From a virus: a stretch of DNA of 64,000 nt. Both the position numbers and the translations under genes were made by a program. How positions within the stretch are numbered: the stretch's first letter is position 1; each line of letters opens with the position of its first letter. The stretch is from IMG/VR virus record IMGVR_UViG_3300024999_000068, positions 1 through 64,000 of that record; one strand, written 5' to 3'. Below are positions 1 through 64,000 of the stretch, piece by piece. Below the pieces are notes generated by a model. The model was given only the letters and a program-made list of their open reading frames with translations, did no database searches and was not told the origin of the DNA.

Positions 1-142
1 AGTACACTCAAGCGAGTGGAAAATGGAAGCCCTTAACAGATAATGCTGAAGGTGAAGAAATAGTCTATTCTCATATGAAAATATGAGCAGTTATAAACGG
101 TATAGAAGTTGCGATTCTATATGAATACAAATTTATAAAAAG
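1..142 (+). ncRNA. 3' part of a group I intron (P7/S element and P9 region), truncated by window start
   Basis: S-like element gaagaaatagtct (54-66) followed by P9-type hairpins ctcatat-gaaa-atatgag and tatagaa-gttgcga-ttctata; same layout as the intron at 26157-26666. 3' splice site uncertain (G142 or A138). Confidence 0.75.
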
Positions 143-240
143 CCGAAGTTACAAGATATGATATTTCCTACGGGAACAAAGTATTAATTGAACTAATTCC
201 TGCGATGGGATATATATACGATGCTACTCTAGCTGAGTAA
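139..240 (+). CDS. 3' exon of probable major capsid protein (KAEVTRYDISYGNKVLIELIPAMGYIYDATLAE*)
   Basis: Open frame between intron end and TAA 238-240; lies just before head-completion genes; TRYD motif resembles C-termini of clostridial phage capsids (from memory). Confidence 0.5.
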   Translation, partial: KAEVTRYDISYGNKVLIELIPAMGYIYDATLAE

Positions 241-255
241 ATATTAAAATAGTTT

Positions 256-368
256 TTTTAGGGATAGATATTAATTAAGGTTCGAAACTTAATTAATATT
301 GATAAGTAGTAATTCCGATACTACTTCCCTAAATTACAATATTTCGGACAATAAAATTACTACGGAGG
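256..368 (+). ncRNA. Cloverleaf leader RNA, copy 1
   Basis: Outer stem tttaggga/tccctaaa; hairpins atattaattaag/cttaattaatat and agtagta/tactact; loop attccga complementary to tcgga (344-348) and cgga in the RBS region (363-366). Confidence 0.6.
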
Positions 369-375
369 TGGTTAG

Positions 376-1644
376 GTGTCAAATCCATATACATATTATA
401 ATATTAAAGAATATATTAACGATTCAATTACTGGAAATAGTTGTGAAATTATTACCAGCGAAGAAGAATTTGACAATGAAAAAGTTAAACAAAATAAATC
501 TTCATCTAGAGTAAAGATTGTGGTTAAATGTAAATGTACAGTACCTTTTGATGTAGATTTTGGACATTTTAAACTAAGAGATAAGAAACAATGTAATGAA
601 TGTGCAAACTTAAAACGAAAACAAACTAATGTAGAAAGATATGGTTTTGAATCTCCAATGCTTAATAAAGAAATTGGAGATAAAATTAAGAAGACAAATA
701 TGGAGAGATATGGTTTTGAACGTGCTTCTCAAAACGAAGAAGTAAAACAAAAAATAGCAAATACTACATTTGAGCACTATGGAGTTAAATATACTGCACA
801 GGACAAAGAATTAAGACAAAAACAAATTAATACTTCACTTGAAAGATATGGTGTTCCGTACACTTTTATGAATGATGATGTTAAAGAAAAAGCAAGAGAA
901 ACATTTCAATTAAAATATGATTGTGATTATCCAATGCAAAATCAAGATATTAAAAATAAAGCTATAGAAAGTAATTTAAAAAATTATGGTGTTGAATTTG
1001 TATTATCTAGTGATGAAATTAAAGATAAAATTGAACAGACTAATTTAGAAAGATATGGTTTTAAAGTAGCAGCACAATCACAGATTGTCAAAGATAAAAT
1101 TGCTCAAACAAACTTAGATAGATATGGGTCTATTTATGCTATGCAAAATAAAGAAGTATCTGCAAAAGTTAGAGCAACGCTAAACAAAAATGGTACTGCT
1201 CCCTGTAGTAAACAACAAGCATATGTTCATAGTATAGTAGGTGGAGAATTAAATTATCCTTATTATAATGCATCATTAGATATAGCATTTCCAGAAGAAA
1301 TGATTTATTGTGAATGTGATTTTGGTGGACATTGGTTGTCTATTAAATTGGGTGGATTAACTCAAGCAGAATTTGATAAAAAGCAAAGAAATAGATGGTA
1401 CTCTTTATTTCGTTCTCACTGGAAAGAAATTCGTATAATCTCAACCAAAGACCTAATCCCATCAGATCAAAAACTTCTAGAAATCTTATCATACGCACGT
1501 ACATATATAAATCAAAACCATCATTACATAAAATTCGACATTGACAATTCAAAAATAATTAATTCTCAAGGCGAATTTGATTATGATTTTGGCGAACTAA
1601 GAAAAATCAAACCAATAGATATCCAAATTAAAGAAGTAATCTAA
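376..1644 (+). CDS. Free-standing homing-endonuclease-like protein with tandem TNLERYG repeats and C-terminal PD-(D/E)XK/Vsr-like domain
   Basis: About 7 T(N/F)xE(R/H)YG-type repeats, N-terminal CxC/CxxC, C-terminal LDIAF...ECDFGGHW...WKEIRI. Confidence 0.7.
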   Translation: MSNPYTYYNIKEYINDSITGNSCEIITSEEEFDNEKVKQNKSSSRVKIVVKCKCTVPFDVDFGHFKLRDKKQCNECANLKRKQTNVERYGFESPMLNKEIGDKIKKTNMERYGFERASQNEEVKQKIANTTFEHYGVKYTAQDKELRQKQINTSLERYGVPYTFMNDDVKEKARETFQLKYDCDYPMQNQDIKNKAIESNLKNYGVEFVLSSDEIKDKIEQTNLERYGFKVAAQSQIVKDKIAQTNLDRYGSIYAMQNKEVSAKVRATLNKNGTAPCSKQQAYVHSIVGGELNYPYYNASLDIAFPEEMIYCECDFGGHWLSIKLGGLTQAEFDKKQRNRWYSLFRSHWKEIRIISTKDLIPSDQKLLEILSYARTYINQNHHYIKFDIDNSKIINSQGEFDYDFGELRKIKPIDIQIKEVI

Positions 1645-1711
1645 AAACAATAAAATAAACAATAAAAACAATAAATAAAAAGGGTTAAAATAATGGAGGG
1701 AATAAATAATT

Positions 1712-2197
1712 ATGGCAATTGACATGAACAGTCGTTCAAAGGTAAAAAACTTATGTGATTGGAACATCTCATGGGAAAGATATAGTATGGACGGAGATGA
1801 ATTCATAAAAGCAAATCAGACAGTATACATCCCAAATATGGAAATCGAAACACAAGTGCAAAATAACAATCTCTTCTTCATCGGGACAGGGGACGGATCA
1901 CACGCCCGTTGTTACATAGAAAATCCAGAAATGAGAGAACACCTTGGTTTTGACAATAAAGAAGAAAAAAGAACTCAATTAATTCTAAGCGATGAAAAAT
2001 GCAAAGAAATATTTGAATACAAAACATTCAGCACTTTCAAAAAACATGTAATTGAAAACATTATCACAAATCAAGAAAAATCTAAAATAGTTAATTATGC
2101 TAAGAAAAATAAGATAAATGACTATGACAAAATCCAATACTTAACAGAGTACACAAATCTCTCATTTAAAACTGACAGTCCAGATGATAAAGAATAA
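1712..2197 (+). CDS. Phage head-region hypothetical protein
   Basis: Strong RBS ggaggg; syntenic position after the capsid gene. Confidence 0.6.
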   Translation: MAIDMNSRSKVKNLCDWNISWERYSMDGDEFIKANQTVYIPNMEIETQVQNNNLFFIGTGDGSHARCYIENPEMREHLGFDNKEEKRTQLILSDEKCKEIFEYKTFSTFKKHVIENIITNQEKSKIVNYAKKNKINDYDKIQYLTEYTNLSFKTDSPDDKE

Positions 2198-2233
2198 ATA
2201 TAATAATTTAAATCAAATCGAGGTGATATTAGT

Positions 2234-2917
2234 TTGGGAACTTTACTCCAAAAAATATATGATAAATTTTTTATAAAAGTATCAGATGTGGATTTTACTT
2301 ACAAACAAGATTTAGTTTTTGAGTTTTTTGAAACTGCATTAGGGTATAGTTACAAAACTACACCACATGATTTAAGTTATACTTTGTATTCTAACAATGC
2401 AGTTTTGATAGTCTATGACGTAATATCAAATAGTGGAGATATTACTCTTCAAATTAATTCTGATACATATACAATTGCTCTATTAAACACAGATACTAAA
2501 TTACAAATTGCAACAAAAATAAAATCTGCAATAGAATTAAATTATACAGTTTCATTAAATAATATTGAGAATCCAATGTTAACAATTACAAAAACAGATA
2601 TAGATAATATTATAGTTACATTTATTGATACAGATAAAACTAATTTTAATTTAGCTATAAGTAAAACATATGATGGAATAACAATTTACAATTTAGATAT
2701 AGATGAAATTGAATTAATATCATTAAATATGAAAAAATCATATTTAGAGTATTTATTAAAACCATTATCTCGTTTAAAAACGACTATTGGAACAAAAGAT
2801 TTTAATCGTTTATCAAATAAAGTGGATGAATATAAGGTTTATTCATTAATGTTGGATAATTTAAAGGAAGAAATTGAAGATTTTAGGCAAGAATTTTACT
2901 CTTATGTAAATTCTTAA
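2234..2917 (+). CDS. Putative head-tail adaptor/connector
   Basis: RBS gaggtg, TTG start; position in the morphogenesis operon. Confidence 0.45.
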   Translation: MGTLLQKIYDKFFIKVSDVDFTYKQDLVFEFFETALGYSYKTTPHDLSYTLYSNNAVLIVYDVISNSGDITLQINSDTYTIALLNTDTKLQIATKIKSAIELNYTVSLNNIENPMLTITKTDIDNIIVTFIDTDKTNFNLAISKTYDGITIYNLDIDEIELISLNMKKSYLEYLLKPLSRLKTTIGTKDFNRLSNKVDEYKVYSLMLDNLKEEIEDFRQEFYSYVNS

Positions 2918-2934
2918 TAAGTTGGTGATAAAAA

Positions 2935-3183
2935 TTGAATAATGTTAAAATTAGTAACAAAAATATAAATAACAATAAACAAATTCTGATTAAAACACCA
3001 AGTTGCGAAATGACTTTTGAAAATCTATGCAAGAAAGAGTATTTAAAAATAAATAATCTAATGCATATGATTGAGAAAGAGTTTGGTATTTCTTTACATG
3101 ATTTTCCAGAATTAAGAGGAGAGATTCTTAGTATAAGCAATTTCATCAAGAGAATGCCTAACTATGAAAGGGAAATTATGTAA
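2935..3183 (+). CDS. Hypothetical protein
   Basis: RBS ggtga, co-oriented ORF. Confidence 0.5.
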   Translation: MNNVKISNKNINNNKQILIKTPSCEMTFENLCKKEYLKINNLMHMIEKEFGISLHDFPELRGEILSISNFIKRMPNYEREIM

Positions 3184-3232
3184 TTAAGTAATAATTCATT
3201 AGAAATATAAATTAAGAAAAGGAGGAAAGAAA

Positions 3233-3733
3233 ATGGGATATAGTGATTCTAAATTTAACAAAGTATCAGAAGTAGAACTAAGCAAACTTGATAATACTCC
3301 TAATAATACTGGCATTCAATTAATTGAATCAAGAAGTTTTACAGAAACAGCAGTATCCGGTACATATGTGGCAACAGTGGTTATTCCTGCAAATGCTATA
3401 GTGCTTGATGTAATTTTCAAGAATTCTGTAGTATGGAATAATAGTGGAACAGCCACACTAAATGTAGGCGATACTGAGGATGCAGATGGTTATATTGTAA
3501 ATGTTGATGTAAAGACTGCTCCTGTAGCAGATGTAAATGGTGCAGGTGGAATTTCGTCCAGAGCGAAAGACACTGGAACTGGTGCATATAAAGGTTTATT
3601 TAAGAAATATACTGTTAGTGGGCCTGTTACTGCGACTATAGTGACAACTGGTGCAACAGGAACAGCAGGACGTTCAAGTTTATATGTAATATATGCAATG
3701 AATCAAACTGTAGTAAATGCAACTAAAGCGTAA
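3233..3733 (+). CDS. Putative virion structural/decoration protein (beta-rich)
   Basis: RBS ggagg; IPANAIV...LNVGD pattern, G/T/A-rich. Confidence 0.5.
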   Translation: MGYSDSKFNKVSEVELSKLDNTPNNTGIQLIESRSFTETAVSGTYVATVVIPANAIVLDVIFKNSVVWNNSGTATLNVGDTEDADGYIVNVDVKTAPVADVNGAGGISSRAKDTGTGAYKGLFKKYTVSGPVTATIVTTGATGTAGRSSLYVIYAMNQTVVNATKA

Positions 3734-3783
3734 ATAAATAAAATATACTAAAATAATAAATAATTAAGAGGAGTGATTTAATA

Positions 3784-4056
3784 ATGACAAACTTTATCGG
3801 GCGTTCACTAACGGCAAATATTCTCGAACAAAATGTTTCATTAGATATGGCATTTATTAATCTTATTGTAAACGACTCAATTAATACGGTTACAATTTCG
3901 TTTGATGTGGTTTCAGCTTCGGCAGGAGGAAATTTAATGACCCTAAAAGCAGGAGAATCTAGACAAAATATTGCTGTGCCATTTACTAAATTATATTATA
4001 AAGCAAATGTTGACACTTCTGCTATTAGAATTGAAGGTTTGGCAAAAGCTGAATAA
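3784..4056 (+). CDS. Small beta-rich virion-associated hypothetical protein
   Basis: RBS gaggag, in operon. Confidence 0.5.
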   Translation: MTNFIGRSLTANILEQNVSLDMAFINLIVNDSINTVTISFDVVSASAGGNLMTLKAGESRQNIAVPFTKLYYKANVDTSAIRIEGLAKAE

Positions 4057-4086
4057 TTATTGTTTATAACAAAGGTGTGATTTTTA

Positions 4087-5319
4087 GTGGATGTTAGAAA
4101 AAAATGGATAAGTGATAGTTCTGATTATTCTTCTAAAGAAGAAATAATATCTGATGTAAAATCAAATTATGATATTCGCAGATATTATAGTGCAGAAGGT
4201 AAAAGTGTGATAATTGATGATGTTGTAACACAAGTTATAATTCAATCACACTTAAATCCTTTAAATAGAGATAAAGTTGATAATATTATTCATATGCCAA
4301 TTGAGGCAGTTGCTAATACTGGATCTATAGTGGAATGGGAAAATGATAAATGGATTATTGTTAGCAATATTAATGATTTACAAGCATATAAAACCGCAAG
4401 TATGATTAAATCTAACAACACCCTAAAATTCTACTCAAACAACATAAATGATTCTACTCTAAATACATTATATCAAATTCCATGCGTTGTAGGTAAAGGA
4501 AATATAGGTTTAGATGTAAATAAGTTTATGTCTTTAGCATCGGATGAGTATTTAATCGTATGTCCTAGTAGTGTAGATAGTTTAAAGATTGATTTAAATA
4601 CAAGGTTTATATTGAGTGGTAGTGCTTATGCTGTTTTAGGAGTTAGTAATATTGAAAATGTTGGGTTGCTAACTATTAGAATTAAGGAAAATTCTATTAG
4701 TGCGGATGATAATGAAGATTTGGGGATTGCTAACTATTATTCTCATCAAGTTGTAAAAGAAATTTACATTTTAAATGGAACCGAAGCATCTTTGCTTTAT
4801 ACAAATGCAACTCTACAACTCAGTATTTTATGTAAAGAGAATGGTGTAATTGTTAGTAATCCTATTGTTGCTTACTCCTCTGCAAATTTAGGTATTGCAA
4901 CTATTAGCAATACGGGGTTAATAACTTGTGTCGGAACTGGTGATGTAATAATTGTTGCTAATTTTGGTAATGCAAGTGCCAGTATTACTATTCATGGGAA
5001 CATAAATCAGATTGATAATTACAACATTGTAATTACGCCGACAGATTCTACTTTAAAATTAAGCAGAAGTATTGAGTTAACTGCCTCTGCCATGAATAAT
5101 GGCATTGTTGATTTGACTAGATCGTTTGTGTGGAGTATTTATAATTTAGACGAAAGTTCTAGTATCTATGCAAATATAACTCCAAACGACAAAACTTGTA
5201 CAGTATTAGCAAGTAGTTCATCAAGTGCATCTAATAAATATATTATTGTTAGGGCTTCACTGTCCTATGATTCTTCTATTTATACAGAAAAACAAATAAA
5301 GATAATTAATCTATTTTAA
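4087..5319 (+). CDS. Putative head-closure/head-tail protein with C-terminal Ig-like (Big_2) domains
   Basis: YSSANLGIATISNTGLITCVGTG is a Big_2-type motif; position among head-tail genes. Confidence 0.6.
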   Translation: MDVRKKWISDSSDYSSKEEIISDVKSNYDIRRYYSAEGKSVIIDDVVTQVIIQSHLNPLNRDKVDNIIHMPIEAVANTGSIVEWENDKWIIVSNINDLQAYKTASMIKSNNTLKFYSNNINDSTLNTLYQIPCVVGKGNIGLDVNKFMSLASDEYLIVCPSSVDSLKIDLNTRFILSGSAYAVLGVSNIENVGLLTIRIKENSISADDNEDLGIANYYSHQVVKEIYILNGTEASLLYTNATLQLSILCKENGVIVSNPIVAYSSANLGIATISNTGLITCVGTGDVIIVANFGNASASITIHGNINQIDNYNIVITPTDSTLKLSRSIELTASAMNNGIVDLTRSFVWSIYNLDESSSIYANITPNDKTCTVLASSSSSASNKYIIVRASLSYDSSIYTEKQIKIINLF

Positions 5320-5341
5320 TAAAAATTTATTTGGAGGTAAT

Positions 5342-6646
5342 ATGAGAAAATATACATATATTGAAGTTTTTAATATTTTTAAAAATAGCATATATGAATT
5401 AATTACAAGTGAATATACAAATGTTGTTACAAAATTAGTATTCAAAGACAAAGATGAATATTATTATAGTCAAACATTAAATAAATTTATTCATAATCAA
5501 ATTCCTCCAAAATTTCATATTAGTAATATTTTTACATTACAAAATATTAAATTGTATTTACAGATTAACTTCCCTGAACATGAATTATTAACTGATAAAT
5601 ATATAAGTAATACATGCGAGATTCTTTTAAAGGACAAAGAAGGTTATTTATATTCTACTACATTAGCAAGATTACTTCATTCTACTATTCTACATAAGGT
5701 TCACTATTCTAATGAGTTTAGTCTTGACAATATAAATAATTTTCTAAAAATATCCAACACTACTTTAATTGTTTTGAATACAAGTTATGAAAAAAATTTA
5801 AACCTAATCGATTCTGATGGGTATCTTTATACAACGTCATGGAACAAACTACAATCTGGAAGACTGCCAATGTTTGTACATTCTTTAAATATTCATTCTC
5901 ATAGTAACATAAAAATATGGTTGGTTAAGAATAATAAAAAATTCGAATTAATTGATAATATTTATATTGACTCTATAAAAAAGTTAAAATTCAAGTGTTT
6001 AAAGTGCAACGAATTTTTTTATAGTGCATGGAGAGATATTAAGGATGAGTGTGGTTGCCCATACTGTTCAGGACATCAAGCGGGTTTAAGTAATTGCCTC
6101 GCAACTCTAAATCCCGAATTATCAAAAGAGTGGCACCCAGTTAAAAACGGTGTGTTAACGCCTTTTGATGTAATTACAGGAACCAGCAAAAAAGTTTGGT
6201 GGATATGTAGTGAATGTAGTCACGAATGGCCATCTACTGTAAAAAATCGCCACGATAAAAATTCTGGTTGCCCAGAGTGTAGTAAATCCAAAGGCGAAAA
6301 AAGAATTTCTAAAAATTTTATGTTAAAAAATATTCTTTTTATGCCACAAAAAGAATTTGAAGGATTAGTAGGAATAAACAATGGAAGTCTTTCTTATGAT
6401 TTTTATTTAAAGCAATACAATTTACTTATAGAATATCAAGGAGAAATGCATGAGAGATTTTGCAAAGGTATTCATAAGACTAAAAAAGACTTTGAAAAAC
6501 AAGTTGAACACGACAGGCGCAAGAAAGAATATGCATTGAAAAATAATATTAATTTTCTTGAAATTTGGTATTGGGATTTTAATAAGATTGAATCTATTTT
6601 AGATGGATATCTAAACTCCTTAAAGGATGTGTTGTCTATTGCATAA
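5342..6646 (+). CDS. Zinc-ribbon + Vsr/DUF559-like endonuclease (homing-endonuclease-like)
   Basis: CPYCSG...NPELSKEWHP...KVWWICSEC motifs; C-terminal SYDFYL...LIEYQGEMH...FLEIWY. Confidence 0.75.
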   Translation: MRKYTYIEVFNIFKNSIYELITSEYTNVVTKLVFKDKDEYYYSQTLNKFIHNQIPPKFHISNIFTLQNIKLYLQINFPEHELLTDKYISNTCEILLKDKEGYLYSTTLARLLHSTILHKVHYSNEFSLDNINNFLKISNTTLIVLNTSYEKNLNLIDSDGYLYTTSWNKLQSGRLPMFVHSLNIHSHSNIKIWLVKNNKKFELIDNIYIDSIKKLKFKCLKCNEFFYSAWRDIKDECGCPYCSGHQAGLSNCLATLNPELSKEWHPVKNGVLTPFDVITGTSKKVWWICSECSHEWPSTVKNRHDKNSGCPECSKSKGEKRISKNFMLKNILFMPQKEFEGLVGINNGSLSYDFYLKQYNLLIEYQGEMHERFCKGIHKTKKDFEKQVEHDRRKKEYALKNNINFLEIWYWDFNKIESILDGYLNSLKDVLSIA

Positions 6647-6678
6647 GTATTATTAATTTGTATCAAGGGGGTTAAGAA

Positions 6679-7170
6679 TTGCAAAACTATGGTCAATCAT
6701 TAACTGAAATCAAGAATCAAATTGTTAGAAAGATTATTAATAATGTAGGTATTGTTAAAGCTTTGATTATCCCAGATAAAGATTTCTTGGATGTAATTCC
6801 TACTTTAGAACAAAATATTATTTTAAATAATCCTGATGTGTTGATAAGACAACAGATAATGCTAACAAATAATATTACCGCAAAGACAAATAAAGATTTA
6901 CCGTATATCACATCAATGTATGTTGATTTTAAAAAAACTAGTTTAACATATCAATCAGGACTTGTTTATTTCTACATAATTATTCCCAACAGTTTAGAAA
7001 TAAGCGACTATGGTATCAGATATGACTATATTGGAGATGAGCTAGATAAAATATTTAGTGACAGAGGAATAGGTAAATTTGAGTTTGTTAAACGTAGTGA
7101 TATGCCAATTGATGAAAATTTTATTGGGCATTACATAGTATTTAAAATACTTGATTTTAGTAGTTGGTAA
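6679..7170 (+). CDS. Putative tail terminator/tail completion protein
   Basis: Size and position upstream of the major tail protein. Confidence 0.45.
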   Translation: MQNYGQSLTEIKNQIVRKIINNVGIVKALIIPDKDFLDVIPTLEQNIILNNPDVLIRQQIMLTNNITAKTNKDLPYITSMYVDFKKTSLTYQSGLVYFYIIIPNSLEISDYGIRYDYIGDELDKIFSDRGIGKFEFVKRSDMPIDENFIGHYIVFKILDFSSW

Positions 7171-7889
7171 ATATTATGGATAAATATAATTTGTATCTTA
7201 AAGCACAAAAACCTATAAAATTTTATGATGTTTGTATTATTAGTCAGCCAAGTTTTGAAGAAATTCTAGAATTTGGAATAGAAGAATTTGAAAAATTGCT
7301 TTTACCTTATTATATTACAATCGATAATATTTCTGAAGAACTAACAGATGAACAAAAGGAAGGAATCGCCAATTTCGATTTATTATGTAGTTCGGAAGAA
7401 TTTATGTCTTATTTAATTTCATCATTAGAATTTTTTTGTAAAGCTAAGATTGATTTTGATGACAAAGGAATATTTTTCAAAGGATTTAATGGTAGGCTGA
7501 ATAGGGATAATTTTGATGAGCTTGCAAATTCTATATTGAAAATATGTGGGAGAGAACGTCAAAAAACAGAAAAAAAAGTTTTTGCAAATGATATTCAAAG
7601 AGATATATGGGAAAAACTACAAGCTGGAAGAAAACGGTTTGCCTCTAAAAACGAATTAAAATTAGAGGATGTTCTTAATGTTTGTGAATTTGGTGGTAAG
7701 TATCATATCCCGATGGAAATGATAGAGAGATGGTCTTTATGGAGAATAATCAATTGCTATAAAACCATTATGGGAATTAGTAGTTATGAAGATAGTTTTA
7801 GTATTTATCTAATTTCTGGAGAAAAAGATTTAATTGAAGGCAAACATTGGACTGAAACAATAAGAATTGACTACAAACCACAAGAATAA
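7164..7889 (+). CDS. Phage tail-region hypothetical protein
   Basis: Coupled to the upstream gene; position. Confidence 0.5.
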   Translation: MVNIMDKYNLYLKAQKPIKFYDVCIISQPSFEEILEFGIEEFEKLLLPYYITIDNISEELTDEQKEGIANFDLLCSSEEFMSYLISSLEFFCKAKIDFDDKGIFFKGFNGRLNRDNFDELANSILKICGRERQKTEKKVFANDIQRDIWEKLQAGRKRFASKNELKLEDVLNVCEFGGKYHIPMEMIERWSLWRIINCYKTIMGISSYEDSFSIYLISGEKDLIEGKHWTETIRIDYKPQE

Positions 7890-7955
7890 TGAGTTGTATA
7901 AACTCTTTATTATATAACTAATAAATAATTATAATACAGAAGGAGGATAATAAAA

Positions 7956-8702
7956 ATGTTATATGGGATTAAAGACTCTGCAAATTTACAAATCATATCT
8001 CAATTAACTTCGAAGCCTGTACTTTATAGCAACTATGCCAAAACTAGTTCAATTGATTTTACATCGGACGCCGTATACGCCTACAACAAAACAACCAAGG
8101 CGATTAGATGGGACAAAAATCGTGAAGGTACCTTTAAAACTGAAATGGAAATTTTTGAAACTAAGATGTTATCAATTCTATTTGGTACTTCAATTTCTAG
8201 TAAAACTATGTCTATCGCAAAAAGAGAAGTCCTTGCAGTTCAAGCAGGAGGTGCTGGAGCTAGTCTTTTGGTAGCCCCGAAAGCTGGATCTTTAGCTATA
8301 TTTACGCTAAATGCGGATATGGTTTCTCAAGGCGTAGAACAAACGGCAGGAACTCCTGCGACTACTCCAAATACATACTCTGTGAGTACATTAGCCCTAA
8401 CATTCAACGCAACTACTTTTGCTAATGCCGGATATGTTGTTGCTTATTATTTAGTCGATTCTGCTGTTAGTAGTTTTACTGTAGACAATGTGAGCTTTCC
8501 AGGTGGATACAAAATTTATGCAGATAGTGCACTAAGAGGAACAGATCAAGCAGATAAATTCGTTCAATATCAATTACTTAATGTTAAGCCCAAATCAAAT
8601 GCTTCTATCACGATGGACAGTGATAACGTATGTAAACTCTCTATCGAGTGGGATATCCTTGCAGATAGTGCTGGTAATATGATGCACTATGTAGAGGTCT
8701 AA
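7956..8702 (+). CDS. Major tail (tube) protein
   Basis: RBS ggagg; YGIKD...AKTS...FPGGYKIY...DIL pattern typical of SPbeta/c-st-like tail tube proteins; 248 aa. Confidence 0.7.
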   Translation: MLYGIKDSANLQIISQLTSKPVLYSNYAKTSSIDFTSDAVYAYNKTTKAIRWDKNREGTFKTEMEIFETKMLSILFGTSISSKTMSIAKREVLAVQAGGAGASLLVAPKAGSLAIFTLNADMVSQGVEQTAGTPATTPNTYSVSTLALTFNATTFANAGYVVAYYLVDSAVSSFTVDNVSFPGGYKIYADSALRGTDQADKFVQYQLLNVKPKSNASITMDSDNVCKLSIEWDILADSAGNMMHYVEV

Positions 8703-8716
8703 TAGGAGGATATATT

Positions 8717-8968
8717 ATGGTAAAATTTGATGAAGTAAAATTATTTTATACTTGTTTTGCAAATCCACCAGAAGGTGTTTATATGAATAAAGTTTATCGT
8801 ATCATTAAGAAAGATGGTAAGTTATATTTTACAGATGGCACTACAGAATTTGTTGGAGAAGAAGAATACATTAAAATGTTATTCAGTCCTCAAGACGTAA
8901 AGATTTCTTGGGAAGATGTTGATTTTACCGATGAAGTAAAAATTACTAAAATGTTTGATAAGAAATAA
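8717..8968 (+). CDS. Hypothetical protein
   Basis: RBS ggagga. Confidence 0.55.
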   Translation: MVKFDEVKLFYTCFANPPEGVYMNKVYRIIKKDGKLYFTDGTTEFVGEEEYIKMLFSPQDVKISWEDVDFTDEVKITKMFDKK

Positions 8969-9080
8969 ATAAATATGGTTTTTTATAGGTCAGGCCAGAT
9001 TTATAAGAGTAATTAAGAGAGGCTGTGATTCTGATAAACAGTCTCTCTTCCCATTTATTCCTTTAATCAGAAGGGGGAAG
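8968..9080 (+). ncRNA. Cloverleaf leader RNA, copy 2
   Basis: Hairpins ttataggtc/gatttataa and aagagaggctgt/acagtctctctt; loop ttctgat complementary to atcagaa (9066-9072) abutting the RBS ggggg. Confidence 0.55.
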
Positions 9081-10498
9081 ATGCTAATGTCAAAAAGAAA
9101 TACATATGAATACGTCAAAAATGTAATAGAAGTTGAAACTAATATTGGATGGAAATTATTAAGTAAAATGTACATAAAAATAATCTAAACTTGTATATGC
9201 TTTGTGATAAAGGACATCCCGTACATATATCTTTTTCAAATTTCATTTCTGGATGTCGATGTAAGCAATGTTATTTAGATAAACTTAAAGAAATAAAAAA
9301 GTCAAAACCTAAAATAATAAATTCTGACGCTAGAGTAACCAGGAATATTTATGGATATGCCGATTGGGTTTATTCTGTTTTTGAGCGTGACAACTATACG
9401 TGTCAAAATTGTGGAGAAAAGAAATATGGTGATCTTAATGCTCATCATTTAGATGGATATAATTGGTGTATAAGTCGTAGAATAGATGTGACTAATGGGG
9501 TTACACTTTGTACGGATTGTCATAAAGAATTTCATCATAATTACGGATACGGGAATAATACCGAAGAACAGTTTATATCTTGGTCAATGGATAATGAAAA
9601 TAGTATATTTGATATTGATGAAGTAAAGAAAGAATCAGTCTTTAAAAATCGTCCTCCTAAAAAACAGACTATAGGAACTAAAGAATATGCTAGAAAGTAT
9701 TATTTAGAAAATAACCAAACATATTCAGAAGAAGATTTGGATAATATTTTTGATGAAATTATGACAGAATATCCTAATCCAGAAAATTTTACTACAACTA
9801 AATTTAAGGATGTATCTGGCGTAAACCCCATGAGTTTTACGGGAGTTTTTAAAATGCCTTGGATAGACGTATTAGATAAATATGGTAAGAAAGATGAAGT
9901 ATTCAAATATATTTGTGATGAATATCTAAATAATTATTATAAAGAATATAACTGTAGTTTTGAGGTATTTATTGATTTACATAAATATATTTCGCAGGAT
10001 TTAATCAAACAATATACAATAGAAAAAATTAAAGATTCTTGTGGATTTAAAGGATCTCACCAACAACATAATTTTGAAGGATTAAAAAGAAATTTATATG
10101 ATGTAAAAAATTCTTTAAATAAAATACCTTTCTTTAAAGAATTTATGGAATTGACAAGTATTTCTCTGTCATCATATTATAATTACTTTAGTACTAATAG
10201 TTATGATGAATTCATATTAAATTTCATAGATAATAAGGATGATTTAAAAGAATACGAGAAAAACAAGAAAGATAGAATGATTCAAATTTCAGCTATAGGC
10301 GGTAGGAATTCTGGATATACAGATGAAGAAAAAGAGGTAGAATTTAGAAGAGTATTTGATGGTTATTTTATTAAAAATGATAAATATCCAACTAGAAGAG
10401 AGTTTAATGATCTTTCTAAGTATTCAGAAAAAGCATATATGAAGAAATGGAAAATTAGTTGGAATAAAGTAAAAATAAAATATGGATATCCAGCATAA
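9081..10498 (+). pseudogene. HNH endonuclease with apparent frameshift near 9176-9181
   Basis: RBS and ATG at 9081/9087 open MSKRNTYEYVK...LLSKMYIK, which stops at about 9186; the ORF at 9191 continues in another frame with RDNYTCQNCG...AHHL...NGVTLCTDCHKEFH (HNH). Confidence 0.65.
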
Positions 10499-10561
10499 AA
10501 ACAAAAACAATTATAAACATTTGCAAAGTCTATAATTGTTCCCAATCACTCATCCCATAAA

Positions 10562-10610
10562 TAAGAGGAAAGACAGACAACCAAATTGTCTTTCTTTCCT
10601 CTTATTTTTT
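10562..10610 (+). terminator. Rho-independent terminator
   Basis: aagaggaaag...ctttcctctt stem followed by a T-run. Confidence 0.6.
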
Positions 10611-10713
10611 ACTATTTTATATCCTATCTACTAATCTAAAGTCAAACCAACCAATAATCCAAACCAAACCAAAACAAAAATCTAAAAAATAAAAGAAAGG
10701 GTGAAAACAAACA

Positions 10714-11475
10714 ATGACAATCTTAATAGAAGATGATTTAGGTCATCAAATACCACAATATCAAAATGCACTAGGAACAGCATTTGAACCAGTAAAAGGT
10801 GCTAATGGTGGAGTAAATGTAAATCTATCAGCAGGAGCAACCACAACAGCAATACTTCAATCTGCAGTATCAGCAACTTCAAATGGTGCAATTTTAGATG
10901 TTTCTGGCATGTCTACTTGTATTTTTGACATTCAAGGAACATTTGTCGGAACAATAACTTTTGAAGGATCTACAGATGATTCAGTTTGGTATCCAATTAA
11001 TACAACTCAAATGGGAGGAAATGTAATTGCAACAACTGCAACCGTAGTTGGATTATATAGATCAGTTGTTACAGGATTAAAAAGTGTTAGAGCAAGAGTT
11101 ACTTGGGCATCTGGAACTAGTGTTACTGTAAAAGCTAGGACTACTCCGTTAGAAGCACCTAGTAAAGTTGTTAATGCTACTGTAGTTGGAAGTTTAGTGA
11201 ATAATCAAACGAGCGTTGTAGTTACAGCAAATACAAATATACTTACCGCAAATTACACATCTACAAAATACTCAAAATCAGTTTTACAGGTAATGACAAA
11301 TACAGCAGGGGTTTTATCTTTGGTCGTAGATGGTGTTTCTGGCACATTAAATAGTGGGATAAATTTAGTTGCTAATGCATGGTATGAGTTTGATATATCT
11401 TTGCTTTCTGGGTTAACTTATAACTTGAAATTGTCTGTAGGAGCAACAATGCAAGTTAAATGGCAGGTGATTTAA
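10714..11475 (+). CDS. Virion-associated beta-rich protein (fibre/decoration-like)
   Basis: S/T/G/V-rich; GTFVGTITFEGSTDDSVWY jelly-roll-like motif. Confidence 0.55.
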   Translation: MTILIEDDLGHQIPQYQNALGTAFEPVKGANGGVNVNLSAGATTTAILQSAVSATSNGAILDVSGMSTCIFDIQGTFVGTITFEGSTDDSVWYPINTTQMGGNVIATTATVVGLYRSVVTGLKSVRARVTWASGTSVTVKARTTPLEAPSKVVNATVVGSLVNNQTSVVVTANTNILTANYTSTKYSKSVLQVMTNTAGVLSLVVDGVSGTLNSGINLVANAWYEFDISLLSGLTYNLKLSVGATMQVKWQVI

Positions 11476-11476
11476 T

Positions 11477-13603
11477 ATGGGTAATCCATTACAAGGGGCT
11501 GTAACTCCTGCACAATTTGCTACGCATTTGGCTGAAACTGCGAACTACTTAGAAAACGTATTTTCCACTAATGCAGTAGCAAACGTCTATAACCCTAGCA
11601 TTGCCGTAAATGGTAAAACGAGCTTATATTCGTGGGGTGGGATAATTGATAATGTAGACTCTGCCCTATTGGGGAAGATGCCTGTTTCGGCAGGACAAAC
11701 ATACACAATATCCATACCTAACACAGAAAATGGAATTGACCCTGTATTAAGATGTTACGATAATGGCTTAGTTTTTATTGGCAATAGTTCGGCAGTTTCA
11801 ACTTATCCCATTGCTACTGGGATAAGTGTTACGGCAATTGTAAACGCTGATGGTATGAAGCAAATAACCTTTACATTATCCTCTATTTCGCCTGTTGCTT
11901 TTGTGGAAAGTGTGATTATATTCCCGAATGCGACACATACTGTTGATGATTTCAATAGGATTAAAAACTCTATCGTTGTCCAAATAGGTAGTGCATATAT
12001 AGCGTCAAATGAGTCGTTAAAGGTCGCTTCAATGCCTACAGAGTATAGCAATGTACTGAATGACGTTCAATCTATAAAGGGTTCGCTTAAAGTTATTAAA
12101 AGCGGTAGTAACATATTCCTTAGAACTCCTTGGGATGCTACAAACGATCTTATAGAGCAAATATCCCTTGTTCTTTCTACGGTAGTCTTTGGGAGTAATC
12201 AATCTTTCGAGTTTAATAAGTATGCACTTGTGGCAAAGACAGTAGCCGATGCAGATATTCCAACAGCAGCGATGACACTGTTAAAGGATAATCTTGATAA
12301 CATTGCTCCTGCTAATTATAACGGAACTTATATTGGTGCAGGGCATGGCACTAACTCTGTTCAAAAAATAACCGTTACAGCACACGGCAAGACCGTTCAA
12401 GATGTCGGCTCTGAATGGACGGATAGCGGTGGAACAAAGTTTTATATCATACGGATTGTCGATGCTAATACTTTGTGGATGCTCTCTGAAAATAGTTCGG
12501 TCACTGATATTTGGGCATTCGCAAATATCGTAGGTACTACCTTGACTCACTCAGCAAGTGCAACCCATACAACAGCAATGACTATAACCACTAATGTTGT
12601 TTCCCAACTTTGGCCTTCAATTAAAAATCAAGTTAAGAAATTGCTATTGAATGGTAAGACTGAAATAACCCTTAATGGAGTTTATTATTGTGACTACTTA
12701 GACGTAGTACACACCTATGATATTACTGATACTCCTGCGTTACTGGCGTTTGTGAGGGCAAGTGTAGGAGGTGCCGTACAACCCGACTTCACAAGTCTAG
12801 CCATTACTGATAGTGCAAGAGTGGCTATTAACTACAGGTTTGGCGATAACGGATCATGCACCATTTCGCAATCACTAAGACTCAATAAAAATATCACAAT
12901 GGGTTATCTTGGGTTTATTCAGTCAAGTCCTTTACCGATTCCAACGAGTGGAACATTACAACAATATGTACCAAAGACATTGCCAACAACCGTTAATTCA
13001 GTGTTGTATAACTTTAAGACTATTCAGGACATTACAGCTTTAGCAAATGCCATTAATATGAGTTCGGCATGGTGGGAAGATGCCAATTCCCCCCCTGACA
13101 GATTTATTCAGTTTGCCAAAACATCAGGTGGGGCGAAGAATAATAACTTTGGTTTTATCCTTGGTTATTGTCCAGAGATTGGGCTAGGTGTACCTACCAC
13201 AAGGAAAACGAAAGCTAATGCAGACGCTTTTAATCTATTTACATCTAAGAAGCAATATCCTAAGGCTGTCGCAGGTGCGAGTGTAGATTATCCATATCCT
13301 TATACAGTAAATGCAAACTCTAATTTTGATATTGTCGCTTTTAGATGTCCCATTAATTACAATCTTGATCCAACGGCAACCAATATGTCTTGGTACTATG
13401 TCGGTGATACTATCTACTTGATGCTTGACTATCATGTTGATCTTAACAAGGTACTCGTATTACCTCAAAAGTTTGTAGGAAAAACAGTAACCGTTGTTGA
13501 AAAGTCGGCAAACTTTACGTTAGGGAGTACAATAGTAACGCCTGACGGTATCGCAATTAGCGTAACGGGTGGATACGGTAGTGCAATCCTAAAGATAAAC
13601 TAG
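11477..13603 (+). CDS. Tail fibre/receptor-binding-like protein (cassette with atypical composition)
   Basis: 708 aa, beta-rich, visibly more GC-rich than its flanks; bounded by palindromic sites. Confidence 0.55.
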   Translation: MGNPLQGAVTPAQFATHLAETANYLENVFSTNAVANVYNPSIAVNGKTSLYSWGGIIDNVDSALLGKMPVSAGQTYTISIPNTENGIDPVLRCYDNGLVFIGNSSAVSTYPIATGISVTAIVNADGMKQITFTLSSISPVAFVESVIIFPNATHTVDDFNRIKNSIVVQIGSAYIASNESLKVASMPTEYSNVLNDVQSIKGSLKVIKSGSNIFLRTPWDATNDLIEQISLVLSTVVFGSNQSFEFNKYALVAKTVADADIPTAAMTLLKDNLDNIAPANYNGTYIGAGHGTNSVQKITVTAHGKTVQDVGSEWTDSGGTKFYIIRIVDANTLWMLSENSSVTDIWAFANIVGTTLTHSASATHTTAMTITTNVVSQLWPSIKNQVKKLLLNGKTEITLNGVYYCDYLDVVHTYDITDTPALLAFVRASVGGAVQPDFTSLAITDSARVAINYRFGDNGSCTISQSLRLNKNITMGYLGFIQSSPLPIPTSGTLQQYVPKTLPTTVNSVLYNFKTIQDITALANAINMSSAWWEDANSPPDRFIQFAKTSGGAKNNNFGFILGYCPEIGLGVPTTRKTKANADAFNLFTSKKQYPKAVAGASVDYPYPYTVNANSNFDIVAFRCPINYNLDPTATNMSWYYVGDTIYLMLDYHVDLNKVLVLPQKFVGKTVTVVEKSANFTLGSTIVTPDGIAISVTGGYGSAILKIN
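11521..11544 (+). repeat. Palindromic cassette-boundary site A
   Basis: tacgcatttggctgaaactgcgaa: imperfect inverted repeat, in frame (THLAETA). Confidence 0.5.
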
Positions 13604-13628
13604 TGCGTAGTTGACAATAAACTACGAC
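13604..13628 (+). repeat. Palindromic cassette-boundary site B
   Basis: tgcgtagttgacaataaactacgac, immediately after the stop; cgtagtt/aactacg arms; related to site A. Confidence 0.5.
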
Positions 13629-13651
13629 AAAAGCAAATATAAAATATTACA

Positions 13652-13680
13652 AAAGAGAGTGCGATTTGCACTCTCTTTCT
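13652..13680 (+). terminator. Stem-loop terminator
   Basis: aaagagagtgc-gattt-gcactctcttt. Confidence 0.55.
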
Positions 13681-13709
13681 CTATGTGTAAAAAGGAACGA
13701 GGAGATATA

Positions 13710-14474
13710 TTGGATTATTATGGTATAATATATTCGGCAAAAAATTTAACAAATAATAAAAGATACATCGGTCAAACTACATGTACTCTAGAAAAAAGGA
13801 AAAAGGAGCATATTAATTCTGTTAGTAAACAAAAATTTACATTCCAAAAAGCAATGAAGAAATACGGCATAGAAAATTTTTTATGGGAAGTCATCGATTA
13901 TGCAGATTCTCCTGAAGAACTTGATTATAAAGAAACATACTGGATTGATCACTTTAACACTTATGGGCATGAAGGGTATAATATGACCATTGGTGGTCAG
14001 AAAAACCATACACCATCAAAAGAAGAACGTATTGAATACTTACGTACAAAACATGACGATAGAATATTTTTAGTATTTGATAAACTTGGTAACTTCATTG
14101 AGGAATCAGACAATAGATTTTTATTTTGTGTCGAAAACGATATGACCACGGGGGATCTTAATCAATCATTAAAAAATAGAAGACCTTCTGTTGGTGATTA
14201 TATTCTCATTTATAAAGATAAATTTACAGAAGAAAATCTGAAAAACAGAATTAGTAAGGTAAGGAATACTAAAGATTTTGTAGTATTTGATAAAAATAAT
14301 AATTATTTAGGGTGTTGGAACAATCAAACTCGTTGTTGTGAAGAAATAAATATTAGTACCAGAGGTATTCAAAGGCAACTAAATGAAAACGCAAATAGAG
14401 ACAACCTTCGTAAATACAAAATTTATTATATAGATGATACACCTGACAATCTTAAATCTTTTATGAACAAATAA
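13710..14474 (+). CDS. GIY-YIG homing endonuclease
   Basis: GIIY...KRYIGQT...RKKEH...E..WI...GYN; likely start TTG 13710 after RBS gaggag (ORF track starts at 13611). Confidence 0.8.
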   Translation: MDYYGIIYSAKNLTNNKRYIGQTTCTLEKRKKEHINSVSKQKFTFQKAMKKYGIENFLWEVIDYADSPEELDYKETYWIDHFNTYGHEGYNMTIGGQKNHTPSKEERIEYLRTKHDDRIFLVFDKLGNFIEESDNRFLFCVENDMTTGDLNQSLKNRRPSVGDYILIYKDKFTEENLKNRISKVRNTKDFVVFDKNNNYLGCWNNQTRCCEEINISTRGIQRQLNENANRDNLRKYKIYYIDDTPDNLKSFMNK

Positions 14475-14537
14475 AATATAGTAAAGGCATAATCATATAT
14501 TTGGTTGTGCCTTTGTTTTGATATGGAGTGAGATAAA

Positions 14538-15050
14538 ATTAATTACATACATGCATATGATTTGTCAATGGAGTCAACAGGATTTTGTATATTTGATGAA
14601 AATATGAATCCAATTTTAATTGATTCTATACAAACCAAGAAAAGTCAATCTCATGGTAAAAGACTCAAAGTAATTTATGATAAATTAATGGAATTAAGAG
14701 ATAAATATCCACCAAAAGTAATTGTAATTGAAAGAGGATTTAGTAGGTTTAATATGGCAACTCAGGTAATTTATCGGGTCCATGGTGTAACAAACTTGTT
14801 GTTTTACGACTGTGATCAGATATACTACCCTCCTAAAACCGTCAAAGAGGCAATATTAAGTGGAAATGCTACTAAGAAACAAGTGCAGGAAGAGATTAAG
14901 AAAAGATATCCTGATGTGGTTTTTAAGAATGAGGATGAATCGGACGCATACGCTGTTGGATTAACACATTTTATTAAGACTGGGAAGTTAGAATGGGTTA
15001 AGAATGTTGTGGTTAAGGAGAAGAAAGTTAGAGTTAAGAAGGAAAGTTAA
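14538..15050 (+). CDS. ruvC: Holliday junction resolvase RuvC-like
   Basis: AYDLSMESTG, VIERGF, PKTVKEAILSGNATK, EDESDAYAV; the first catalytic Asp lies upstream of the called TTG, implying an ATT start at 14538 after RBS ggagtgag. Confidence 0.8.
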   Translation: MNYIHAYDLSMESTGFCIFDENMNPILIDSIQTKKSQSHGKRLKVIYDKLMELRDKYPPKVIVIERGFSRFNMATQVIYRVHGVTNLLFYDCDQIYYPPKTVKEAILSGNATKKQVQEEIKKRYPDVVFKNEDESDAYAVGLTHFIKTGKLEWVKNVVVKEKKVRVKKES

Positions 15051-15168
15051 TGGAAGTCAAAGTATGAATGCTGTTGCAAAATCATTTAAAGTGGGACGTA
15101 CTAGATTATTTGCTTTCTTGCGTGATAAAGATATTTTAATGGTTATGGGTTTCTGGTATAATAGATAG
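15043..15168 (+). pseudogene. Antirepressor (ANT/KilAC) gene remnant
   Basis: Frame reads KVNGSQSMNAVAKSFKVGRTRLFAFLRDKDILM, a KilAC-type signature lacking its N-terminus. Confidence 0.55.
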
Positions 15169-15190
15169 GATAAGGAGTGATTAGATAATT

Positions 15191-15496
15191 ATGATAATTG
15201 AACCTAAAATTAAGAAAATTGAAATTTCTACTAATACTACTGGTCTTAAAATATTATGCGACAGATATCAAATAAATCTTAAATTAGATGGTAGAAAAAT
15301 TCCTTGGTTAGTTGAAAAGTTTAATGAGAATGGATTTAAAATAGAATATAAAGCACTTGTGCAACTTTTGAACAATCGTAGTGATTGGAGATTAATTTAT
15401 GCTGTGGGATTATGCCAGATATTTGAAGTAAGAATTGGAGATTTGTTTTATTTTGAAAATGATCAAGAGGAAAGAATAGATATAGATTTTCTTTAA
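15191..15496 (+). CDS. Cro/C1-type HTH DNA-binding protein
   Basis: LVQLLNNR...LCQIFEVRIGDLFYF is a typical XRE C-terminus. Confidence 0.6.
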   Translation: MIIEPKIKKIEISTNTTGLKILCDRYQINLKLDGRKIPWLVEKFNENGFKIEYKALVQLLNNRSDWRLIYAVGLCQIFEVRIGDLFYFENDQEERIDIDFL

Positions 15497-15527
15497 TGAA
15501 TGGATATTATTAATATCATTTTCTATA

Positions 15528-15556
15528 TTGACAGAATCACTTTCTCTATCTATAAT
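15528..15556 (+). promoter_or_regulatory. SigA-type promoter
   Basis: TTGACA-17-TATAAT. Confidence 0.7.
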
Positions 15557-15615
15557 AGTATTAAGGGATTGATAAACAATCACCTGAAAATATTAGAGTA
15601 GAGGGGATACATAAA

Positions 15616-15942
15616 ATGAAAAGAATGATTTATGTGGTAAAAGACCAGAATAATCACTTTGTTCGCAGGGATTGCTTTAAGAAAATAGATGGTGATAATT
15701 TGTATATTTCTTATAGAACTTTCAGTGAGGAATGTAGAGGATATATAGGATTTGAGGCGTGTAATGATGTGCTCAAGGCTTTAGAATTAAAAATTGGTAA
15801 TATTGGGTTAGATGTTAGATTTGGAGTCTCAGAAGTTGATTTAGATGAAGTTATTTTAATACATAATGAATTTGTTGGTAGTGGAAGAGTGGATAATATG
15901 GTTATTATTGACTTAGACGAAGTTGGTTTAGTATGGGAGTAA
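15616..15942 (+). CDS. Hypothetical protein
   Basis: RBS gagggg downstream of the consensus promoter. Confidence 0.55.
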   Translation: MKRMIYVVKDQNNHFVRRDCFKKIDGDNLYISYRTFSEECRGYIGFEACNDVLKALELKIGNIGLDVRFGVSEVDLDEVILIHNEFVGSGRVDNMVIIDLDEVGLVWE

Positions 15943-16118
15943 TTATTGAGTTTCCTTGTAGGGATTATTATTGTGATGATGAGTATGAAGATTATTATGC
16001 TGAAGAAGAATATGAGAGTTGGAATTATGATAATGATTGTGGTGTTGAAATTCTAAAAGAGAATTGGGTTAGAGGTTTTGTTAGGAAATGTTTGATGTTT
16101 GTTTTAATGAGGTTGTGA
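15933..16118 (+). CDS. Small acidic hypothetical protein
   Basis: Overlaps the upstream stop. Confidence 0.4.
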   Translation: MGVIIEFPCRDYYCDDEYEDYYAEEEYESWNYDNDCGVEILKENWVRGFVRKCLMFVLMRL

Positions 16119-16227
16119 AGGTTTTGATTAAGTTAATTTGAAAATTATGGGGGATTTTATTATCCCCTTGATTCCTTATTGTGATATAATTGAATTATCG
16201 AATAATTCATTGAAAGAGGAATTTATT

Positions 16228-16422
16228 ATGAAGATGGTTAGAAAAGTCAGAAAGAAAAATTGTCGTACGAAAGCGAGGTGTGTAATAGTGAAATATGAGT
16301 ATAAAAAACCAATGACATGTATTAATACTATGAGAGATATAATTCAATCTTCAATGAAAGAAAAGGGAATTACCCCAGAGCAAGCAAGAAAATCAATTGG
16401 AATTAAAAGATATGAAAAATAA
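16228..16422 (+). CDS. Putative antitoxin (small basic protein) upstream of PIN gene
   Basis: ATG 16228 after gagg; stop overlaps the PIN start. Confidence 0.4.
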   Translation: MKMVRKVRKKNCRTKARCVIVKYEYKKPMTCINTMRDIIQSSMKEKGITPEQARKSIGIKRYEK

Positions 16423-16984
16423 ACGAAGAATACGTCCAAGAGTGGTTGTTGATACCAATATATTTTTGAATTCATGGATAGACGGTTTAGGTAGTTGCAA
16501 TTACATTCTTGAATTAATTTCTATTAATAGTTTGAGATTATTATTTTCACAAGATACTATTGGAGAGTTCCTATATGTAGCGAAAAATTATTGTATATCA
16601 AATATGAGTAGTGATAAATCTAGAATCCCATTTATGCAAAATTTAGCTGAGATGTTTTATTTGGCAATATCTGTTGATACTTCAGAAACATTATGTCCAA
16701 AAATTAATGATATTTATGATGAGATGTTTCTGAAGTGTGCGATCGAGGGAAAAGCCAATTATCTTATCAGTAATGATTTTAGAAGTGGCATGCACGTATT
16801 AGGGATAAATGATAAAAATGATATTAAGATAGTTAGTTCTCAGGAATTTATTAAGACGTATGAAGAGTTGTTGGTTGGATATATTCTTGTTTTGTTAGTT
16901 TTGCAGAGGATAAAAATTGAGAGTTATAAACTCAATGGGGAAAACTCCACCCTCCTCTGTATTTATATAGAAATTATTATATAA
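16412..16984 (+). CDS. PIN-domain (VapC-like) putative toxin
   Basis: RVVVDTNIF, E in DTIGEF, DEMFLKCA, YLISND: the PIN acidic residues. Confidence 0.8.
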   Translation: MKNKRRIRPRVVVDTNIFLNSWIDGLGSCNYILELISINSLRLLFSQDTIGEFLYVAKNYCISNMSSDKSRIPFMQNLAEMFYLAISVDTSETLCPKINDIYDEMFLKCAIEGKANYLISNDFRSGMHVLGINDKNDIKIVSSQEFIKTYEELLVGYILVLLVLQRIKIESYKLNGENSTLLCIYIEIII

Positions 16985-17157
16985 ACTAATAAATAAAATT
17001 ATTTGACACAACGTTGGAGATAATGATATAATTAATCCATAAATAAAAAAGTATTGATATCTCACTTTTAGGACTCATCTTTCTTTTAAGATACATATGT
17101 GTTTTTACAACATATGAGTTTCTGGTATAATAACTAGAGAAGAAAGGATGAGATAGA

Positions 17158-17376
17158 ATGCCAAGGTTTAATAAAGTAAATCAAACAACAGGTAAGAAGC
17201 AGAGAATACAAGTAGGAGTAGTGACTACAGCAGAATTAAAGGGCGATCTTGAGATATTAGCCAAACATTATAAAAGGACATTATCTGATTTTTGTAAAAT
17301 TGAATTAGAAAAAGTTATTGAACTACCTGAGAATAAAGAAATATTGCAAAATACTAAGCATGAAGTAGATAATTAA
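17158..17376 (+). CDS. Small DNA-binding protein (ribbon-helix-helix-like)
   Basis: IQVGV...LKGDLEILAKHYKRTLSDF pattern. Confidence 0.5.
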   Translation: MPRFNKVNQTTGKKQRIQVGVVTTAELKGDLEILAKHYKRTLSDFCKIELEKVIELPENKEILQNTKHEVDN

Positions 17377-17432
17377 AGATAAAGAGGTATAATCTTGCTA
17401 TATGCTTGAATTAGCCTGTTTAACCTAGTTGG

Positions 17433-17521
17433 ATATTTCTAAACAATCCCTTATACTAGTAAATGTAAGGAAGATTAATTCGGCCTTAACATTTAAAAGA
17501 TAAGGGATTGTTTAGAAATAT
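17433..17521 (+). promoter_or_regulatory. 22-bp perfect inverted repeat overlapping promoter and RBS/start codon
   Basis: atatttctaaacaatcccttat (17433-17454) / ataagggattgtttagaaatat (17500-17521); TTGGAT-17-TATACT overlaps the 5' arm. Confidence 0.65.
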
Positions 17522-18002
17522 GCGTGAAATCAATTATAATGAACTAGTTAGTATCTCAGATGCCTATAGTGGTAAGCAAGTACAGGTATTTTTATCTTCT
17601 CCTATCCAGTCTATGAATACATATCAAATGTTTCGACTAGTAGATGATGGAGATAATCTAGAGTTTTATGACATAAATATTAATAAACCAACTCTTCAGG
17701 AAATGATGATTCCTAAAGATACTATTAAAGAGATTAATTATTTTGAAGGTGGAAATATCTATGAATCAGTATTCTCTATTAGTTTATTAAATGAATGTCA
17801 AATTGATTTTGCTATTAGTGAAAAACCTATGGTTTGCAAGAAATGTGACAAATTGTTAGATAGACATTTAATCCCATCTTGGCAAATAAATCAGATTGGA
17901 AGTTATGGTAGTCAATGGGATAATGAACGTGTTGTGATCGATTTTTGTGAAGATTGTTTGTTGGAATTTCTTGGCTATAAGGATGGTGAGATAGATGAGT
18001 AA
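17508..18002 (+). CDS. Hypothetical protein with C-terminal Zn-binding CxxC pairs
   Basis: CKKC ... DFCEDC. Confidence 0.55.
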   Translation: MFRNMREINYNELVSISDAYSGKQVQVFLSSPIQSMNTYQMFRLVDDGDNLEFYDININKPTLQEMMIPKDTIKEINYFEGGNIYESVFSISLLNECQIDFAISEKPMVCKKCDKLLDRHLIPSWQINQIGSYGSQWDNERVVIDFCEDCLLEFLGYKDGEIDE

Positions 18003-18762
18003 ATTAACATTATTTCAAAATGATAAATTTGGTAACATTAGAGTATTTATCAGAAATGAAGAGTTTTGGTTTGTTGCAAAAGATATATCAGATATACTCA
18101 AATATTCTGAAACAAATGCCATGACTAAGCGATTGGATAGTGATGAAATCATATCCGACAAATTGGAGGGTATGAATATGAAATCAACTTTAATAAATGA
18201 AAGTGGATTATATAATGCAATAATCGGTTCTAAATTGCCTGAAGCAAAGTTATTTAAAAAATGGATTACTTCTGAAGTGCTCCCTTCTATCCGTAAACAT
18301 GGTGCTTATATGACCGAAGATGTAATTGAAAAGACTTTAAATGATCCAGATTTTATTATTCAATTGGCAAATCAGTTAAAAGAAGAGAAGCAAAAGAGAT
18401 TATTTGTCGAGCAACAATTAGAAGAGCAGAGACCAAAAGTTGAGATTTATGATGAGTTAATTGATCAAAAAGATTTAATGAATTTTAAACAAGTTGCTAA
18501 TACATTTGGGTTTTGCGGAAGAAATACACTCATGAAAATATTGAGAGAAGAACATGTACTGTCTGACAATGGTTTTAATTGGAATCTACCATATGCTCAA
18601 TATCTTGAGGCCAATTTATTCAAAGTTAAGATTATCCCAAGAAGGACTCGTGATGGTGTGACAAATATTTGCACAACTTTGTGTACAGTGAAGGCATTGG
18701 AGTTTATTAAGAGGATTTTAGACAAAAAGAAAAGCTTGCAGTTAGAGCTACAAACTTTTTAG
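17995..18762 (+). CDS. Phage antirepressor (BRO-N + ANT/KilAC)
   Basis: WFVAKDI...INESGLY...FKKWITSEVLPSIRKHGAY; GRNTLMKILRE. Confidence 0.9.
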   Translation: MSKLTLFQNDKFGNIRVFIRNEEFWFVAKDISDILKYSETNAMTKRLDSDEIISDKLEGMNMKSTLINESGLYNAIIGSKLPEAKLFKKWITSEVLPSIRKHGAYMTEDVIEKTLNDPDFIIQLANQLKEEKQKRLFVEQQLEEQRPKVEIYDELIDQKDLMNFKQVANTFGFCGRNTLMKILREEHVLSDNGFNWNLPYAQYLEANLFKVKIIPRRTRDGVTNICTTLCTVKALEFIKRILDKKKSLQLELQTF

Positions 18763-18808
18763 GGTTTTTAATGAATTCATGTAAGTAGGATTATACCATA
18801 GATTTAGA

Positions 18809-18839
18809 GAAGAATCCATAGAAATATGGATTCTTTTTG
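18809..18839 (+). terminator. Rho-independent terminator
   Basis: aagaatccata-gaaa-tatggattcttttt. Confidence 0.7.
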
Positions 18840-18954
18840 TGATTGAAAAAATTAAGGTAGGTATAACCTTGCCCCTACGTCAAATATATGACGCACCATC
18901 AAACACAAGGAGTGTTAAATTTCTCCCTTAGTTTTAGTTTAATTTGATAGTTTT

Positions 18955-19071
18955 ACTAGCAGGAGATAGTGGCCTAATTACCCACTATTAGATGTAACTC
19001 GCACATCGCTTCTTGCTAGTTTTTATAATTATGGGCGAGTAGACAATAAAATAAAAATAAGAAAGCGAGTT
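18955..19071 (+). ncRNA. Cloverleaf leader RNA, copy 3
   Basis: Outer stem actagcaggag/cttcttgctagt plus T-run; hairpins atagtgg/ccactat and gatgt/acatc; loop aactcgc complementary to gcgagt (19035-19040) and gcgagtt (19065-19071, RBS position). Confidence 0.7.
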
Positions 19072-19078
19072 GTTGTAA

Positions 19079-21730
19079 TTGGAAAATGTTAAGGGTGAGA
19101 CTAAAGAGTTAAAAGAAATAAATAAACTGATAAATAATAATTGGTACGAGTATATTTTGGATGAGATTAAAAGTTTGTCAAGAGTAATGTCAGATACTCA
19201 ATTGTCAAAACACTATGACAAACCAATATCGAATATAGAGAAAATATTATATAAGATATTAAAGATTAACAGAAAATCACGTATTGAGAATTTAACCAAA
19301 GAAGAAATTATACAAATATATGAATATGTTCTATCAGGAGAAAGACTAATGTTTCCTAATGATTTTTATACTAAAGAAAAACATCATGAAATATTATTAA
19401 CATATCTTTTTAAAGAAAAATTAAATTGGGATACATATGATATATTAAAATATTTTAATTTTTCAACATTGGATAATAATAAGCTCTATGGATTAAGAAA
19501 AAATAAAAAGGTTATTGATATTGTAAATTTAATTAATAACATATTTAATACGGATTTTAAAATTTGGCAATATCAAGAATCTACTACTAATCATTATTTT
19601 GATTCTAAAAGTAATCTTGACGATGCAATAAAATGGTTTAAAGAAAACATCGCAAACGATAAAAACATTTACACCATTTATGAGGCATATAGTTATGGAC
19701 TTAATGCTTTGGCACATGAATACAAATTGTATCAAGGATTAATTAAAGGGAAGTTTGATAATAAACATTTTGACTTTTACGAATATGTATTTCAAGAAAA
19801 ATTCGACATGCAACATTACAAAAATAACAATTATCCTTTTGATATATTATTAATACCGATATCGTTAGATAATAAATCAATAATATATGAATTAACAGAT
19901 GCTTATTATAATTTAGATGATATTGGAAAAACACTAATAAATTGTATGATTAGGTATTGTGAAGAAAATAATAGATTCCCAACTTTTAATGATATGTTAA
20001 TAAAAGATGGATACATAAGTTATGATTATTATAAAAAATATTTTAGCAATATGGAAAACTTAAATAAATATATCTACAGACTTGATTTAAGACCAGAAAA
20101 AATGATATGCAATGACTGTTGTGAGGAATTTCCTTTTACAGAAGAGTTCTTTACTAATTCTAAAACAGACAGATTTGGACTTCTCTATCAGTGTAAAAAG
20201 TGCAATAGTAAATATACAATGAGATCGCATTATAAAAAAATTGGTATAATATTAGAACGGGATGTTACTGAAATTAATCCAACACAGTGGTGGAAATATG
20301 CTCATGAGGGAACGATACCTAAGATGCCAGATTTTTGTTTTGAAATTAACAACATGATAAAAATTATAAGACATGTATTTCACAATGAATTGAAGTTTAT
20401 CAATAAAGAAGATTTTCTAGATATTGATAGATATAATGTTCGCATGAATACATCTTTGTTTATTAGTAGCATATACTCTAAATTCTTTACGAAGAAAGAG
20501 ATGTTTCAACAATGCTTTCCAGAATATGAATTTATAGATGATGATTTTAATATTTACAATGATGAGAATACTAACAATATAATTAAAGAATGGATTGAAT
20601 TCAATAGTTTAAAAATAATAGATTTATTAAAGAACGGAAATACATCATTGTTCGATAAGGAAATTAACAATCTATATGTTACTAGATTTTGTTCAATCAC
20701 AGATATGTTTTTATGGTATTTTAATTATAATAATGTATTACATCCAATCCATAAAAGAGTAATATCTGTTTTTGATTTTCAACAAAAACCAGATGGGTTT
20801 TGGGATGTAAAAGAAAATAGAATAACTCGTATAAAGATGTATTGTGAACAGGAATGTAAAGAAAGCATCTTAAGTGTAATTAATGATAATATTTTACTTA
20901 AAAATTGGACTAAACGATATTTTACAATGTTAAAAATCAGTAAAATAGTTATCAATTACAATAAGTATAATAATACACTGTATGACACGCTTATAGAAAC
21001 TTATCCAGAAATAAAAGTTAATAATATATTATTTAGTTGGGAATGGGTACAGATTAAAAATGGAACTTACTCAAGAGAGTATTTGATAGATTGCTTGAGA
21101 GAATTGGTCATATATCGTATGAATGATTTGATAATAGACATAGAAGAAGACTTGCCAAGGTATATGAATAATACATATATAAATACAATTTATCCAAGAT
21201 TTAATCAACATAAAAATAAAAATTTTAAATCATATTATGAATGGTCTTGCCTAGCTTTCCCCGAATACGATAATGAGTGGAAACCAGATGACTTTGGGAG
21301 TACATACGCTTTTGATGGTGCAAAATGTGATAGCATTCAAGAAAAAATGGCTTATGAGTATATTAAAAGAGACTTTGGTCTTGAGTATATTATGAGTATG
21401 GGAAGGAGGCATAGCGGTTCACATATAATAGAAGTTGATAAAGAAATATATGGATTTAAAAAATGTTGTCCAGATTTCATTATTGAAAAAATATTTATTA
21501 AAAATAGGATAAAACAATTAGATAAGCCAATTTATATTGAATATTATGGTTTATATGTTGAAAATAATAAAGATAAGATATTTGTCAACTATGTGAAAAA
21601 GACTCATCAGAAAAACGAAATATACAATTCACTAGATAATATTATATTTATAGCACTGTATCCATCAGATTTAAAAAATAACTGCGAAGGAGTAAAGAAT
21701 AAAATGAATAATGCATTGTCAAAAATATAA
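19079..21730 (+). CDS. Large multi-repeat endonuclease-like protein (helical repeats, Zn finger, C-terminal PD-(D/E)XK)
   Basis: C-terminal DSIQEKMAYEY...PDF...YIEYYGL; central CxxC...CKKC. Confidence 0.6.
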   Translation: MENVKGETKELKEINKLINNNWYEYILDEIKSLSRVMSDTQLSKHYDKPISNIEKILYKILKINRKSRIENLTKEEIIQIYEYVLSGERLMFPNDFYTKEKHHEILLTYLFKEKLNWDTYDILKYFNFSTLDNNKLYGLRKNKKVIDIVNLINNIFNTDFKIWQYQESTTNHYFDSKSNLDDAIKWFKENIANDKNIYTIYEAYSYGLNALAHEYKLYQGLIKGKFDNKHFDFYEYVFQEKFDMQHYKNNNYPFDILLIPISLDNKSIIYELTDAYYNLDDIGKTLINCMIRYCEENNRFPTFNDMLIKDGYISYDYYKKYFSNMENLNKYIYRLDLRPEKMICNDCCEEFPFTEEFFTNSKTDRFGLLYQCKKCNSKYTMRSHYKKIGIILERDVTEINPTQWWKYAHEGTIPKMPDFCFEINNMIKIIRHVFHNELKFINKEDFLDIDRYNVRMNTSLFISSIYSKFFTKKEMFQQCFPEYEFIDDDFNIYNDENTNNIIKEWIEFNSLKIIDLLKNGNTSLFDKEINNLYVTRFCSITDMFLWYFNYNNVLHPIHKRVISVFDFQQKPDGFWDVKENRITRIKMYCEQECKESILSVINDNILLKNWTKRYFTMLKISKIVINYNKYNNTLYDTLIETYPEIKVNNILFSWEWVQIKNGTYSREYLIDCLRELVIYRMNDLIIDIEEDLPRYMNNTYINTIYPRFNQHKNKNFKSYYEWSCLAFPEYDNEWKPDDFGSTYAFDGAKCDSIQEKMAYEYIKRDFGLEYIMSMGRRHSGSHIIEVDKEIYGFKKCCPDFIIEKIFIKNRIKQLDKPIYIEYYGLYVENNKDKIFVNYVKKTHQKNEIYNSLDNIIFIALYPSDLKNNCEGVKNKMNNALSKI

Positions 21731-21831
21731 AGTAGATATAAATAACAATGAGTTTCAATTAAAACTTGCATACCTCATATGTTTGTAATATAATGTAAGC
21801 ACCTATAAAATCGAACAAGGAGGTATGCAAC

Positions 21832-22311
21832 ATGAAAAAATTAATTAGTTACTTTTTAATAATTATATCAATGTTAGGACTAGGAGGGTGTTCTAAACAA
21901 TATTCATCATCTTCTATAAATTTAAAATCAGAATACATTAAATCGTTTTCACCTTCTTTTGCAATTGATGCAGATAAAGTAACTAAGGTATCGATAGATT
22001 TATATAATCAAGTAATAAGTAACAAAATATCAGAAGTAGGTTTTAATCCACAATATCGTGATTTTTACAAGGTGGAACCACAGAATGCAGACGAAAAGGA
22101 TTTTCAAGACTATATTAAAGAATTTGCAATTAATTATTCTACGCTAGAACTTGATAATTCTACTATTAAAGCAGAACAATATTTGCGAGATAGTGGTTCA
22201 AGGAGTAAAGATGACTATGATATTTTTATGGGGAAATACAAAATTAAAGTAATAGAAGATTTAAAAAATCTTAAACTTAATTTAGATAATATAATGGAAT
22301 ATTACGAATAA
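21832..22311 (+). CDS. Lipoprotein (moron, possibly superinfection exclusion)
   Basis: MKK-hydrophobic-LGGC lipobox; own promoter TTGCAT-17-TATAAT (21766-21794). Confidence 0.7.
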   Translation: MKKLISYFLIIISMLGLGGCSKQYSSSSINLKSEYIKSFSPSFAIDADKVTKVSIDLYNQVISNKISEVGFNPQYRDFYKVEPQNADEKDFQDYIKEFAINYSTLELDNSTIKAEQYLRDSGSRSKDDYDIFMGKYKIKVIEDLKNLKLNLDNIMEYYE

Positions 22312-22327
22312 TAAGGAGTGTTGATAC

Positions 22328-22879
22328 ATGACAGAGCAAAAATTATTAACAATTGAAATGATAAGAGAAAATGAGTATATATTTGGTTCTGAATTAGAAA
22401 TTAAAAATTATTTATCTTTAAATGCAAAGAAAATATTAATTAAGAAAATTTTAAATTTATGTCTTATTGATGGAAATATTAAAAAGATTGATTTTGCTTT
22501 AAAAGAATTTGCATATGAATATGTGATGGTAAATGAATATTCGAATTTAAATTTTGATGTAGAAGATGTTTTAGAATTATATGATGAACTTAAAGAGAAT
22601 TTGGTAATTAATACTATACTAAAATTAATTCCTGAGTCAGAAAAAGAATTTATTGATTATATATTGCGAAAAGAAATTGAACAAATTCAAGTTGTCGATA
22701 ATAGTTTGGCAACTGTAATTAGTAAACAGTTAAGTAGACTTGTAGAAAAACTTCCAGATAGTGTAGAAATTAATAAAATGATTCCTAAATTAAGTAAACA
22801 AATAAATAAAATATCTCCTGATTCTTTTAAGTTTTTAACAGATGCTATTGGATGGAGTAAAGGAGACAAAAAAGAATAA
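22328..22879 (+). CDS. Putative tail assembly chaperone-like protein
   Basis: Helical acidic protein upstream of the tape-measure region. Confidence 0.4.
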   Translation: MTEQKLLTIEMIRENEYIFGSELEIKNYLSLNAKKILIKKILNLCLIDGNIKKIDFALKEFAYEYVMVNEYSNLNFDVEDVLELYDELKENLVINTILKLIPESEKEFIDYILRKEIEQIQVVDNSLATVISKQLSRLVEKLPDSVEINKMIPKLSKQINKISPDSFKFLTDAIGWSKGDKKE

Positions 22880-22991
22880 TATTTTATTAAAAGATAAAAT
22901 CAATATTATTTATATTTTAAGAAAACTTATAGAAATGTAGGTTTATTTTATTGTGGATTTATAGATTGAATATATTTAACAGATAGTCTTT

Positions 22992-23096
22992 GGCAACATC
23001 TGCAATTGCAATGCAGTAGAAGAGGTAAACTCCCCTCTTCTTTTTTGTTGCCTTTTTATAATGTTTTGGATGGAGTAGTTAATAAATTTAAGGAGT
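22992..23096 (+). ncRNA. Cloverleaf leader RNA, copy 4
   Basis: Outer stem ggcaaca/tgttgcc plus T-run; hairpins ctgca/tgcag and gaagagg/cctcttc; loop actcc complementary to ggagt at 23072-23076 and 23092-23096 (RBS). Confidence 0.7.
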
Positions 23097-24219
23097 GATG
23101 GAAATGTTCGAAGATTTTTATTGGGAAGAAGATAGTATATCTGATTTTAGAAGACTAAATATTATACATAAAAAATTTATTAGGGAGAAAGAAAAATTTA
23201 TAAATTACAATGGACAATTTCGTATGTGTAGTAAATGTAGAGAAAAATTACCTTTAAATAGTTATTTCTTTCATTCTGGTGGAAAAGATAAATACCATAG
23301 ATATTGCAAATTATGTGAAGGGTCTTCATCATACGGATGGGGACGAAAAGAAAATAATTTGTTTAATGAATCTGGACAGCACTATTGTACAAAGTGTGAT
23401 AGAATTTTGCCATTAAACGAATACTATTTTAGCAAAACAACAGGGCGATGTAATAAAACAGGATTTTCTAGTAATTGCAAGGAATGTAGAAATAAAGATT
23501 CTAATTTCCAATTTCATAGTTTAAATAATTATCATGAACTACTTGATATTAAAAAAGGATTTAAAATATGCTCAGATTGCTTATTAGAATTACCAGATAA
23601 TGATAATTATTATTTCAATAGAAATGATCGAGAATATGGTCATACTCAGTGTAAAAATTGTAAGGGTTTTGAATATGGTGTTCATAGAATTAATAGAGTT
23701 ATGGAAAAACATTTACCAGTAGGATATAAATTTTGTTCAAATTGTTTAGATATTTTTAAAGTAGAAGATATGTCTTATGGTATGGTATATTGTCAACCAT
23801 GTGCAAATGAAAAAAGTGGTGTTTGGTCTAAAACTGACAAGGGCAAACAATATAAACGACAATTTAGACAAATCCGTAGGGCTAAACAATTATTTTTACG
23901 TAATGATTTAACGGAAGTTCAATGGGATGAAACATTAAAATATTTCGATCATTCTTGTGCATACTGTGGAACTACAGAAGAAAAACATAAACAAGAAATA
24001 GAGCAGGTACTTCATCAAGAACATGTAATTCCGATATCTAAAGATGGTGAATATACAAAAAATAATATTATTCCTGCATGTAGAAAATGTAATTATGCGA
24101 AATATACAATGTCTTTAAAAGAATTTTATATAAAAACAAAACATTTTTCTGAAAAAAGATATAACAAAATATTGAATTTTATACTAGAAAATTCAGAAGT
24201 AATTCAAAATACAAATTAG
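23095..24219 (+). CDS. HNH endonuclease with tandem Zn-finger repeats
   Basis: Repeated CxxC..LP...YF...CKxC units; CAYCG...EHVIPISKDG...NIIPACRKCN. Confidence 0.85.
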   Translation: MMEMFEDFYWEEDSISDFRRLNIIHKKFIREKEKFINYNGQFRMCSKCREKLPLNSYFFHSGGKDKYHRYCKLCEGSSSYGWGRKENNLFNESGQHYCTKCDRILPLNEYYFSKTTGRCNKTGFSSNCKECRNKDSNFQFHSLNNYHELLDIKKGFKICSDCLLELPDNDNYYFNRNDREYGHTQCKNCKGFEYGVHRINRVMEKHLPVGYKFCSNCLDIFKVEDMSYGMVYCQPCANEKSGVWSKTDKGKQYKRQFRQIRRAKQLFLRNDLTEVQWDETLKYFDHSCAYCGTTEEKHKQEIEQVLHQEHVIPISKDGEYTKNNIIPACRKCNYAKYTMSLKEFYIKTKHFSEKRYNKILNFILENSEVIQNTN

Positions 24220-24260
24220 TTAATAAGAATCGTCTTAATAATAATATGGGAGATGACATC

Positions 24261-24677
24261 ATGGATTTTAAAGACTTAAAATCCCTAGAATTGTATTTAC
24301 AAAAAAAAATATCCGAATCTCTCCAAACCGATGTAGCGTTGGAAAGTAGACATCTTATACGTGAAAAAATACAAACAGTGGTGCTAGAGGCATATATTCC
24401 CCAAGATTATATTCGCACATATGAAACAATTAATAGTTGCGTATCTATTCCAATTGGTAATTATACAATTGAATTAAAAAATACAAGAGAAGGAGATAAT
24501 GGAGAGAATATACCTTATATTTTAGAGAGTGGAGTTGGTTATTCTTGGGGAAATAATCTAGATGAAAGAATTGGACCAAGACCATTTATGAGAAAAACAT
24601 ATGAAGATTTAGCAATAGGGAAAGCAAGATTATTTATGAAGATTGCGTTAAAAAAACGAGGTATAAATACTATATAG
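24261..24677 (+). CDS. HK97 gp10-like tail-completion protein
   Basis: YIRTYE...ILESG...GPRPFM motif directly upstream of the tape measure gene. Confidence 0.55.
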   Translation: MDFKDLKSLELYLQKKISESLQTDVALESRHLIREKIQTVVLEAYIPQDYIRTYETINSCVSIPIGNYTIELKNTREGDNGENIPYILESGVGYSWGNNLDERIGPRPFMRKTYEDLAIGKARLFMKIALKKRGINTI

Positions 24678-24749
24678 AAAAACAACTCCCTACTCTTTGA
24701 AGTGTAGGGTATCTTTATGCCCGAAATTACATAGAGAGGATGATTTAAT

Positions 24750-26156
24750 TTGGATGATTTAAATATTCTAATCAAAGCTAAACTATCATCAACAGCAACA
24801 GAGATTGGAACACAAATAAAGGCATTAAACAAACAGATCACAGAAGTCATTTCTGTAAAAATGAAGATTGATGCAAAAGATTTAGCAATTATTAATGATA
24901 CTTTAGATAATATAAGAAAACCAAAAAACGGTGGTAAGATAACTGTTTTTAATGAGGCAGATTTAAAAGCACAAGGGGTTAAATATAAGCAAGGTGTAAT
25001 GAAAACTATTGAAGATGTTGAAAAATATCTTAAAGGTGCTTTTAATGGTAAGAAATTTGATCTAGGAGCAATTGTAGCAGATTCAAGTGGGAATATCAAA
25101 TCATTTGAAGCAGGTATTAAATCTGCAAATAATCAATTAGAAAAAGTAAAATTTAATTTAGCAGAAATATCAAGAATAAGCAAGAGTGGAGTTGCTAGTA
25201 CAAATTCAGGATATGTATTAAGTAGTTCTCAATTATCAAGAATAGCAGTCAAACCTGAACAAATTTTTGATAGGACAAAATTAGAAGCAGAAGGTAGGCA
25301 ATTTTTTGTTTCTTCGTCTAATATTGTTGAACGAGTTAAAAAAGAATTTAAATCTCTTGGAGATGTAGATGTTAAATTCTTAAAAAATTCACAACAAGAA
25401 ATAATTGGTTTTACTGCTAATGTTACTAAGGTTAATGGTGTAATAGAGCAATTAAAATTCAATATGGCAAGAATACAATCTGGAAATAGTGTGCAAAGAG
25501 GATATGTATTTTCTGGAGAAAATTTAATTGATAAAAATGCAGGTTCTAATATACAAAAATCATTAGATAAATTGCAATTATATGAGAATAAAATTGCTAA
25601 ATTAAAGGCAGGATTTACATCTCCCACAACTGGAATATCAAACACAGAGAATTTAGCGACATTAACTTCCCAATACGATAGAATTAAGGCAACTATAGAC
25701 CAAACAAGACTAAGTAGCACAAACCTATCTAATGAACAAAGAAGAGGCATGATCCAAAGTATAACTAATTTGGAATTAGAAATTTCTAAATATAGAGATT
25801 TACAAAGAGTTATGAAAACAAGCACTGGAGGTTCTTCTAGTACTTCTGGAACTTTAAGCGATAAAGATATATCTCTATATCAAGATAGTATGACAAATAA
25901 ATTAGCTAGTTTACAAGTTGGGAAAAGTGCAGTTTTTGCAAGACCAGAAATTATAGCAGAAATGAATCGTTTAACACAAAGCGTAGCAAGATTTGGAGAA
26001 GTTGGAGGATTATCTGCTAGAGAAGTTAATTTACAATTTGCTCAATTAACAACATCTGTACGAAGAGCAACTGCTGAAATCACAAGAATAAATGGTGCTG
26101 CAGATAGTGTAGCAACGACCTTCGGGAAGGATATTTTTAAACTCGGAATTTGGAGT
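24750..26156 (+). CDS. Tape measure protein, exon 1
   Basis: Coiled-coil N-terminus ending ...KLGIWS at the group I intron; joins in frame with exon 2 (about 2003 aa in total). Confidence 0.75.
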
Positions 26157-26666
26157 AATAAGTATTATTTTGTCGAATATATGTATGATTAATTACATAT
26201 TCTACAAAAACGTAAAGCTCCGCATATAGTGTGAACTGTATGTAGTGATAGATGACGGATAACAATCTATCCAATATCTCATCAATTGCTGGCAATCGCT
26301 AAGAGCTAACTAAACTACAACGTAGGTATGAAATAAGGCCAAGCGTGAATGTTGCGAAAGTAGAAAAAATTAGTTAGATGGCATATGGTTAAATCCTAAG
26401 TGCTATAAACAATGGGTCTTCAGCATCTTATATCCGAATAGGATACAGTTCAACGACCATTCCCCTTGAGGGAAGTAGGGCCAAGTGGTGGGCGAAAATC
26501 CCTTAAATCGAAATGAGAGACTTTCTTATAAATAAATATAATTTATAAGAAATGATGATATGGTCTGGGCTTGCATGGAAATCATGCAGAAGTTCATGTT
26601 AAATAATAATATATAATTATTTAATTGAGAACTGGCAGAAATTAACGAATTCTGTCGAACACTCCG
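26157..26666 (+). ncRNA. Group I intron without ORF in the tape measure gene
   Basis: P1: exon ggagU pairs with IGS gcucc (about 26217); core motifs aattgctggcaa, tcagcatc, gttcaacgacca (R) and gatatggtc (S) with gacca/tggtc P7 pairing; P9 hairpins. Confidence 0.85.
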
Positions 26667-26667
26667 T

Positions 26668-29600
26668 CTAGCCGCTACGCTAATGTACGCGCCATTTAGA
26701 GCCTTGAAGGATGGTATTCAATACGTTTACCAGATGGATACAGCTTTGACTGATTTGTCGAAAGTTGTCGATTTTTCGTCTAATCAATTAAGTGAAATGG
26801 CAGATTCAGCAGTTAATCTTGGAAAACAGCTTGGGCAATCTAGTGTTGAAATTATGAAAGGAATGGCAGAATTTGGAAGAGTAGCAAAGAATCAAAAGGA
26901 TATTATCGAGTTGACTCGCGTGGCTGGGATGGCAAGTAACGTCACTACTATGTCAGCCGCAGATGCCGCCAAGAATATTACGAGTAGTATGATTACTTTT
27001 GGAATAGAAGCAAAAGATTCTATGAAAATATTAAATTCTTGGAATGAGATCCAGAATAACTTCCGTGTTAGTGCTGAAGACCTTGCAGCAAGTATTTCCA
27101 AAATTGGGGCAGCCAGCAGGTTAGCAAATACTGATATGCAAGATTTAGAGGGCATGAGTTCTGCAATCGTGCAATCTTTGGGAATTTCTGGAAATGAAGC
27201 TGGAACAGCTTTAAAAAGTTTCATGAGCAGAATATATAGAACTGATGAGTCTGATCCTGAAGAACTAGGGAAAACTGCAAAAGCATTAAAAAGTATTATG
27301 GATATTGATACATCAAAAGCGAACGGAGAACTTAAAAGCTTTAATTCCCTAATTTCAGAAATTCAAAGTGGATGGGGAAAAATGTCGAAACAAGAACAGT
27401 TGGCAGTGGCTCAAAGTATGGGTTCTACGTATCATTACTCGAAATTTGTCGCATTAATGGAGAATTACCAGATAAAACTTGATGCTGCGGCAATGGCCCG
27501 TAACAGCGAAAACAGTGCTTTGGAAGAAAATGCCAAAAAACTTGACTCAATTTCAGGTCGTTTAGGATTGTTGAAAGTCGCATCAGAAGAATTTTGGAGA
27601 TCATTAATTGATTCTAATGCGCTAAAGTCAATGGTATCATCTTTGACTTATTTAGTTTCTACTTTTGCTAACTTAAGAACAATCATTATGACTGCAGTCT
27701 CCGCACTTCTTATACTTAAAGGAACGCAAATTGCCTCTACTATTTCTACATGGTCAAGTTCATTTCTTATGTGGTCTACTTCTGCTAGGACTGCCACCAT
27801 ATCATCGACTTTGTTTAATTCAAGTATAGTTCAGACACAAGCAAGATTAGCGGGATTGTCATTTGCTGAAATTGGAGCAATGACAACCACTACAGGATTA
27901 GGAGTTTCTATTAAATCACTTGGTTTTGCCTTCAAAGGATTATTAGCATCTATCGGCCCAATTGGATTACTAGTTGGTGCTATTACTGCTGTCTCAATAG
28001 GCATGAGTATTTATAATCAAAAACAAGAAGAAAATGCTATGGCATCAGAACAAGCATCCCAAAAATTAAATCAAGAACAAGATGCATTAAGCGGATTGTC
28101 AGAAGAATATTCAAAAATAATCCAATCAGGAGACAAAACGGCAGAATCAAAAAGTCGTTTAAAGGGCATTCAAAATGAACTTATAAAAACTTATGGAATA
28201 GAGGCCGAAGGTCTAGATTTAGTTAATGGAAAATATACAGACCAAATTGCTTTAATAAATAAAGTTATATCTGATAAGGCTAAAGAACAATTAGCATCAA
28301 TGGGCAATTCAGGAGCAGAAGCGTTAGCAAATTCTACAAGGGTTTTAAGTAGTCAATTTGGCGCAGGAGACTCTAGAGGGAATAGAAGTGTAGTTGACCC
28401 TGTTTTTAATTCTATAGTTGGAAAATCTGTTGGAGAATCTACTCAAGGTAAAGAATTATTCGAAGTTAATGGCACTCTGAAAGAAAGAGTTGCAATATTA
28501 GAGAAATTAAAATTATCTTTAGATAAAACAAATGCCAATGACGTATATTCAAAGTCTGTAATTAAAGATGTTACTGACGAATATAATAAATTAAATAGTG
28601 AAATGAAGGCAAATCAAACTGTCCTTGACAAATATCTTGAAAATAAAAACATTGTAGATTTCTATGACTCCTTCAAATCTAATATTGGTGAAGTTTCAGA
28701 TTTAATGAGTAAATTTTTAAAAAATCCTAATGATACTGGTTTAACTAAACAATTGAATGAATTGCATGATAAAATGATAAACTTAGCAGATTCAAAAGGA
28801 AGACTTGGAGATTTTCAATCTTTCATTGATGAATTATTTGGGGGAATACCAAATAAAGCAAATGATGCATCTGATGGCACGAATAATTTTTCAAACTCTC
28901 TTAAAACACTTCAAGAAACAATGTCCACATCTGCATCATCTATATCAGACATCCAATCTGCTATGGATGAATATAACGAATCTGGAAAGTTTAACTTGGA
29001 TACCATCATCAAACTATCTAAAACATATCCAAAACTTCTTGAAATGCTTGGCAATGAATCAAAAATAAGAGATTTCTTAACTAGTAAAATAAAAGAGGAA
29101 CAAGAAGTCTCTCGTAGAGCATATGCTCAAATGCTTATGGATAGCGAAGAATTCTATAAAGCAAAAGTTCTAGGCAATGCACAAGTAATGGATGCCTTAT
29201 CTAAATTATATAATGGAGATTTAAGTCAATATAAATCACTGGCCGAAGCAAAAGCAAAAGTGGATCAAGAACTAATTCAAAGATTAGCATCACTTTGGTC
29301 TAATTATTATAGGGCAGGAGCATTGGTAGCTCAACCTTTAGATGGTGGAAGAACGGTTGTCGGGGCAGATGGTTCAGAGCAGTTCATCACACCTGAAATG
29401 AAAGCGCAATTATCTGGATTAAAAGAATATTCAAATCAAATGAGTGCGTTGGCATCTGCTATGGATGGAATTGCAATGAAAGGCACTTCAGGCATTGACT
29501 TCTCAAAAATAGGCATGTCAGGTTCAAAAGCATCTGGTTCAAAAGACAAAACAGACAAAACTCAAGATCCATCATACACAGATCCTACGGATGCCTTAAT

Positions 29601-31272
29601 AGCAGAAGCAAATGCACAGTCACTTCTTACAAAAGCAAAATCAGATGCAATACAAAAAGAAATAGATCAAGCAAAATCTGCTAAAGACTATTCTCTAATC
29701 TTATTAAAAACGACAGAACTTATTGCTAACCAGAAATTAGAACTTCAACAACTCAACGATGCTCGTACAAAAATAAATACGGCAAAAGATACTGCATTAT
29801 CATCATCTCCATTTGGAGACACGTCACGTTGGTTTAATGATGCAAATGAAGCATCTTCTAATTATGTTAATGAATTTAACAATTCTACAGCAGAAGTTCA
29901 AAAAACTATGGAATCAACTTTTTCAGTGATGCAGAAGTTAAGAAAAGGTTGGGTAGATAACAAAAAGTCAGTAGATGAACTGACTGATTCACAAGTAAAA
30001 CTTAAACAATCTCTCCAAGACATAATCACAACCCAAGCAGATGAAGCAGTAGAAGCATTAAAAGCATCATTAGAAAATCAGAAAAAACTAGATGACGAAG
30101 CATGTGACGCAAAAATAAAAAATCTTGATGCAACTCATCAAAAAGTTCTTGATTATATAGATGAAGAATTATCTGCACAAGAAGATGCAATTAATAAACA
30201 AATATCATTAATTGATGAACTTGCAAATGCTGAAGATTATAATAAAAATTTATCATCTAAACAAACTTCTGCTCAAGAAACACAAAATCAAATTAATATT
30301 CTCTCACGAGATACTTCTCCTGAAGGAAAGGCCAAACTAGCAGAACTTCAAAAAACTCTAGCAACTCAAAATTCTGAAATTGAAGACCTACAAAATAGTC
30401 ATTCTCGTGAACTTAGGAAACAGAATCTTCAAGATGCTTTAGATGCTATTAAAAAAGAATCAGAAGCAAAGAAAAATTCTGAAAATGAAAAGTATAATGC
30501 CACCAAAGATAGATTATCAAAAGAAAAAGCAGAAACAGACACAAATTATACAGCAATGATGGGTAGCGATCAAACTTTTGCGGCATTAAGACAAGCAATT
30601 ATTGATGGAAATATTGTAAATATTAAGGAAGCTTTATTAACTTTTAATAAAGATTTTACTAAAGATTTAACAGACAAAGCAGATGCAATTGATAAAAGTT
30701 TTCAAGCAATTATTGCTACAATTAAGCAAGTAAAAGATGTTGCTAATACCATTCCTGAAATACCTGCAAATGCAAAGGGGACAAAATCATCTGCTAGTGG
30801 ATTATCCATAGTTGATGATGGAAATGGAAGAGAATTAATAAGAACTCCTAATGGCAAAATGTATTTAGGTGACAACAGTGGACCCAAAATAGTAAATTTA
30901 CCAGAAGGTTCAGAAGTTCTTAACAATAGTGAAACAGAAGATTTTCTAAAAAAAACATCATCAATTAAAGAAATCCCTAGATATGCTAGTGGAATTGGAA
31001 ATTTAACCTCTAACACAATCATATCAGACATAATATCAAAATTTGATATTCCATCACTCTTAAAATCCATATCATTACCAACATTTTCCATGCCATCATT
31101 CCAAACTCCACAATTGGCAAATAATATTTCTACAAATACGAACGTCACTATCCCTAAAATAGAATTTAATGTAACTGCTGAAAATGGTGAAATATCTAAA
31201 AAGAATTTACAAAAAGCAGCAGATTATGTAATCCGACAAATAGAAAAAGCTCAGACAATTAGAGGAAGATAA
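26668..31272 (+). CDS. Tape measure protein, exon 2 (TP901-type core)
   Basis: MDTALTDLSKV...EFGR...NNFRVSAEDLA...SGNEAGTALK; C-terminal AKGT...GRELI...LPEGSEVLNN. Confidence 0.9.
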   Translation, partial: LAATLMYAPFRALKDGIQYVYQMDTALTDLSKVVDFSSNQLSEMADSAVNLGKQLGQSSVEIMKGMAEFGRVAKNQKDIIELTRVAGMASNVTTMSAADAAKNITSSMITFGIEAKDSMKILNSWNEIQNNFRVSAEDLAASISKIGAASRLANTDMQDLEGMSSAIVQSLGISGNEAGTALKSFMSRIYRTDESDPEELGKTAKALKSIMDIDTSKANGELKSFNSLISEIQSGWGKMSKQEQLAVAQSMGSTYHYSKFVALMENYQIKLDAAAMARNSENSALEENAKKLDSISGRLGLLKVASEEFWRSLIDSNALKSMVSSLTYLVSTFANLRTIIMTAVSALLILKGTQIASTISTWSSSFLMWSTSARTATISSTLFNSSIVQTQARLAGLSFAEIGAMTTTTGLGVSIKSLGFAFKGLLASIGPIGLLVGAITAVSIGMSIYNQKQEENAMASEQASQKLNQEQDALSGLSEEYSKIIQSGDKTAESKSRLKGIQNELIKTYGIEAEGLDLVNGKYTDQIALINKVISDKAKEQLASMGNSGAEALANSTRVLSSQFGAGDSRGNRSVVDPVFNSIVGKSVGESTQGKELFEVNGTLKERVAILEKLKLSLDKTNANDVYSKSVIKDVTDEYNKLNSEMKANQTVLDKYLENKNIVDFYDSFKSNIGEVSDLMSKFLKNPNDTGLTKQLNELHDKMINLADSKGRLGDFQSFIDELFGGIPNKANDASDGTNNFSNSLKTLQETMSTSASSISDIQSAMDEYNESGKFNLDTIIKLSKTYPKLLEMLGNESKIRDFLTSKIKEEQEVSRRAYAQMLMDSEEFYKAKVLGNAQVMDALSKLYNGDLSQYKSLAEAKAKVDQELIQRLASLWSNYYRAGALVAQPLDGGRTVVGADGSEQFITPEMKAQLSGLKEYSNQMSALASAMDGIAMKGTSGIDFSKIGMSGSKASGSKDKTDKTQDPSYTDPTDALIAEANAQSLLTKAKSDAIQKEIDQAKSAKDYSLILLKTTELIANQKLELQQLNDARTKINTAKDTALSSSPFGDTSRWFNDANEASSNYVNEFNNSTAEVQKTMESTFSVMQKLRKGWVDNKKSVDELTDSQVKLKQSLQDIITTQADEAVEALKASLENQKKLDDEACDAKIKNLDATHQKVLDYIDEELSAQEDAINKQISLIDELANAEDYNKNLSSKQTSAQETQNQINILSRDTSPEGKAKLAELQKTLATQNSEIEDLQNSHSRELRKQNLQDALDAIKKESEAKKNSENEKYNATKDRLSKEKAETDTNYTAMMGSDQTFAALRQAIIDGNIVNIKEALLTFNKDFTKDLTDKADAIDKSFQAIIATIKQVKDVANTIPEIPANAKGTKSSASGLSIVDDGNGRELIRTPNGKMYLGDNSGPKIVNLPEGSEVLNNSETEDFLKKTSSIKEIPRYASGIGNLTSNTIISDIISKFDIPSLLKSISLPTFSMPSFQTPQLANNISTNTNVTIPKIEFNVTAENGEISKKNLQKAADYVIRQIEKAQTIRGR

Positions 31273-31332
31273 ATTCATTAGTCTTCCTCTTTCCTATTAT
31301 TCAAATCAATTTTAATTAAATAAGAAAAGTTT

Positions 31333-31438
31333 AAGAGCAGATATATTGGAGTTATAAACCAATGAAAAGTGTTCCTCAAGCACTCTGCTCTTTTTTACTA
31401 TGTAATTTTTGAGGTTAATGGTCAATAATTTGAGGAGG
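31333..31438 (+). ncRNA. Cloverleaf leader RNA, copy 5
   Basis: Outer stem aagagcaga/tctgctctt plus T-run; hairpins attgg/ccaat and agtg/cact; loop cctcaa complementary to ttgagg at 31409-31414 and 31430-31435 (RBS gaggagg). Confidence 0.7.
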
Positions 31439-31447
31439 TTGAAAATA

Positions 31448-32650
31448 TTGAATAATTTAGGTAGAAATATTAAACTCACTATTGAAGAAGTTAGAGAAAT
31501 TATTAAATGTTTGGGGTATATATTAATTAGTAAAGAGTATTTAGGTATTAGTAAAAAATTAATAATGTGTGATGTATTGGGTTATTATTATACTTTTCGT
31601 TTAAATGATATAAATAGTGGAAGATTGCCAAGAAAATTTTCCAAATCGAATATATATACTATTCAAAATATAAAATTATGGTGTAAATTAGAAAATAAAG
31701 AGTTTGAATTAATTAGTGATATTTATAAAGGTAGTAAAGTAAAATTAAAATGGAAATGTCTTAAAGAAGAATGTGGGGAAATATTTGAAGCAGAGTGGGA
31801 TAATATACAAAGTGGGAATAGAGGTTGTCCGTTTTGTTCTGGGCATAAAGTGGGTTTATCTAACTGTCTTGCAACTAAAAATCCTAAATTAGCAAAAGAG
31901 TGGCATCCTACTTTGAATGGTGATCTAACCCCTTATGATGTAACAGAGCATAGTGGTAAATATGTTTGGTGGAAATGTTCTAAAAATTCAAAGCACGAAT
32001 GGAGGACTATGATAGCAGATAGGAGTGATAATAATTGTCCATATTGCAGAGGTTATTATCCATCTGAAGATCATAATCTATTATTTAATAACCCTAAACT
32101 TTGTGAAGAATGGAATTATGACAAAAATGATAAATTACCTTCGGAATATACACCATATACTATGCAATCAGTTTGGTGGAAATGTAGAGATTGTGGGAAT
32201 GAGTGGGAAGACACTATTAATCATAGAAATAATGATAGAGGTTGTCATCAATGTAATAAACCAAAAGGAGAAAACAAATGCAAGGAAGTATTTATTAATT
32301 ATAGTTTTGTCGAAATAAATCAAAGAGATTATTTTAAATTACCAAATAAAAATGATAATACATACTTTATTCCACAACAGAAATTTATAGGGCTTGTTGG
32401 TATTGGTAATGGCCCATTATCATATGATTTTTATATACCAAAATACAACCTTCTCATAGAGTATCAAGGAGAATTCCATGATGGGACTGCAAAAATACAA
32501 ACAAAAGAAGGATTTGAAATTCAAAAAGAACACGATAAACGTAAAAAAGAATATGCTCTTTCCAATGGATATAATTTTTTAGAGATATGGTATTACGACT
32601 TTGATAGTATTGAGGAAATACTAAATAAATATTTAGGAGGTGAAAAATAA
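31448..32650 (+). CDS. Zinc-ribbon + Vsr/DUF559-like endonuclease, paralog of 5342-6646
   Basis: Shared GLSNCLAT.NP.L.KEWHP and SYDFY...LLIEYQGE.H motifs; likely start TTG 31448 after gaggagg. Confidence 0.75.
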   Translation: MNNLGRNIKLTIEEVREIIKCLGYILISKEYLGISKKLIMCDVLGYYYTFRLNDINSGRLPRKFSKSNIYTIQNIKLWCKLENKEFELISDIYKGSKVKLKWKCLKEECGEIFEAEWDNIQSGNRGCPFCSGHKVGLSNCLATKNPKLAKEWHPTLNGDLTPYDVTEHSGKYVWWKCSKNSKHEWRTMIADRSDNNCPYCRGYYPSEDHNLLFNNPKLCEEWNYDKNDKLPSEYTPYTMQSVWWKCRDCGNEWEDTINHRNNDRGCHQCNKPKGENKCKEVFINYSFVEINQRDYFKLPNKNDNTYFIPQQKFIGLVGIGNGPLSYDFYIPKYNLLIEYQGEFHDGTAKIQTKEGFEIQKEHDKRKKEYALSNGYNFLEIWYYDFDSIEEILNKYLGGEK

Positions 32651-32653
32651 TAA

Positions 32654-33469
32654 ATGCCAATATCTGAATCAATTTCATTTATGTTTAATAATCAATTATC
32701 AACTGATTATGGAGTAATAAATTGTCATGTTGATACTAGTGGACTATATGAGGAAACTTTTCTCCCATCTAGAGAAATGAAAGAAATAACAACACGTATG
32801 TCTGATAAACCATATCTTGTCCAGATAAAATCTTCGCCAAGAATATTAAACTTAACAATTGCGTTTTTAAATTCATTTGATGAAAATAATCTTCGCAATG
32901 TAAAACGATGGCTAAGTTCTTCCGAATATAAACCAATGTCCTTTGAATCAATTCCAGATACAATATTTTATTGCACACTTATAGATAGTACACCATTACT
33001 GCATAATGGAAATAATCAAGGTTATATAAATTGTCAAATGCGTTGTAATTCTCCATACTCATATTCTCCAGTATATCTCGACGATTTAATTGACCTCTCA
33101 TTAAATCCAATAGAAGGTACTCAAATAATTTTCACTAATCTTGGAGATGTTCCGTGTCAACCTCAAATATCATTATTAAAGGTAAATGATGGTGATATTA
33201 GTATAATAAACAATTCTAATGGAGGAAAAGAATTCAAATTATCCTCATTATTAGATGATGAAGGAGCAATAATTCCATTATCTTCTTTAAAAAACAATGA
33301 AGATTTGTTCATTGATAATGAGAATGAAGAAATAATATCTTCGATACCATTAACTTATCGAATAAATAATCTTACAGGTGATTTTATTTCCCTTGGTAGA
33401 GGTATCAACAACCTAATTATAAAGGGAACTTGTAAAATACAATTCAGATACCAATTCAAAATGATTTAA
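32654..33469 (+). CDS. Distal tail protein (Dit)
   Basis: Follows the tape measure gene; CNSPYSYS, NLGDVPCQP, LGRGINNL motifs. Confidence 0.8.
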   Translation: MPISESISFMFNNQLSTDYGVINCHVDTSGLYEETFLPSREMKEITTRMSDKPYLVQIKSSPRILNLTIAFLNSFDENNLRNVKRWLSSSEYKPMSFESIPDTIFYCTLIDSTPLLHNGNNQGYINCQMRCNSPYSYSPVYLDDLIDLSLNPIEGTQIIFTNLGDVPCQPQISLLKVNDGDISIINNSNGGKEFKLSSLLDDEGAIIPLSSLKNNEDLFIDNENEEIISSIPLTYRINNLTGDFISLGRGINNLIIKGTCKIQFRYQFKMI

Positions 33470-33497
33470 AACCATATTCAATGAGAGGAGAATTAAT

Positions 33498-36400
33498 TTG
33501 TTTTTAGATATTGACTTATCAAAAACTCCACAACGTCCAAAATTATATCTATGTAAACCCAATAAAACAATTATTGCTCCATTACCAGAACACTATGGAG
33601 CAAATTTAAAAATCAACCTAACAACTCTGAATGAGTTAACATTTGATTTACCATATAAATTAGATATTAACAATAAAATTCAGCACAATATCCATTGTGA
33701 TTTAATTAAAAATAGATTTCTCATAAAATTAATTTTAGGAGAATATATTGCATATTTTATAATTAATAATCCAGCACCCAATGCAGATGATAGTTCAGAT
33801 TTCTATCAAATTAATTGTTACTCTCTTGAATATGAATTAAAGGATAAAGAAATTAGGGTTTATAAATCTGATTCGGTAAGTTTAAAAGAAGTTATGAATG
33901 GATTTTCTCGCGATACAACTATTATAACGGATGGAATATCAACTACTACAACAGATGTAACTCCTGGAATTTTAAAAGATACTGCGTGGGTTTTAGGTAA
34001 TTATCCTGTTGATTTAGATTCAGTATATCGTTCTTTTGATGTTTCAGTAAAAACTAAACTCGATTTCGTATTAGATGTTGCAGAAAAATTTAATCTAGTT
34101 GCCCAATTTGATTCAACAACTAGATTAATTAATTTCTACACAATTGATAAAATAGGAGTCAATAAGGGATTAAGAATTTCCGACAAGAGATATTTGAAGA
34201 CAATCGTACAAAATATTGATAGTGAAACTTTTTGCACTCGGTTAAAATTATATGGCAAAGATGGATTAACAATTAGTGAGATTAACCCAACAGCTCAAAG
34301 TCACATCGAGAATTTTAGTTATTTTCTTTTCCCCTTTGAAAGAGATATAAACAGAACAGTAATATCCCACAGTGATTATATGTCAGACGAATTATGTCAT
34401 GCTATTTTAGATTATGAATTACTATTAGTTCAAAATAAAGGTACTTATCCTATATTGTTAGCATCATTAGCAATATTGCAGACAGAAATGACAGTTTTAA
34501 CAAATGAGATGGCAGAATTAGTAATTGTAATGAAAGAAATAGAAGATAATATTGCAACTGCTAGTGGGTCTAAAAAAGCAGGGTATGAAGAAGATAAAAT
34601 AGCACAACAAATATTAATTAATGCACAGCAAGCATTAATTACAGTAAAACAACTATTGATTGACAATCTTAATACTCAAATTACAAATGCAACAACCTCA
34701 TTATCTTATGAAACTTTTTTTCAAGATATGCCTAAATTATTAGAAGAATTACAAGAATCATATATTATTGAAAAAAGTTGGACAAATGATAGTTTAATAT
34801 CGGCAGAAGATTTATATATCTATGGTTTAGATGAAATGGAGTCAAGAAAAAATCCTGTAACTATTATCCAAATTAATATTGTTAATTTTCTGGAAATAAT
34901 AAGTGAACAATATAATTGGAATAAAATTAATTTAGGTGACTCTATTGCAATTAAACATGAACAATTAGGTATTGATTTGACAGCTAGAATCATAGAAGTA
35001 TCATTCGATTTCGAAAGTGCTGAAATACAATTAACAATTTCTAATGTTAAAAGTAAAAATTCAAAACTAGAAGATATTTTATATCAAACAAGTTCATTGG
35101 TAGATATTATTGATGTAAATAAACTCAAATGGGACAAATCACAAATTACTGCTACGGAATATGTTGACCAGCAAATTCAGGAAATGGTAGGGACGTTACT
35201 AAATTTAAGTATTGATATTAGTAGATTTGGAGAAGATGGATTCATAACAAAGTCAGAAGCAAATGCTTTAAAGTTAACATTAGAACAAGCAATTGCTGAA
35301 TCTGAAAATGTTATTAAAATTGCAGAGGATCTTGAAATAGTAACTGAAAAAAATGATTATGTAATTGCTTTAATTGACTTAGAAACAGAATTAAGACAAG
35401 ATTGGATAGACCAACCAAATTACCCTATTCAAATTATTAGTGATGAGAGTCCTGAAGATGAAAGAATTATTATAAGCACACTCTTCAAAACAGTAGAAGA
35501 TACGAAATCAAAACTTATTAATGCAATTGGTCAAGCTAGGCAAGATGATGGAAAAAGATATGTTGAAACTCAAGTAGCAGAATTAAATACTGCATTATCT
35601 GCATTTCAAACTCAAGTTAATGTCTATATTAATGCCAAACCCGTGGGTCAAATTACTGAAACAGAATCAATAACTCTAAGTGGTTTATTTGTTGATGTTC
35701 AACATGAATCTGATGATATTGTTGCAATTGCAAATGGATTGATGGAAATAATTGGTGATGATAATGACTTATATAATGATTTGCGCGATGCAAAAAATGC
35801 ATATTCAAATGTTCAAAGTAGTTCAGGTGCAATTTATGATGTTCTACATGAAATAGATGATTGGTTTAATAAGTCTAGTTACCCAATCACAATTAAACCA
35901 AGTAAAGGAGTGAGTGTCAATAAGAAAATAAAGAATGTTGAGACAAGAAAAAATACCTTGGTTGATTTAATTACTCAAGTACAAATTGATAATGAATTAA
36001 CTCTTGTAGATCAACAGTTGTTTGAAGTAAGTGTTGCTATTACTTCTATGCAAATGGATATTACAACTTTTGCTAAAGACAACTATATTACCTATGATGA
36101 ATCTGTTTCCCTAAAAGCATCTTTTAATAAGATAAATAGTGAAAGTGAACAAATAATTGATATAGCAAATAGTATGTCAATTTCTGCTACAATAATAAAT
36201 AATTATCAAAATTCTTTAACTGGCACAATTGTATTAAATGGTGTTGATGGATTACAAGTAGAATTATTAAAATGGGTTGATTTACCACTAGAAAGCTATG
36301 CTGGCAAAGGATTAAAAATAACATCAAAACAAAGGAAAGCACTATTAAAGAAATTTGATTTAGTTATGAGTACGAAATTAATTTTAAGTAATGCAATTAC

Positions 36401-38795
36401 ATTGGCAACACCAGAGTATAGCATAGATGGTGAGATATCTATTCAAGGAACGGGAGCTAATCACAGTGGAAGTAGATTTTTAAAATTAAACAAAAAACAA
36501 ATTAACGCAAGCAGTTTAAGTAATTCATTAAATAAAGGATTGATGTTAACAGTAATTAGTAGGGAAGATTTATCAATAGTATTTACACAATGCTATCACA
36601 CATTTGATAGTGATGAAGCAGATAGAAATACATTAGCAACAAAATTAAATTCATTAGATGATACAGTAATTGTAGTATTAACATCTTATGATTCAATTGG
36701 ATGGAATCAAACACTTTTAGATGCTATGATTAGATGTGGAGGCACTGGTACAAATACAGGAGTAGGTAAATTCCCATTTGCATTTATTGGTATTCCAGGT
36801 TTATTCAAAGGTAACGCTTTAGAAGTATTTACAGATAGTGGTAGTCATGCTCCTTATGCAAATATTACTACAAAAATATTAGATGGTACTCCTCAGGGAA
36901 TTGCTATTGGGACAACTGTAATTTCAGCAGAAGCTATGTTAGCAGTTCAAAAGGCAGAATCAGACAAAGATGTAGCAATGATTGATATTAATAAAATTAC
37001 TAGTAATGTAACATTAACATCCACAGAAAAGAAGACAGCTAAAAAATATTGGGATGCTATTGTAAATGAAAAGGTAACTGTTGAATTACAATCAAGTTAT
37101 TGGAATACAGCAGATTATCCAGATGTTGTAAGTACATTGGCAATTTATGAAACAAAATATTCCGACTTAAGTTCATATATTGTACCAATATTGTCAATCA
37201 TGACATCAAGTTCTACCATTGTTACTTCTACTTTTATAAGTGCTTTTACACAATATTATGATTCTAAAATATCATTATTAAAGGCAATTATGGGTGTTGC
37301 TAGAAATTATATTGGAGATGCAATTTCTGGTTTAGCGGAATCCTTAATTGGATTAGCAAAAGATATTAGTGATGCATTTAGCGATAGCAAGATTGACGCA
37401 AAAGAAGCTAGTAAATTTTTTGACGATTTAACATCACTTAATGCAGAATCTACGCCATTAATAGATCTGGCTTCCACTTTAGGATTAATTGATGCAATTA
37501 AACCTGCAACAAATGAAAAAACTGATTATCAAGATGCATTAACCACTCTTTCTGCTACGTTAGGGTTATATATTGGTAAAGACAACTATCCAATTTCTGT
37601 AGATGCTGATGATAAAAAGAAAGTTACAGATGATTATGCAAATGTTCAAACAACAAAAACACTTTTAATTACTAAAATATCAACATTACAATTAGATAAT
37701 GCAAAAACATATTCTAATACCATTTTGACTGATTTTCAAAATAATGTTTATAATATTGACAAAGAAGATTTCCAAAGTCAAATTGATGGTAAAATTGAAG
37801 TTTGGTTTAGTGGTTATGTTCCAACGCTATTAAATTCTCCTGCAAGTACATGGAGTGTAAAAAGCACTACAACTACAAAAACATTGAGAGATGCCCATTT
37901 AGGTGATTTGTTTTATCAAACTAATGCTACAAATACTAATAGTGGATTAGCTTATAAATTTACATTAACTGGAACTACTTACGCATGGACTCCTATAACT
38001 GATATTGCTGTCATTGAATCCCTATATCAAGCATCAATTACAGCAGATACATTAGATGGCAATAGGAGGATATTTACAGAATCACCAAGCCCTCCATATG
38101 ATCTTGGAGATTTATGGAGCACAAATGGAGCAAGTGGAGATTTATTAATATGTACAACTAAAAAATCATTAGGAGGAAGTTTTTCTTCTTCAGATTGGAC
38201 AAAAGCATCTAAATATACAGATGATACATTAGCACAATCTATATTAGATGATATTAGTATTGATAATAAATTATCAATATCTGAGAAAAGAATTGTGTCA
38301 AGAGAATGGAACATTATTGAAACAGAATATTCATCAATTCTTTCTCAAGTAGAGATATCTGTGAGTTCTGGAGGATTGTACATAGCTCCATTATATATAA
38401 TTCCTTATAGTAATGCGTATAATGGATTGGCAAGTTATATTACTACTTTAGAATTAGGGTCATCTACTACAACTAATATAAACAGAACAGACTTTAATAA
38501 CTGGTTTGAAGGCTATAATAGTGCAAAATCTCAGATATTAATAGATATTGCTAACAGTGTAGCAGTTAAAATTGTTTCGTCAAGTGGTTTAGAAGATGCA
38601 ACATTAGCTTTAAGCACAGCCAATAATGCTCTAACTATTTCCAATGGTGCTAATTCTACGGCAAATAGTGCAATATCGGCTGCAAATTACGCAACAGTTG
38701 TAGCAGGATCAGCAGTTCCTACCTCTAATTCCTATACTGATGCACAAATAGTTGATCTAAAAGTTTGGATTGATGCAAATTATGTAGCGAAATAA
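33498..38795 (+). CDS. Tail hub/host-specificity protein (prophage endopeptidase-tail N-terminus, helical repeats, ILEI-like domain)
   Basis: TRLKLYGKDGL, NLGD.I N-terminal region; repeated D..I(T/S)..E units; PPYDLGDLW; ILEI-like GLMLTVI...TF...VVLTSYD...FAFIG. Confidence 0.75.
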   Translation: MFLDIDLSKTPQRPKLYLCKPNKTIIAPLPEHYGANLKINLTTLNELTFDLPYKLDINNKIQHNIHCDLIKNRFLIKLILGEYIAYFIINNPAPNADDSSDFYQINCYSLEYELKDKEIRVYKSDSVSLKEVMNGFSRDTTIITDGISTTTTDVTPGILKDTAWVLGNYPVDLDSVYRSFDVSVKTKLDFVLDVAEKFNLVAQFDSTTRLINFYTIDKIGVNKGLRISDKRYLKTIVQNIDSETFCTRLKLYGKDGLTISEINPTAQSHIENFSYFLFPFERDINRTVISHSDYMSDELCHAILDYELLLVQNKGTYPILLASLAILQTEMTVLTNEMAELVIVMKEIEDNIATASGSKKAGYEEDKIAQQILINAQQALITVKQLLIDNLNTQITNATTSLSYETFFQDMPKLLEELQESYIIEKSWTNDSLISAEDLYIYGLDEMESRKNPVTIIQINIVNFLEIISEQYNWNKINLGDSIAIKHEQLGIDLTARIIEVSFDFESAEIQLTISNVKSKNSKLEDILYQTSSLVDIIDVNKLKWDKSQITATEYVDQQIQEMVGTLLNLSIDISRFGEDGFITKSEANALKLTLEQAIAESENVIKIAEDLEIVTEKNDYVIALIDLETELRQDWIDQPNYPIQIISDESPEDERIIISTLFKTVEDTKSKLINAIGQARQDDGKRYVETQVAELNTALSAFQTQVNVYINAKPVGQITETESITLSGLFVDVQHESDDIVAIANGLMEIIGDDNDLYNDLRDAKNAYSNVQSSSGAIYDVLHEIDDWFNKSSYPITIKPSKGVSVNKKIKNVETRKNTLVDLITQVQIDNELTLVDQQLFEVSVAITSMQMDITTFAKDNYITYDESVSLKASFNKINSESEQIIDIANSMSISATIINNYQNSLTGTIVLNGVDGLQVELLKWVDLPLESYAGKGLKITSKQRKALLKKFDLVMSTKLILSNAITLATPEYSIDGEISIQGTGANHSGSRFLKLNKKQINASSLSNSLNKGLMLTVISREDLSIVFTQCYHTFDSDEADRNTLATKLNSLDDTVIVVLTSYDSIGWNQTLLDAMIRCGGTGTNTGVGKFPFAFIGIPGLFKGNALEVFTDSGSHAPYANITTKILDGTPQGIAIGTTVISAEAMLAVQKAESDKDVAMIDINKITSNVTLTSTEKKTAKKYWDAIVNEKVTVELQSSYWNTADYPDVVSTLAIYETKYSDLSSYIVPILSIMTSSSTIVTSTFISAFTQYYDSKISLLKAIMGVARNYIGDAISGLAESLIGLAKDISDAFSDSKIDAKEASKFFDDLTSLNAESTPLIDLASTLGLIDAIKPATNEKTDYQDALTTLSATLGLYIGKDNYPISVDADDKKKVTDDYANVQTTKTLLITKISTLQLDNAKTYSNTILTDFQNNVYNIDKEDFQSQIDGKIEVWFSGYVPTLLNSPASTWSVKSTTTTKTLRDAHLGDLFYQTNATNTNSGLAYKFTLTGTTYAWTPITDIAVIESLYQASITADTLDGNRRIFTESPSPPYDLGDLWSTNGASGDLLICTTKKSLGGSFSSSDWTKASKYTDDTLAQSILDDISIDNKLSISEKRIVSREWNIIETEYSSILSQVEISVSSGGLYIAPLYIIPYSNAYNGLASYITTLELGSSTTTNINRTDFNNWFEGYNSAKSQILIDIANSVAVKIVSSSGLEDATLALSTANNALTISNGANSTANSAISAANYATVVAGSAVPTSNSYTDAQIVDLKVWIDANYVAK

Positions 38796-38886
38796 AAAAA
38801 TAAAATAGAATAAACATTATGATTAGAGATTAGGTTATTTTTATAATTTAATCTCTTTTTTATGATGCTATAAGGAGGTTTACTGA

Positions 38887-41298
38887 GTGGCTTTTGAATT
38901 TAATAATCCTTTAGTAATGCAATTAAGAGCAGGTACTATTTCAGATCCATATGTTGATAAATCAGATTTGAGAGTTATAATAAATAATCAGATTACTCTT
39001 GATGAGATACCTGATCAATTTAACCACGTTTCAATAGGTGGATATACTGAAGTTTTTAAATTAGAAGAATTAACATCTTCTAATTTTTATGTAAATTATT
39101 TAAATGGTTGTGTGACGTTTTTATCTTCTGAAGAAAGTAAAACAGTGACAGCAGTTTACAAGGGAAGAGGAATAATTCAATACCCAGGAGAGAGGGTCTA
39201 TATACCTGATATAAATGGGGGAAATGTATCAACTGCAATTCAAAATATTATCAACACAGAACTATCAACCTTAGAAACAATTAATACATTAACAGGTAAT
39301 ATATCATCAATTAGTCAGTCTATGGCAACCCTAGTAAGTGGTCAACTAACTATTGATACAACTGCTAAAACCATTACTACTTTGGCAGGAAGTTTATATG
39401 CAATATCAAACAAAATTAAAACTTTAACAGGTGGAACATTATCATATTCAGGACTTGATGGCACAGTTTTTTATGTTTATGTAAATGAGGCAAATATTTA
39501 TGTATCTTTACAAGGATATGAAACATCTGGAACAACTTATCTGCTAGGAGTCATAAGAAGTAATCGTTTTTATGCTTTGGATGCTAGGAATATACAAGTA
39601 GATGGAAATTGGAATGGTGGAGAAAAAAATTCTACACAGATAGTAGCTGAAGCATCTTTAGAAGCAGTTGTCGCGAGAAGTGGAGAATTATCTCTAGACG
39701 CTAGACTCAGTAAAATTGAAAATGGAGATAGAAATTCTGCAATTAATCCTGTCTTAATTAGTGGTCAAATAACTATTGATACTGTTGCTAAGACAGCAGT
39801 CGTTTTAGCAGGTAGTATGTATAGTTTGAATAAAGCAGTCGTAGTATTAAATACACAAACAATAAATTATTCTGCAATTATTGGAACTGTTTTTTATGTT
39901 TATGTAAAAGGTGCAGTCATAATTATTAGTGGACAAAGTTATACGGTTGATAAAGACACCCATTTATTAGGAGTTATTAGAAACGAACGTTTTTACGCTT
40001 TGGATACTAGAAATATAATCGTAAATAATAAATGGAACGGTGGAGAAAGGAATGCAGATCAAATTATTACAGAAGCAGAAGCAGAAACAATTACAGCTAG
40101 AAGTACAGAAACTTCATTAGATGCTAGACTTAGTAAAATTGAAACAGGAGTAAGGAATGTAGCAATCGTAGCAACATTATTAAGTGGAAGATTCACTGTT
40201 AATTCAATTGCAAAAACTTTGGTTGTTTTAGATGGCAGTATGTATAGTTTGAATAAATCAGTAGTGGTATTACCAGCACAAACTATTGACTATTCGGCAA
40301 TTGAAGGTTCTGTATTTTATGTTTATGTAAAAAATACTACTGTAATTGTAAGTGGACAAAATTATGTTTCTTTAGATAAAGATACACATTTTATGGGAGT
40401 TATTAGAAGTGGTCGTTTTTATGGACTTGATACTAGGAATATATTAGTTGACAATAAATGGAATGGAGGAGAGAAAAGTGCAGAACAAATTGTTGCGCTT
40501 TCAATTGTTGGAGCAAAAGCATTAACATCTACTATTGTAACTGTCGGGCAGAGTGGAGGAGTAGACTTTTCTAATATTCAAGACGCAATTGATAGTATAG
40601 TTGATGATAGTGCAATAAAACCTTATGTCATAGCAGTTATGCCAGGGATATATCCAAGATTTACACTAATGTATAAACCAGGAGCTTTAAGATATGTGTC
40701 TATTATTGGGATAGATAAGAAATCATGTATAGTTAAAGACGATAGTGGTAATTATTTAACCCCTCCTGCAAATATAAATACGAATGGCGATATTAAAAAG
40801 CTAACATTTATTGCTACTCACGATGTTCCAGTTTGGGAATCGGATACAAGAAAGGCATATGCTATTCATTGCGACTTCAATACTGAACAGCTAAATATTG
40901 AAGATTGTATACTTATATCATATCAAGCTCCTGCCATCGGCATAGGTTTACATCCTAACGAAACTATAACACTTAAAAATTGTGAATTATACTCATATGC
41001 AACTGCTGATTATGGAAATTTAGTTAATCATGGAGCATTGTTTTGTCATGCTGCTGAATTGGCTAATACTTTGAATCAAAAATTAATTGTAGATAATTGC
41101 AAGTTATATCATGCAAATAGCTTTGGGTTAAGAGTTCAAGATTCTTTGCTAGAAAACTCAAAGGTTACATTTACAATTACAAGAACTGGAGTTTATTCAG
41201 GTGTGCTTGGCAAAGATTGTATTTATACAAACGGAACAACTGACGTTGTGCCAACACCAGATAGTTTTGGAAATTCACATGTTTCACTAAATCCTTAA
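38887..41298 (+). CDS. Tail spike/fibre with three internal repeats and C-terminal pectinesterase-like beta-helix
   Basis: Three SG(Q/R).T...RFY(A/G)LD.RNI..WNGGE units; VTVGQSGGVDFSNIQDAID...VMPGIY beta-helix cap. Confidence 0.75.
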   Translation: MAFEFNNPLVMQLRAGTISDPYVDKSDLRVIINNQITLDEIPDQFNHVSIGGYTEVFKLEELTSSNFYVNYLNGCVTFLSSEESKTVTAVYKGRGIIQYPGERVYIPDINGGNVSTAIQNIINTELSTLETINTLTGNISSISQSMATLVSGQLTIDTTAKTITTLAGSLYAISNKIKTLTGGTLSYSGLDGTVFYVYVNEANIYVSLQGYETSGTTYLLGVIRSNRFYALDARNIQVDGNWNGGEKNSTQIVAEASLEAVVARSGELSLDARLSKIENGDRNSAINPVLISGQITIDTVAKTAVVLAGSMYSLNKAVVVLNTQTINYSAIIGTVFYVYVKGAVIIISGQSYTVDKDTHLLGVIRNERFYALDTRNIIVNNKWNGGERNADQIITEAEAETITARSTETSLDARLSKIETGVRNVAIVATLLSGRFTVNSIAKTLVVLDGSMYSLNKSVVVLPAQTIDYSAIEGSVFYVYVKNTTVIVSGQNYVSLDKDTHFMGVIRSGRFYGLDTRNILVDNKWNGGEKSAEQIVALSIVGAKALTSTIVTVGQSGGVDFSNIQDAIDSIVDDSAIKPYVIAVMPGIYPRFTLMYKPGALRYVSIIGIDKKSCIVKDDSGNYLTPPANINTNGDIKKLTFIATHDVPVWESDTRKAYAIHCDFNTEQLNIEDCILISYQAPAIGIGLHPNETITLKNCELYSYATADYGNLVNHGALFCHAAELANTLNQKLIVDNCKLYHANSFGLRVQDSLLENSKVTFTITRTGVYSGVLGKDCIYTNGTTDVVPTPDSFGNSHVSLNP

Positions 41299-41447
41299 GA
41301 GATTTATTATTAATTCCTTCAATGATCTTCGATATTGTAAAATTCTAAATTATATTGTCGCAAAACAATTATTAATGTCGCACGGCAGGAAATTAGAATT
41401 GACTCATAGAAATAAAGTATAATAGGAGACAAAGGAGGAATTATATT

Positions 41448-42380
41448 TTGTCTAAAAGAAATAAGAAACAATTAACATCTAGGTTTATAATATCATCATT
41501 TACTGCATTGGCAATTTTTGCAATTATTATAGCAGTAATAACACAATATACACAAAAAGAAATAGTTGTGGCATCTAATAATATTGTTGTAGCAAAATCA
41601 TTAGGTAAAAATCATGATAATCTTATTACTGTTGGTCAAAATGAAAATGTGGATTATAACAATATTCAGGACGCTATTGATAATGCCAAAGATGATGAAT
41701 CAAATCCTGTTACAATAACTGTAGATTCTGGAATATATCCAAGATTTTCCCTTAAACCAAGACCAGGAGTTCTAAGATATGTATCAATAGTTGGAGTGGA
41801 CAAAAAGACTTGCATCATCAAAGACGATAGCGGGAATTATCTGACGCCTCCTGCTGAAATATGTACAAATGGAGTCATAAAAAGCTTAACGTTTATTGCA
41901 ACCCATGAAAAAGAAGTATGGGAGTCTGATAAAAGAAAATCATATGCTATTCATTCAGATTTTAATACACAACAATTAATGATAGAAGATTGTATATTGA
42001 AAAGTTATCAGGCTCCAGCTATAGGAATAGGATTACATCAAAATGAGACAATTACACTAAAAAATTGCGAATTATATAGTTATGCAGAATTAAATTATGG
42101 AGGATTATATAATTACGGAGCGTTATTTTGTCATTCAGCAGAATTAGCTAATACTTTGAATCAAAATTTAGTATTGGATGAATGTAAAATTTATCATGCA
42201 AATAGTTATGCTTTAAGAGTGCAAAATTCATTATTAGAAAATTCAAAGATTACATTTACGTCTATTAAAACCAATACTTATTCTGGCGGTTTAGGGGATA
42301 AATGTATTTATATGAATGGAATTACAGATGTTGAGCAAACACCAGATAGTTTTGGTAATTATCATAGTGAATTTAATTAA
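41448..42380 (+). CDS. Membrane-anchored/secreted paralog of the tail-spike C-terminal domain
   Basis: Basic N-terminus plus hydrophobic helix, then long near-identical blocks shared with the spike (KDDSGNYLTPPA, SYQAPAIGIGLH, AELANTLNQ). Confidence 0.8.
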   Translation: MSKRNKKQLTSRFIISSFTALAIFAIIIAVITQYTQKEIVVASNNIVVAKSLGKNHDNLITVGQNENVDYNNIQDAIDNAKDDESNPVTITVDSGIYPRFSLKPRPGVLRYVSIVGVDKKTCIIKDDSGNYLTPPAEICTNGVIKSLTFIATHEKEVWESDKRKSYAIHSDFNTQQLMIEDCILKSYQAPAIGIGLHQNETITLKNCELYSYAELNYGGLYNYGALFCHSAELANTLNQNLVLDECKIYHANSYALRVQNSLLENSKITFTSIKTNTYSGGLGDKCIYMNGITDVEQTPDSFGNYHSEFN

Positions 42381-42437
42381 TAATGATAGTAGATGATATA
42401 AATCAGGGAGGTAACATATAGTTTTAGGAGGTAACAT

Positions 42438-42752
42438 ATGATCACACGAATTGAATTATCTAATGGAGAATCATTTGAAAAAATAATTGAAGTTCAGGAA
42501 TATATTGATACAACATTGACTACTACAATCGCTAATATAATTATTGGAAAAAATTCTGAAGGTATTCTGCCTAATATCACAGATATTTATGATGAGTTTT
42601 CTGCTTCATTAGAAGATATAAAAATTTATGCCAAAGATAGTGAATTGTTAGAAGAATATTTAAGTGCTACTCTTACAGGATATATTAATATTCGTTCTGT
42701 GAGTAAAAGCTATAATTATAATTCTATATCGGTTGCGTTGACTAAGGTTTAA
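42438..42752 (+). CDS. Hypothetical protein
   Basis: RBS ggagg; 13-nt ggaggtaacatat duplicated at 42407 and 42427. Confidence 0.55.
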   Translation: MITRIELSNGESFEKIIEVQEYIDTTLTTTIANIIIGKNSEGILPNITDIYDEFSASLEDIKIYAKDSELLEEYLSATLTGYINIRSVSKSYNYNSISVALTKV

Positions 42753-42852
42753 TGTTTAAGGTTTTTGGAGATGTTGGAATAGTGATTTAGGGATGAGAAG
42801 TTGCTTTGAGTGACTTCTTATTTATTTTTATTTTGTTTAGGAAGGTGAAAGT

Positions 42853-43713
42853 ATGCCGATAAGTGTATTAAATAGTGGGCATGGTGATTCTGATACAGGA
42901 GCTATTGCAAACGGGTTAATTGAAAGAGATATTAACATGGTAGTTTCTAAAATAGCAAAAGAATTAATGGAGTTTAATGGGATTACAGTTCCACCTATTA
43001 TTAGTGGATCTGATTTAAATGAAGTGATTCGTCAAGTAAATTTAATTAAAAATGCTAATCTTTGCCACAGTATCCATCATAATGCAGGTGGAGGAGATGG
43101 TTCCGAAACAATTCATTCTGTTTTTTATGGTCAGGGTACAGTTTTTGCAAAAATAATGGAAGAGGAATTTGATAAACTTGGTCAGAACAGACATGGATCG
43201 GGGGACTTAATAAAATTAAGTTCAGATGGTGTTCATGATTATTATGGATTTATTCGCAGTACCAATCCACCTGCAATTATTTCTGAATATGCTTTTATTG
43301 ATAGTAGTGATTATAAATCTATTGACACTTACGAAAAACAACATGCTGAAGGTGAGGCGATTGCAAAAGCTCACTGTAGATTCTATGGTATTGAATTTAA
43401 GAGTCCTAAAAATACTTCAACTACTCAAACAAAAAATAATAATAAAGGAAGTGATAATAATATGTTAGACGTTGCAATTTTAAAATATTCTTCAGAAGAT
43501 GAGTGGTCTGCAAAAGATATAGACGCTAAATTCGGTGGAGTAGCTAATTTTACTAGACAAGGAACAGATAAAAAAATCCCCTCTGCTTGCTTAAATTCAA
43601 AACTTCTAATTATTATTGGTGGATCAGATATTCCAACACATTCAAATCGCATTTATCTTTCTGGAAACACAAAATATGACACGGCAATTTTAGTTGGGAA
43701 GTATTTAGGATAA
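42853..43713 (+). CDS. Endolysin, N-acetylmuramoyl-L-alanine amidase (Amidase_3) with cell-wall-binding C-terminus
   Basis: NSGHG..D.GA, E, SIHHNA, PAIISEYAFID; C-terminal LSGNTKYDTA (CWB2-like). Confidence 0.9.
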   Translation: MPISVLNSGHGDSDTGAIANGLIERDINMVVSKIAKELMEFNGITVPPIISGSDLNEVIRQVNLIKNANLCHSIHHNAGGGDGSETIHSVFYGQGTVFAKIMEEEFDKLGQNRHGSGDLIKLSSDGVHDYYGFIRSTNPPAIISEYAFIDSSDYKSIDTYEKQHAEGEAIAKAHCRFYGIEFKSPKNTSTTQTKNNNKGSDNNMLDVAILKYSSEDEWSAKDIDAKFGGVANFTRQGTDKKIPSACLNSKLLIIIGGSDIPTHSNRIYLSGNTKYDTAILVGKYLG

Positions 43714-43734
43714 AGTAATTTTAAAAACCAAAAT

Positions 43735-43763
43735 TAGAGATACGAAATAAAATCGTATCTCTA
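43735..43763 (+). terminator. Stem-loop terminator
   Basis: tagagatacga-aataaaa-tcgtatctcta. Confidence 0.55.
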
Positions 43764-43829
43764 ATAATATGATTTAATTGATATTTTAAAAATTAAAATC
43801 AAATTATTATTTATTAAATTGTCTATGTA

Positions 43830-43931
43830 TTCGCAAGCCCAGACTTACATTCTGAGACTTGCTAGACTATACAAAATTGCCCTTTTGTGTAGTCTTGACG
43901 TAACTATATCATAGAAAGGGGCAGAAGTCAA
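43830..43931 (-). ncRNA. Putative antisense sRNA with SigA promoter opposite the lysis-gene leader
   Basis: Minus-strand TTGACT (43931-43926)-17-TATAGT (43908-43903) with TGn; two hairpins downstream. Confidence 0.45.
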
Positions 43932-44309
43932 ATGGATAATATAATTATGGAAGAGGTGTTAAATGTGGATGAGAATGATTTTAAAGAGGTTAAAGAGGTG
44001 TTGGATAGTCATGGTTGCAGAATTGGTAAACTTGAAATCGATAGTGAAGTTATGAAAGAACGCTGGGGAAACATAACTTCTCAATTAACAAGAATTGAAA
44101 ATAGTTCATTGACTGGTAATAATGCCTTGTTAGCAAGCAATAATGCTGTTTTATCAACTTTAAACAAAGTAATAGAAGGGAAAGCAACTCAATCAACAAA
44201 TAACAAAGATATAATTATTAAAATAGTAACTATAGGTGGTTCAATTATTACTTTATTTATTTTGGGATATTTTGCTTTAAAAGGTGTAGATGTAAGTATT
44301 ATTAAATAA
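43932..44309 (+). CDS. Holin-like/XhlA-like protein (coiled coil + C-terminal TM)
   Basis: C-terminal hydrophobic helix; lies between amidase and holin. Confidence 0.55.
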   Translation: MDNIIMEEVLNVDENDFKEVKEVLDSHGCRIGKLEIDSEVMKERWGNITSQLTRIENSSLTGNNALLASNNAVLSTLNKVIEGKATQSTNNKDIIIKIVTIGGSIITLFILGYFALKGVDVSIIK

Positions 44310-44335
44310 AAATAAAAATAAGGAAGTGTATTTAT

Positions 44336-44689
44336 ATGGATTACAGTATTTTTAACCTTGGATTATCTCTTTTAATTTTAGCCACAATTAACATCGTCTT
44401 AGGAAGTGTCTCAGGTATTTTTAACCAACAATTTGATAAAACAAAATTCCTAAAAGGGATTGTAAAAGCATTAATTGTCGTTTTATCATTCGTAGCAGTA
44501 ATATATGTTGGCTCATTGAACCCAAATATTTTGATGGTAAACGTTGATGGAAATCAAGTAAATTTATCTAATGCAACATATTTGCTTATGATGTCAGGGT
44601 ATTTATATTATGGCAAAAATGTTTTGATTAAATTGTCAAGTTTTGTAAGTGGAAAATATAAAATAGACGAAACCAAAGAGGTGGAATAA
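44336..44689 (+). CDS. Holin
   Basis: Three hydrophobic segments, FDKTKFLKGIVK motif, charged C-tail. Confidence 0.65.
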   Translation: MDYSIFNLGLSLLILATINIVLGSVSGIFNQQFDKTKFLKGIVKALIVVLSFVAVIYVGSLNPNILMVNVDGNQVNLSNATYLLMMSGYLYYGKNVLIKLSSFVSGKYKIDETKEVE

Positions 44690-45011
44690 TAATTATGACA
44701 ACTATAAAATCGGCATTAGAAAAATTAAACAAATCATACACGAATATTTGCATTACAATTTATTTTGGGTACAGGAGTATTTTACTAAAACTAAATTTGA
44801 TTGAAATGTAAAATATTACTATCGACCAACAAATAACTCAAAATAAAACCTTTCTAAGTCTCTAAAAAACATAGGTCCTAACAATCTATCACAAAACAAA
44901 TTTAAACTCAACCTATCATCATTTCTGTACATATCATAATATTACACAACCTGAAACCATTGCTATGAGCGTGTTTCAGAGAGTGAAAATATCATAAAAA
45001 TTCCAAAGTTT

Positions 45012-45041
45012 AAGAAGTCATCTTAATGGTGACTTCTTTTT
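45012..45041 (+). terminator. Rho-independent terminator ending the late region
   Basis: aagaagtcatc-ttaat-ggtgacttcttttt. Confidence 0.65.
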
Positions 45042-45205
45042 GCTTTTATAATATTAAATATAAATCCCAGAAAAGGGCCAATTTAATGGATATTTTGTGA
45101 TTTTTAGGTTTTGAAAATCAAGATATAGGCTGGTTGTAGAGGTTGTCATTTATTGGCAATCTCTATTTATTATGTTAAAAAGTAAAAATATTAAATAAAG
45201 GAGAT

Positions 45206-45400
45206 ATGAATTATATGATTACTAAGGAAAAGGAATTTGTTTATATTTATAATCAATTTCAATCACAATTCTACTTTTCTAAAGGAATCTTGCCTATCAA
45301 AGTTGGAACTGGTAGTAAAGGTGATCCATATACAATGTTTAAAAATAATGAAGATATAAAATTAGCTTTTACTGAGTGGTGTACTCGTCGTAAGAAATAA
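45206..45400 (+). CDS. Small conserved phage protein (DUF5659-like)
   Basis: VYIYNQFQSQFYF..G...F....W pattern; RBS ggag. Confidence 0.5.
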   Translation: MNYMITKEKEFVYIYNQFQSQFYFSKGILPIKVGTGSKGDPYTMFKNNEDIKLAFTEWCTRRKK

Positions 45401-45447
45401 TAATTCTTACATGATATGAAGAGATATGAAAGGAATAGTGAATTTAT

Positions 45448-46995
45448 GTGGAAGAGGCATCAACAAAGAAAAGTAAAGTCTATGTCAAAGATGGTATTGA
45501 AATTGCAAAAAAGATGGGACAACTTTATGTTACATATAGAAAGAAATTTATTGAACAATATCAAGACAAAGAAAACAATGATATTAAATGTGCAGAGCGT
45601 AAATTTGCATTAAATGATTCTATGATATTAAAACATTTAACTCAAGAAAAAACGATTGGAGTATTTTCAGGAAGTATAATAACTTCATTCATGTGTTTTG
45701 ATGTAGATATTAAAGATGATAAATTATGTGAGTGGGCAGTTTATAAAATAGTTAATGCTTTGCAAGATTTGGGAATAGCAGGTAAATATATTCATATTAG
45801 TATAAGTGGTTCAAAGGGATATCATATCGAAATTTTCTTTGACGAACCAGTTTATCTCAATAATATAGAAACATTATATTTAATGGTTCTTAATGAAACA
45901 GATTTACTAAATATTGATTATGGAGAAATAGAACTTAGACCATGCAAAACAAAGACTAATAAGGTATTAGGAGTTAAATTACCTTTAGGCAAAAATCTTA
46001 AAACTAATAACACTTGTTGGTTTTGTGACTATGGTAAAGGGTTATTGCCTATTAAGAAGTATGATTATGTTTTATCAATTGAATCAATGCCAAAAGAAAT
46101 ATTATTGGATATTTTAGAAAAAGAAGATGATATTACAGTAACTCCCGAACAACAAGACAAAATTGAAGCAATTACAGAAAAACACAAACCATTATCAGAA
46201 TACAAAAATAATGTTGATGAGAAATACACAGTAGAACAAATAGAAAATATAATAACTAATGGGTTACAAATTAAAGGATCGAGGCATAATGCTTTATTCA
46301 ATATTATTAAGTATTATAAACACTTAGGAGTGTCCCAAGAAGATAACAAAGAATGGGTTACTGAATGGATGCATCAACAAGATAAAACAACTTACACAAC
46401 AAAATGGGAAACTGTATTATTAGATATTGAGGAAATTCTTGAATATGTCTATACAAACAATTGTAGTTTTGTAATTAAGAATTTAAACATTGATGTTAGT
46501 ATGGAAGAAATAATGGAGATTATTAAAATTAAAGGTAAGAATAATCAATTAACATTATACTCATTGCTTGTCCATAGTAAAAGATATTCTGTAAAGAGTG
46601 GGCAATTTTATATGTCTTATAATCAAATGATGGAAGTTACAGGATTAACAAAAATGACATTAATTAAAATAATACATCAGTTAGAGGATTTAAAATTGAT
46701 CGTAGTTACAAGAGGAGGTAAAGCGAAATATAATACCAAATTAAATAAACCAATCACAGATACTAATAGATATATTATAAACCTATTGGGTATAAAAACA
46801 GAAATTGAGAATGAAGTAAGTATTGCTGAATTAAAATCATTTAAAGTATGCGATAAGAATTGTGTAGGATGTTTTAATGCTTGTTTGTTTAATATGTATT
46901 CTAAGAAAGATTTAAAGGTAATATTAAGTGAAAGAAATTATAGTGAAGTAATAAAGTATAAGGATTATTGTACTAATATTATGGTTAATGTTTAA
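45448..46995 (+). CDS. Archaeo-eukaryotic primase (AEP) with PriCT-like and C-terminal HTH domains (Rep/primase)
   Basis: CFDVD (motif I), SGSKGYH (motif II), GSRHNAL (PriCT), SYNQMMEVTGLTKMTLIKIIHQLE (wHTH). Confidence 0.75.
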   Translation: MEEASTKKSKVYVKDGIEIAKKMGQLYVTYRKKFIEQYQDKENNDIKCAERKFALNDSMILKHLTQEKTIGVFSGSIITSFMCFDVDIKDDKLCEWAVYKIVNALQDLGIAGKYIHISISGSKGYHIEIFFDEPVYLNNIETLYLMVLNETDLLNIDYGEIELRPCKTKTNKVLGVKLPLGKNLKTNNTCWFCDYGKGLLPIKKYDYVLSIESMPKEILLDILEKEDDITVTPEQQDKIEAITEKHKPLSEYKNNVDEKYTVEQIENIITNGLQIKGSRHNALFNIIKYYKHLGVSQEDNKEWVTEWMHQQDKTTYTTKWETVLLDIEEILEYVYTNNCSFVIKNLNIDVSMEEIMEIIKIKGKNNQLTLYSLLVHSKRYSVKSGQFYMSYNQMMEVTGLTKMTLIKIIHQLEDLKLIVVTRGGKAKYNTKLNKPITDTNRYIINLLGIKTEIENEVSIAELKSFKVCDKNCVGCFNACLFNMYSKKDLKVILSERNYSEVIKYKDYCTNIMVNV

Positions 46996-47221
46996 TATAA
47001 GGTAATAAATACTAGTATTTAATCTATATCATTATAATAGTTAATCAATAGTAATAGTAAAGGTAGTAGTGAGGGACTAGGGTAACGAGGTTACGAAGAA
47101 CCCAACGTGGGTTTTATATAATAACCTATTGGGTATAATATCGTCGGTTTTTTCGGAGGGGGTTTGCCCCCTTATTTTTATTCCATAAATTAATTAAAGA
47201 TATGAGGAGATGTGATTAATA

Positions 47222-47785
47222 ATGATAAAGCAAATGGGGATTTATAAGATAGAAAATAAAGTTAATAAAATGATTTATATTGGGAGTACAACTAATTTTG
47301 ATAATAGAAAAAGGAAGCATATAGATGATTTAAAGAATGGCGCACATTGTAATTTTAAACTACAAAATGACTATGATAAATATGGCGAGAATAATTTCAA
47401 TTTCTTCTTTTTCAATATGGTAGAAAATAGAGATTCTTTAGAAAGAGAAGAAGAGGATGAAATTAATGCTTACTTAAAAATAATGGGAAGAGAATATATT
47501 TACAATATAAACTTAACTCCTAGTATAGATTTTAAAGATATAGATAGAAAAGAATTTAATTATCAGATGGTTAAGGATAATTCATGTAAATATTGTGATG
47601 ATGTTTCAGGAGATGTTCTTGTTTCAAATGAAAATAATATAATTAGAGAAGATGAAGAATATTGGGTTTATATTCAAGATAATTTAATGATATTGTTGGA
47701 AGCAGACGATGGTGGTTCAAGTTATCTTGGGGATAAAGTAATTAATTATTGTCCAATGTGTGGAAGAAAATTATATAGTAAGTAA
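47222..47785 (+). CDS. GIY-YIG endonuclease domain with Zn-ribbon C-terminus
   Basis: GIYKIENKVNKMIYIGST...RKRKH; C-terminal CKYC...INYCPMCGRKL. Confidence 0.75.
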   Translation: MIKQMGIYKIENKVNKMIYIGSTTNFDNRKRKHIDDLKNGAHCNFKLQNDYDKYGENNFNFFFFNMVENRDSLEREEEDEINAYLKIMGREYIYNINLTPSIDFKDIDRKEFNYQMVKDNSCKYCDDVSGDVLVSNENNIIREDEEYWVYIQDNLMILLEADDGGSSYLGDKVINYCPMCGRKLYSK

Positions 47786-48021
47786 GTTCTATGCAAACCA
47801 ATAAATAAAATTCCACATGACATAAATCTATAAATAATGTTACAATATATTTGTAAGTGATTAAGTAATTCACTTTCAACCTCACTTACACTCTCTTTCA
47901 TCCTAAGAGGTAATCTTTTTGTAATGAAAGGATTATCTCTATTTTTCCAACTTTTCCTTTTGACTTTGTATGACTTGTACACTATAATTATCTAATAAAC
48001 CAATTAGGAGAGATTATTATA

Positions 48022-48531
48022 ATGGAAAAGATTAAAAATGAATTCTTCTATACAGAAGATATGTATAAAGAGTATTGTAAACTTAAATCTAATATAGCGA
48101 GTGATGGAAATGGAGTTAAGCATCACTGGATATTATCAAGATGTTCTTTAAATAAATGGATTAAAAAGAATAAAATATCTGAACATATGCTATTGAGAAT
48201 GAAAATGCGAATAAAACAAGAACGTGAAGTAAAATTAGAAAAAGTTACTGAAACCAATACTAAAGAAGACGATGCTGAAATTTATGAATTTGCATTAGAA
48301 ATCTTTAATATGAAAGTTAATTCTACTATTGATTGGGAATATGGAAAAGTAGATTCAGATATATTAATGGGAATAAAGAAATTATGGATGTTTGATTGCT
48401 TATTGATTATGTCTGCGTCATATGGTGGAGGTTTTGATAGTATTTTATGGATAAATAGAGATACCAAACCTAGAGATATTTATAAGTGGTTGATGGACAC
48501 TTATATAGAACCTGTAATAAATCCAACATAA
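48022..48531 (+). CDS. Hypothetical protein
   Basis: Promoter TTGACT-17-TATAAT near 47960-47988 and RBS aggag. Confidence 0.55.
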   Translation: MEKIKNEFFYTEDMYKEYCKLKSNIASDGNGVKHHWILSRCSLNKWIKKNKISEHMLLRMKMRIKQEREVKLEKVTETNTKEDDAEIYEFALEIFNMKVNSTIDWEYGKVDSDILMGIKKLWMFDCLLIMSASYGGGFDSILWINRDTKPRDIYKWLMDTYIEPVINPT

Positions 48532-48604
48532 TTACCTTCTATCTATTACCTTTTGACAATCATATACTCTTCCTCTATAATTAGTATAATAGGAGAGTGA
48601 TTAA

Positions 48605-49276
48605 ATGATTATTTTGGATGATAATAAAGTACAATTTACCGTACAAAGACAAAAACACATTATTGGAGGTAAACTATTTCCTGTTTCATCAAAAAGTAAA
48701 CTCCAAGTATTTAACTCTGAATATACAGAAGAATTAGATAAAACTGATCCTAATATTCTTAGATTTACTAAACTTGTAAATCAATGTAAATTTGAAATGG
48801 GAGATGCTTATACAAGTTCTGATATTATTCTTCAAATTGCAGATGCGATAAATTTAGAAGCAAAATTCTTTTCTGGTTGGTTGATTTATCCTTTTAGCAA
48901 CACATTCCCTACTCATCATGCTTGGACAGTAATTAATGGGAGTAGAGTTGTAGATGCGATGCAATTCCCTGAAGAAATTGATATTATGATGAAAACTGAT
49001 ATGACTGATCCTGATTTCAAGAGGAAACTTGCTGTTAAAATTGCTGAAATACGGAAGAAAGAAAAACCTCTTTCTGAATCATGTTTCTTCGGTAAAATTA
49101 ATTATGATTGGGTTTATTATGTTGGGAGTCCTGATACTTCAGAAAATGCAAAAAGGATATTTAGAGAATTAATTTCAAAATATCCTAATCATCCTTCTTA
49201 TATTCGTAAAGGGGTAAGAGAGTCAAATGGCAGAACTGAATTACAAAATTTAATTAATAAGGAAATGGGAGAGTGA
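48605..49276 (+). CDS. Hypothetical protein with transglutaminase/papain-like HAW..D motif
   Basis: THHAWTVINGSRVVD; promoter TTGACA-17-TATAAT upstream. Confidence 0.45.
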   Translation: MIILDDNKVQFTVQRQKHIIGGKLFPVSSKSKLQVFNSEYTEELDKTDPNILRFTKLVNQCKFEMGDAYTSSDIILQIADAINLEAKFFSGWLIYPFSNTFPTHHAWTVINGSRVVDAMQFPEEIDIMMKTDMTDPDFKRKLAVKIAEIRKKEKPLSESCFFGKINYDWVYYVGSPDTSENAKRIFRELISKYPNHPSYIRKGVRESNGRTELQNLINKEMGE

Positions 49277-49282
49277 GGAAAT

Positions 49283-49753
49283 ATGAACTCTGAAGAACTA
49301 TGTGAAGAATGCATTGATAAAGAGGATTTAACTATCAAAGTAAACGAGCTTTCTAAATTGATATATGATGAAACAGTTCAAGTAGTATTTGATTTCGGAT
49401 ATTTACAAATAGAAGATGGAATTGGTGAATGTGAAATCTGTTTATCGGAACTATATAGAGATAAATTATATATCCGTATAAAAAGATATGAAGAAGAAAC
49501 TATGCAACCTTCTTATAAAAACTCTACTATTGAAATTAAAAGTAATCAAATTAGTGATATTGATATTCACTCTGAAGAATTTAAAGATGGTTTCAAATGC
49601 ATAGCAACTATCTATTTAATAAACCCAGATCACGATGTGACATTTTACTTAGTAGGAGATACTATAAAAGATCAGGAAAAACGTCCCAATAAATTTTATG
49701 AGATGTATAAAGAAGATATTATAGAATTTCATAACTCTAAAAATGAGTCGTAA
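49283..49753 (+). CDS. Hypothetical acidic protein
   Basis: RBS gagg, in operon. Confidence 0.5.
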   Translation: MNSEELCEECIDKEDLTIKVNELSKLIYDETVQVVFDFGYLQIEDGIGECEICLSELYRDKLYIRIKRYEEETMQPSYKNSTIEIKSNQISDIDIHSEEFKDGFKCIATIYLINPDHDVTFYLVGDTIKDQEKRPNKFYEMYKEDIIEFHNSKNES

Positions 49754-50051
49754 TGTAGTAATAAGAAGGTGGGGAAGTAACTTTCCCTTTCTCTCTTTTC
49801 CTCCATGTAAATATAAAAATAAAATTATACTTGACAATATAAATTGCTAGTGGTATAGTTAGGACAAGAGAAAGCGAGGTGAGGAAATATATGATTGTAA
49901 CCGATACATAACTGATACATAAACTACAAACTACAAAATTCACAAGTGTCTATAAAGACAAAAATAAAAGTATTACGTTATTAACTCCTTACCTACCAAG
50001 GATTAATATAAATAGGGTTGTGACCTACACTAAATTAGAAAGGGGCAAATT

Positions 50052-50612
50052 ATGTCTAAAAATATTAATATTGAAACTCAAGTTCAACTCGATGAAAAAA
50101 GTCACACTATTCTCAATGAGAAATTAAAAACCTTCAATTTAGACAGTGATATGAATTATGCCGTAGCAGTTCTGAAAATATTTATTACAAATTCAGAATC
50201 AAAGAAATATAATAAGTTAGCTGTTAACGTTGTGCCTAAAGTACAATTTGTTGTACCATTTGTTTCAAAAATATTAGCAACTGAATATATGAAGGAATTG
50301 TCTCAGAAAAACAAATTAATGATGTTTCTTCATGTTGAAAAAGGCAATATTGTTGTAAAAGATGAAGATATTGATTTAGCTATTAATAATTTATTAAATA
50401 CATCAACAAGTCCAGAAATAGAATATGAAGAAATATCTAGATTAAGTTTATTCAATCTTATTGCCTATAATTGGATGAATTTTTCAGAACAAGAAAAAGA
50501 TGAATATGCTTATAAGTTGGGAGGATTGAACGGGCATTATCATATACGAGCATTACTTGATAAGTGGGAGTTTAGTCCTGAGTTTGAGAAAGAAGTAGTA
50601 AACTATATATAA
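50052..50612 (+). CDS. Hypothetical protein
   Basis: RBS agggg; promoter TTGACA-17-TATAGT at 49831. Confidence 0.5.
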   Translation: MSKNINIETQVQLDEKSHTILNEKLKTFNLDSDMNYAVAVLKIFITNSESKKYNKLAVNVVPKVQFVVPFVSKILATEYMKELSQKNKLMMFLHVEKGNIVVKDEDIDLAINNLLNTSTSPEIEYEEISRLSLFNLIAYNWMNFSEQEKDEYAYKLGGLNGHYHIRALLDKWEFSPEFEKEVVNYI

Positions 50613-50700
50613 AATTTATTAAATATGGTTAGCAATATCTACTGTGGTGGGCAGTAGATAATATATAAGATTAAATAAATATTAGAAAGAGGTTGTAAAA

Positions 50701-51051
50701 ATGGAATTTACAAAAGTCATTAAGCATGAAATCAGTGGAGTTTATGGAAATGTTACATATGGAGATCTTAATTTAAATGGAGAATATTATCCTTCTAGGT
50801 ATAATTCAGAAGAAAGAAGTATTGATACAGAAGAAACTATTTCTCAAACAGATGAATTAAATGGGTTGCCAGAAGGTATAAGTATGAATGATTATTTCAA
50901 TATGGCATTATTACAAAGATTAGATAGTATTGAAAAGAATATTAAGGGTTTACAAAATGTTTCTGTAAATATTACATTAGATAATATTTCAAATGAACTT
51001 CTTGTTAAATTGGCATCACTTATTTGTGGAGAGAGTGTAAAGATAAAATAG
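50701..51051 (+). CDS. Hypothetical protein
   Basis: RBS gagg. Confidence 0.5.
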   Translation: MEFTKVIKHEISGVYGNVTYGDLNLNGEYYPSRYNSEERSIDTEETISQTDELNGLPEGISMNDYFNMALLQRLDSIEKNIKGLQNVSVNITLDNISNELLVKLASLICGESVKIK

Positions 51052-51061
51052 AGTATCTTTG

Positions 51062-51296
51062 ACTAACCCATAGCAGAGGGGCTTATACTCTGCTAGTTAA
51101 TAAAGGCAGACTTAGTGGCCTAAAATCGAAGAAGGGTTTGTAAATCCTTATTTATAAGGTTGAATTGCTCTCGATGAGGTAATGGGAGTTATGCGAATGT
51201 GAACTATACATAAAAAATATTAAGATATTCGCACCTATTGAAACTGCTGGCACAAATACCGTCAGCACATCTTATATGTATATGCAAAATTGCAAC
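51062..51296 (+). ncRNA. Cas12f tracrRNA
   Basis: 30-nt perfect anti-repeat at 51267-51296; preceding tgaaact-gctggc-acaaatacc-gtcagc-ac resembles the AsCas12f1 tracr stem (from memory); 5' hairpin loop cttat can pair with repeat end gtaag. 5' end approximate. Confidence 0.75.
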
Positions 51297-51361
51297 AATT
51301 TAATATGTTCGCACTTTATGCGGTTGCAAGGGTTGGTATGATAGGGAATTGGTGTTGGATG

Positions 51362-51530
51362 GTTGCAATTTTGCATATACATATAAGATGTAATTTTCTT
51401 TCAAAATTTATTTTATTGGTTGAATTTTCATATATGTAAAGATGTAAGTGACAAGGGATTTTTGACGCTAGTTACCGTAATATTTGTATATATTAAAAAT
51501 GTAAGTTATATCTTTTGTTTGTCTTTGTAT
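51362..51530 (+). CRISPR. Degenerate mini CRISPR array (3 repeats, short spacers)
   Basis: R1 gttgcaattttgcatatacatataagatgtaat (51362-51394), R2 gttgaattttcatatatgtaaagatgtaag (51419-51448), degenerate R3 ending aaatgtaag (51505); spacers about 24 and 22 nt plus a trailing one. Confidence 0.7.
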
Positions 51531-51557
51531 AAAATAATTATAAAAAGGATGATATAA

Positions 51558-52877
51558 ATGAACAAATGTGTAAAAATTGAAATAAAGAATTATTTTAATT
51601 ATAAACAAGTGCTTAGAGATTTAAGATATCAATCTTGGTTAGCTTGTAACAAGGCAATGATATATTATTATACATTTAACTTAGAAAAAATAGAGTATAA
51701 GAACCTAAACGGTATTAATATAGATGAAAAAAATAAATTTGGTAAATCTTATATGACATGGGTAGAAGATCATATGAAAAAAGTTATGAATATACATAAT
51801 ACCAGAAATATATCTCAAACAAATCAATTTGTTTCCAAAAGATTTAAATCAGATATTAAAAAAGGATTATTTAAGGGGCAAGTGCTCTTATCAAACTTTA
51901 AACAAAATATTCCTATACTCTTAAAAAATGATAATTATAAAATTATACAAGGTAATAAAGGGTTTGAAGTTAAATGTAGTTTATTTAATACATCATATCA
52001 AAAAGAAAACGATATAAAACAAGTTAATTTCACTATTAATACATTAGATACTAGTAAAAAATCAATCTTAAATAGACTAATATCAGGCGAATATAAACAA
52101 GGATCAGCACAAATCATTGAAGATAAAAAAGGGAAGTGGTACTTAATAATCAGTTTTAGTTTTGAACCAGTTGTAAGACAGTTGGATATGAATAAAGTAT
52201 TAGGGGTTGACTTAGGAATTGTAAATACAGCAACAATGCAAGTATTTGATATAGTTACTGAAAAATGGGATAGAATATCATGGAAAGAAAGTAAAATCAA
52301 TGGTAGCGAGTTAATTCATTATAGGCAAAAGATTGAAGCAAGAAATAAACAAATGTATATTGCCAGTAAAATAGTTGGTAATGGCAGGATAGGACATGGT
52401 AGAAAAGTTAGATTGAAACCAGTAGAGAAAACTAGAGATAAGGTTAGTAAATTTAGAGATACATATAACCATAAAGTTAGCAAAAATATAGTTGATACTG
52501 CATTAAAATACAATTGTGGAACTATTCAAATGGAGAATCTAAGTGGATTTTCTGAACAACAGTCAGAGAAATTTTTAAAAAATTGGTCATATTTTGATTT
52601 ACAGACTAAAGTTAAATATAAATGTGAAGAAAAGGGTATTAAATTTATCTTGATTGACCCAAAATACACTAGTCAAAGATGTAGTCATTGTGGATGTATT
52701 GATTCTGCTAATAGGGATTGTAAGGGCAATCAGGCTAAATTTAAATGTGTTACATGTGGACATGAAGAGAATGCAGATATAAATGCTGCAAAGAATATTA
52801 GTATTCCAATGATTGATAGTATTATTATAGAGTGGTTGAAGATGATGAGTAAATTTAAGGATAAGAAGGTTGGTTAA
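51558..52877 (+). CDS. cas12f1: Type V-F CRISPR effector Cas12f1 (AsCas12f1-like)
   Basis: 439 aa; LRDLRYQSWLACNKA, RLISGEYKQGSAQI, GVDLG (D), GHGRKVRLKP, IQMENL (E), YTSQRCSHCG, NADINAAKNI (D); adjacent tracr and repeats. Confidence 0.85.
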   Translation: MNKCVKIEIKNYFNYKQVLRDLRYQSWLACNKAMIYYYTFNLEKIEYKNLNGINIDEKNKFGKSYMTWVEDHMKKVMNIHNTRNISQTNQFVSKRFKSDIKKGLFKGQVLLSNFKQNIPILLKNDNYKIIQGNKGFEVKCSLFNTSYQKENDIKQVNFTINTLDTSKKSILNRLISGEYKQGSAQIIEDKKGKWYLIISFSFEPVVRQLDMNKVLGVDLGIVNTATMQVFDIVTEKWDRISWKESKINGSELIHYRQKIEARNKQMYIASKIVGNGRIGHGRKVRLKPVEKTRDKVSKFRDTYNHKVSKNIVDTALKYNCGTIQMENLSGFSEQQSEKFLKNWSYFDLQTKVKYKCEEKGIKFILIDPKYTSQRCSHCGCIDSANRDCKGNQAKFKCVTCGHEENADINAAKNISIPMIDSIIIEWLKMMSKFKDKKVG

Positions 52878-52912
52878 TTAATTTTAAATCAAAGAGAATA
52901 AGGAGATTTAGA

Positions 52913-53358
52913 ATGATATATTTGGAAGGTTATTTTGATGGAAGTGTAAAAAATAACAAATCAATTTATGCTTGGATTTACACAGTATACAAAAAGAAAA
53001 ATTTAAACCAAAAATATTATTAAAAACAGAAAGTGGATGGGATTTTTGCTTCAATGCTAGTGTTTATGAAACTGAGTATTTAGGATTAATTAGTTTATTA
53101 GATTATATTATTCATAATGAACAATATATTGTAGAAAGAATTTTAATAAAAGGAGATTGTAAAAGTGTTTTTATTACAATTAATCCTGTCAGATACAGAT
53201 TGAAAAAATCTTTTAATGAATATATATTGTTGGCAAGAGAATTAAAAGATAAGTTGCATTTAAAGTATTTAATACCGATTGAACTTAATTGGGTTCCTAG
53301 AGGAGGTAATAAACCTGCTGATAATTTATGTAAATATGTTTGGAAGAATATAATGTGA
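52913..53358 (+). pseudogene. RNase HI-like protein split by a -1 frameshift (or programmed frameshift)
   Basis: ATG 52913 after aggag gives YFDGS in one frame; the -1 frame has ETEYLGL, IKGDCKSV, WVPRGGNKPADNL. Confidence 0.65.
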
Positions 53359-53595
53359 ATATAAATTTCTAAGTAAGGATGTTGTGTTCTATGAATTCTA
53401 AAACTTCCGTAAAAATCAGAAACAAAGGAATGTGGTTTCACAAACATGGTAAACACAAAGGACTAAAAGAAATATCAATTATATTCAACAAGAGAAGACG
53501 ATTTATGTATGTGTTTGAACCGATAAATATGAATTGTGGGAATTGGTCTAGTTTTAGGTAATTTTCAAGTAAACAAATTGATAAATAAAACTATA

Positions 53596-53650
53596 CAGGT
53601 GAGAACTTGCAAGTTGTAGAGCGTAGCTACGCCTCCCTGATCAGGAGGAG
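53596..53650 (+). ncRNA. Compact two-hairpin leader upstream of GIY-YIG gene (variant of the cloverleaf leaders)
   Basis: cagg...cctg outer stem; hairpins aact/agtt and gcgt/acgc; 3' arm ctcc could alternatively pair with the RBS ggag. Confidence 0.4.
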
Positions 53651-53661
53651 AGAAATTAGAG

Positions 53662-54723
53662 ATGGAAGAGAATGAGTTTAGTGTTAAATATATATTAGAA
53701 AATTGTTTAGATAAGATTGCTTATGGATTTGTTTACATAACTACAAATATGGTTAATAATAAGAAATATATTGGGCAAAGAATGTTTGTTAAGGATTGGA
53801 AATATTATCTAGGTAGTGGCAAATATTTAAAACTTGCTTTTAAAAAATATAGTAAAGAAAATTTTAGTCGAGAAATAATCGCAATTGCTTATTCAAGAGA
53901 TGAATTAAACATATTGGAAATAATGTTTATTAAAAAATATAATGCTGTTATTGATAATAATTATTATAATATATTGGAAGGAGGAGGTGGATCTCCAACA
54001 TCTGGAACACATTATTCAGATGAGCTTAAAAAGAAAATTAGTAATGCATTAAAAGGAAAACGTCTTTCAGAAGAAACAAAAAGAAAGATAGGGGATGCTG
54101 AAAGGGGTGAAAAACATTATAATTATGGGAAGAAAATGTCTGATGAGACAAGATTCAAACTTAGTCAATCTCATATGGGTAAAATTATATCTGAAGAAAC
54201 CAGAGAAAAAATAAGTAAATCCAATATAGGGAGATTTGTTTCAGAATCTACTCGAATAAAAATAGGTAGTAAACATAAAGGTAAAATTATATCTGAAGAA
54301 ACACGAAAGAAATTAAGTGAAATAAATAAAAAATTTAATGATAAAGATATAGTTGAAATAAGGGCAAAATACAGTACGGGGATATATTCTCAATATTCTT
54401 TAGCCAAACAATATTTAACATCCCAATCGGTTATAAATAACGTTGTTAATTGTAAGGGAGTTTATAAAGATATTTGTTATCGTGAAGACAAAATAAATAA
54501 GTTAAAATTTAAAAGATTAACTAGCAATAAAGCTGTAATATGTAGTACAACAAATAAGATGTTTCAATCTATTAACGAAGCAAATATCTATTATGGATTG
54601 TCATCTAATAATAGAGATATTGGGCAAGTTTGTAAAGGAAAAGCAAAATCATCAGGAAGTTTATTAGATGGAACAAGACTTACATGGATGTATTTAGACA
54701 AATATTTAGAAAATAATAAATAA
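53662..54723 (+). CDS. GIY-YIG homing endonuclease with NUMOD3 repeats
   Basis: YGFVYITTNMVNNKKYIGQ, YLGSG, YYNI; repeated SEET(K/R).K(I/L)S units. Confidence 0.85.
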   Translation: MEENEFSVKYILENCLDKIAYGFVYITTNMVNNKKYIGQRMFVKDWKYYLGSGKYLKLAFKKYSKENFSREIIAIAYSRDELNILEIMFIKKYNAVIDNNYYNILEGGGGSPTSGTHYSDELKKKISNALKGKRLSEETKRKIGDAERGEKHYNYGKKMSDETRFKLSQSHMGKIISEETREKISKSNIGRFVSESTRIKIGSKHKGKIISEETRKKLSEINKKFNDKDIVEIRAKYSTGIYSQYSLAKQYLTSQSVINNVVNCKGVYKDICYREDKINKLKFKRLTSNKAVICSTTNKMFQSINEANIYYGLSSNNRDIGQVCKGKAKSSGSLLDGTRLTWMYLDKYLENNK

Positions 54724-54729
54724 TATTAT

Positions 54730-54764
54730 TAGGCATCATCATAATTGATGATGCCTAATTTTTT
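54730..54764. terminator. Bidirectional terminator between convergent genes
   Basis: taggcatcatca-taat-tgatgatgccta. Confidence 0.7.
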
Positions 54765-54785
54765 ACCATTTTAATATCAAACTTA

Positions 54786-56306
54786 TTAACCCAATACCTT
54801 AGCCAATAACTGATCCTTCACAAAATCTTGTGTTTTGCTTGTGTTAATTAACTTCCCTTCGTTACGAGTGATATTCGTTATCCATAAATCATTATCTCTA
54901 CTTAAGAAATTACTTGGTTGTGTGAGTTTTTTGAGTTTATCTTTCCAATCACTAACAAATTGTAATTCTACTGCAAGTCCAAACAATGCGTGGATGAACA
55001 TTACTTCACCAATATACGAGTTCATTTTCTCCACTTGTCTAACTTCTGGTTCTACATTACCATATATTTTAGGATACAATTCGATAATCTCGTCCCAGAA
55101 CTCACAGAGATAAGAAGATACTTCGTTTGTTTCTGACTTGGTAGCAGGTGAAAACAATGAGCAACCTTTTAATAGTGTACTAAACGTCATCACGGCAGGA
55201 CTGGATCTTTTCAACGAATTTGAAATAACCTCAATTTTCCCACGGAAAGTATCACTCATAACCTTTTGTGCAATTGCATTTTTAGGGTTGAAAATATCGT
55301 GAAATGCAATCCTTGTTTTTGAAATTGGAAGTCCATAAGAATTTAGCTCTACGAAGACATTTTTGCAACTGGCGTGATCCAAATTTTCTATTGTTACTGG
55401 GAAATAGAAATCATTTGGATTCTTAATTGATAAAACATCCTTTTTGAATTTAGAATACCATGTCTTGCAGCAATCAATTCTATGAGCACCATCATTTATG
55501 GCTAATGCACCATTGCCAGATAAAGTTCTTTCTTCTGGGTCATAAATAAGTGCATCTGGATAATCCTTGTCGTAGTTCAAATATAGACATCCTCCATTTA
55601 TATTTCCCTCAAGACATGCTCGCAAGATGGAATCGCTGTGCTTCTTATTGATGATCGGTACATCGCCCTTACTGGTAGTATGTTTTAAGCCTCTTTGAAT
55701 ACTATCAATATAGACTATTTTAGGACTTGAACTTAGACTTAATTCTGCCAATTGCATTGCTGAAAGGGATAAGTGATACTTATATGGTTTACCGTCACGC
55801 ATAGTACAAGATACGTCCGAAAACTCAAAAGATTTATCATCTGCACTATTCAATTTCTCTAATCTTTCCTTCATCTGCTTCTTTAAATCTCTTGCTAATT
55901 TCTTCTTTTCCTTCTCTTCTTTTTCTAATCTCTTTGCTTCTAATTCATTCCTAGTTTCATTAAATTCTTCCACTTTCATTTGTTCACTTAAACTTCCAAA
56001 CGTAGGCTTTGGTTCTTCCCATATTTTTTCACTCTCAGATTCCATTTCTTTAGCTAATTCAGTTTCATGTTGTTGAACCATATCCTCATCACCAACAATT
56101 TCGTCTAAACTTTCAAATCCTGCACCAGTTTCATTCATTCCGTTTAAAACCTCTTCCTTAACTTGATTAACCACACCTACATCCATCTGTGTAACCTTAT
56201 CCTTATCCTTACCTTTCCTCGCCATATCATTTTCTCCCTTCATAATTTTATTGTCATCCATTTCCGCATCTTCCATATGTCCATTTCTATCAAACTTAAA
56301 AATCAT
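54786..56306 (-). CDS. DGQHR/DndB-like (ParB/Srx superfamily) protein with charged N-terminus
   Basis: IQRG...INDGAHR...FVELN motifs; true start possibly MARKGK (about 56225). Confidence 0.65.
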   Translation of the reverse strand: MIFKFDRNGHMEDAEMDDNKIMKGENDMARKGKDKDKVTQMDVGVVNQVKEEVLNGMNETGAGFESLDEIVGDEDMVQQHETELAKEMESESEKIWEEPKPTFGSLSEQMKVEEFNETRNELEAKRLEKEEKEKKKLARDLKKQMKERLEKLNSADDKSFEFSDVSCTMRDGKPYKYHLSLSAMQLAELSLSSSPKIVYIDSIQRGLKHTTSKGDVPIINKKHSDSILRACLEGNINGGCLYLNYDKDYPDALIYDPEERTLSGNGALAINDGAHRIDCCKTWYSKFKKDVLSIKNPNDFYFPVTIENLDHASCKNVFVELNSYGLPISKTRIAFHDIFNPKNAIAQKVMSDTFRGKIEVISNSLKRSSPAVMTFSTLLKGCSLFSPATKSETNEVSSYLCEFWDEIIELYPKIYGNVEPEVRQVEKMNSYIGEVMFIHALFGLAVELQFVSDWKDKLKKLTQPSNFLSRDNDLWITNITRNEGKLINTSKTQDFVKDQLLAKVLG

Positions 56307-56451
56307 AATAAAACACCCTTTTCATTATATTTTTGATATTATCACTATTTTATGAGTTTCGCAAGTTTTAATGCTAGTTTTATTAAAAAATATTAAAAAT
56401 AACCTAAAAAAGAAAAGAGCGAGCAAGTCACTCACTCCTTAATCAATCCTC

Positions 56452-57138
56452 TCACAATGCAAATACTAATACCTTTGCAAATAATATCAACCCACCTAAC
56501 AATATTGAACCACCAACTATTTTTGTTTTTGCTGTTTTACCTTCCTCTGTATCTTCCACATTATCAGGTTGAACTATAGGTGGAAATACAGGATCTTTTA
56601 TCTCTTGTGTTTGTCCTGCATCAGTTGTTAAATGAGTTTTTACTTTGGATATCAATTTTTCTAAATTGTCATTATCTTTAAAATGTTTTCCAATTTCTAC
56701 CTCTATTTCATCAGTAACACCTTCTGCCGTGACAGTTCTCCTATACTTAAAAATATCTTTATCATATCTTCCGTTCATACCAGTATTTTTAATTTTATTT
56801 TGCACATATCTTCCAATTCTATCTAATCCACCTAAACTTGCTAATTGCATATTTGAAGGAGTTGCCACAATCATATCTCCATTACTTAATTTTTTATTCC
56901 ATTCTTGTAAAGTGCCATAGCCTAAACTTGGATTTGATTCTAGCCAGAACATATTATTGTTTTGTGGCATTGGATAAAGATAATATAATTTATGATATGG
57001 TTTAGTTACATAATCAGTTGGAGTTGCTTTTGCTACGAATGGATTTATTAGTGTAATGCCTACTAATATCATCATTATTGATAATGCTAAATTCCTACGA
57101 ATAGATGATTTTTTCAATACAATCATTCTTAATTTCAT
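56452..57138 (-). CDS. Exported protein with signal peptide and C-terminal membrane anchor
   Basis: Basic-hydrophobic-AKA N-terminus; C-terminal hydrophobic helix; ATG 57138 coupled to the upstream stop. Confidence 0.6.
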   Translation of the reverse strand: MKLRMIVLKKSSIRRNLALSIMMILVGITLINPFVAKATPTDYVTKPYHKLYYLYPMPQNNNMFWLESNPSLGYGTLQEWNKKLSNGDMIVATPSNMQLASLGGLDRIGRYVQNKIKNTGMNGRYDKDIFKYRRTVTAEGVTDEIEVEIGKHFKDNDNLEKLISKVKTHLTTDAGQTQEIKDPVFPPIVQPDNVEDTEEGKTAKTKIVGGSILLGGLILFAKVLVFAL

Positions 57139-57374
57139 ATAATTACCCCTTTCTTTTTCAAGAATAAGAATTCTGCGTCTAGAACTTCCATAATATCTTC
57201 TCGCGATAATGCGGTTTCCCACGCGATAAAATCAATCAATTCTTGTTCTTCAATATCAGGAATTTGATCAGTATTAACTAGTAACCATTTTCGATATTCT
57301 CTTTCACTTAACCAACGGTTTGAATATTTTATGACAAATTTACGAAACAATTCTTTTGCTTTTGTAGTTTTCAT
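57135..57374 (-). CDS. Small hypothetical protein (HU N-terminal-like helices)
   Basis: ELIDFIAWETALSREDIMEVLDA; RBS gaggtg. Confidence 0.5.
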   Translation of the reverse strand: MKTTKAKELFRKFVIKYSNRWLSEREYRKWLLVNTDQIPDIEEQELIDFIAWETALSREDIMEVLDAEFLFLKKKGVII

Positions 57375-57395
57375 ATGAACACCTCTTTCTTACAA

Positions 57396-58052
57396 TCATT
57401 TTAAATAACTAATTGGATTTACAGTTTTACCATTAATTCTAATCTCAAAATGTAAGTGATTTCCAGTAGAACCAAATCCTGAAGATCCTATTTCTGCAAT
57501 CTTTTCACCGCTAAAAGCCATTTTGCCTTCCGTGACAATAACTTTTGAACAATGAGCATATAGAGTTTCATATCCATTACCATGATCAATAATAACGTGT
57601 AATCCGTATGGGCCTTCAGAATTAATAATCTTCTCAACTTTTCCTGTTCGACTAACTTTTATCACATCTCCTAAGTTTCCAGAAATGTCCAAACCATGAT
57701 GAGTATCCCCAGTATAATTCTGTGTAATTTTACCCTTAATAGGCCAACTAAATTTTGCTCCTAAATATCTCTCCCATATATTTTTATAGCCGACATCCAT
57801 AGTTTCACTATTACTATCAATTCCTAAAACATTATTAATCTTCTCCTTTCCTCCGCTATAAGTCATAGCAATAGAATGAATATCATCACTAAATTGTTTT
57901 AGAGGAGCAAAAGTACATGATATAACCATTAATCCTAAACTAACAACTGCAAGCCACTTAATTGCTAATGCCATCTCTCTACCAGAAGTATGTCTAACAT
58001 AAATATAAACCACTAAATATAAAGCACTTAAGCGTACAAGATTGGAAATCAT
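57396..58052 (-). CDS. M23/LytM peptidase with N-terminal two-TM SpoIIIAC/AD-like hairpin (SpoIIQ-like)
   Basis: HHGLD, YAH, GSTGNHLHFE, VNP motifs; N-terminal TM-GRE-TM hairpin. Confidence 0.8.
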   Translation of the reverse strand: MISNLVRLSALYLVVYIYVRHTSGREMALAIKWLAVVSLGLMVISCTFAPLKQFSDDIHSIAMTYSGGKEKINNVLGIDSNSETMDVGYKNIWERYLGAKFSWPIKGKITQNYTGDTHHGLDISGNLGDVIKVSRTGKVEKIINSEGPYGLHVIIDHGNGYETLYAHCSKVIVTEGKMAFSGEKIAEIGSSGFGSTGNHLHFEIRINGKTVNPISYLK

Positions 58053-58255
58053 TTGAAAACCTCTGCCACTTTTTTAAGAAAATCTAGAGAAGCATTTAGC
58101 ACTATAAGAGTTACTAGTATTAAACCAAGGGTATCTGCGTAATACGTCCATTCACCTTTCCCAAATATTTTAAGTCCCATTTTTACCACTTGTAAACCCA
58201 CAGCGATGCCAAGAATAGCTAAAATTGGGGTAGACGCTTGAATTCCTTGGAACAT
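58049..58255 (-). CDS. SpoIIIAC-like small membrane protein
   Basis: 68 aa; I..I.G......GK.EW......LG.......D..KK...VF matches the SpoIIIAC pattern as recalled. Confidence 0.65.
   Translation of the reverse strand: MFQGIQASTPILAILGIAVGLQVVKMGLKIFGKGEWTYYADTLGLILVTLIVLNASLDFLKKVAEVFK

Positions 58256-64000: not shown

What the first reader, a model, noticed from the sequence alone, without database searches (positions are those of the whole stretch)
11477..13628. Tail-fibre-like cassette bounded by two related palindromic sites, one in frame: possible integron-like module exchange
Seen: after a ~15-codon N-terminus, site A (tacgcatttggctgaaactgcgaa, read as THLAETA) marks a shift to visibly more GC-rich DNA. 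Site B (tgcgtagttgacaataaactacgac) sits immediately after the stop codon, where AT-rich DNA resumes. Both are imperfect palindromes with the shared frame CGYAkTTGrC..AAACTrCGA in direct orientation, and their differences partly preserve pairing. Inference: site-specific (attC-like or tyrosine-recombinase) or hairpin-guided recombination swaps receptor-binding modules onto a constant N-terminus. No recombinase is visible in this window.
Basis: partly seen in the sequence, partly recalled or inferred. Interest (0 to 1): 0.7.

Follow-up and report, generated by a model that had tools for sequence, protein, structure and literature searches.

The report
Swappable phage receptor-binding module with conserved boundaries
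This is a phage host-recognition gene whose short front end stays constant while the rest is replaced in related phages, an already familiar way for phages to change host range, and both marked sites fall at the edges of the replaced part.

Summary
The ORF at 11477-13603 (708 aa) is a modular receptor-binding-type protein. The two sites exist where stated.

Supported by relatives:
- Ten distinct loci carry the same upstream ~100-aa domain and the same first 14-23 codons (M.NPLQG.VTP..F...), then unrelated distal modules, including GDSL esterase and BNR.
- DNA homology to the window ends at 11540-11553 in 5 of 9 loci, at 11519-11520 in 3 and at 11508 in 1. Site A spans 11521-11544.
- Homology to L008 resumes at 13606, inside site B.
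- An exact 10-mer, CGYAGTWGAC, follows the last cassette stop in 5 loci and occurs nowhere else in 350 kb.

Not supported:
- The A/B resemblance is at chance level.
- The hairpins are not conserved.
- The main GC step is near 10770, not at site A.
- The 86.5-kb record holds no recombinase.
- Contigs show no excision joint.

Best reading: module exchange by homologous recombination in conserved flanks, plus domain-boundary shuffling. The neighbouring GIY-YIG homing endonuclease may help.

Some features remain unexplained: rare NCG codons kept at both ends of site A, the strict 10-mer, and a Xer-like recombinase next to the cassette in 2 loci. These keep a short-core site-specific mechanism alive at about 12%.

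New member of a known kind.

The parts
9191..10498 (+). HNH homing-endonuclease gene (AT-rich upstream flank)
   Evidence: PHROG HNH endonuclease families, best E 3.4e-14. Pfam HNH_2 scores below its cut-off. GC 0.266.
10714..11178 (+). N-terminal 155 codons of the upstream 253-aa ORF (P0002): orphan, variable part
   Evidence: No Pfam or PHROG family. No tblastn match in GenBank phages. Relatives match only aa 145/156-253. GC3 0.084.
11179..11475 (+). Conserved C-terminal ~100-aa domain of P0002, proposed docking partner of the fibre N-terminus
   Evidence: 69-78% aa identity to 7 loci and 53% to L024. DNA homology with relatives starts at 11169-11187 in 7 loci. Its stop lies 1 nt before the next ATG.
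11477..13603 (+). 708-aa modular receptor-binding-type protein (P0001)
   Evidence: ORF. 54 homologues in metagenomes, two of them with a BppU_N N-terminus. AF2 model with mean pLDDT 90.7.
11477..11545 (+). Codons 1-23: conserved N-terminal peptide (M.NPLQG.VTP..F) plus the start of helix 11-28
   Evidence: Alignment of 10 loci: M1, P4, L5, Q6, G7 and T10 invariant. Codon table. Helix 11-28 in the model.
11521..11544 (+). Site A: in-frame imperfect palindrome at the 5' mosaic boundary
   Evidence: blastn homology with 9 loci ends at 11508 (1 locus), 11519-11520 (3) and 11540-11553 (5). Codons 16 and 22 are rare NCG codons in 8 of 9 and 7 of 7 NCN cells.
11546..13603 (+). Exchangeable distal module: beta domain aa 29-185, helix 188-201, large domain aa 204-708
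   Evidence: No homology to the distal parts of L007 or L008. GC3 0.324. Foldseek matches galactose-mutarotase-like supersandwich and glycoside-hydrolase-associated folds at low TM. 22 of 54 homologues match only from aa 159-240 onward.
13604..13628 (+). Site B: post-stop 7-bp hairpin at the 3' mosaic boundary
   Evidence: Arms 13606-13612 and 13620-13626, 100% complementary. Homology to L008 resumes at 13606. A contig in 3 runs also starts matching at 13606.
13606..13615 (+). Conserved 10-mer CGTAGTTGAC (family CGYAGTWGAC)
   Evidence: Found once in each of 5 distinct loci, 0-10 nt after the last cassette stop, and nowhere else in 350,316 bases on both strands. It is the only invariant block in the 3'-flank alignment.
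13651..13679 (.). Terminator-like hairpin
   Evidence: -12.9 kcal/mol, z -6.7. 11-nt perfect arms. The scan flags it on the - strand. An analogous hairpin is present in all 5 loci.
13710..14474 (+). GIY-YIG free-standing homing-endonuclease gene (TTG start after GAGGAG)
   Evidence: Pfam GIY-YIG at 33.3 bits against a cut-off of 22.6. PHROG homing endonuclease, E 1.8e-23. 83% aa identity to the L008 copy. No match in L011, L015 or L024, and none among the ORFs listed around the L007 cassette.
14562..15050 (+). RuvC-like Holliday-junction resolvase (neighbour, general recombination)
   Evidence: PHROG 159, E 2.7e-27. 86% identical copy in L026 in the same context.

Best explanation
WHAT IT IS. 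The 708-aa ORF is a modular virion receptor-binding or glycan-processing protein. Its first 14-23 residues are a constant attachment peptide, and everything after them is an exchangeable module. The C-terminal ~100-aa domain of the gene just upstream is constant along with that peptide.

HOW IT WORKS. Related phages in the same groundwater community carry the same 'joint' with unrelated distal modules. The modules are replaced by general (homologous) recombination in two conserved flanks. The 5' flank is the ~370-bp joint. The 3' flank is the post-stop intergenic element and terminator, plus the GIY-YIG gene in some phages. On top of this, selection keeps only those fusions that fall at protein domain boundaries.

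WHAT THE TWO SITES ARE. Site A is the coding sequence at the distal edge of the constant peptide. Site B is the first conserved DNA after the module's stop codon. They are boundary markers, not a demonstrated pair of recombinase sites.

SHOWN AND INFERRED. Shown: the mosaic structure, the breakpoints, the foreign codon composition of the module, and the lack of a recombinase in the record. Inferred: docking of the peptide on the upstream domain, homologous recombination as the mechanism, and a stimulating role for double-strand breaks made by the adjacent homing endonuclease.
For: - Ten distinct loci share ...ATMQVKWQVI(stop), then an ORF starting M.NPLQG.VTP..F, with distal parts of 708, 571, 684(+204), 562, 422, 349, 435, 503, 80 (cut short) and over 193 (contig end) aa.
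- Beyond the N-terminus these are mostly unrelated.
- Pfam places 2 of them in GDSL esterases and 1 in BNR_2.
- 5' homology to the window ends at 11508-11553 in 9 of 9 loci and starts at 11169-11187 in 7 of them.
- 3' homology to L008 runs 13606-14464 at 83%.
- A wider group (L018-L026) keeps the upstream domain and an M..PPQG start on a collar-type 162-163-aa fibre. The N-terminal motif is therefore conserved at protein level across different fibres.
- The module's GC3 is 0.32 against a genome mean of 0.19. The L008 module shows the same contrast (0.32-0.33 against 0.14-0.21).
- The same family is also shuffled at internal boundaries. 13 of 54 homologues start matching at aa 36, and 22 of 54 at aa 159-240, some as stand-alone ~500-aa proteins.
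- Depth over the joint reaches 954 against 46.9 for this phage's own contig, so many relatives share the joint in one community.
- Known parallels: conserved N-terminal peptides that attach RBPs to an adapter (passages of PMC6872550), and RBP variants co-present and exchanged within phage pan-genomes (passages of PMC7468147).
Against: - Between the sub-groups (window/L008, L007/L011, L015), the conserved 3' DNA is only the 10-mer and a hairpin. That is too short for ordinary homologous recombination.
- The 10-mer is far more conserved than its surroundings and has no assigned function.
- Codons 16 and 22 keep rare NCG codons while the amino acid changes. Only 3 of 33 comparable columns behave so. 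This points to a nucleotide-level constraint that protein docking does not explain.
- Own 5' and 3' cores match slightly better than cross-locus pairs (37 of 55 matches, equal to the maximum of 120 permutations, P = 0.067).
- No exchange event was observed directly. No cassette was found twice in different backbones.
- Binding of the peptide to the upstream domain has not been shown.
Confidence: 0.6

Rival explanations
1. Short-core site-specific cassette exchange. A recombinase acts on a core NCGYAG-like sequence present both in frame (codons 16-17) and after the stop. The enzyme could be the Xer-like tyrosine recombinase found beside the cassette in some relatives, encoded here in the missing 43% of the genome or supplied by a co-infecting phage. 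It would excise and insert receptor-binding modules as units.
For: - Breakpoints sit at both sites.
- The strict 10-mer lies at the 3' boundary in 5 loci and nowhere else in 350 kb.
- NCG codons are conserved at both ends of site A.
- The first five bases NCGYA are identical at the 5' and 3' sites within L008, L011 and L015 (3 of 5 loci), with permutation P = 0.067.
- A PF00589 recombinase is convergent just downstream of the cassette in L007 and L015.
- A contig in runs X1-X3 shows a second, partial copy of the motif 5 nt before the 10-mer position.
- The outer four pairs of the site-A stem are kept in 7 of 10 loci (62.9% of cells paired against 54% in shuffles, 6 of 500 shuffles as high).
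Against: - No recombinase of three families is in the 86.5-kb record or in L008's 23.9-kb record.
- Only 2 of 8 loci with a complete 3' flank have a recombinase nearby.
- A/B similarity is not above random.
- There are no inverted arms around the 10-mer in 4 of 5 loci.
- 5' breakpoints are spread over about 45 nt.
- Three loci use a different 3' motif.
- There is no internal site between the two genes of the L008 cassette.
- None of the 10 loci is empty.
- Contigs show no joints, though contigs cannot show rare forms.
Confidence: 0.12
2. Homing-endonuclease-driven co-conversion. The GIY-YIG enzyme encoded 100 bp downstream cuts endonuclease-less relatives near the conserved 3' element during co-infection. 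Repair then copies the endonuclease gene together with the neighbouring module. The 10-mer would be part of its target, and the cassette hitch-hikes.
For: - The GIY-YIG gene is present next to the cassette in the window and L008 (83% aa identity).
- No match to it was found in L011, L015 or L024, and none is among the ORFs listed around the L007 cassette. L007, L011 and L015 nevertheless keep the 10-mer.
- The block shared with L008 ends at 14464, the end of the endonuclease gene.
- The window is crowded with homing-endonuclease genes at 376-1644, 5342-6646, 9191-10498 and 23095-24219.
- Depth over the GIY-YIG region reaches 2979.
- Marker co-conversion by phage endonucleases is established knowledge (recalled; the Goodrich-Blair and Shub 1996 paper was seen only as a reference entry in PMC7468147).
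Against: - The window and L008 share the endonuclease gene but carry different modules, so the two do not always travel together.
- The 10-mer is intact in the endonuclease-bearing genomes, where a target is usually disrupted or altered.
- The endonuclease gene's GC3 (0.212) is backbone-like, unlike the module's (0.324).
- No cleavage data exist.
Confidence: 0.15
3. The 10-mer is a relic or part of the attachment or resolution site of the neighbouring Xer-like recombinase (attP or dif-like). It would be conserved because it must match a host or partner site, and would be unrelated to module exchange. Site A would be pure coding sequence.
For: - The recombinase gene ends about 120 nt from the 10-mer in L007, and lies about 1.2 kb away in L015.
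- The motif is conserved while its surroundings diverge.
Against: - Three of the 5 loci with the 10-mer have no recombinase nearby.
- There are no inverted arms around it in L007 or L015.
- No bacterial genome with this joint was found, so the attB idea could not be tested.
Confidence: 0.08

Closest known systems
Receptor-binding proteins with a short conserved N-terminal docking peptide on an adapter or branching domain (K1E/K1-5/SP6, KP32/KP34-type Klebsiella phages; Latka et al. 2019, PMC6872550, passages read; PMC13352976, start of abstract only)
   Same: A short N-terminal peptide is constant within a phage group. It is followed by unrelated enzymatic distal domains, here GDSL, BNR and a supersandwich fold. 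A neighbouring gene provides a co-conserved domain. RBP genes interrupt otherwise syntenic structural genes and are transferred horizontally.
   Different: The partner here is a ~100-aa domain with no Pfam or PHROG family, not a T4gp10-like domain. In 4 loci (L008, L012, L014, L016) it appears to be the whole of a small protein of about 110 aa. The hosts are uncultivated low-GC groundwater bacteria. Binding is not shown. A strict 10-mer marks the 3' boundary.
Recombination between conserved motifs in the T-even distal tail-fibre locus (Tetart, Desplats and Krisch 1998; seen only as a reference entry in PMC7468147; content recalled)
   Same: Conserved sequence stretches that flank variable adhesin segments act as homologous-recombination points and swap host specificity.
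   Different: In T-even phages the motifs are repeated in-frame coding boxes inside one gene. Here one boundary is coding and the other is intergenic, and the two are not demonstrably alike.
Metagenomic islands and flexible RBP genes of phage pan-genomes (Bellas et al. 2020, PMC7468147, passages read)
   Same: Several variants of a receptor-binding gene are co-present in one community on a near-constant backbone, with homing endonucleases among the most variable neighbours.
   Different: Here the boundaries are resolved to a few nucleotides, and the constant part extends 14-23 codons into the gene.
Integron gene cassettes (attI/attC with IntI; features recalled)
   Same: A promoterless unit is bounded by sites in direct orientation, with the 3' site directly after the stop codon. 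The same locus holds many alternative cassettes.
   Different: There is no IntI-type integrase, no conserved folded attC-like palindrome, no cassette array and no site between the two genes of a two-gene cassette. The 5' boundary is inside a coding sequence.
Invertible tail-fibre segments (Mu G/Gin, P1 C/Cin) and shufflons (recalled)
   Same: A constant N-terminal fibre part is joined to alternative C-terminal parts at a short site inside the gene.
   Different: Those systems use inverted repeats, an adjacent invertase or Rci, and alternative segments kept within one genome. Here the sites are direct, no invertase is present, and the alternatives lie in different genomes.

Membership tests
RBP with conserved N-terminal docking peptide plus adapter | Short N-terminal peptide conserved among RBPs whose distal domains are unrelated | tested here: met
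   10 loci: M1, P4, L5, Q6, G7 and T10 invariant. Distal parts mostly unrelated and of different Pfam families.
RBP with conserved N-terminal docking peptide plus adapter | A partner (adapter or branching) domain that co-occurs and is co-conserved with the peptide | tested here: met
   The upstream ~100-aa domain is present directly before the fibre ORF in 10 of 10 loci, at 53-78% identity across the 8 other loci aligned. A wider group keeps both the domain and a PPQG start.
RBP with conserved N-terminal docking peptide plus adapter | Physical binding of the peptide to the partner domain | not testable with these tools
   Needs pull-down or structure determination. See Tried and rejected for the modelling attempt.
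RBP with conserved N-terminal docking peptide plus adapter | Distal domain binds or degrades a surface glycan | tested here: inconclusive
   The AF2 model (pLDDT 90.7) matches galactose-mutarotase-like and GH-associated supersandwich folds only at low TM, 0.16-0.44. No Pfam family. Sister modules are GDSL and BNR_2.
Integron cassette / attC | IntI-type tyrosine integrase at the locus | tested here: not met
   PF00589: 0 matches in the 86,550-bp record, with the control positive in 14 of 14 genomes. The record is 57% complete.
Integron cassette / attC | 3' site is an imperfect palindrome whose structure, not sequence, is conserved | tested here: not met
   An inverted repeat at the 10-mer is found only in the window, 1 of 5 loci. 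The opposite holds here: the sequence is conserved and the structure is not.
Integron cassette / attC | One site after every cassette in multi-gene arrays | tested here: not met
   The L008 cassette has two genes (684 and 204 aa) and only one 10-mer, after the second.
Tyrosine-recombinase core site (lox/dif/att type; recalled definition) | Two inverted binding arms around a 6-8-bp spacer, the same at both partner sites | tested here: not met
   Window site B has 7-bp arms and a 7-nt spacer, but L007, L008, L011 and L015 do not. Sites A and B are not significantly alike.
Invertible fibre segment / shufflon | Inverted repeats plus an adjacent invertase (serine) or Rci | tested here: not met
   The sites are in direct orientation. 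PF00239: 0 matches. PF00589: 0 matches.
IS200/IS605-type hairpin-guided transposition | Y1 (HUH) transposase and conserved subterminal hairpins | tested here: not met
   PF01797: 0 matches. Hairpins are not conserved.
Free-standing GIY-YIG homing endonuclease (the 3' neighbour) | GIY-YIG catalytic domain, with presence/absence polymorphism between related genomes | tested here: met
   PF01541 at 33.3 bits against a cut-off of 22.6. Present in the window and L008. No match in L011, L015 or L024, and none among the ORFs listed around the L007 cassette. Cleavage was not tested.

The most novel reading that the evidence does not exclude
A cassette system for phage receptor-binding modules that works through a very short conserved core, NCGYAG(TWGAC). 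The core occurs once in frame at codons 16-17 of a constant N-terminal peptide and once directly after the module's stop. A Xer-like recombinase, or a break-and-microhomology process, would use it to move whole host-range modules between phages of 26-43% GC. Joining the two cores would leave an in-frame TAG, so an empty site would encode a 16-residue stub.
Probability: 0.12. Interest if true: 0.8.

Novelty: new member of a known kind. Interest (0 to 1): 0.4.

Why it matters
It gives a clean natural example, in uncultivated low-GC groundwater phages, of how host range is re-tooled. A 14-23-residue constant peptide and a ~100-aa partner domain form a universal socket. At least ten different glycan-directed modules plug into it, with boundaries resolved to a few nucleotides.

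That is directly usable as a map of where nature allows such fusions. It also flags a small partner domain of no known family as a candidate adapter.

Three features remain unexplained. They are the strict 10-mer, the rare NCG codons held at the boundaries, and the recombinase and homing-endonuclease genes that collect at the 3' side. Read-level data could show whether any sequence-directed process adds to ordinary recombination in phage mosaicism, which is an old question (linker sequences versus random recombination plus selection).

Tried and rejected
DATABASE SEARCHES THAT FOUND NOTHING
- GenBank phages: megablast of 9000-15000 and tblastn of both proteins gave no match.
- IMG/VR with P0001: no relative.
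- GTDB genomes with the joint alignment: none. The idea that the 10-mer matches a bacterial attB could therefore not be tested.
- Rfam on 11400-13800 at E <= 1: 0 matches.
- The sigma-70-type promoter scan gave fewer sites than shuffles and none at site B. By eye, the TTGACA within the 10-mer has no -10 box at 16-18 nt, so a promoter role was dropped (sequence).

STRUCTURE AND COMPLEX MODELLING
- A complex-prediction job with 3 copies of the upstream domain alignment and 3 copies of the N-terminal 40-aa alignment returned 'no answer' (score 0.01, mark 0.32, controls not run). It is no evidence either way.
- The Foldseek PDB search gave only low-TM carbohydrate-enzyme supersandwich matches. I did not run the VIA searches.

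READS
- Read laying had contigs only. It showed no joints, and contigs cannot show rare circles or deletions.

A TOOL THAT WAS CLOSED
I could not see that second context.

ERRORS OF MINE, CORRECTED
- In some searches the GIY-YIG gene was taken from 13711, one base out of frame. The 'GIY' tblastn identity (71.5%) and the GC3 value 0.362 from those calls are wrong.
- Searches give the correct values: GC3 0.212 and 83% aa identity. The correct-frame ORF was used.

REJECTED READINGS
- The block as a transposed unit carried by the endonuclease. The backbone relatives L020 and L026 have a P2-like gene plus a short fibre at the same place, so the location is ancestral for this backbone.
- Site A as the single crossover point. 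Breakpoints fall at three positions.

PAPERS
- Supplements of papers were not opened. The supplementary logos of conserved peptides in PMC6872550 might show whether any known peptide resembles M.NPLQG.
Full report
WHAT IS AT THE COORDINATES

The window is the first 64 kb of an 86,550-bp viral record. The record has 29% GC and is 57% complete by CheckV. ORF 11477-13603 encodes 708 aa (P0001).

Site A lies at 11521-11544 and encodes T16-N23. Site B lies at 13604-13628 and starts one base after the TAG stop.

The upstream ORF 10714-11475 (P0002, 253 aa) ends 1 nt before the ATG. Neither protein matches a Pfam or PHROG family.

The AT-rich flanks are selfish genes. An HNH endonuclease gene lies at 9191-10498 and a GIY-YIG homing-endonuclease gene at 13710-14474. 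A RuvC-like resolvase gene follows at 14562-15050.

A strong terminator-like hairpin sits at 13651-13679.

ARE THE TWO SITES MORE THAN CHANCE?

Taken alone, they are not.
- As DNA the hairpins are weak, -3.8 and -5.6 kcal/mol.
- 442 places in the record match site B as well as site A does.
- With positions fixed by homology breakpoints, 5' and 3' boundary windows are no more alike than random pairs in 5 loci (P = 0.07-0.74).
- Overall GC steps up near 10770, not at site A. The maximum-likelihood segment is 10768-13626.
- Synonymous-site GC does rise along the region, from 0.084 to 0.242 to 0.324. P0001 has the highest GC3 of 37 ORFs (z = 2.6).

THE DECISIVE COMPARISON

The upstream domain found 2 IMG/VR loci and 16 metagenome loci. 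Some are the same contigs.

Ten distinct loci, the window among them, have ...ATMQVKWQVI(stop) followed by an ORF that begins M.NPLQG.VTP..F and then diverges. Their distal parts are mostly unrelated. They include GDSL esterases (L014, L015) and a BNR_2 protein (L024).

blastn of the window against these loci gives the following.
- Homology starts at 11169-11187, inside P0002, in 7 loci.
- It ends at 11540-11553 in 5 loci (L007, L008, L011, L012, L014).
- It ends at 11519-11520 in 3 loci (L015, L017, L024) and at 11508 in 1 (L016).
- These end points are the two edges of site A.

On the 3' side, homology to L008 resumes at 13606 and runs to 14464, the end of the GIY-YIG gene, at 83%. A contig present in three runs also begins to match at 13606, with different sequence before it.

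THE 3' ELEMENT

The exact pattern CG[CT]AGT[AT]GAC occurs once in each of 5 distinct loci (window, L007, L008, L011, L015). It lies 0-10 nt after the last cassette stop, and in L011 it overlaps the stop. It occurs nowhere else in 350,316 bases on both strands. It is the only invariant block of the 3'-flank alignment.

Three other loci (L014, L017, L024) carry a different shared motif, TTCRCTAAAGA. The collar-fibre group has neither.

The palindrome around the 10-mer exists only in the window.

SITE A AT NUCLEOTIDE LEVEL

The hairpin is clear only in the window and L008 (-7.0 kcal/mol, z -3.9) and weak in L015.

Pair counts give 62.9% of cells paired against 54% in shuffles, with 6 of 500 shuffles as high. 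By the tool's own caveats this is inconclusive.

More telling are codons 16 and 22. They are NCG in 8 of 9 and 7 of 7 NCN cells, although the amino acid varies (T, A or S) and NCG makes up only 4-7% of Thr, Ala and Ser codons in this genome. Among 33 comparable columns only 3 behave so, and the third lies at the 5' edge of the joint.

The first five bases of the own 5' and 3' cores are identical in 3 of 5 loci (permutation P = 0.067).

These are unexplained hints of a DNA-level constraint. They are not proof of a site.

WHAT THE PROTEIN IS

There are 54 homologues at 24-50% identity. Most have longer N-termini, and two carry BppU_N. They start matching at:
- aa 36 in 13;
- aa 3-33 or 48 in 19;
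- aa 159-240 in 22, several of them stand-alone ~500-aa proteins.

The family is therefore shuffled at domain boundaries. I saw no such motif on reading the DNA at the internal boundary near aa 200.

The AF2 model (pLDDT 90.7) has a helix at 11-28, a beta domain at 29-185, a helix at 188-201 and a large domain at 204-708. Foldseek gives low-TM matches to galactose-mutarotase-like and glycoside-hydrolase-associated supersandwiches.

In L007 and L008 the gene pair sits at the end of the tail genes, before the endolysin and holin genes. In the window and its backbone relatives L020 and L026 it sits between head-type structural genes and RuvC.

RECOMBINASES

PF00589, PF00239, PF01797 and the L007 recombinase all give no match in the record. 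A Xer-like PF00589 protein lies convergent to the cassette in L007 and L015 only. Contigs of three runs show no joint.

CONCLUSION

The module-exchange reading is supported, and the integron-like mechanism is not.

The best-supported mechanism is homologous recombination in the conserved joint and 3' flank, together with domain-boundary shuffling (confidence 0.6). The adjacent homing endonuclease may stimulate it.

The closest known systems are:
- the conserved-peptide and adapter RBP architecture (PMC6872550, passages);
- motif-flanked adhesin swapping in T-even phages (reference entry only);
- flexible RBP genes of phage pan-genomes (PMC7468147, passages).

A short-core site-specific mechanism remains possible at about 12%.

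Noticed in passing
window 8968-21800: Relative to L001 and L002, the window carries about 13 kb of accessory DNA between the head-type structural genes and the tail genes. It holds the HNH gene, P0002/P0001, the GIY-YIG gene, RuvC, small ORFs, an Ant-like gene and an 883-aa ORF. At the same spot L001 has a RusA-like resolvase and an integrase, while L003, L004 and L006 have homing endonucleases.
   Followed up: partly
window 10714-11178: The N-terminal 155 codons of P0002 have no relative in any search. They also have the lowest GC3 seen here (0.084) with high GC1 and GC2 (0.48, 0.51). This amino-acid composition is what causes the GC step near 10770.
   Followed up: partly
window 13606 (contigs in runs X1-X3): An abundant variant (depth 249 against 47) matches from 13606 onward. 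Before that it reads ...TTAGCGTAGTAGTAAGT, a second partial copy of the 3' motif 5 nt upstream of the 10-mer position.
   Followed up: no
L014 1760, L017 1567, L024 2199: A second shared 3' motif, TTCRCTAAAGA, lies 23-55 nt after the fibre stop in three loci that lack the 10-mer.
   Followed up: no
window 11197-11199 and the same column in 8 loci: A GCG codon is conserved in 8 of 8 other loci (the window has GTG), close to the 5' edge of the conserved joint. It is one of only 3 NCG-dominated columns out of 33.
   Followed up: no
L012 374-616: The fibre ORF of L012 stops after 80 codons, although sequence resembling a longer gene continues. This may be a frameshift, a pseudogene or an assembly error.
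   Followed up: no
L018, L020-L023, L026: A sister group keeps the P2-like domain (58-63% identity, ending ...KWVGGA) followed by a 162-163-aa fibre that begins M..PPQG. L026 also has an 86%-identical RuvC downstream, as in the window.
   Followed up: partly
window 26000-28000: There is a second locally GC-rich stretch (0.37) at the start of the 1529-aa ORF. An earlier first-reader note places a group I intron in the tape measure gene just upstream, at 26144-26685.
   Followed up: no

Follow-up and report, generated by a model that had tools for sequence, protein, structure and literature searches.

Three-way-junction leader RNAs with copy-specific loops matching the ribosome-binding region of homing endonuclease genes in a virus and its relatives

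Introduction

The c4 RNA of phages P1 and P7 (immI) is a small structured RNA encoded co-linearly with its target and 5' of it. Bases in its loops pair with repeated downstream sites including the ribosome-binding site (RBS), and changes in loop and target alter specificity. In C4 there are two distinct loops with separate downstream targets, and the RNA is released from its precursor by RNase P. Dimerisation of the HIV-1 genomic RNA involves a kissing hairpin whose loop, some 9 nt long, carries a 6-nt palindrome in its centre between unpaired purines. Regulation of ant by the c4 antisense RNA is described in an excerpt of PMC8201110. The means by which free-standing homing endonuclease genes remain harmless within essential operons of phages have been established in only a few T-even cases. 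According to an excerpt of PMC2988022, the RBS of I-TevI, I-TevII, I-TevIII, segB and Aeh1 mobE is masked by upstream RNA structure; in T-even phages a local hairpin holds the RBS, and a late promoter located inside it gives rise to unmasked transcripts.

Here, a stretch of 64,000 nucleotides was analysed (the window; positions 1 to 64,000 of the IMG/VR virus record IMGVR_UViG_3300024999_000068), in which an initial annotation had proposed structured leaders in front of five endonuclease genes. These leaders share with c4 the upstream co-linear position and a loop that pairs to repeated downstream sites including the RBS. They differ from the two-loop arrangement of C4 in that both boxes are matched by a single loop, the second loop being complementary to itself; moreover, the 3' end would come from a U-tract and not from processing, and the targets are endonucleases instead of icd/ant. 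The likeness to the HIV-1 site consists of a palindromic loop of about 9 nt (e.g. A-G-UAAUUA-A), in which the palindrome varies and self-complementarity is kept, whereas the present RNA is a phage or bacterial leader with mostly A-U-rich palindromes and a putative dimerisation. As for the T-even genes, as far as the excerpt of PMC2988022 describes them, the common point is a phage homing endonuclease RBS masked from upstream, probably for low or timed expression. In contrast to the local RBS hairpin described there, a separate three-way junction is found here, with long-range pairing of its loop to two boxes, a U-rich tail, promoter-like boxes 5' of the structure and a palindromic second loop.

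Results

Fold of the leaders in the window

Five leaders of one design, an outer stem enclosing two hairpins, had been proposed. The design was recovered in four of them, as c1 (257-334), c3 (18955-19020), c4 (22992-23052) and c5 (31333-31392) fold into three-way junctions, with two hairpins inside the outer stem in both the MFE and the centroid structure. Their fold z-scores were -5.48, -4.21, -4.53 and -2.85, respectively, and 0, 0, 0 and 3 out of 200 shuffled sequences folded equally well. The fifth, c2 (z -3.67), has two solid hairpins and a weak outer stem, which amounts to 2 bp only in the centroid. The T-run reported for three copies is located directly 3' of the outer stem in c3, c4 and c5; none follows c1. 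The following elements were delineated:

257-334, plus strand: c1 leader, three-way junction; P1 GGGA/UCCC; R1 E-values 2.4e-13 to 5.9e-13, R2 E-value 1.6e-8
268-299, plus strand: c1 hairpin 1, loop GUUCGAAA, palindrome UUCGAA
304-326, plus strand: c1 hairpin 2, loop AUUCCGA
8979-9049, plus strand: c2 leader; hairpin 1 at 8979-9009 with loop AGGCCA, hairpin 2 at 9015-9049 with loop GAUUCUGAUAA
16900-16968, plus strand: possible orphan three-way junction sharing the hairpin-1 loop AGUUAUAAA with c5; R2 E-value 0.43, fold z-score -4.02
18955-19024, plus strand: c3 leader, the starting finding; outer stem 18955-18964/19011-19020, T-run 19020-19024
18966-18988, plus strand: c3 hairpin 1, loop CCUAAUUAC, palindrome UAAUUA
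18991-19007, plus strand: c3 hairpin 2, loop AACUCGC
22992-23057, plus strand: c4 leader; outer stem 22992-22998/23046-23052, T-runs behind both hairpin 2 and the outer stem; R2 E-value 2.4
23000-23016, plus strand: c4 hairpin 1, loop AUUGCAA, palindrome UUGCAA
23018-23041, plus strand: c4 hairpin 2, loop UAAACUCC; terminator-like
31333-31398, plus strand: c5 leader; outer stem 31333-31340/31385-31392, T-run 31393-31398; R2 E-value 2.5e-6
31344-31364, plus strand: c5 hairpin 1, loop AGUUAUAAA, palindrome UUAUAA
31368-31384, plus strand: c5 hairpin 2, loop CCUCA, in the context (UU)CCUCA(AG)

R1 and R2 are the models that define the leader family described below; R2 was scored with filters off across all 86,550 bases of the genome. 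Only c1 and c5 obtained a significant score; c3 (E-value of only 6.6), c4 and c2 (no match at E<=10) display the same design but without such a score. Near-identical leaders to c5 occur in two loci of relatives (L002 and L024). No endonuclease gene is located downstream of the orphan candidate.

Hairpin-2 loops and their boxes in the window

The hairpin-2 loop was confirmed to differ in each of the five copies. Complementary boxes were located downstream:

344-368, plus strand: c1 boxes, TCGGA (344-348) and CGGA(GG) (363-368), the latter being the Shine-Dalgarno (SD) sequence; start codon GTG 376
9066-9080, plus strand: c2 single box, ATCAGAA (9066-9072), which abuts or runs into the SD AAGGGGGAAG; start codon ATG 9081
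19035-19071, plus strand: c3 boxes, GCGAGT (19035-19040) and GCGAGTT (19065-19071)
23072-23096, plus strand: c4 boxes, GGAGT at 23072-23076 and at 23092-23096 (SD)
31409-31438, plus strand: c5 boxes, TTGAGG at 31409-31414 and at 31430-31435, the second within the SD GAGGAGG

A double match in four of the five copies had been claimed. Two exact boxes are present in c3, c4 and c5; c1 has one box and a partial one, and c2 a single box. Pairing is weakest in c1, with 5 nt at the first box and 4 nt plus one G.U at the second. In c3, where a canonical SD is absent, the distal box ends 7 nt 5' of the TTG at 19079. The longest own-copy matches of c1 to c5 are 5, 7, 7, 5 and 7 nt, compared with 2-5 nt in the 20 cross-copy combinations, one of which reaches 5 nt. 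Dinucleotide shuffling gave P values of 0.18, 0.028, 0.013, 0.32 and 0.024, so that within the window the matches are modestly above the shuffled controls, c1 and c4 not being above them. Hairpin-1 loops of the window copies showed no excess of complementarity to their own UTR. The loop/target pairing is settled by the relatives, and not by the window copies alone.

The leader family in relatives

The covariance model that had been suggested as a check was built and recovered a family with covarying stems among IMG/VR relatives, comprising 32 distinct leaders. In alignment A5 (35 matches, 33 distinct rows), which is fitted to the model and thereby favours structure, 97.8% of the cells are paired, compared with 71.5 +/- 1.3% in shuffles, none of 500 reaching the observed value. 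Changes on both sides were seen in 14 of the 15 pairs, and slid controls gave at most 61.8% paired cells. The family consensus consists of P1 (GGGA/UCCC), a junction UAG, hairpin 1, a junction YUGAUA, and hairpin 2 stacked on P1.

Loop and target vary together across the family. The permutation test was done with 25 distinct hairpin-2 loops from 32 instances, three weak rows being dropped. The loops prefer their own 5'UTR: the sum of the two longest own-UTR complements was 324, against 214 +/- 12.5 after permutation (maximum 256), and none of 5000 permutations was as good. Two or more Watson-Crick sites of at least 5 nt in the own UTR were found for 22/25 loops, and RNAduplex gave -10.05 kcal/mol with own UTRs vs -6.4 with foreign ones. 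Individual pairs illustrate the joint change. The c3 homologue L180 (71% identical) carries the loop CUCCUA(UG) and twice the box CAUAGGAG, where c3 has AACUCGC with GCGAGU(U); likewise, UUCUGAU/AUCAGAA of c2 is replaced by CCAGUA/UACUGG in L012. In L010, L018, L068 and L063, scaffolds of about 90% similarity carry different loops. Boxes tolerating G.U pairs are present in L084, L036 and L105, the comparison of G.U with other box mismatches comprising 2 vs 3 events only.

Box 1 is located 10-32 nt downstream of P1. The distal box, placed at the SD position in the initial annotation, lies in the ribosome-binding window and ends 0-13 nt 5' of the start codon across the family, including genes which lack an SD (e.g. 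L072, L084 and L061).

A palindrome of at least 6 nt, of seven different kinds, is present in 20 of the 26 distinct hairpin-1 loops and is flanked by unpaired purines. Over 5000 rounds of shuffling, an average of 3.4 and never more than 10 hairpin-1 loops had one, and 0/26 hairpin-2 loops contain such a palindrome. In the window, c2 has GGCC only. A comparison as to whether leaders without a palindrome have fewer boxes gave no information once G.U pairs were allowed.

Members of the family were found in phages with SD-type initiation sites, in Prevotella-type phages and in one Segatella chromosome. All model matches with E<=0.01 lie on the strand of the gene. In bacterial genomes a DNA pattern returned 66 stretches, which is about the chance estimate; only 3 of these scored E<=0.01 with the model. 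Among 121 genomes of the family of the Segatella genome, R2 matched one, the query genome itself.

Downstream genes

The genes behind the leaders had been annotated as endonucleases. All six downstream genes are homing-endonuclease-like by Pfam and PHROGs, the one at 19079-21730 by weak matches only:

376-1644, plus strand: DUF7487 homing-endonuclease-like gene (c1); Pfam DUF7487, PHROG homing endonuclease
9081-10498, plus strand: HNH endonuclease gene (c2), in two frames, 9081-9186 and 9191-10498
19079-21730, plus strand: c3 gene, 883 aa; weak DUF4046 and EndoVII/HNH-like matches only
23095-24219, plus strand: HNH endonuclease gene (c4), by Pfam/PHROGs
31448-32650 (listed ORF 31409-32650), plus strand: DUF4379/HNH-type homing endonuclease gene (c5), between the tape measure and Dit genes
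53662-54723, plus strand: GIY-YIG/NUMOD3 gene, downstream of a compact leader candidate (see below)

The frame break of the c2 gene, as read by eye, is at an A-run near 9176-9180. The c4 gene likely starts at ATG 23104, which shares its frame with the GTG 23095 of the list, and the c5 gene likely starts at TTG 31448. Three relatives only were found for the c3 gene; close IMG/VR relatives of the c3 and c4 proteins were not found. The c2 protein has one distant relative in IMG/VR.

In line with the modular RNA that had been proposed, the same scaffold stands in front of genes from at least four endonuclease families (DUF7487, DUF4379-HNH, NUMOD4-HNH_3 and the DUF4046 protein of c3). Endonuclease-type Pfam domains were detected in 15/20 downstream ORFs, two of them below the cut-off of Pfam, in a set whose gene association is biased as many loci were gathered through endonuclease homologues; behind leaders that were found via the RNA pattern alone, 7/9 ORFs carry such domains. 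An endonuclease-like gene at 5342-6646 has no leader, an observation that counts against the explanation preferred below.

U-rich tail and promoter-like boxes

The tail after the outer stem has a T fraction of 0.66 vs 0.32 in the background, and at least 6 T in 10 positions in 26/30 leaders. A simple terminator scan flagged hairpin 2 of c4 only (23018-23041), a canonical terminator by that scan, whose definition does not cover the branched stems seen in the other copies. A TAnnTTTG box ending 4-5 nt 5' of P1 was found in 9/30 leaders, against 2 matches at the other 58 distances, and L070 and L045 have perfect TTGACA-17-TATAAT promoters. Promoter-like boxes 5' of P1 are unconvincing in the window copies. 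In the comparison with a T4-type RBS hairpin, which has a promoter inside or behind its 5' arm, no well-placed promoter was found. Among RNA runs, none was listed as containing the stretch 18500-28400.

Comparison with catalogued RNAs

At the gathering score, Rfam gave no match in the whole 64 kb window. At the E-value level, the leader regions, including c1, c3, c4 and L010, gave unrelated matches only (best E-value 0.047 or weaker). RF01695 (C4) was absent at E<=10 from the regions of c1, c3, c4 and L010, and applied directly to the own genome it had no match at E<=10; the analogy to c4 RNA drawn in the initial annotation therefore holds in logic, not as family membership. The int-alpA RNA (RF02996) is likewise a small candidate RNA associated with phages, some 71 positions long; its covariance model differs in giving no match here, neither at E<=10 in the own genome nor at E<=5-10 in the leader regions. 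The main text of PMC5737381 mentions neither int-alpA nor HNH or homing endonucleases, and its supplements may bear on this comparison. No tRNA or tmRNA was found. No Rfam family, C4 and int-alpA included, matched the leader family, which is uncatalogued.

The window genes had no match in cultured phages by megablast and tblastn. With an L061-type leader plus gene start, blastn matched only HNH coding parts in 129 records, with no match covering the leader, and the L010 leader gave no blastn match. Two sites in Geobacillus virus E3 had R2 E-values of 0.2 and 1.0 only and were rejected, both reading as plain terminators. Among the papers listed in the literature search, none described such an endonuclease leader.

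Discussion

Because the hairpin-2 loop matches two sites in the ribosome-binding region of its own gene, the leader most likely keeps the enzyme scarce. The preferred reading is that it acts as a terminator or attenuator combined with an anti-RBS loop that would throttle translation of the endonuclease, perhaps as a dimeric trans-acting small RNA; judged from sequence, we give it a probability of about 0.6. A self-contained expression brake would thus travel with free-standing homing endonuclease genes. The conserved scaffold RNA of about 65-80 nt is predicted to form the three-way junction. Given the U-rich tract that follows, the junction probably serves for intrinsic termination or attenuation, and the majority of transcripts would stop there, leaving a small RNA; c1 without a T-run, the consensus P1 of only 4 bp and the interrupted U-tracts keep termination at the junction at the level of a suggestion. 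In read-through transcripts, the hairpin-2 loop would pair over 5-10 bp with the two repeated boxes of the 5'UTR. As the distal box covers the SD or the bases abutting the start codon, the 30S subunit would be blocked and little endonuclease made. Since loop and both boxes are copy-specific, each cassette would control its own gene only. The hairpin-1 palindrome may let one leader kiss another, or kiss a small RNA that arose by termination; the two boxes would then face a dimer with two identical anti-RBS loops. Toxicity of the endonucleases is an assumption of the initial annotation.

The leaders represent a widespread uncatalogued RNA family common to unrelated nuclease families, which combines a fixed scaffold with a freely re-programmed recognition loop. 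If repression is true, the family would offer a ready-made toolbox of RNA off-switches that work independently of one another; if the dimer is also true, no regulatory RNA dimerising by kissing loops would, as far as we found, have been described in phages before. To annotators, the covariance model offers a marker of endonuclease cassettes.

A stronger version is possible but doubtful. The leaders would be orthogonal programmable repressors, each with its own promoter and a terminated RNA of ~70 nt, and a kissing dimer resembling the HIV DIS would clamp both boxes in trans. The outcome would be a copy-specific, dose-dependent 'immunity' that lets many selfish nucleases coexist without cross-talk. 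Most palindromes are AU-only or have two G-C pairs, so that kissing would be weak, which argues against the dimer. Strict copy-specific dimers also fit poorly, because leaders of one contig (L018, L105) sometimes share the palindrome and differ in the anti-RBS loop.

Unlikely, in our judgement, is a two-state switch acting in cis only, with the loop either on box 1 as a decoy (RBS free, ON) or on box 2 (OFF), and with neither trans action nor dimer; a low constant expression would be fixed by a balance that depends, perhaps, on a protein or on folding kinetics. The two near-identical boxes kept in most loops, the early transcription of box 1 that follows from its place after P1, pairings whose length fits intramolecular contacts, and the fact that leader and target always share one transcript would all suit such a switch. 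It leaves the palindromic hairpin-1 loop and the U-rich tail without a role, however, and the differing loops on similar scaffolds unexplained.

There is little to recommend an insulation of the T4 type, where the RBS would be masked only on long upstream transcripts and a promoter between junction and RBS would yield an unmasked late mRNA. It has the documented T-even precedents (in the excerpt of PMC2988022), a TATAAT directly 3' of the T-run in c3 and c4, and the position of the genes inside late structural operons. However, the clear promoter-like boxes stand 5' of P1 and not behind it, a separate terminator of the upstream gene precedes many leaders, -10 hexamers are at chance level in this AT-rich DNA (138 promoter-like sites vs 130 +/- 10 in shuffles), and box 1 is left without a role. 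Readings of box 1 by an upstream ORF or an internal promoter were, by eye, inconsistent among copies. The RBS partner in c1 to c5 is a distant loop in a separate junction and not a T4-type sequestering hairpin.

A translational activator, whose loop/box pseudoknot would open or order the initiation region and be required for translation, is most improbable. Such a requirement is known for repZ of IncI-alpha plasmids, where translation depends on a long-range pseudoknot. In several copies (L010, L018, c1, c2) box 2 belongs to the loop of a small local hairpin or flanks its stem, and several target genes without an SD (L072, L084) might need help with initiation; most pairings, in contrast, cover the GGAG of the SD and should block pairing with the 16S rRNA. 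Hardly credible is a DNA-level signal, in which the repeats are protein-binding or recombination/homing sites and the RNA fold is incidental: the boxes are direct repeats, the palindromes resemble sites of dimeric proteins and I-TevI binds an operator at its own promoter, but the helix changes are compensatory, G.U-compatible deviations and the E<=0.01 matches are strand-specific, the palindrome changes freely with self-complementarity kept, and several unrelated nuclease families have the element in common.

The compact variant that had been proposed upstream of the GIY-YIG gene did not hold as a member of the family (z -0.09, 77/200 shuffles folding as well, no R2 match):

53596-53650, plus strand: compact candidate, not a member; made up of three small hairpins whose tips are palindromic

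At 53630-53648, this region forms a plain local CCUCC/GGAGG hairpin over the SD of that gene.

Fold and loop matches of the leaders in the window

The RNA leaders preceding endonuclease genes constitute a real, uncatalogued and widespread family. Each leader consists of an outer stem (P1) enclosing two arms, hairpin 1 and hairpin 2, and the loop of hairpin 2 is complementary to sites in the 5'UTR (box 1, proximal; box 2, distal). The following elements of the window were considered:

257-334, leader c1
8979-9049, leader c2
18955-19020, leader c3
22992-23052, leader c4
31333-31392, leader c5
53596-53650, compact variant before a GIY-YIG gene

The initial annotation had described two hairpins inside an outer stem for all five leaders. 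This arrangement was recovered by RNAfold, in both MFE and centroid structures, for c1, c3, c4 and c5 (z-scores of -5.48, -4.21, -4.53 and -2.85, respectively). In c2 both hairpins are strong (z -3.67) and the outer stem is marginal. On its own, hairpin 2 of c4 has the form of a canonical terminator. The compact variant could not be maintained as a sixth copy, as its fold was no better than that of shuffled sequences (z -0.09) and its arrangement is simpler and different, with a CCUCC/GGAGG hairpin over the Shine-Dalgarno (SD) sequence of the GIY-YIG gene. The element is made of three small neighbouring hairpins with the palindromic tips UUGCAA, UAGCUA and UGAUCA, the last hairpin pairing CCUCC with the SD; the first two palindromes recur among the hairpin-1 loops of the family.

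The hairpin-2 loops and their downstream complements were found as initially annotated. Two exact boxes each are present in c3, c4 and c5. In c1 a 5-nt box is accompanied by CGGA(G) at the SD, and c2 has a single 7-nt box adjoining the SD. In c3, 7 nt separate the distal box from the TTG start codon, and the gene is devoid of a canonical SD. Matches of the loops to their own UTR extend over 5, 7, 7, 5 and 7 nt (c1 to c5), against 2-5 nt in the 20 cross-copy combinations. Since the P values obtained per copy by dinucleotide shuffling were modest (0.18, 0.028, 0.013, 0.32 and 0.024), the window alone is suggestive, not decisive.

Relatives of the leaders and comparison with known families

Relatives of the c5 endonuclease led to 54 loci in IMG/VR, and the c1 protein to five. 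Upstream of many of these genes the same design was identified with other loop and box sequences.

Hairpin-2 loops and boxes in four relatives
L006: loop ACAUCUCCUCAU; boxes AUGAGGAGA and AGGAGAUGU
L010: loop ACUCCUA; box UAGGAGU, twice
L018: loop CUCCUAA; box UUAGGAG, twice
L012 (c2-like leader): loop CCAGUA; box UACUGG

With a covariance model made from five leaders (R1), 581 kb of sequence gave 65 matches at E<=1, corresponding to 32 distinct leaders. From IMG/VR, 50 stretches (29 distinct sequences) were retrieved with a degenerate DNA pattern based on the conserved core; two of the 29, L092 and L097, look like chance occurrences and were missed by the model. Applied to bacterial and archaeal genomes, the same pattern retrieved 66 stretches, which is about the estimated chance number. 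The model upheld only three of these at E<=0.01, one in a Prevotella MAG, one in a Segatella copri chromosome and a third that is borderline. Endonuclease-type Pfam domains were detected in 15 of 20 ORFs downstream of family leaders, and in 7 of 9 downstream ORFs of loci found by the RNA pattern alone.

With a second model (R2), the whole 86.5-kb genome was searched with filters off. Clear members are c1 (E 1.6e-8) and c5 (E 2.5e-6). c4 (E 2.4) and c3 (E 6.6) were matched below significance at exactly the annotated coordinates and represent diverged versions of this design; c2, for which this search gave no match, is a partial copy. A possible orphan copy was located at 16900-16968 (E 0.43, fold z -4.0). 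Its hairpin-1 loop, AGUUAUAAA, is identical to that of c5. Behind the element lies a perfect TTGACA-18-TATAAT promoter (17003-17032), and no endonuclease gene; it may be the relic of a lost cassette.

No Rfam 15 family, C4 and int-alpA included, matched the leaders at any threshold tried, and none of the papers listed in literature searches was seen to describe such a leader. The element resembles the phage C4 antisense RNA in its logic and the T-even RBS hairpins in its purpose without belonging to either.

Covariation of structure, loops and boxes

In the leader alignment A5, standard pairs occupy 97.8% of the cells versus 71.5% in shuffles, and both sides have changed in 14 of 15 pairs, counts which are to be read with the alignment being fitted to the structure. 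No shuffle and no slid register came near the observed pairing.

The proposed covariation of loop and targets was supported with 25 distinct hairpin-2 loops, the weak rows L028, L063:6464 and L070:7307 being left out. Adding up the two longest complements that each loop has in its own UTR gave 324, versus 214 +/- 12.5 for permuted pairings, of which none in 5000 attained the observed value (maximum 256). At least two Watson-Crick sites of at least 5 nt were present for 22 of the 25 loops, and the duplex energy was -10.05 kcal/mol with the own UTR and -6.4 kcal/mol with foreign ones. Pairing is kept through G.U in box 1 of L084 and in box 2 of L036 and L105. Box 1 starts 10-32 nt downstream of P1, and 0-13 nt lie between box 2 and the start codon. 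In L072, in L084/L078 and in leaders of the L061 type, box 2 adjoins the ATG and the SD is weak or absent, which indicates that the target is the initiation region as such and not the SD sequence.

A search of 5.8 billion proteins yielded only three relatives of the c3 protein. One homologue with 71% identity, L180, comes from a metagenome contig, and its leader retains the upstream terminator, a GATAGT box, a hairpin and a T-run. The loop of L180 is CUCCUA(UG) and both boxes are CAUAGGAG, of which the distal one is the SD, where c3 displays the loop AACUCGC and the box GCGAGU(U). Loop and boxes have thus both changed, and the c3 element too co-varies with its targets. The terminator in question, a separate hairpin with T-run at 18808-18840, belongs to the Ant-like gene 17995-18762 and precedes the c3 leader by about 110 nt; its conservation in L180 makes the c3 cassette look like a transcription unit of its own. 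The GATAGT box stands 3-4 nt upstream of the structure (c3, 18946-18951; c4, 22982-22987; L180, 218-223) and might represent either a -10-like element or what is left of the family's GAUAG junction motif.

Hairpin-1 loop, U-tail and promoters

A 6-nt palindrome was found in the hairpin-1 loop of 20 out of 26 distinct hairpins (UAAUUA, UUGCAA, UUCGAA, UCAUGA, UAGCUA, UUAUAA or GUCGAC); in 5000 shuffles the average was 3.4 and the highest count 10. Hairpin-2 loops contained none. The centres of the hairpin-1 loop all differ among the five window copies, c2 having only GGCC, and on other contigs (L018, L105) one palindrome is reused across different anti-RBS loops. The 10 nt following P1 contain 66% T versus a background of 32%.

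Of 30 leaders, nine have a TAnnTTTG box whose end lies 4-5 nt upstream of P1; we take it to be the Bacteroidota -7 promoter element, and all nine are on gut-type contigs with an L061-like scaffold. This subfamily comprises L061, L072, L084, L098, L105 and others, as well as L129 and L147, with one occurrence in a Segatella copri chromosome and one in a Prevotella MAG; its endonuclease genes show little or no SD at the start. L070 and L045 display perfect TTGACA-17-TATAAT promoters positioned for a start at P1. No convincing promoter was found for c1 to c5. Ahead of many leaders, the upstream gene ends in a terminator of its own.

Possible function of the leader

The leader likely functions as a translational brake, repression being suggested by the position of box 2 and by the T-even precedent as outlined in PMC2988022. 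In the most economical reading it would be an autonomous brake on the endonuclease gene: the junction RNA would end many transcripts at its U-tract, and on read-through transcripts the copy-specific loop would mask the initiation region. A simple mask in cis leaves two features unexplained, the conservation of a second box and the palindromic loop. Both would be accounted for by a kissing dimer presenting two identical anti-RBS loops, and likewise by terminated RNAs acting in trans. As rivals to the autonomous brake, box 1 could serve as a decoy in a two-state switch in cis, the junction could provide T4-type insulation with a promoter behind it, a pseudoknot could drive activation, or the signal could reside at the DNA level.

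Genome setting and endonuclease genes

The virus record has an estimated completeness of 57%, and the window covers the first 64 kb of its 86.5 kb. The tail genes are of siphovirus type:

26683-31272, tape measure gene
32654-33469, Dit gene
33498-38795, large tail protein gene

All six initially annotated genes proved to be homing-endonuclease-like, with differing families (DUF7487, HNH, DUF4379-HNH, GIY-YIG/NUMOD3). The c3 gene (19079-21730) encodes 883 aa with weak matches only (DUF4046, EndoVII-like). A seventh endonuclease-like gene (5342-6646; HNH/DUF4379-type, PHROG 559) begins 22 nt after the upstream gene and has no leader before it, so that not even within this genome is the leader universal. 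The HNH gene of c2 (9081-10498) spans two frames: its N-terminal part of 35 codons opens with ATG 9081 and is closed by a stop at 9186, and the remainder is read from 9191. The break lies at an A-run near 9176-9180 and could be due to a sequencing error, a pseudogene or slippage. In Geobacillus virus E3 (L184, 31948-39589), the tape measure gene is annotated as two pieces about 310 nt apart.
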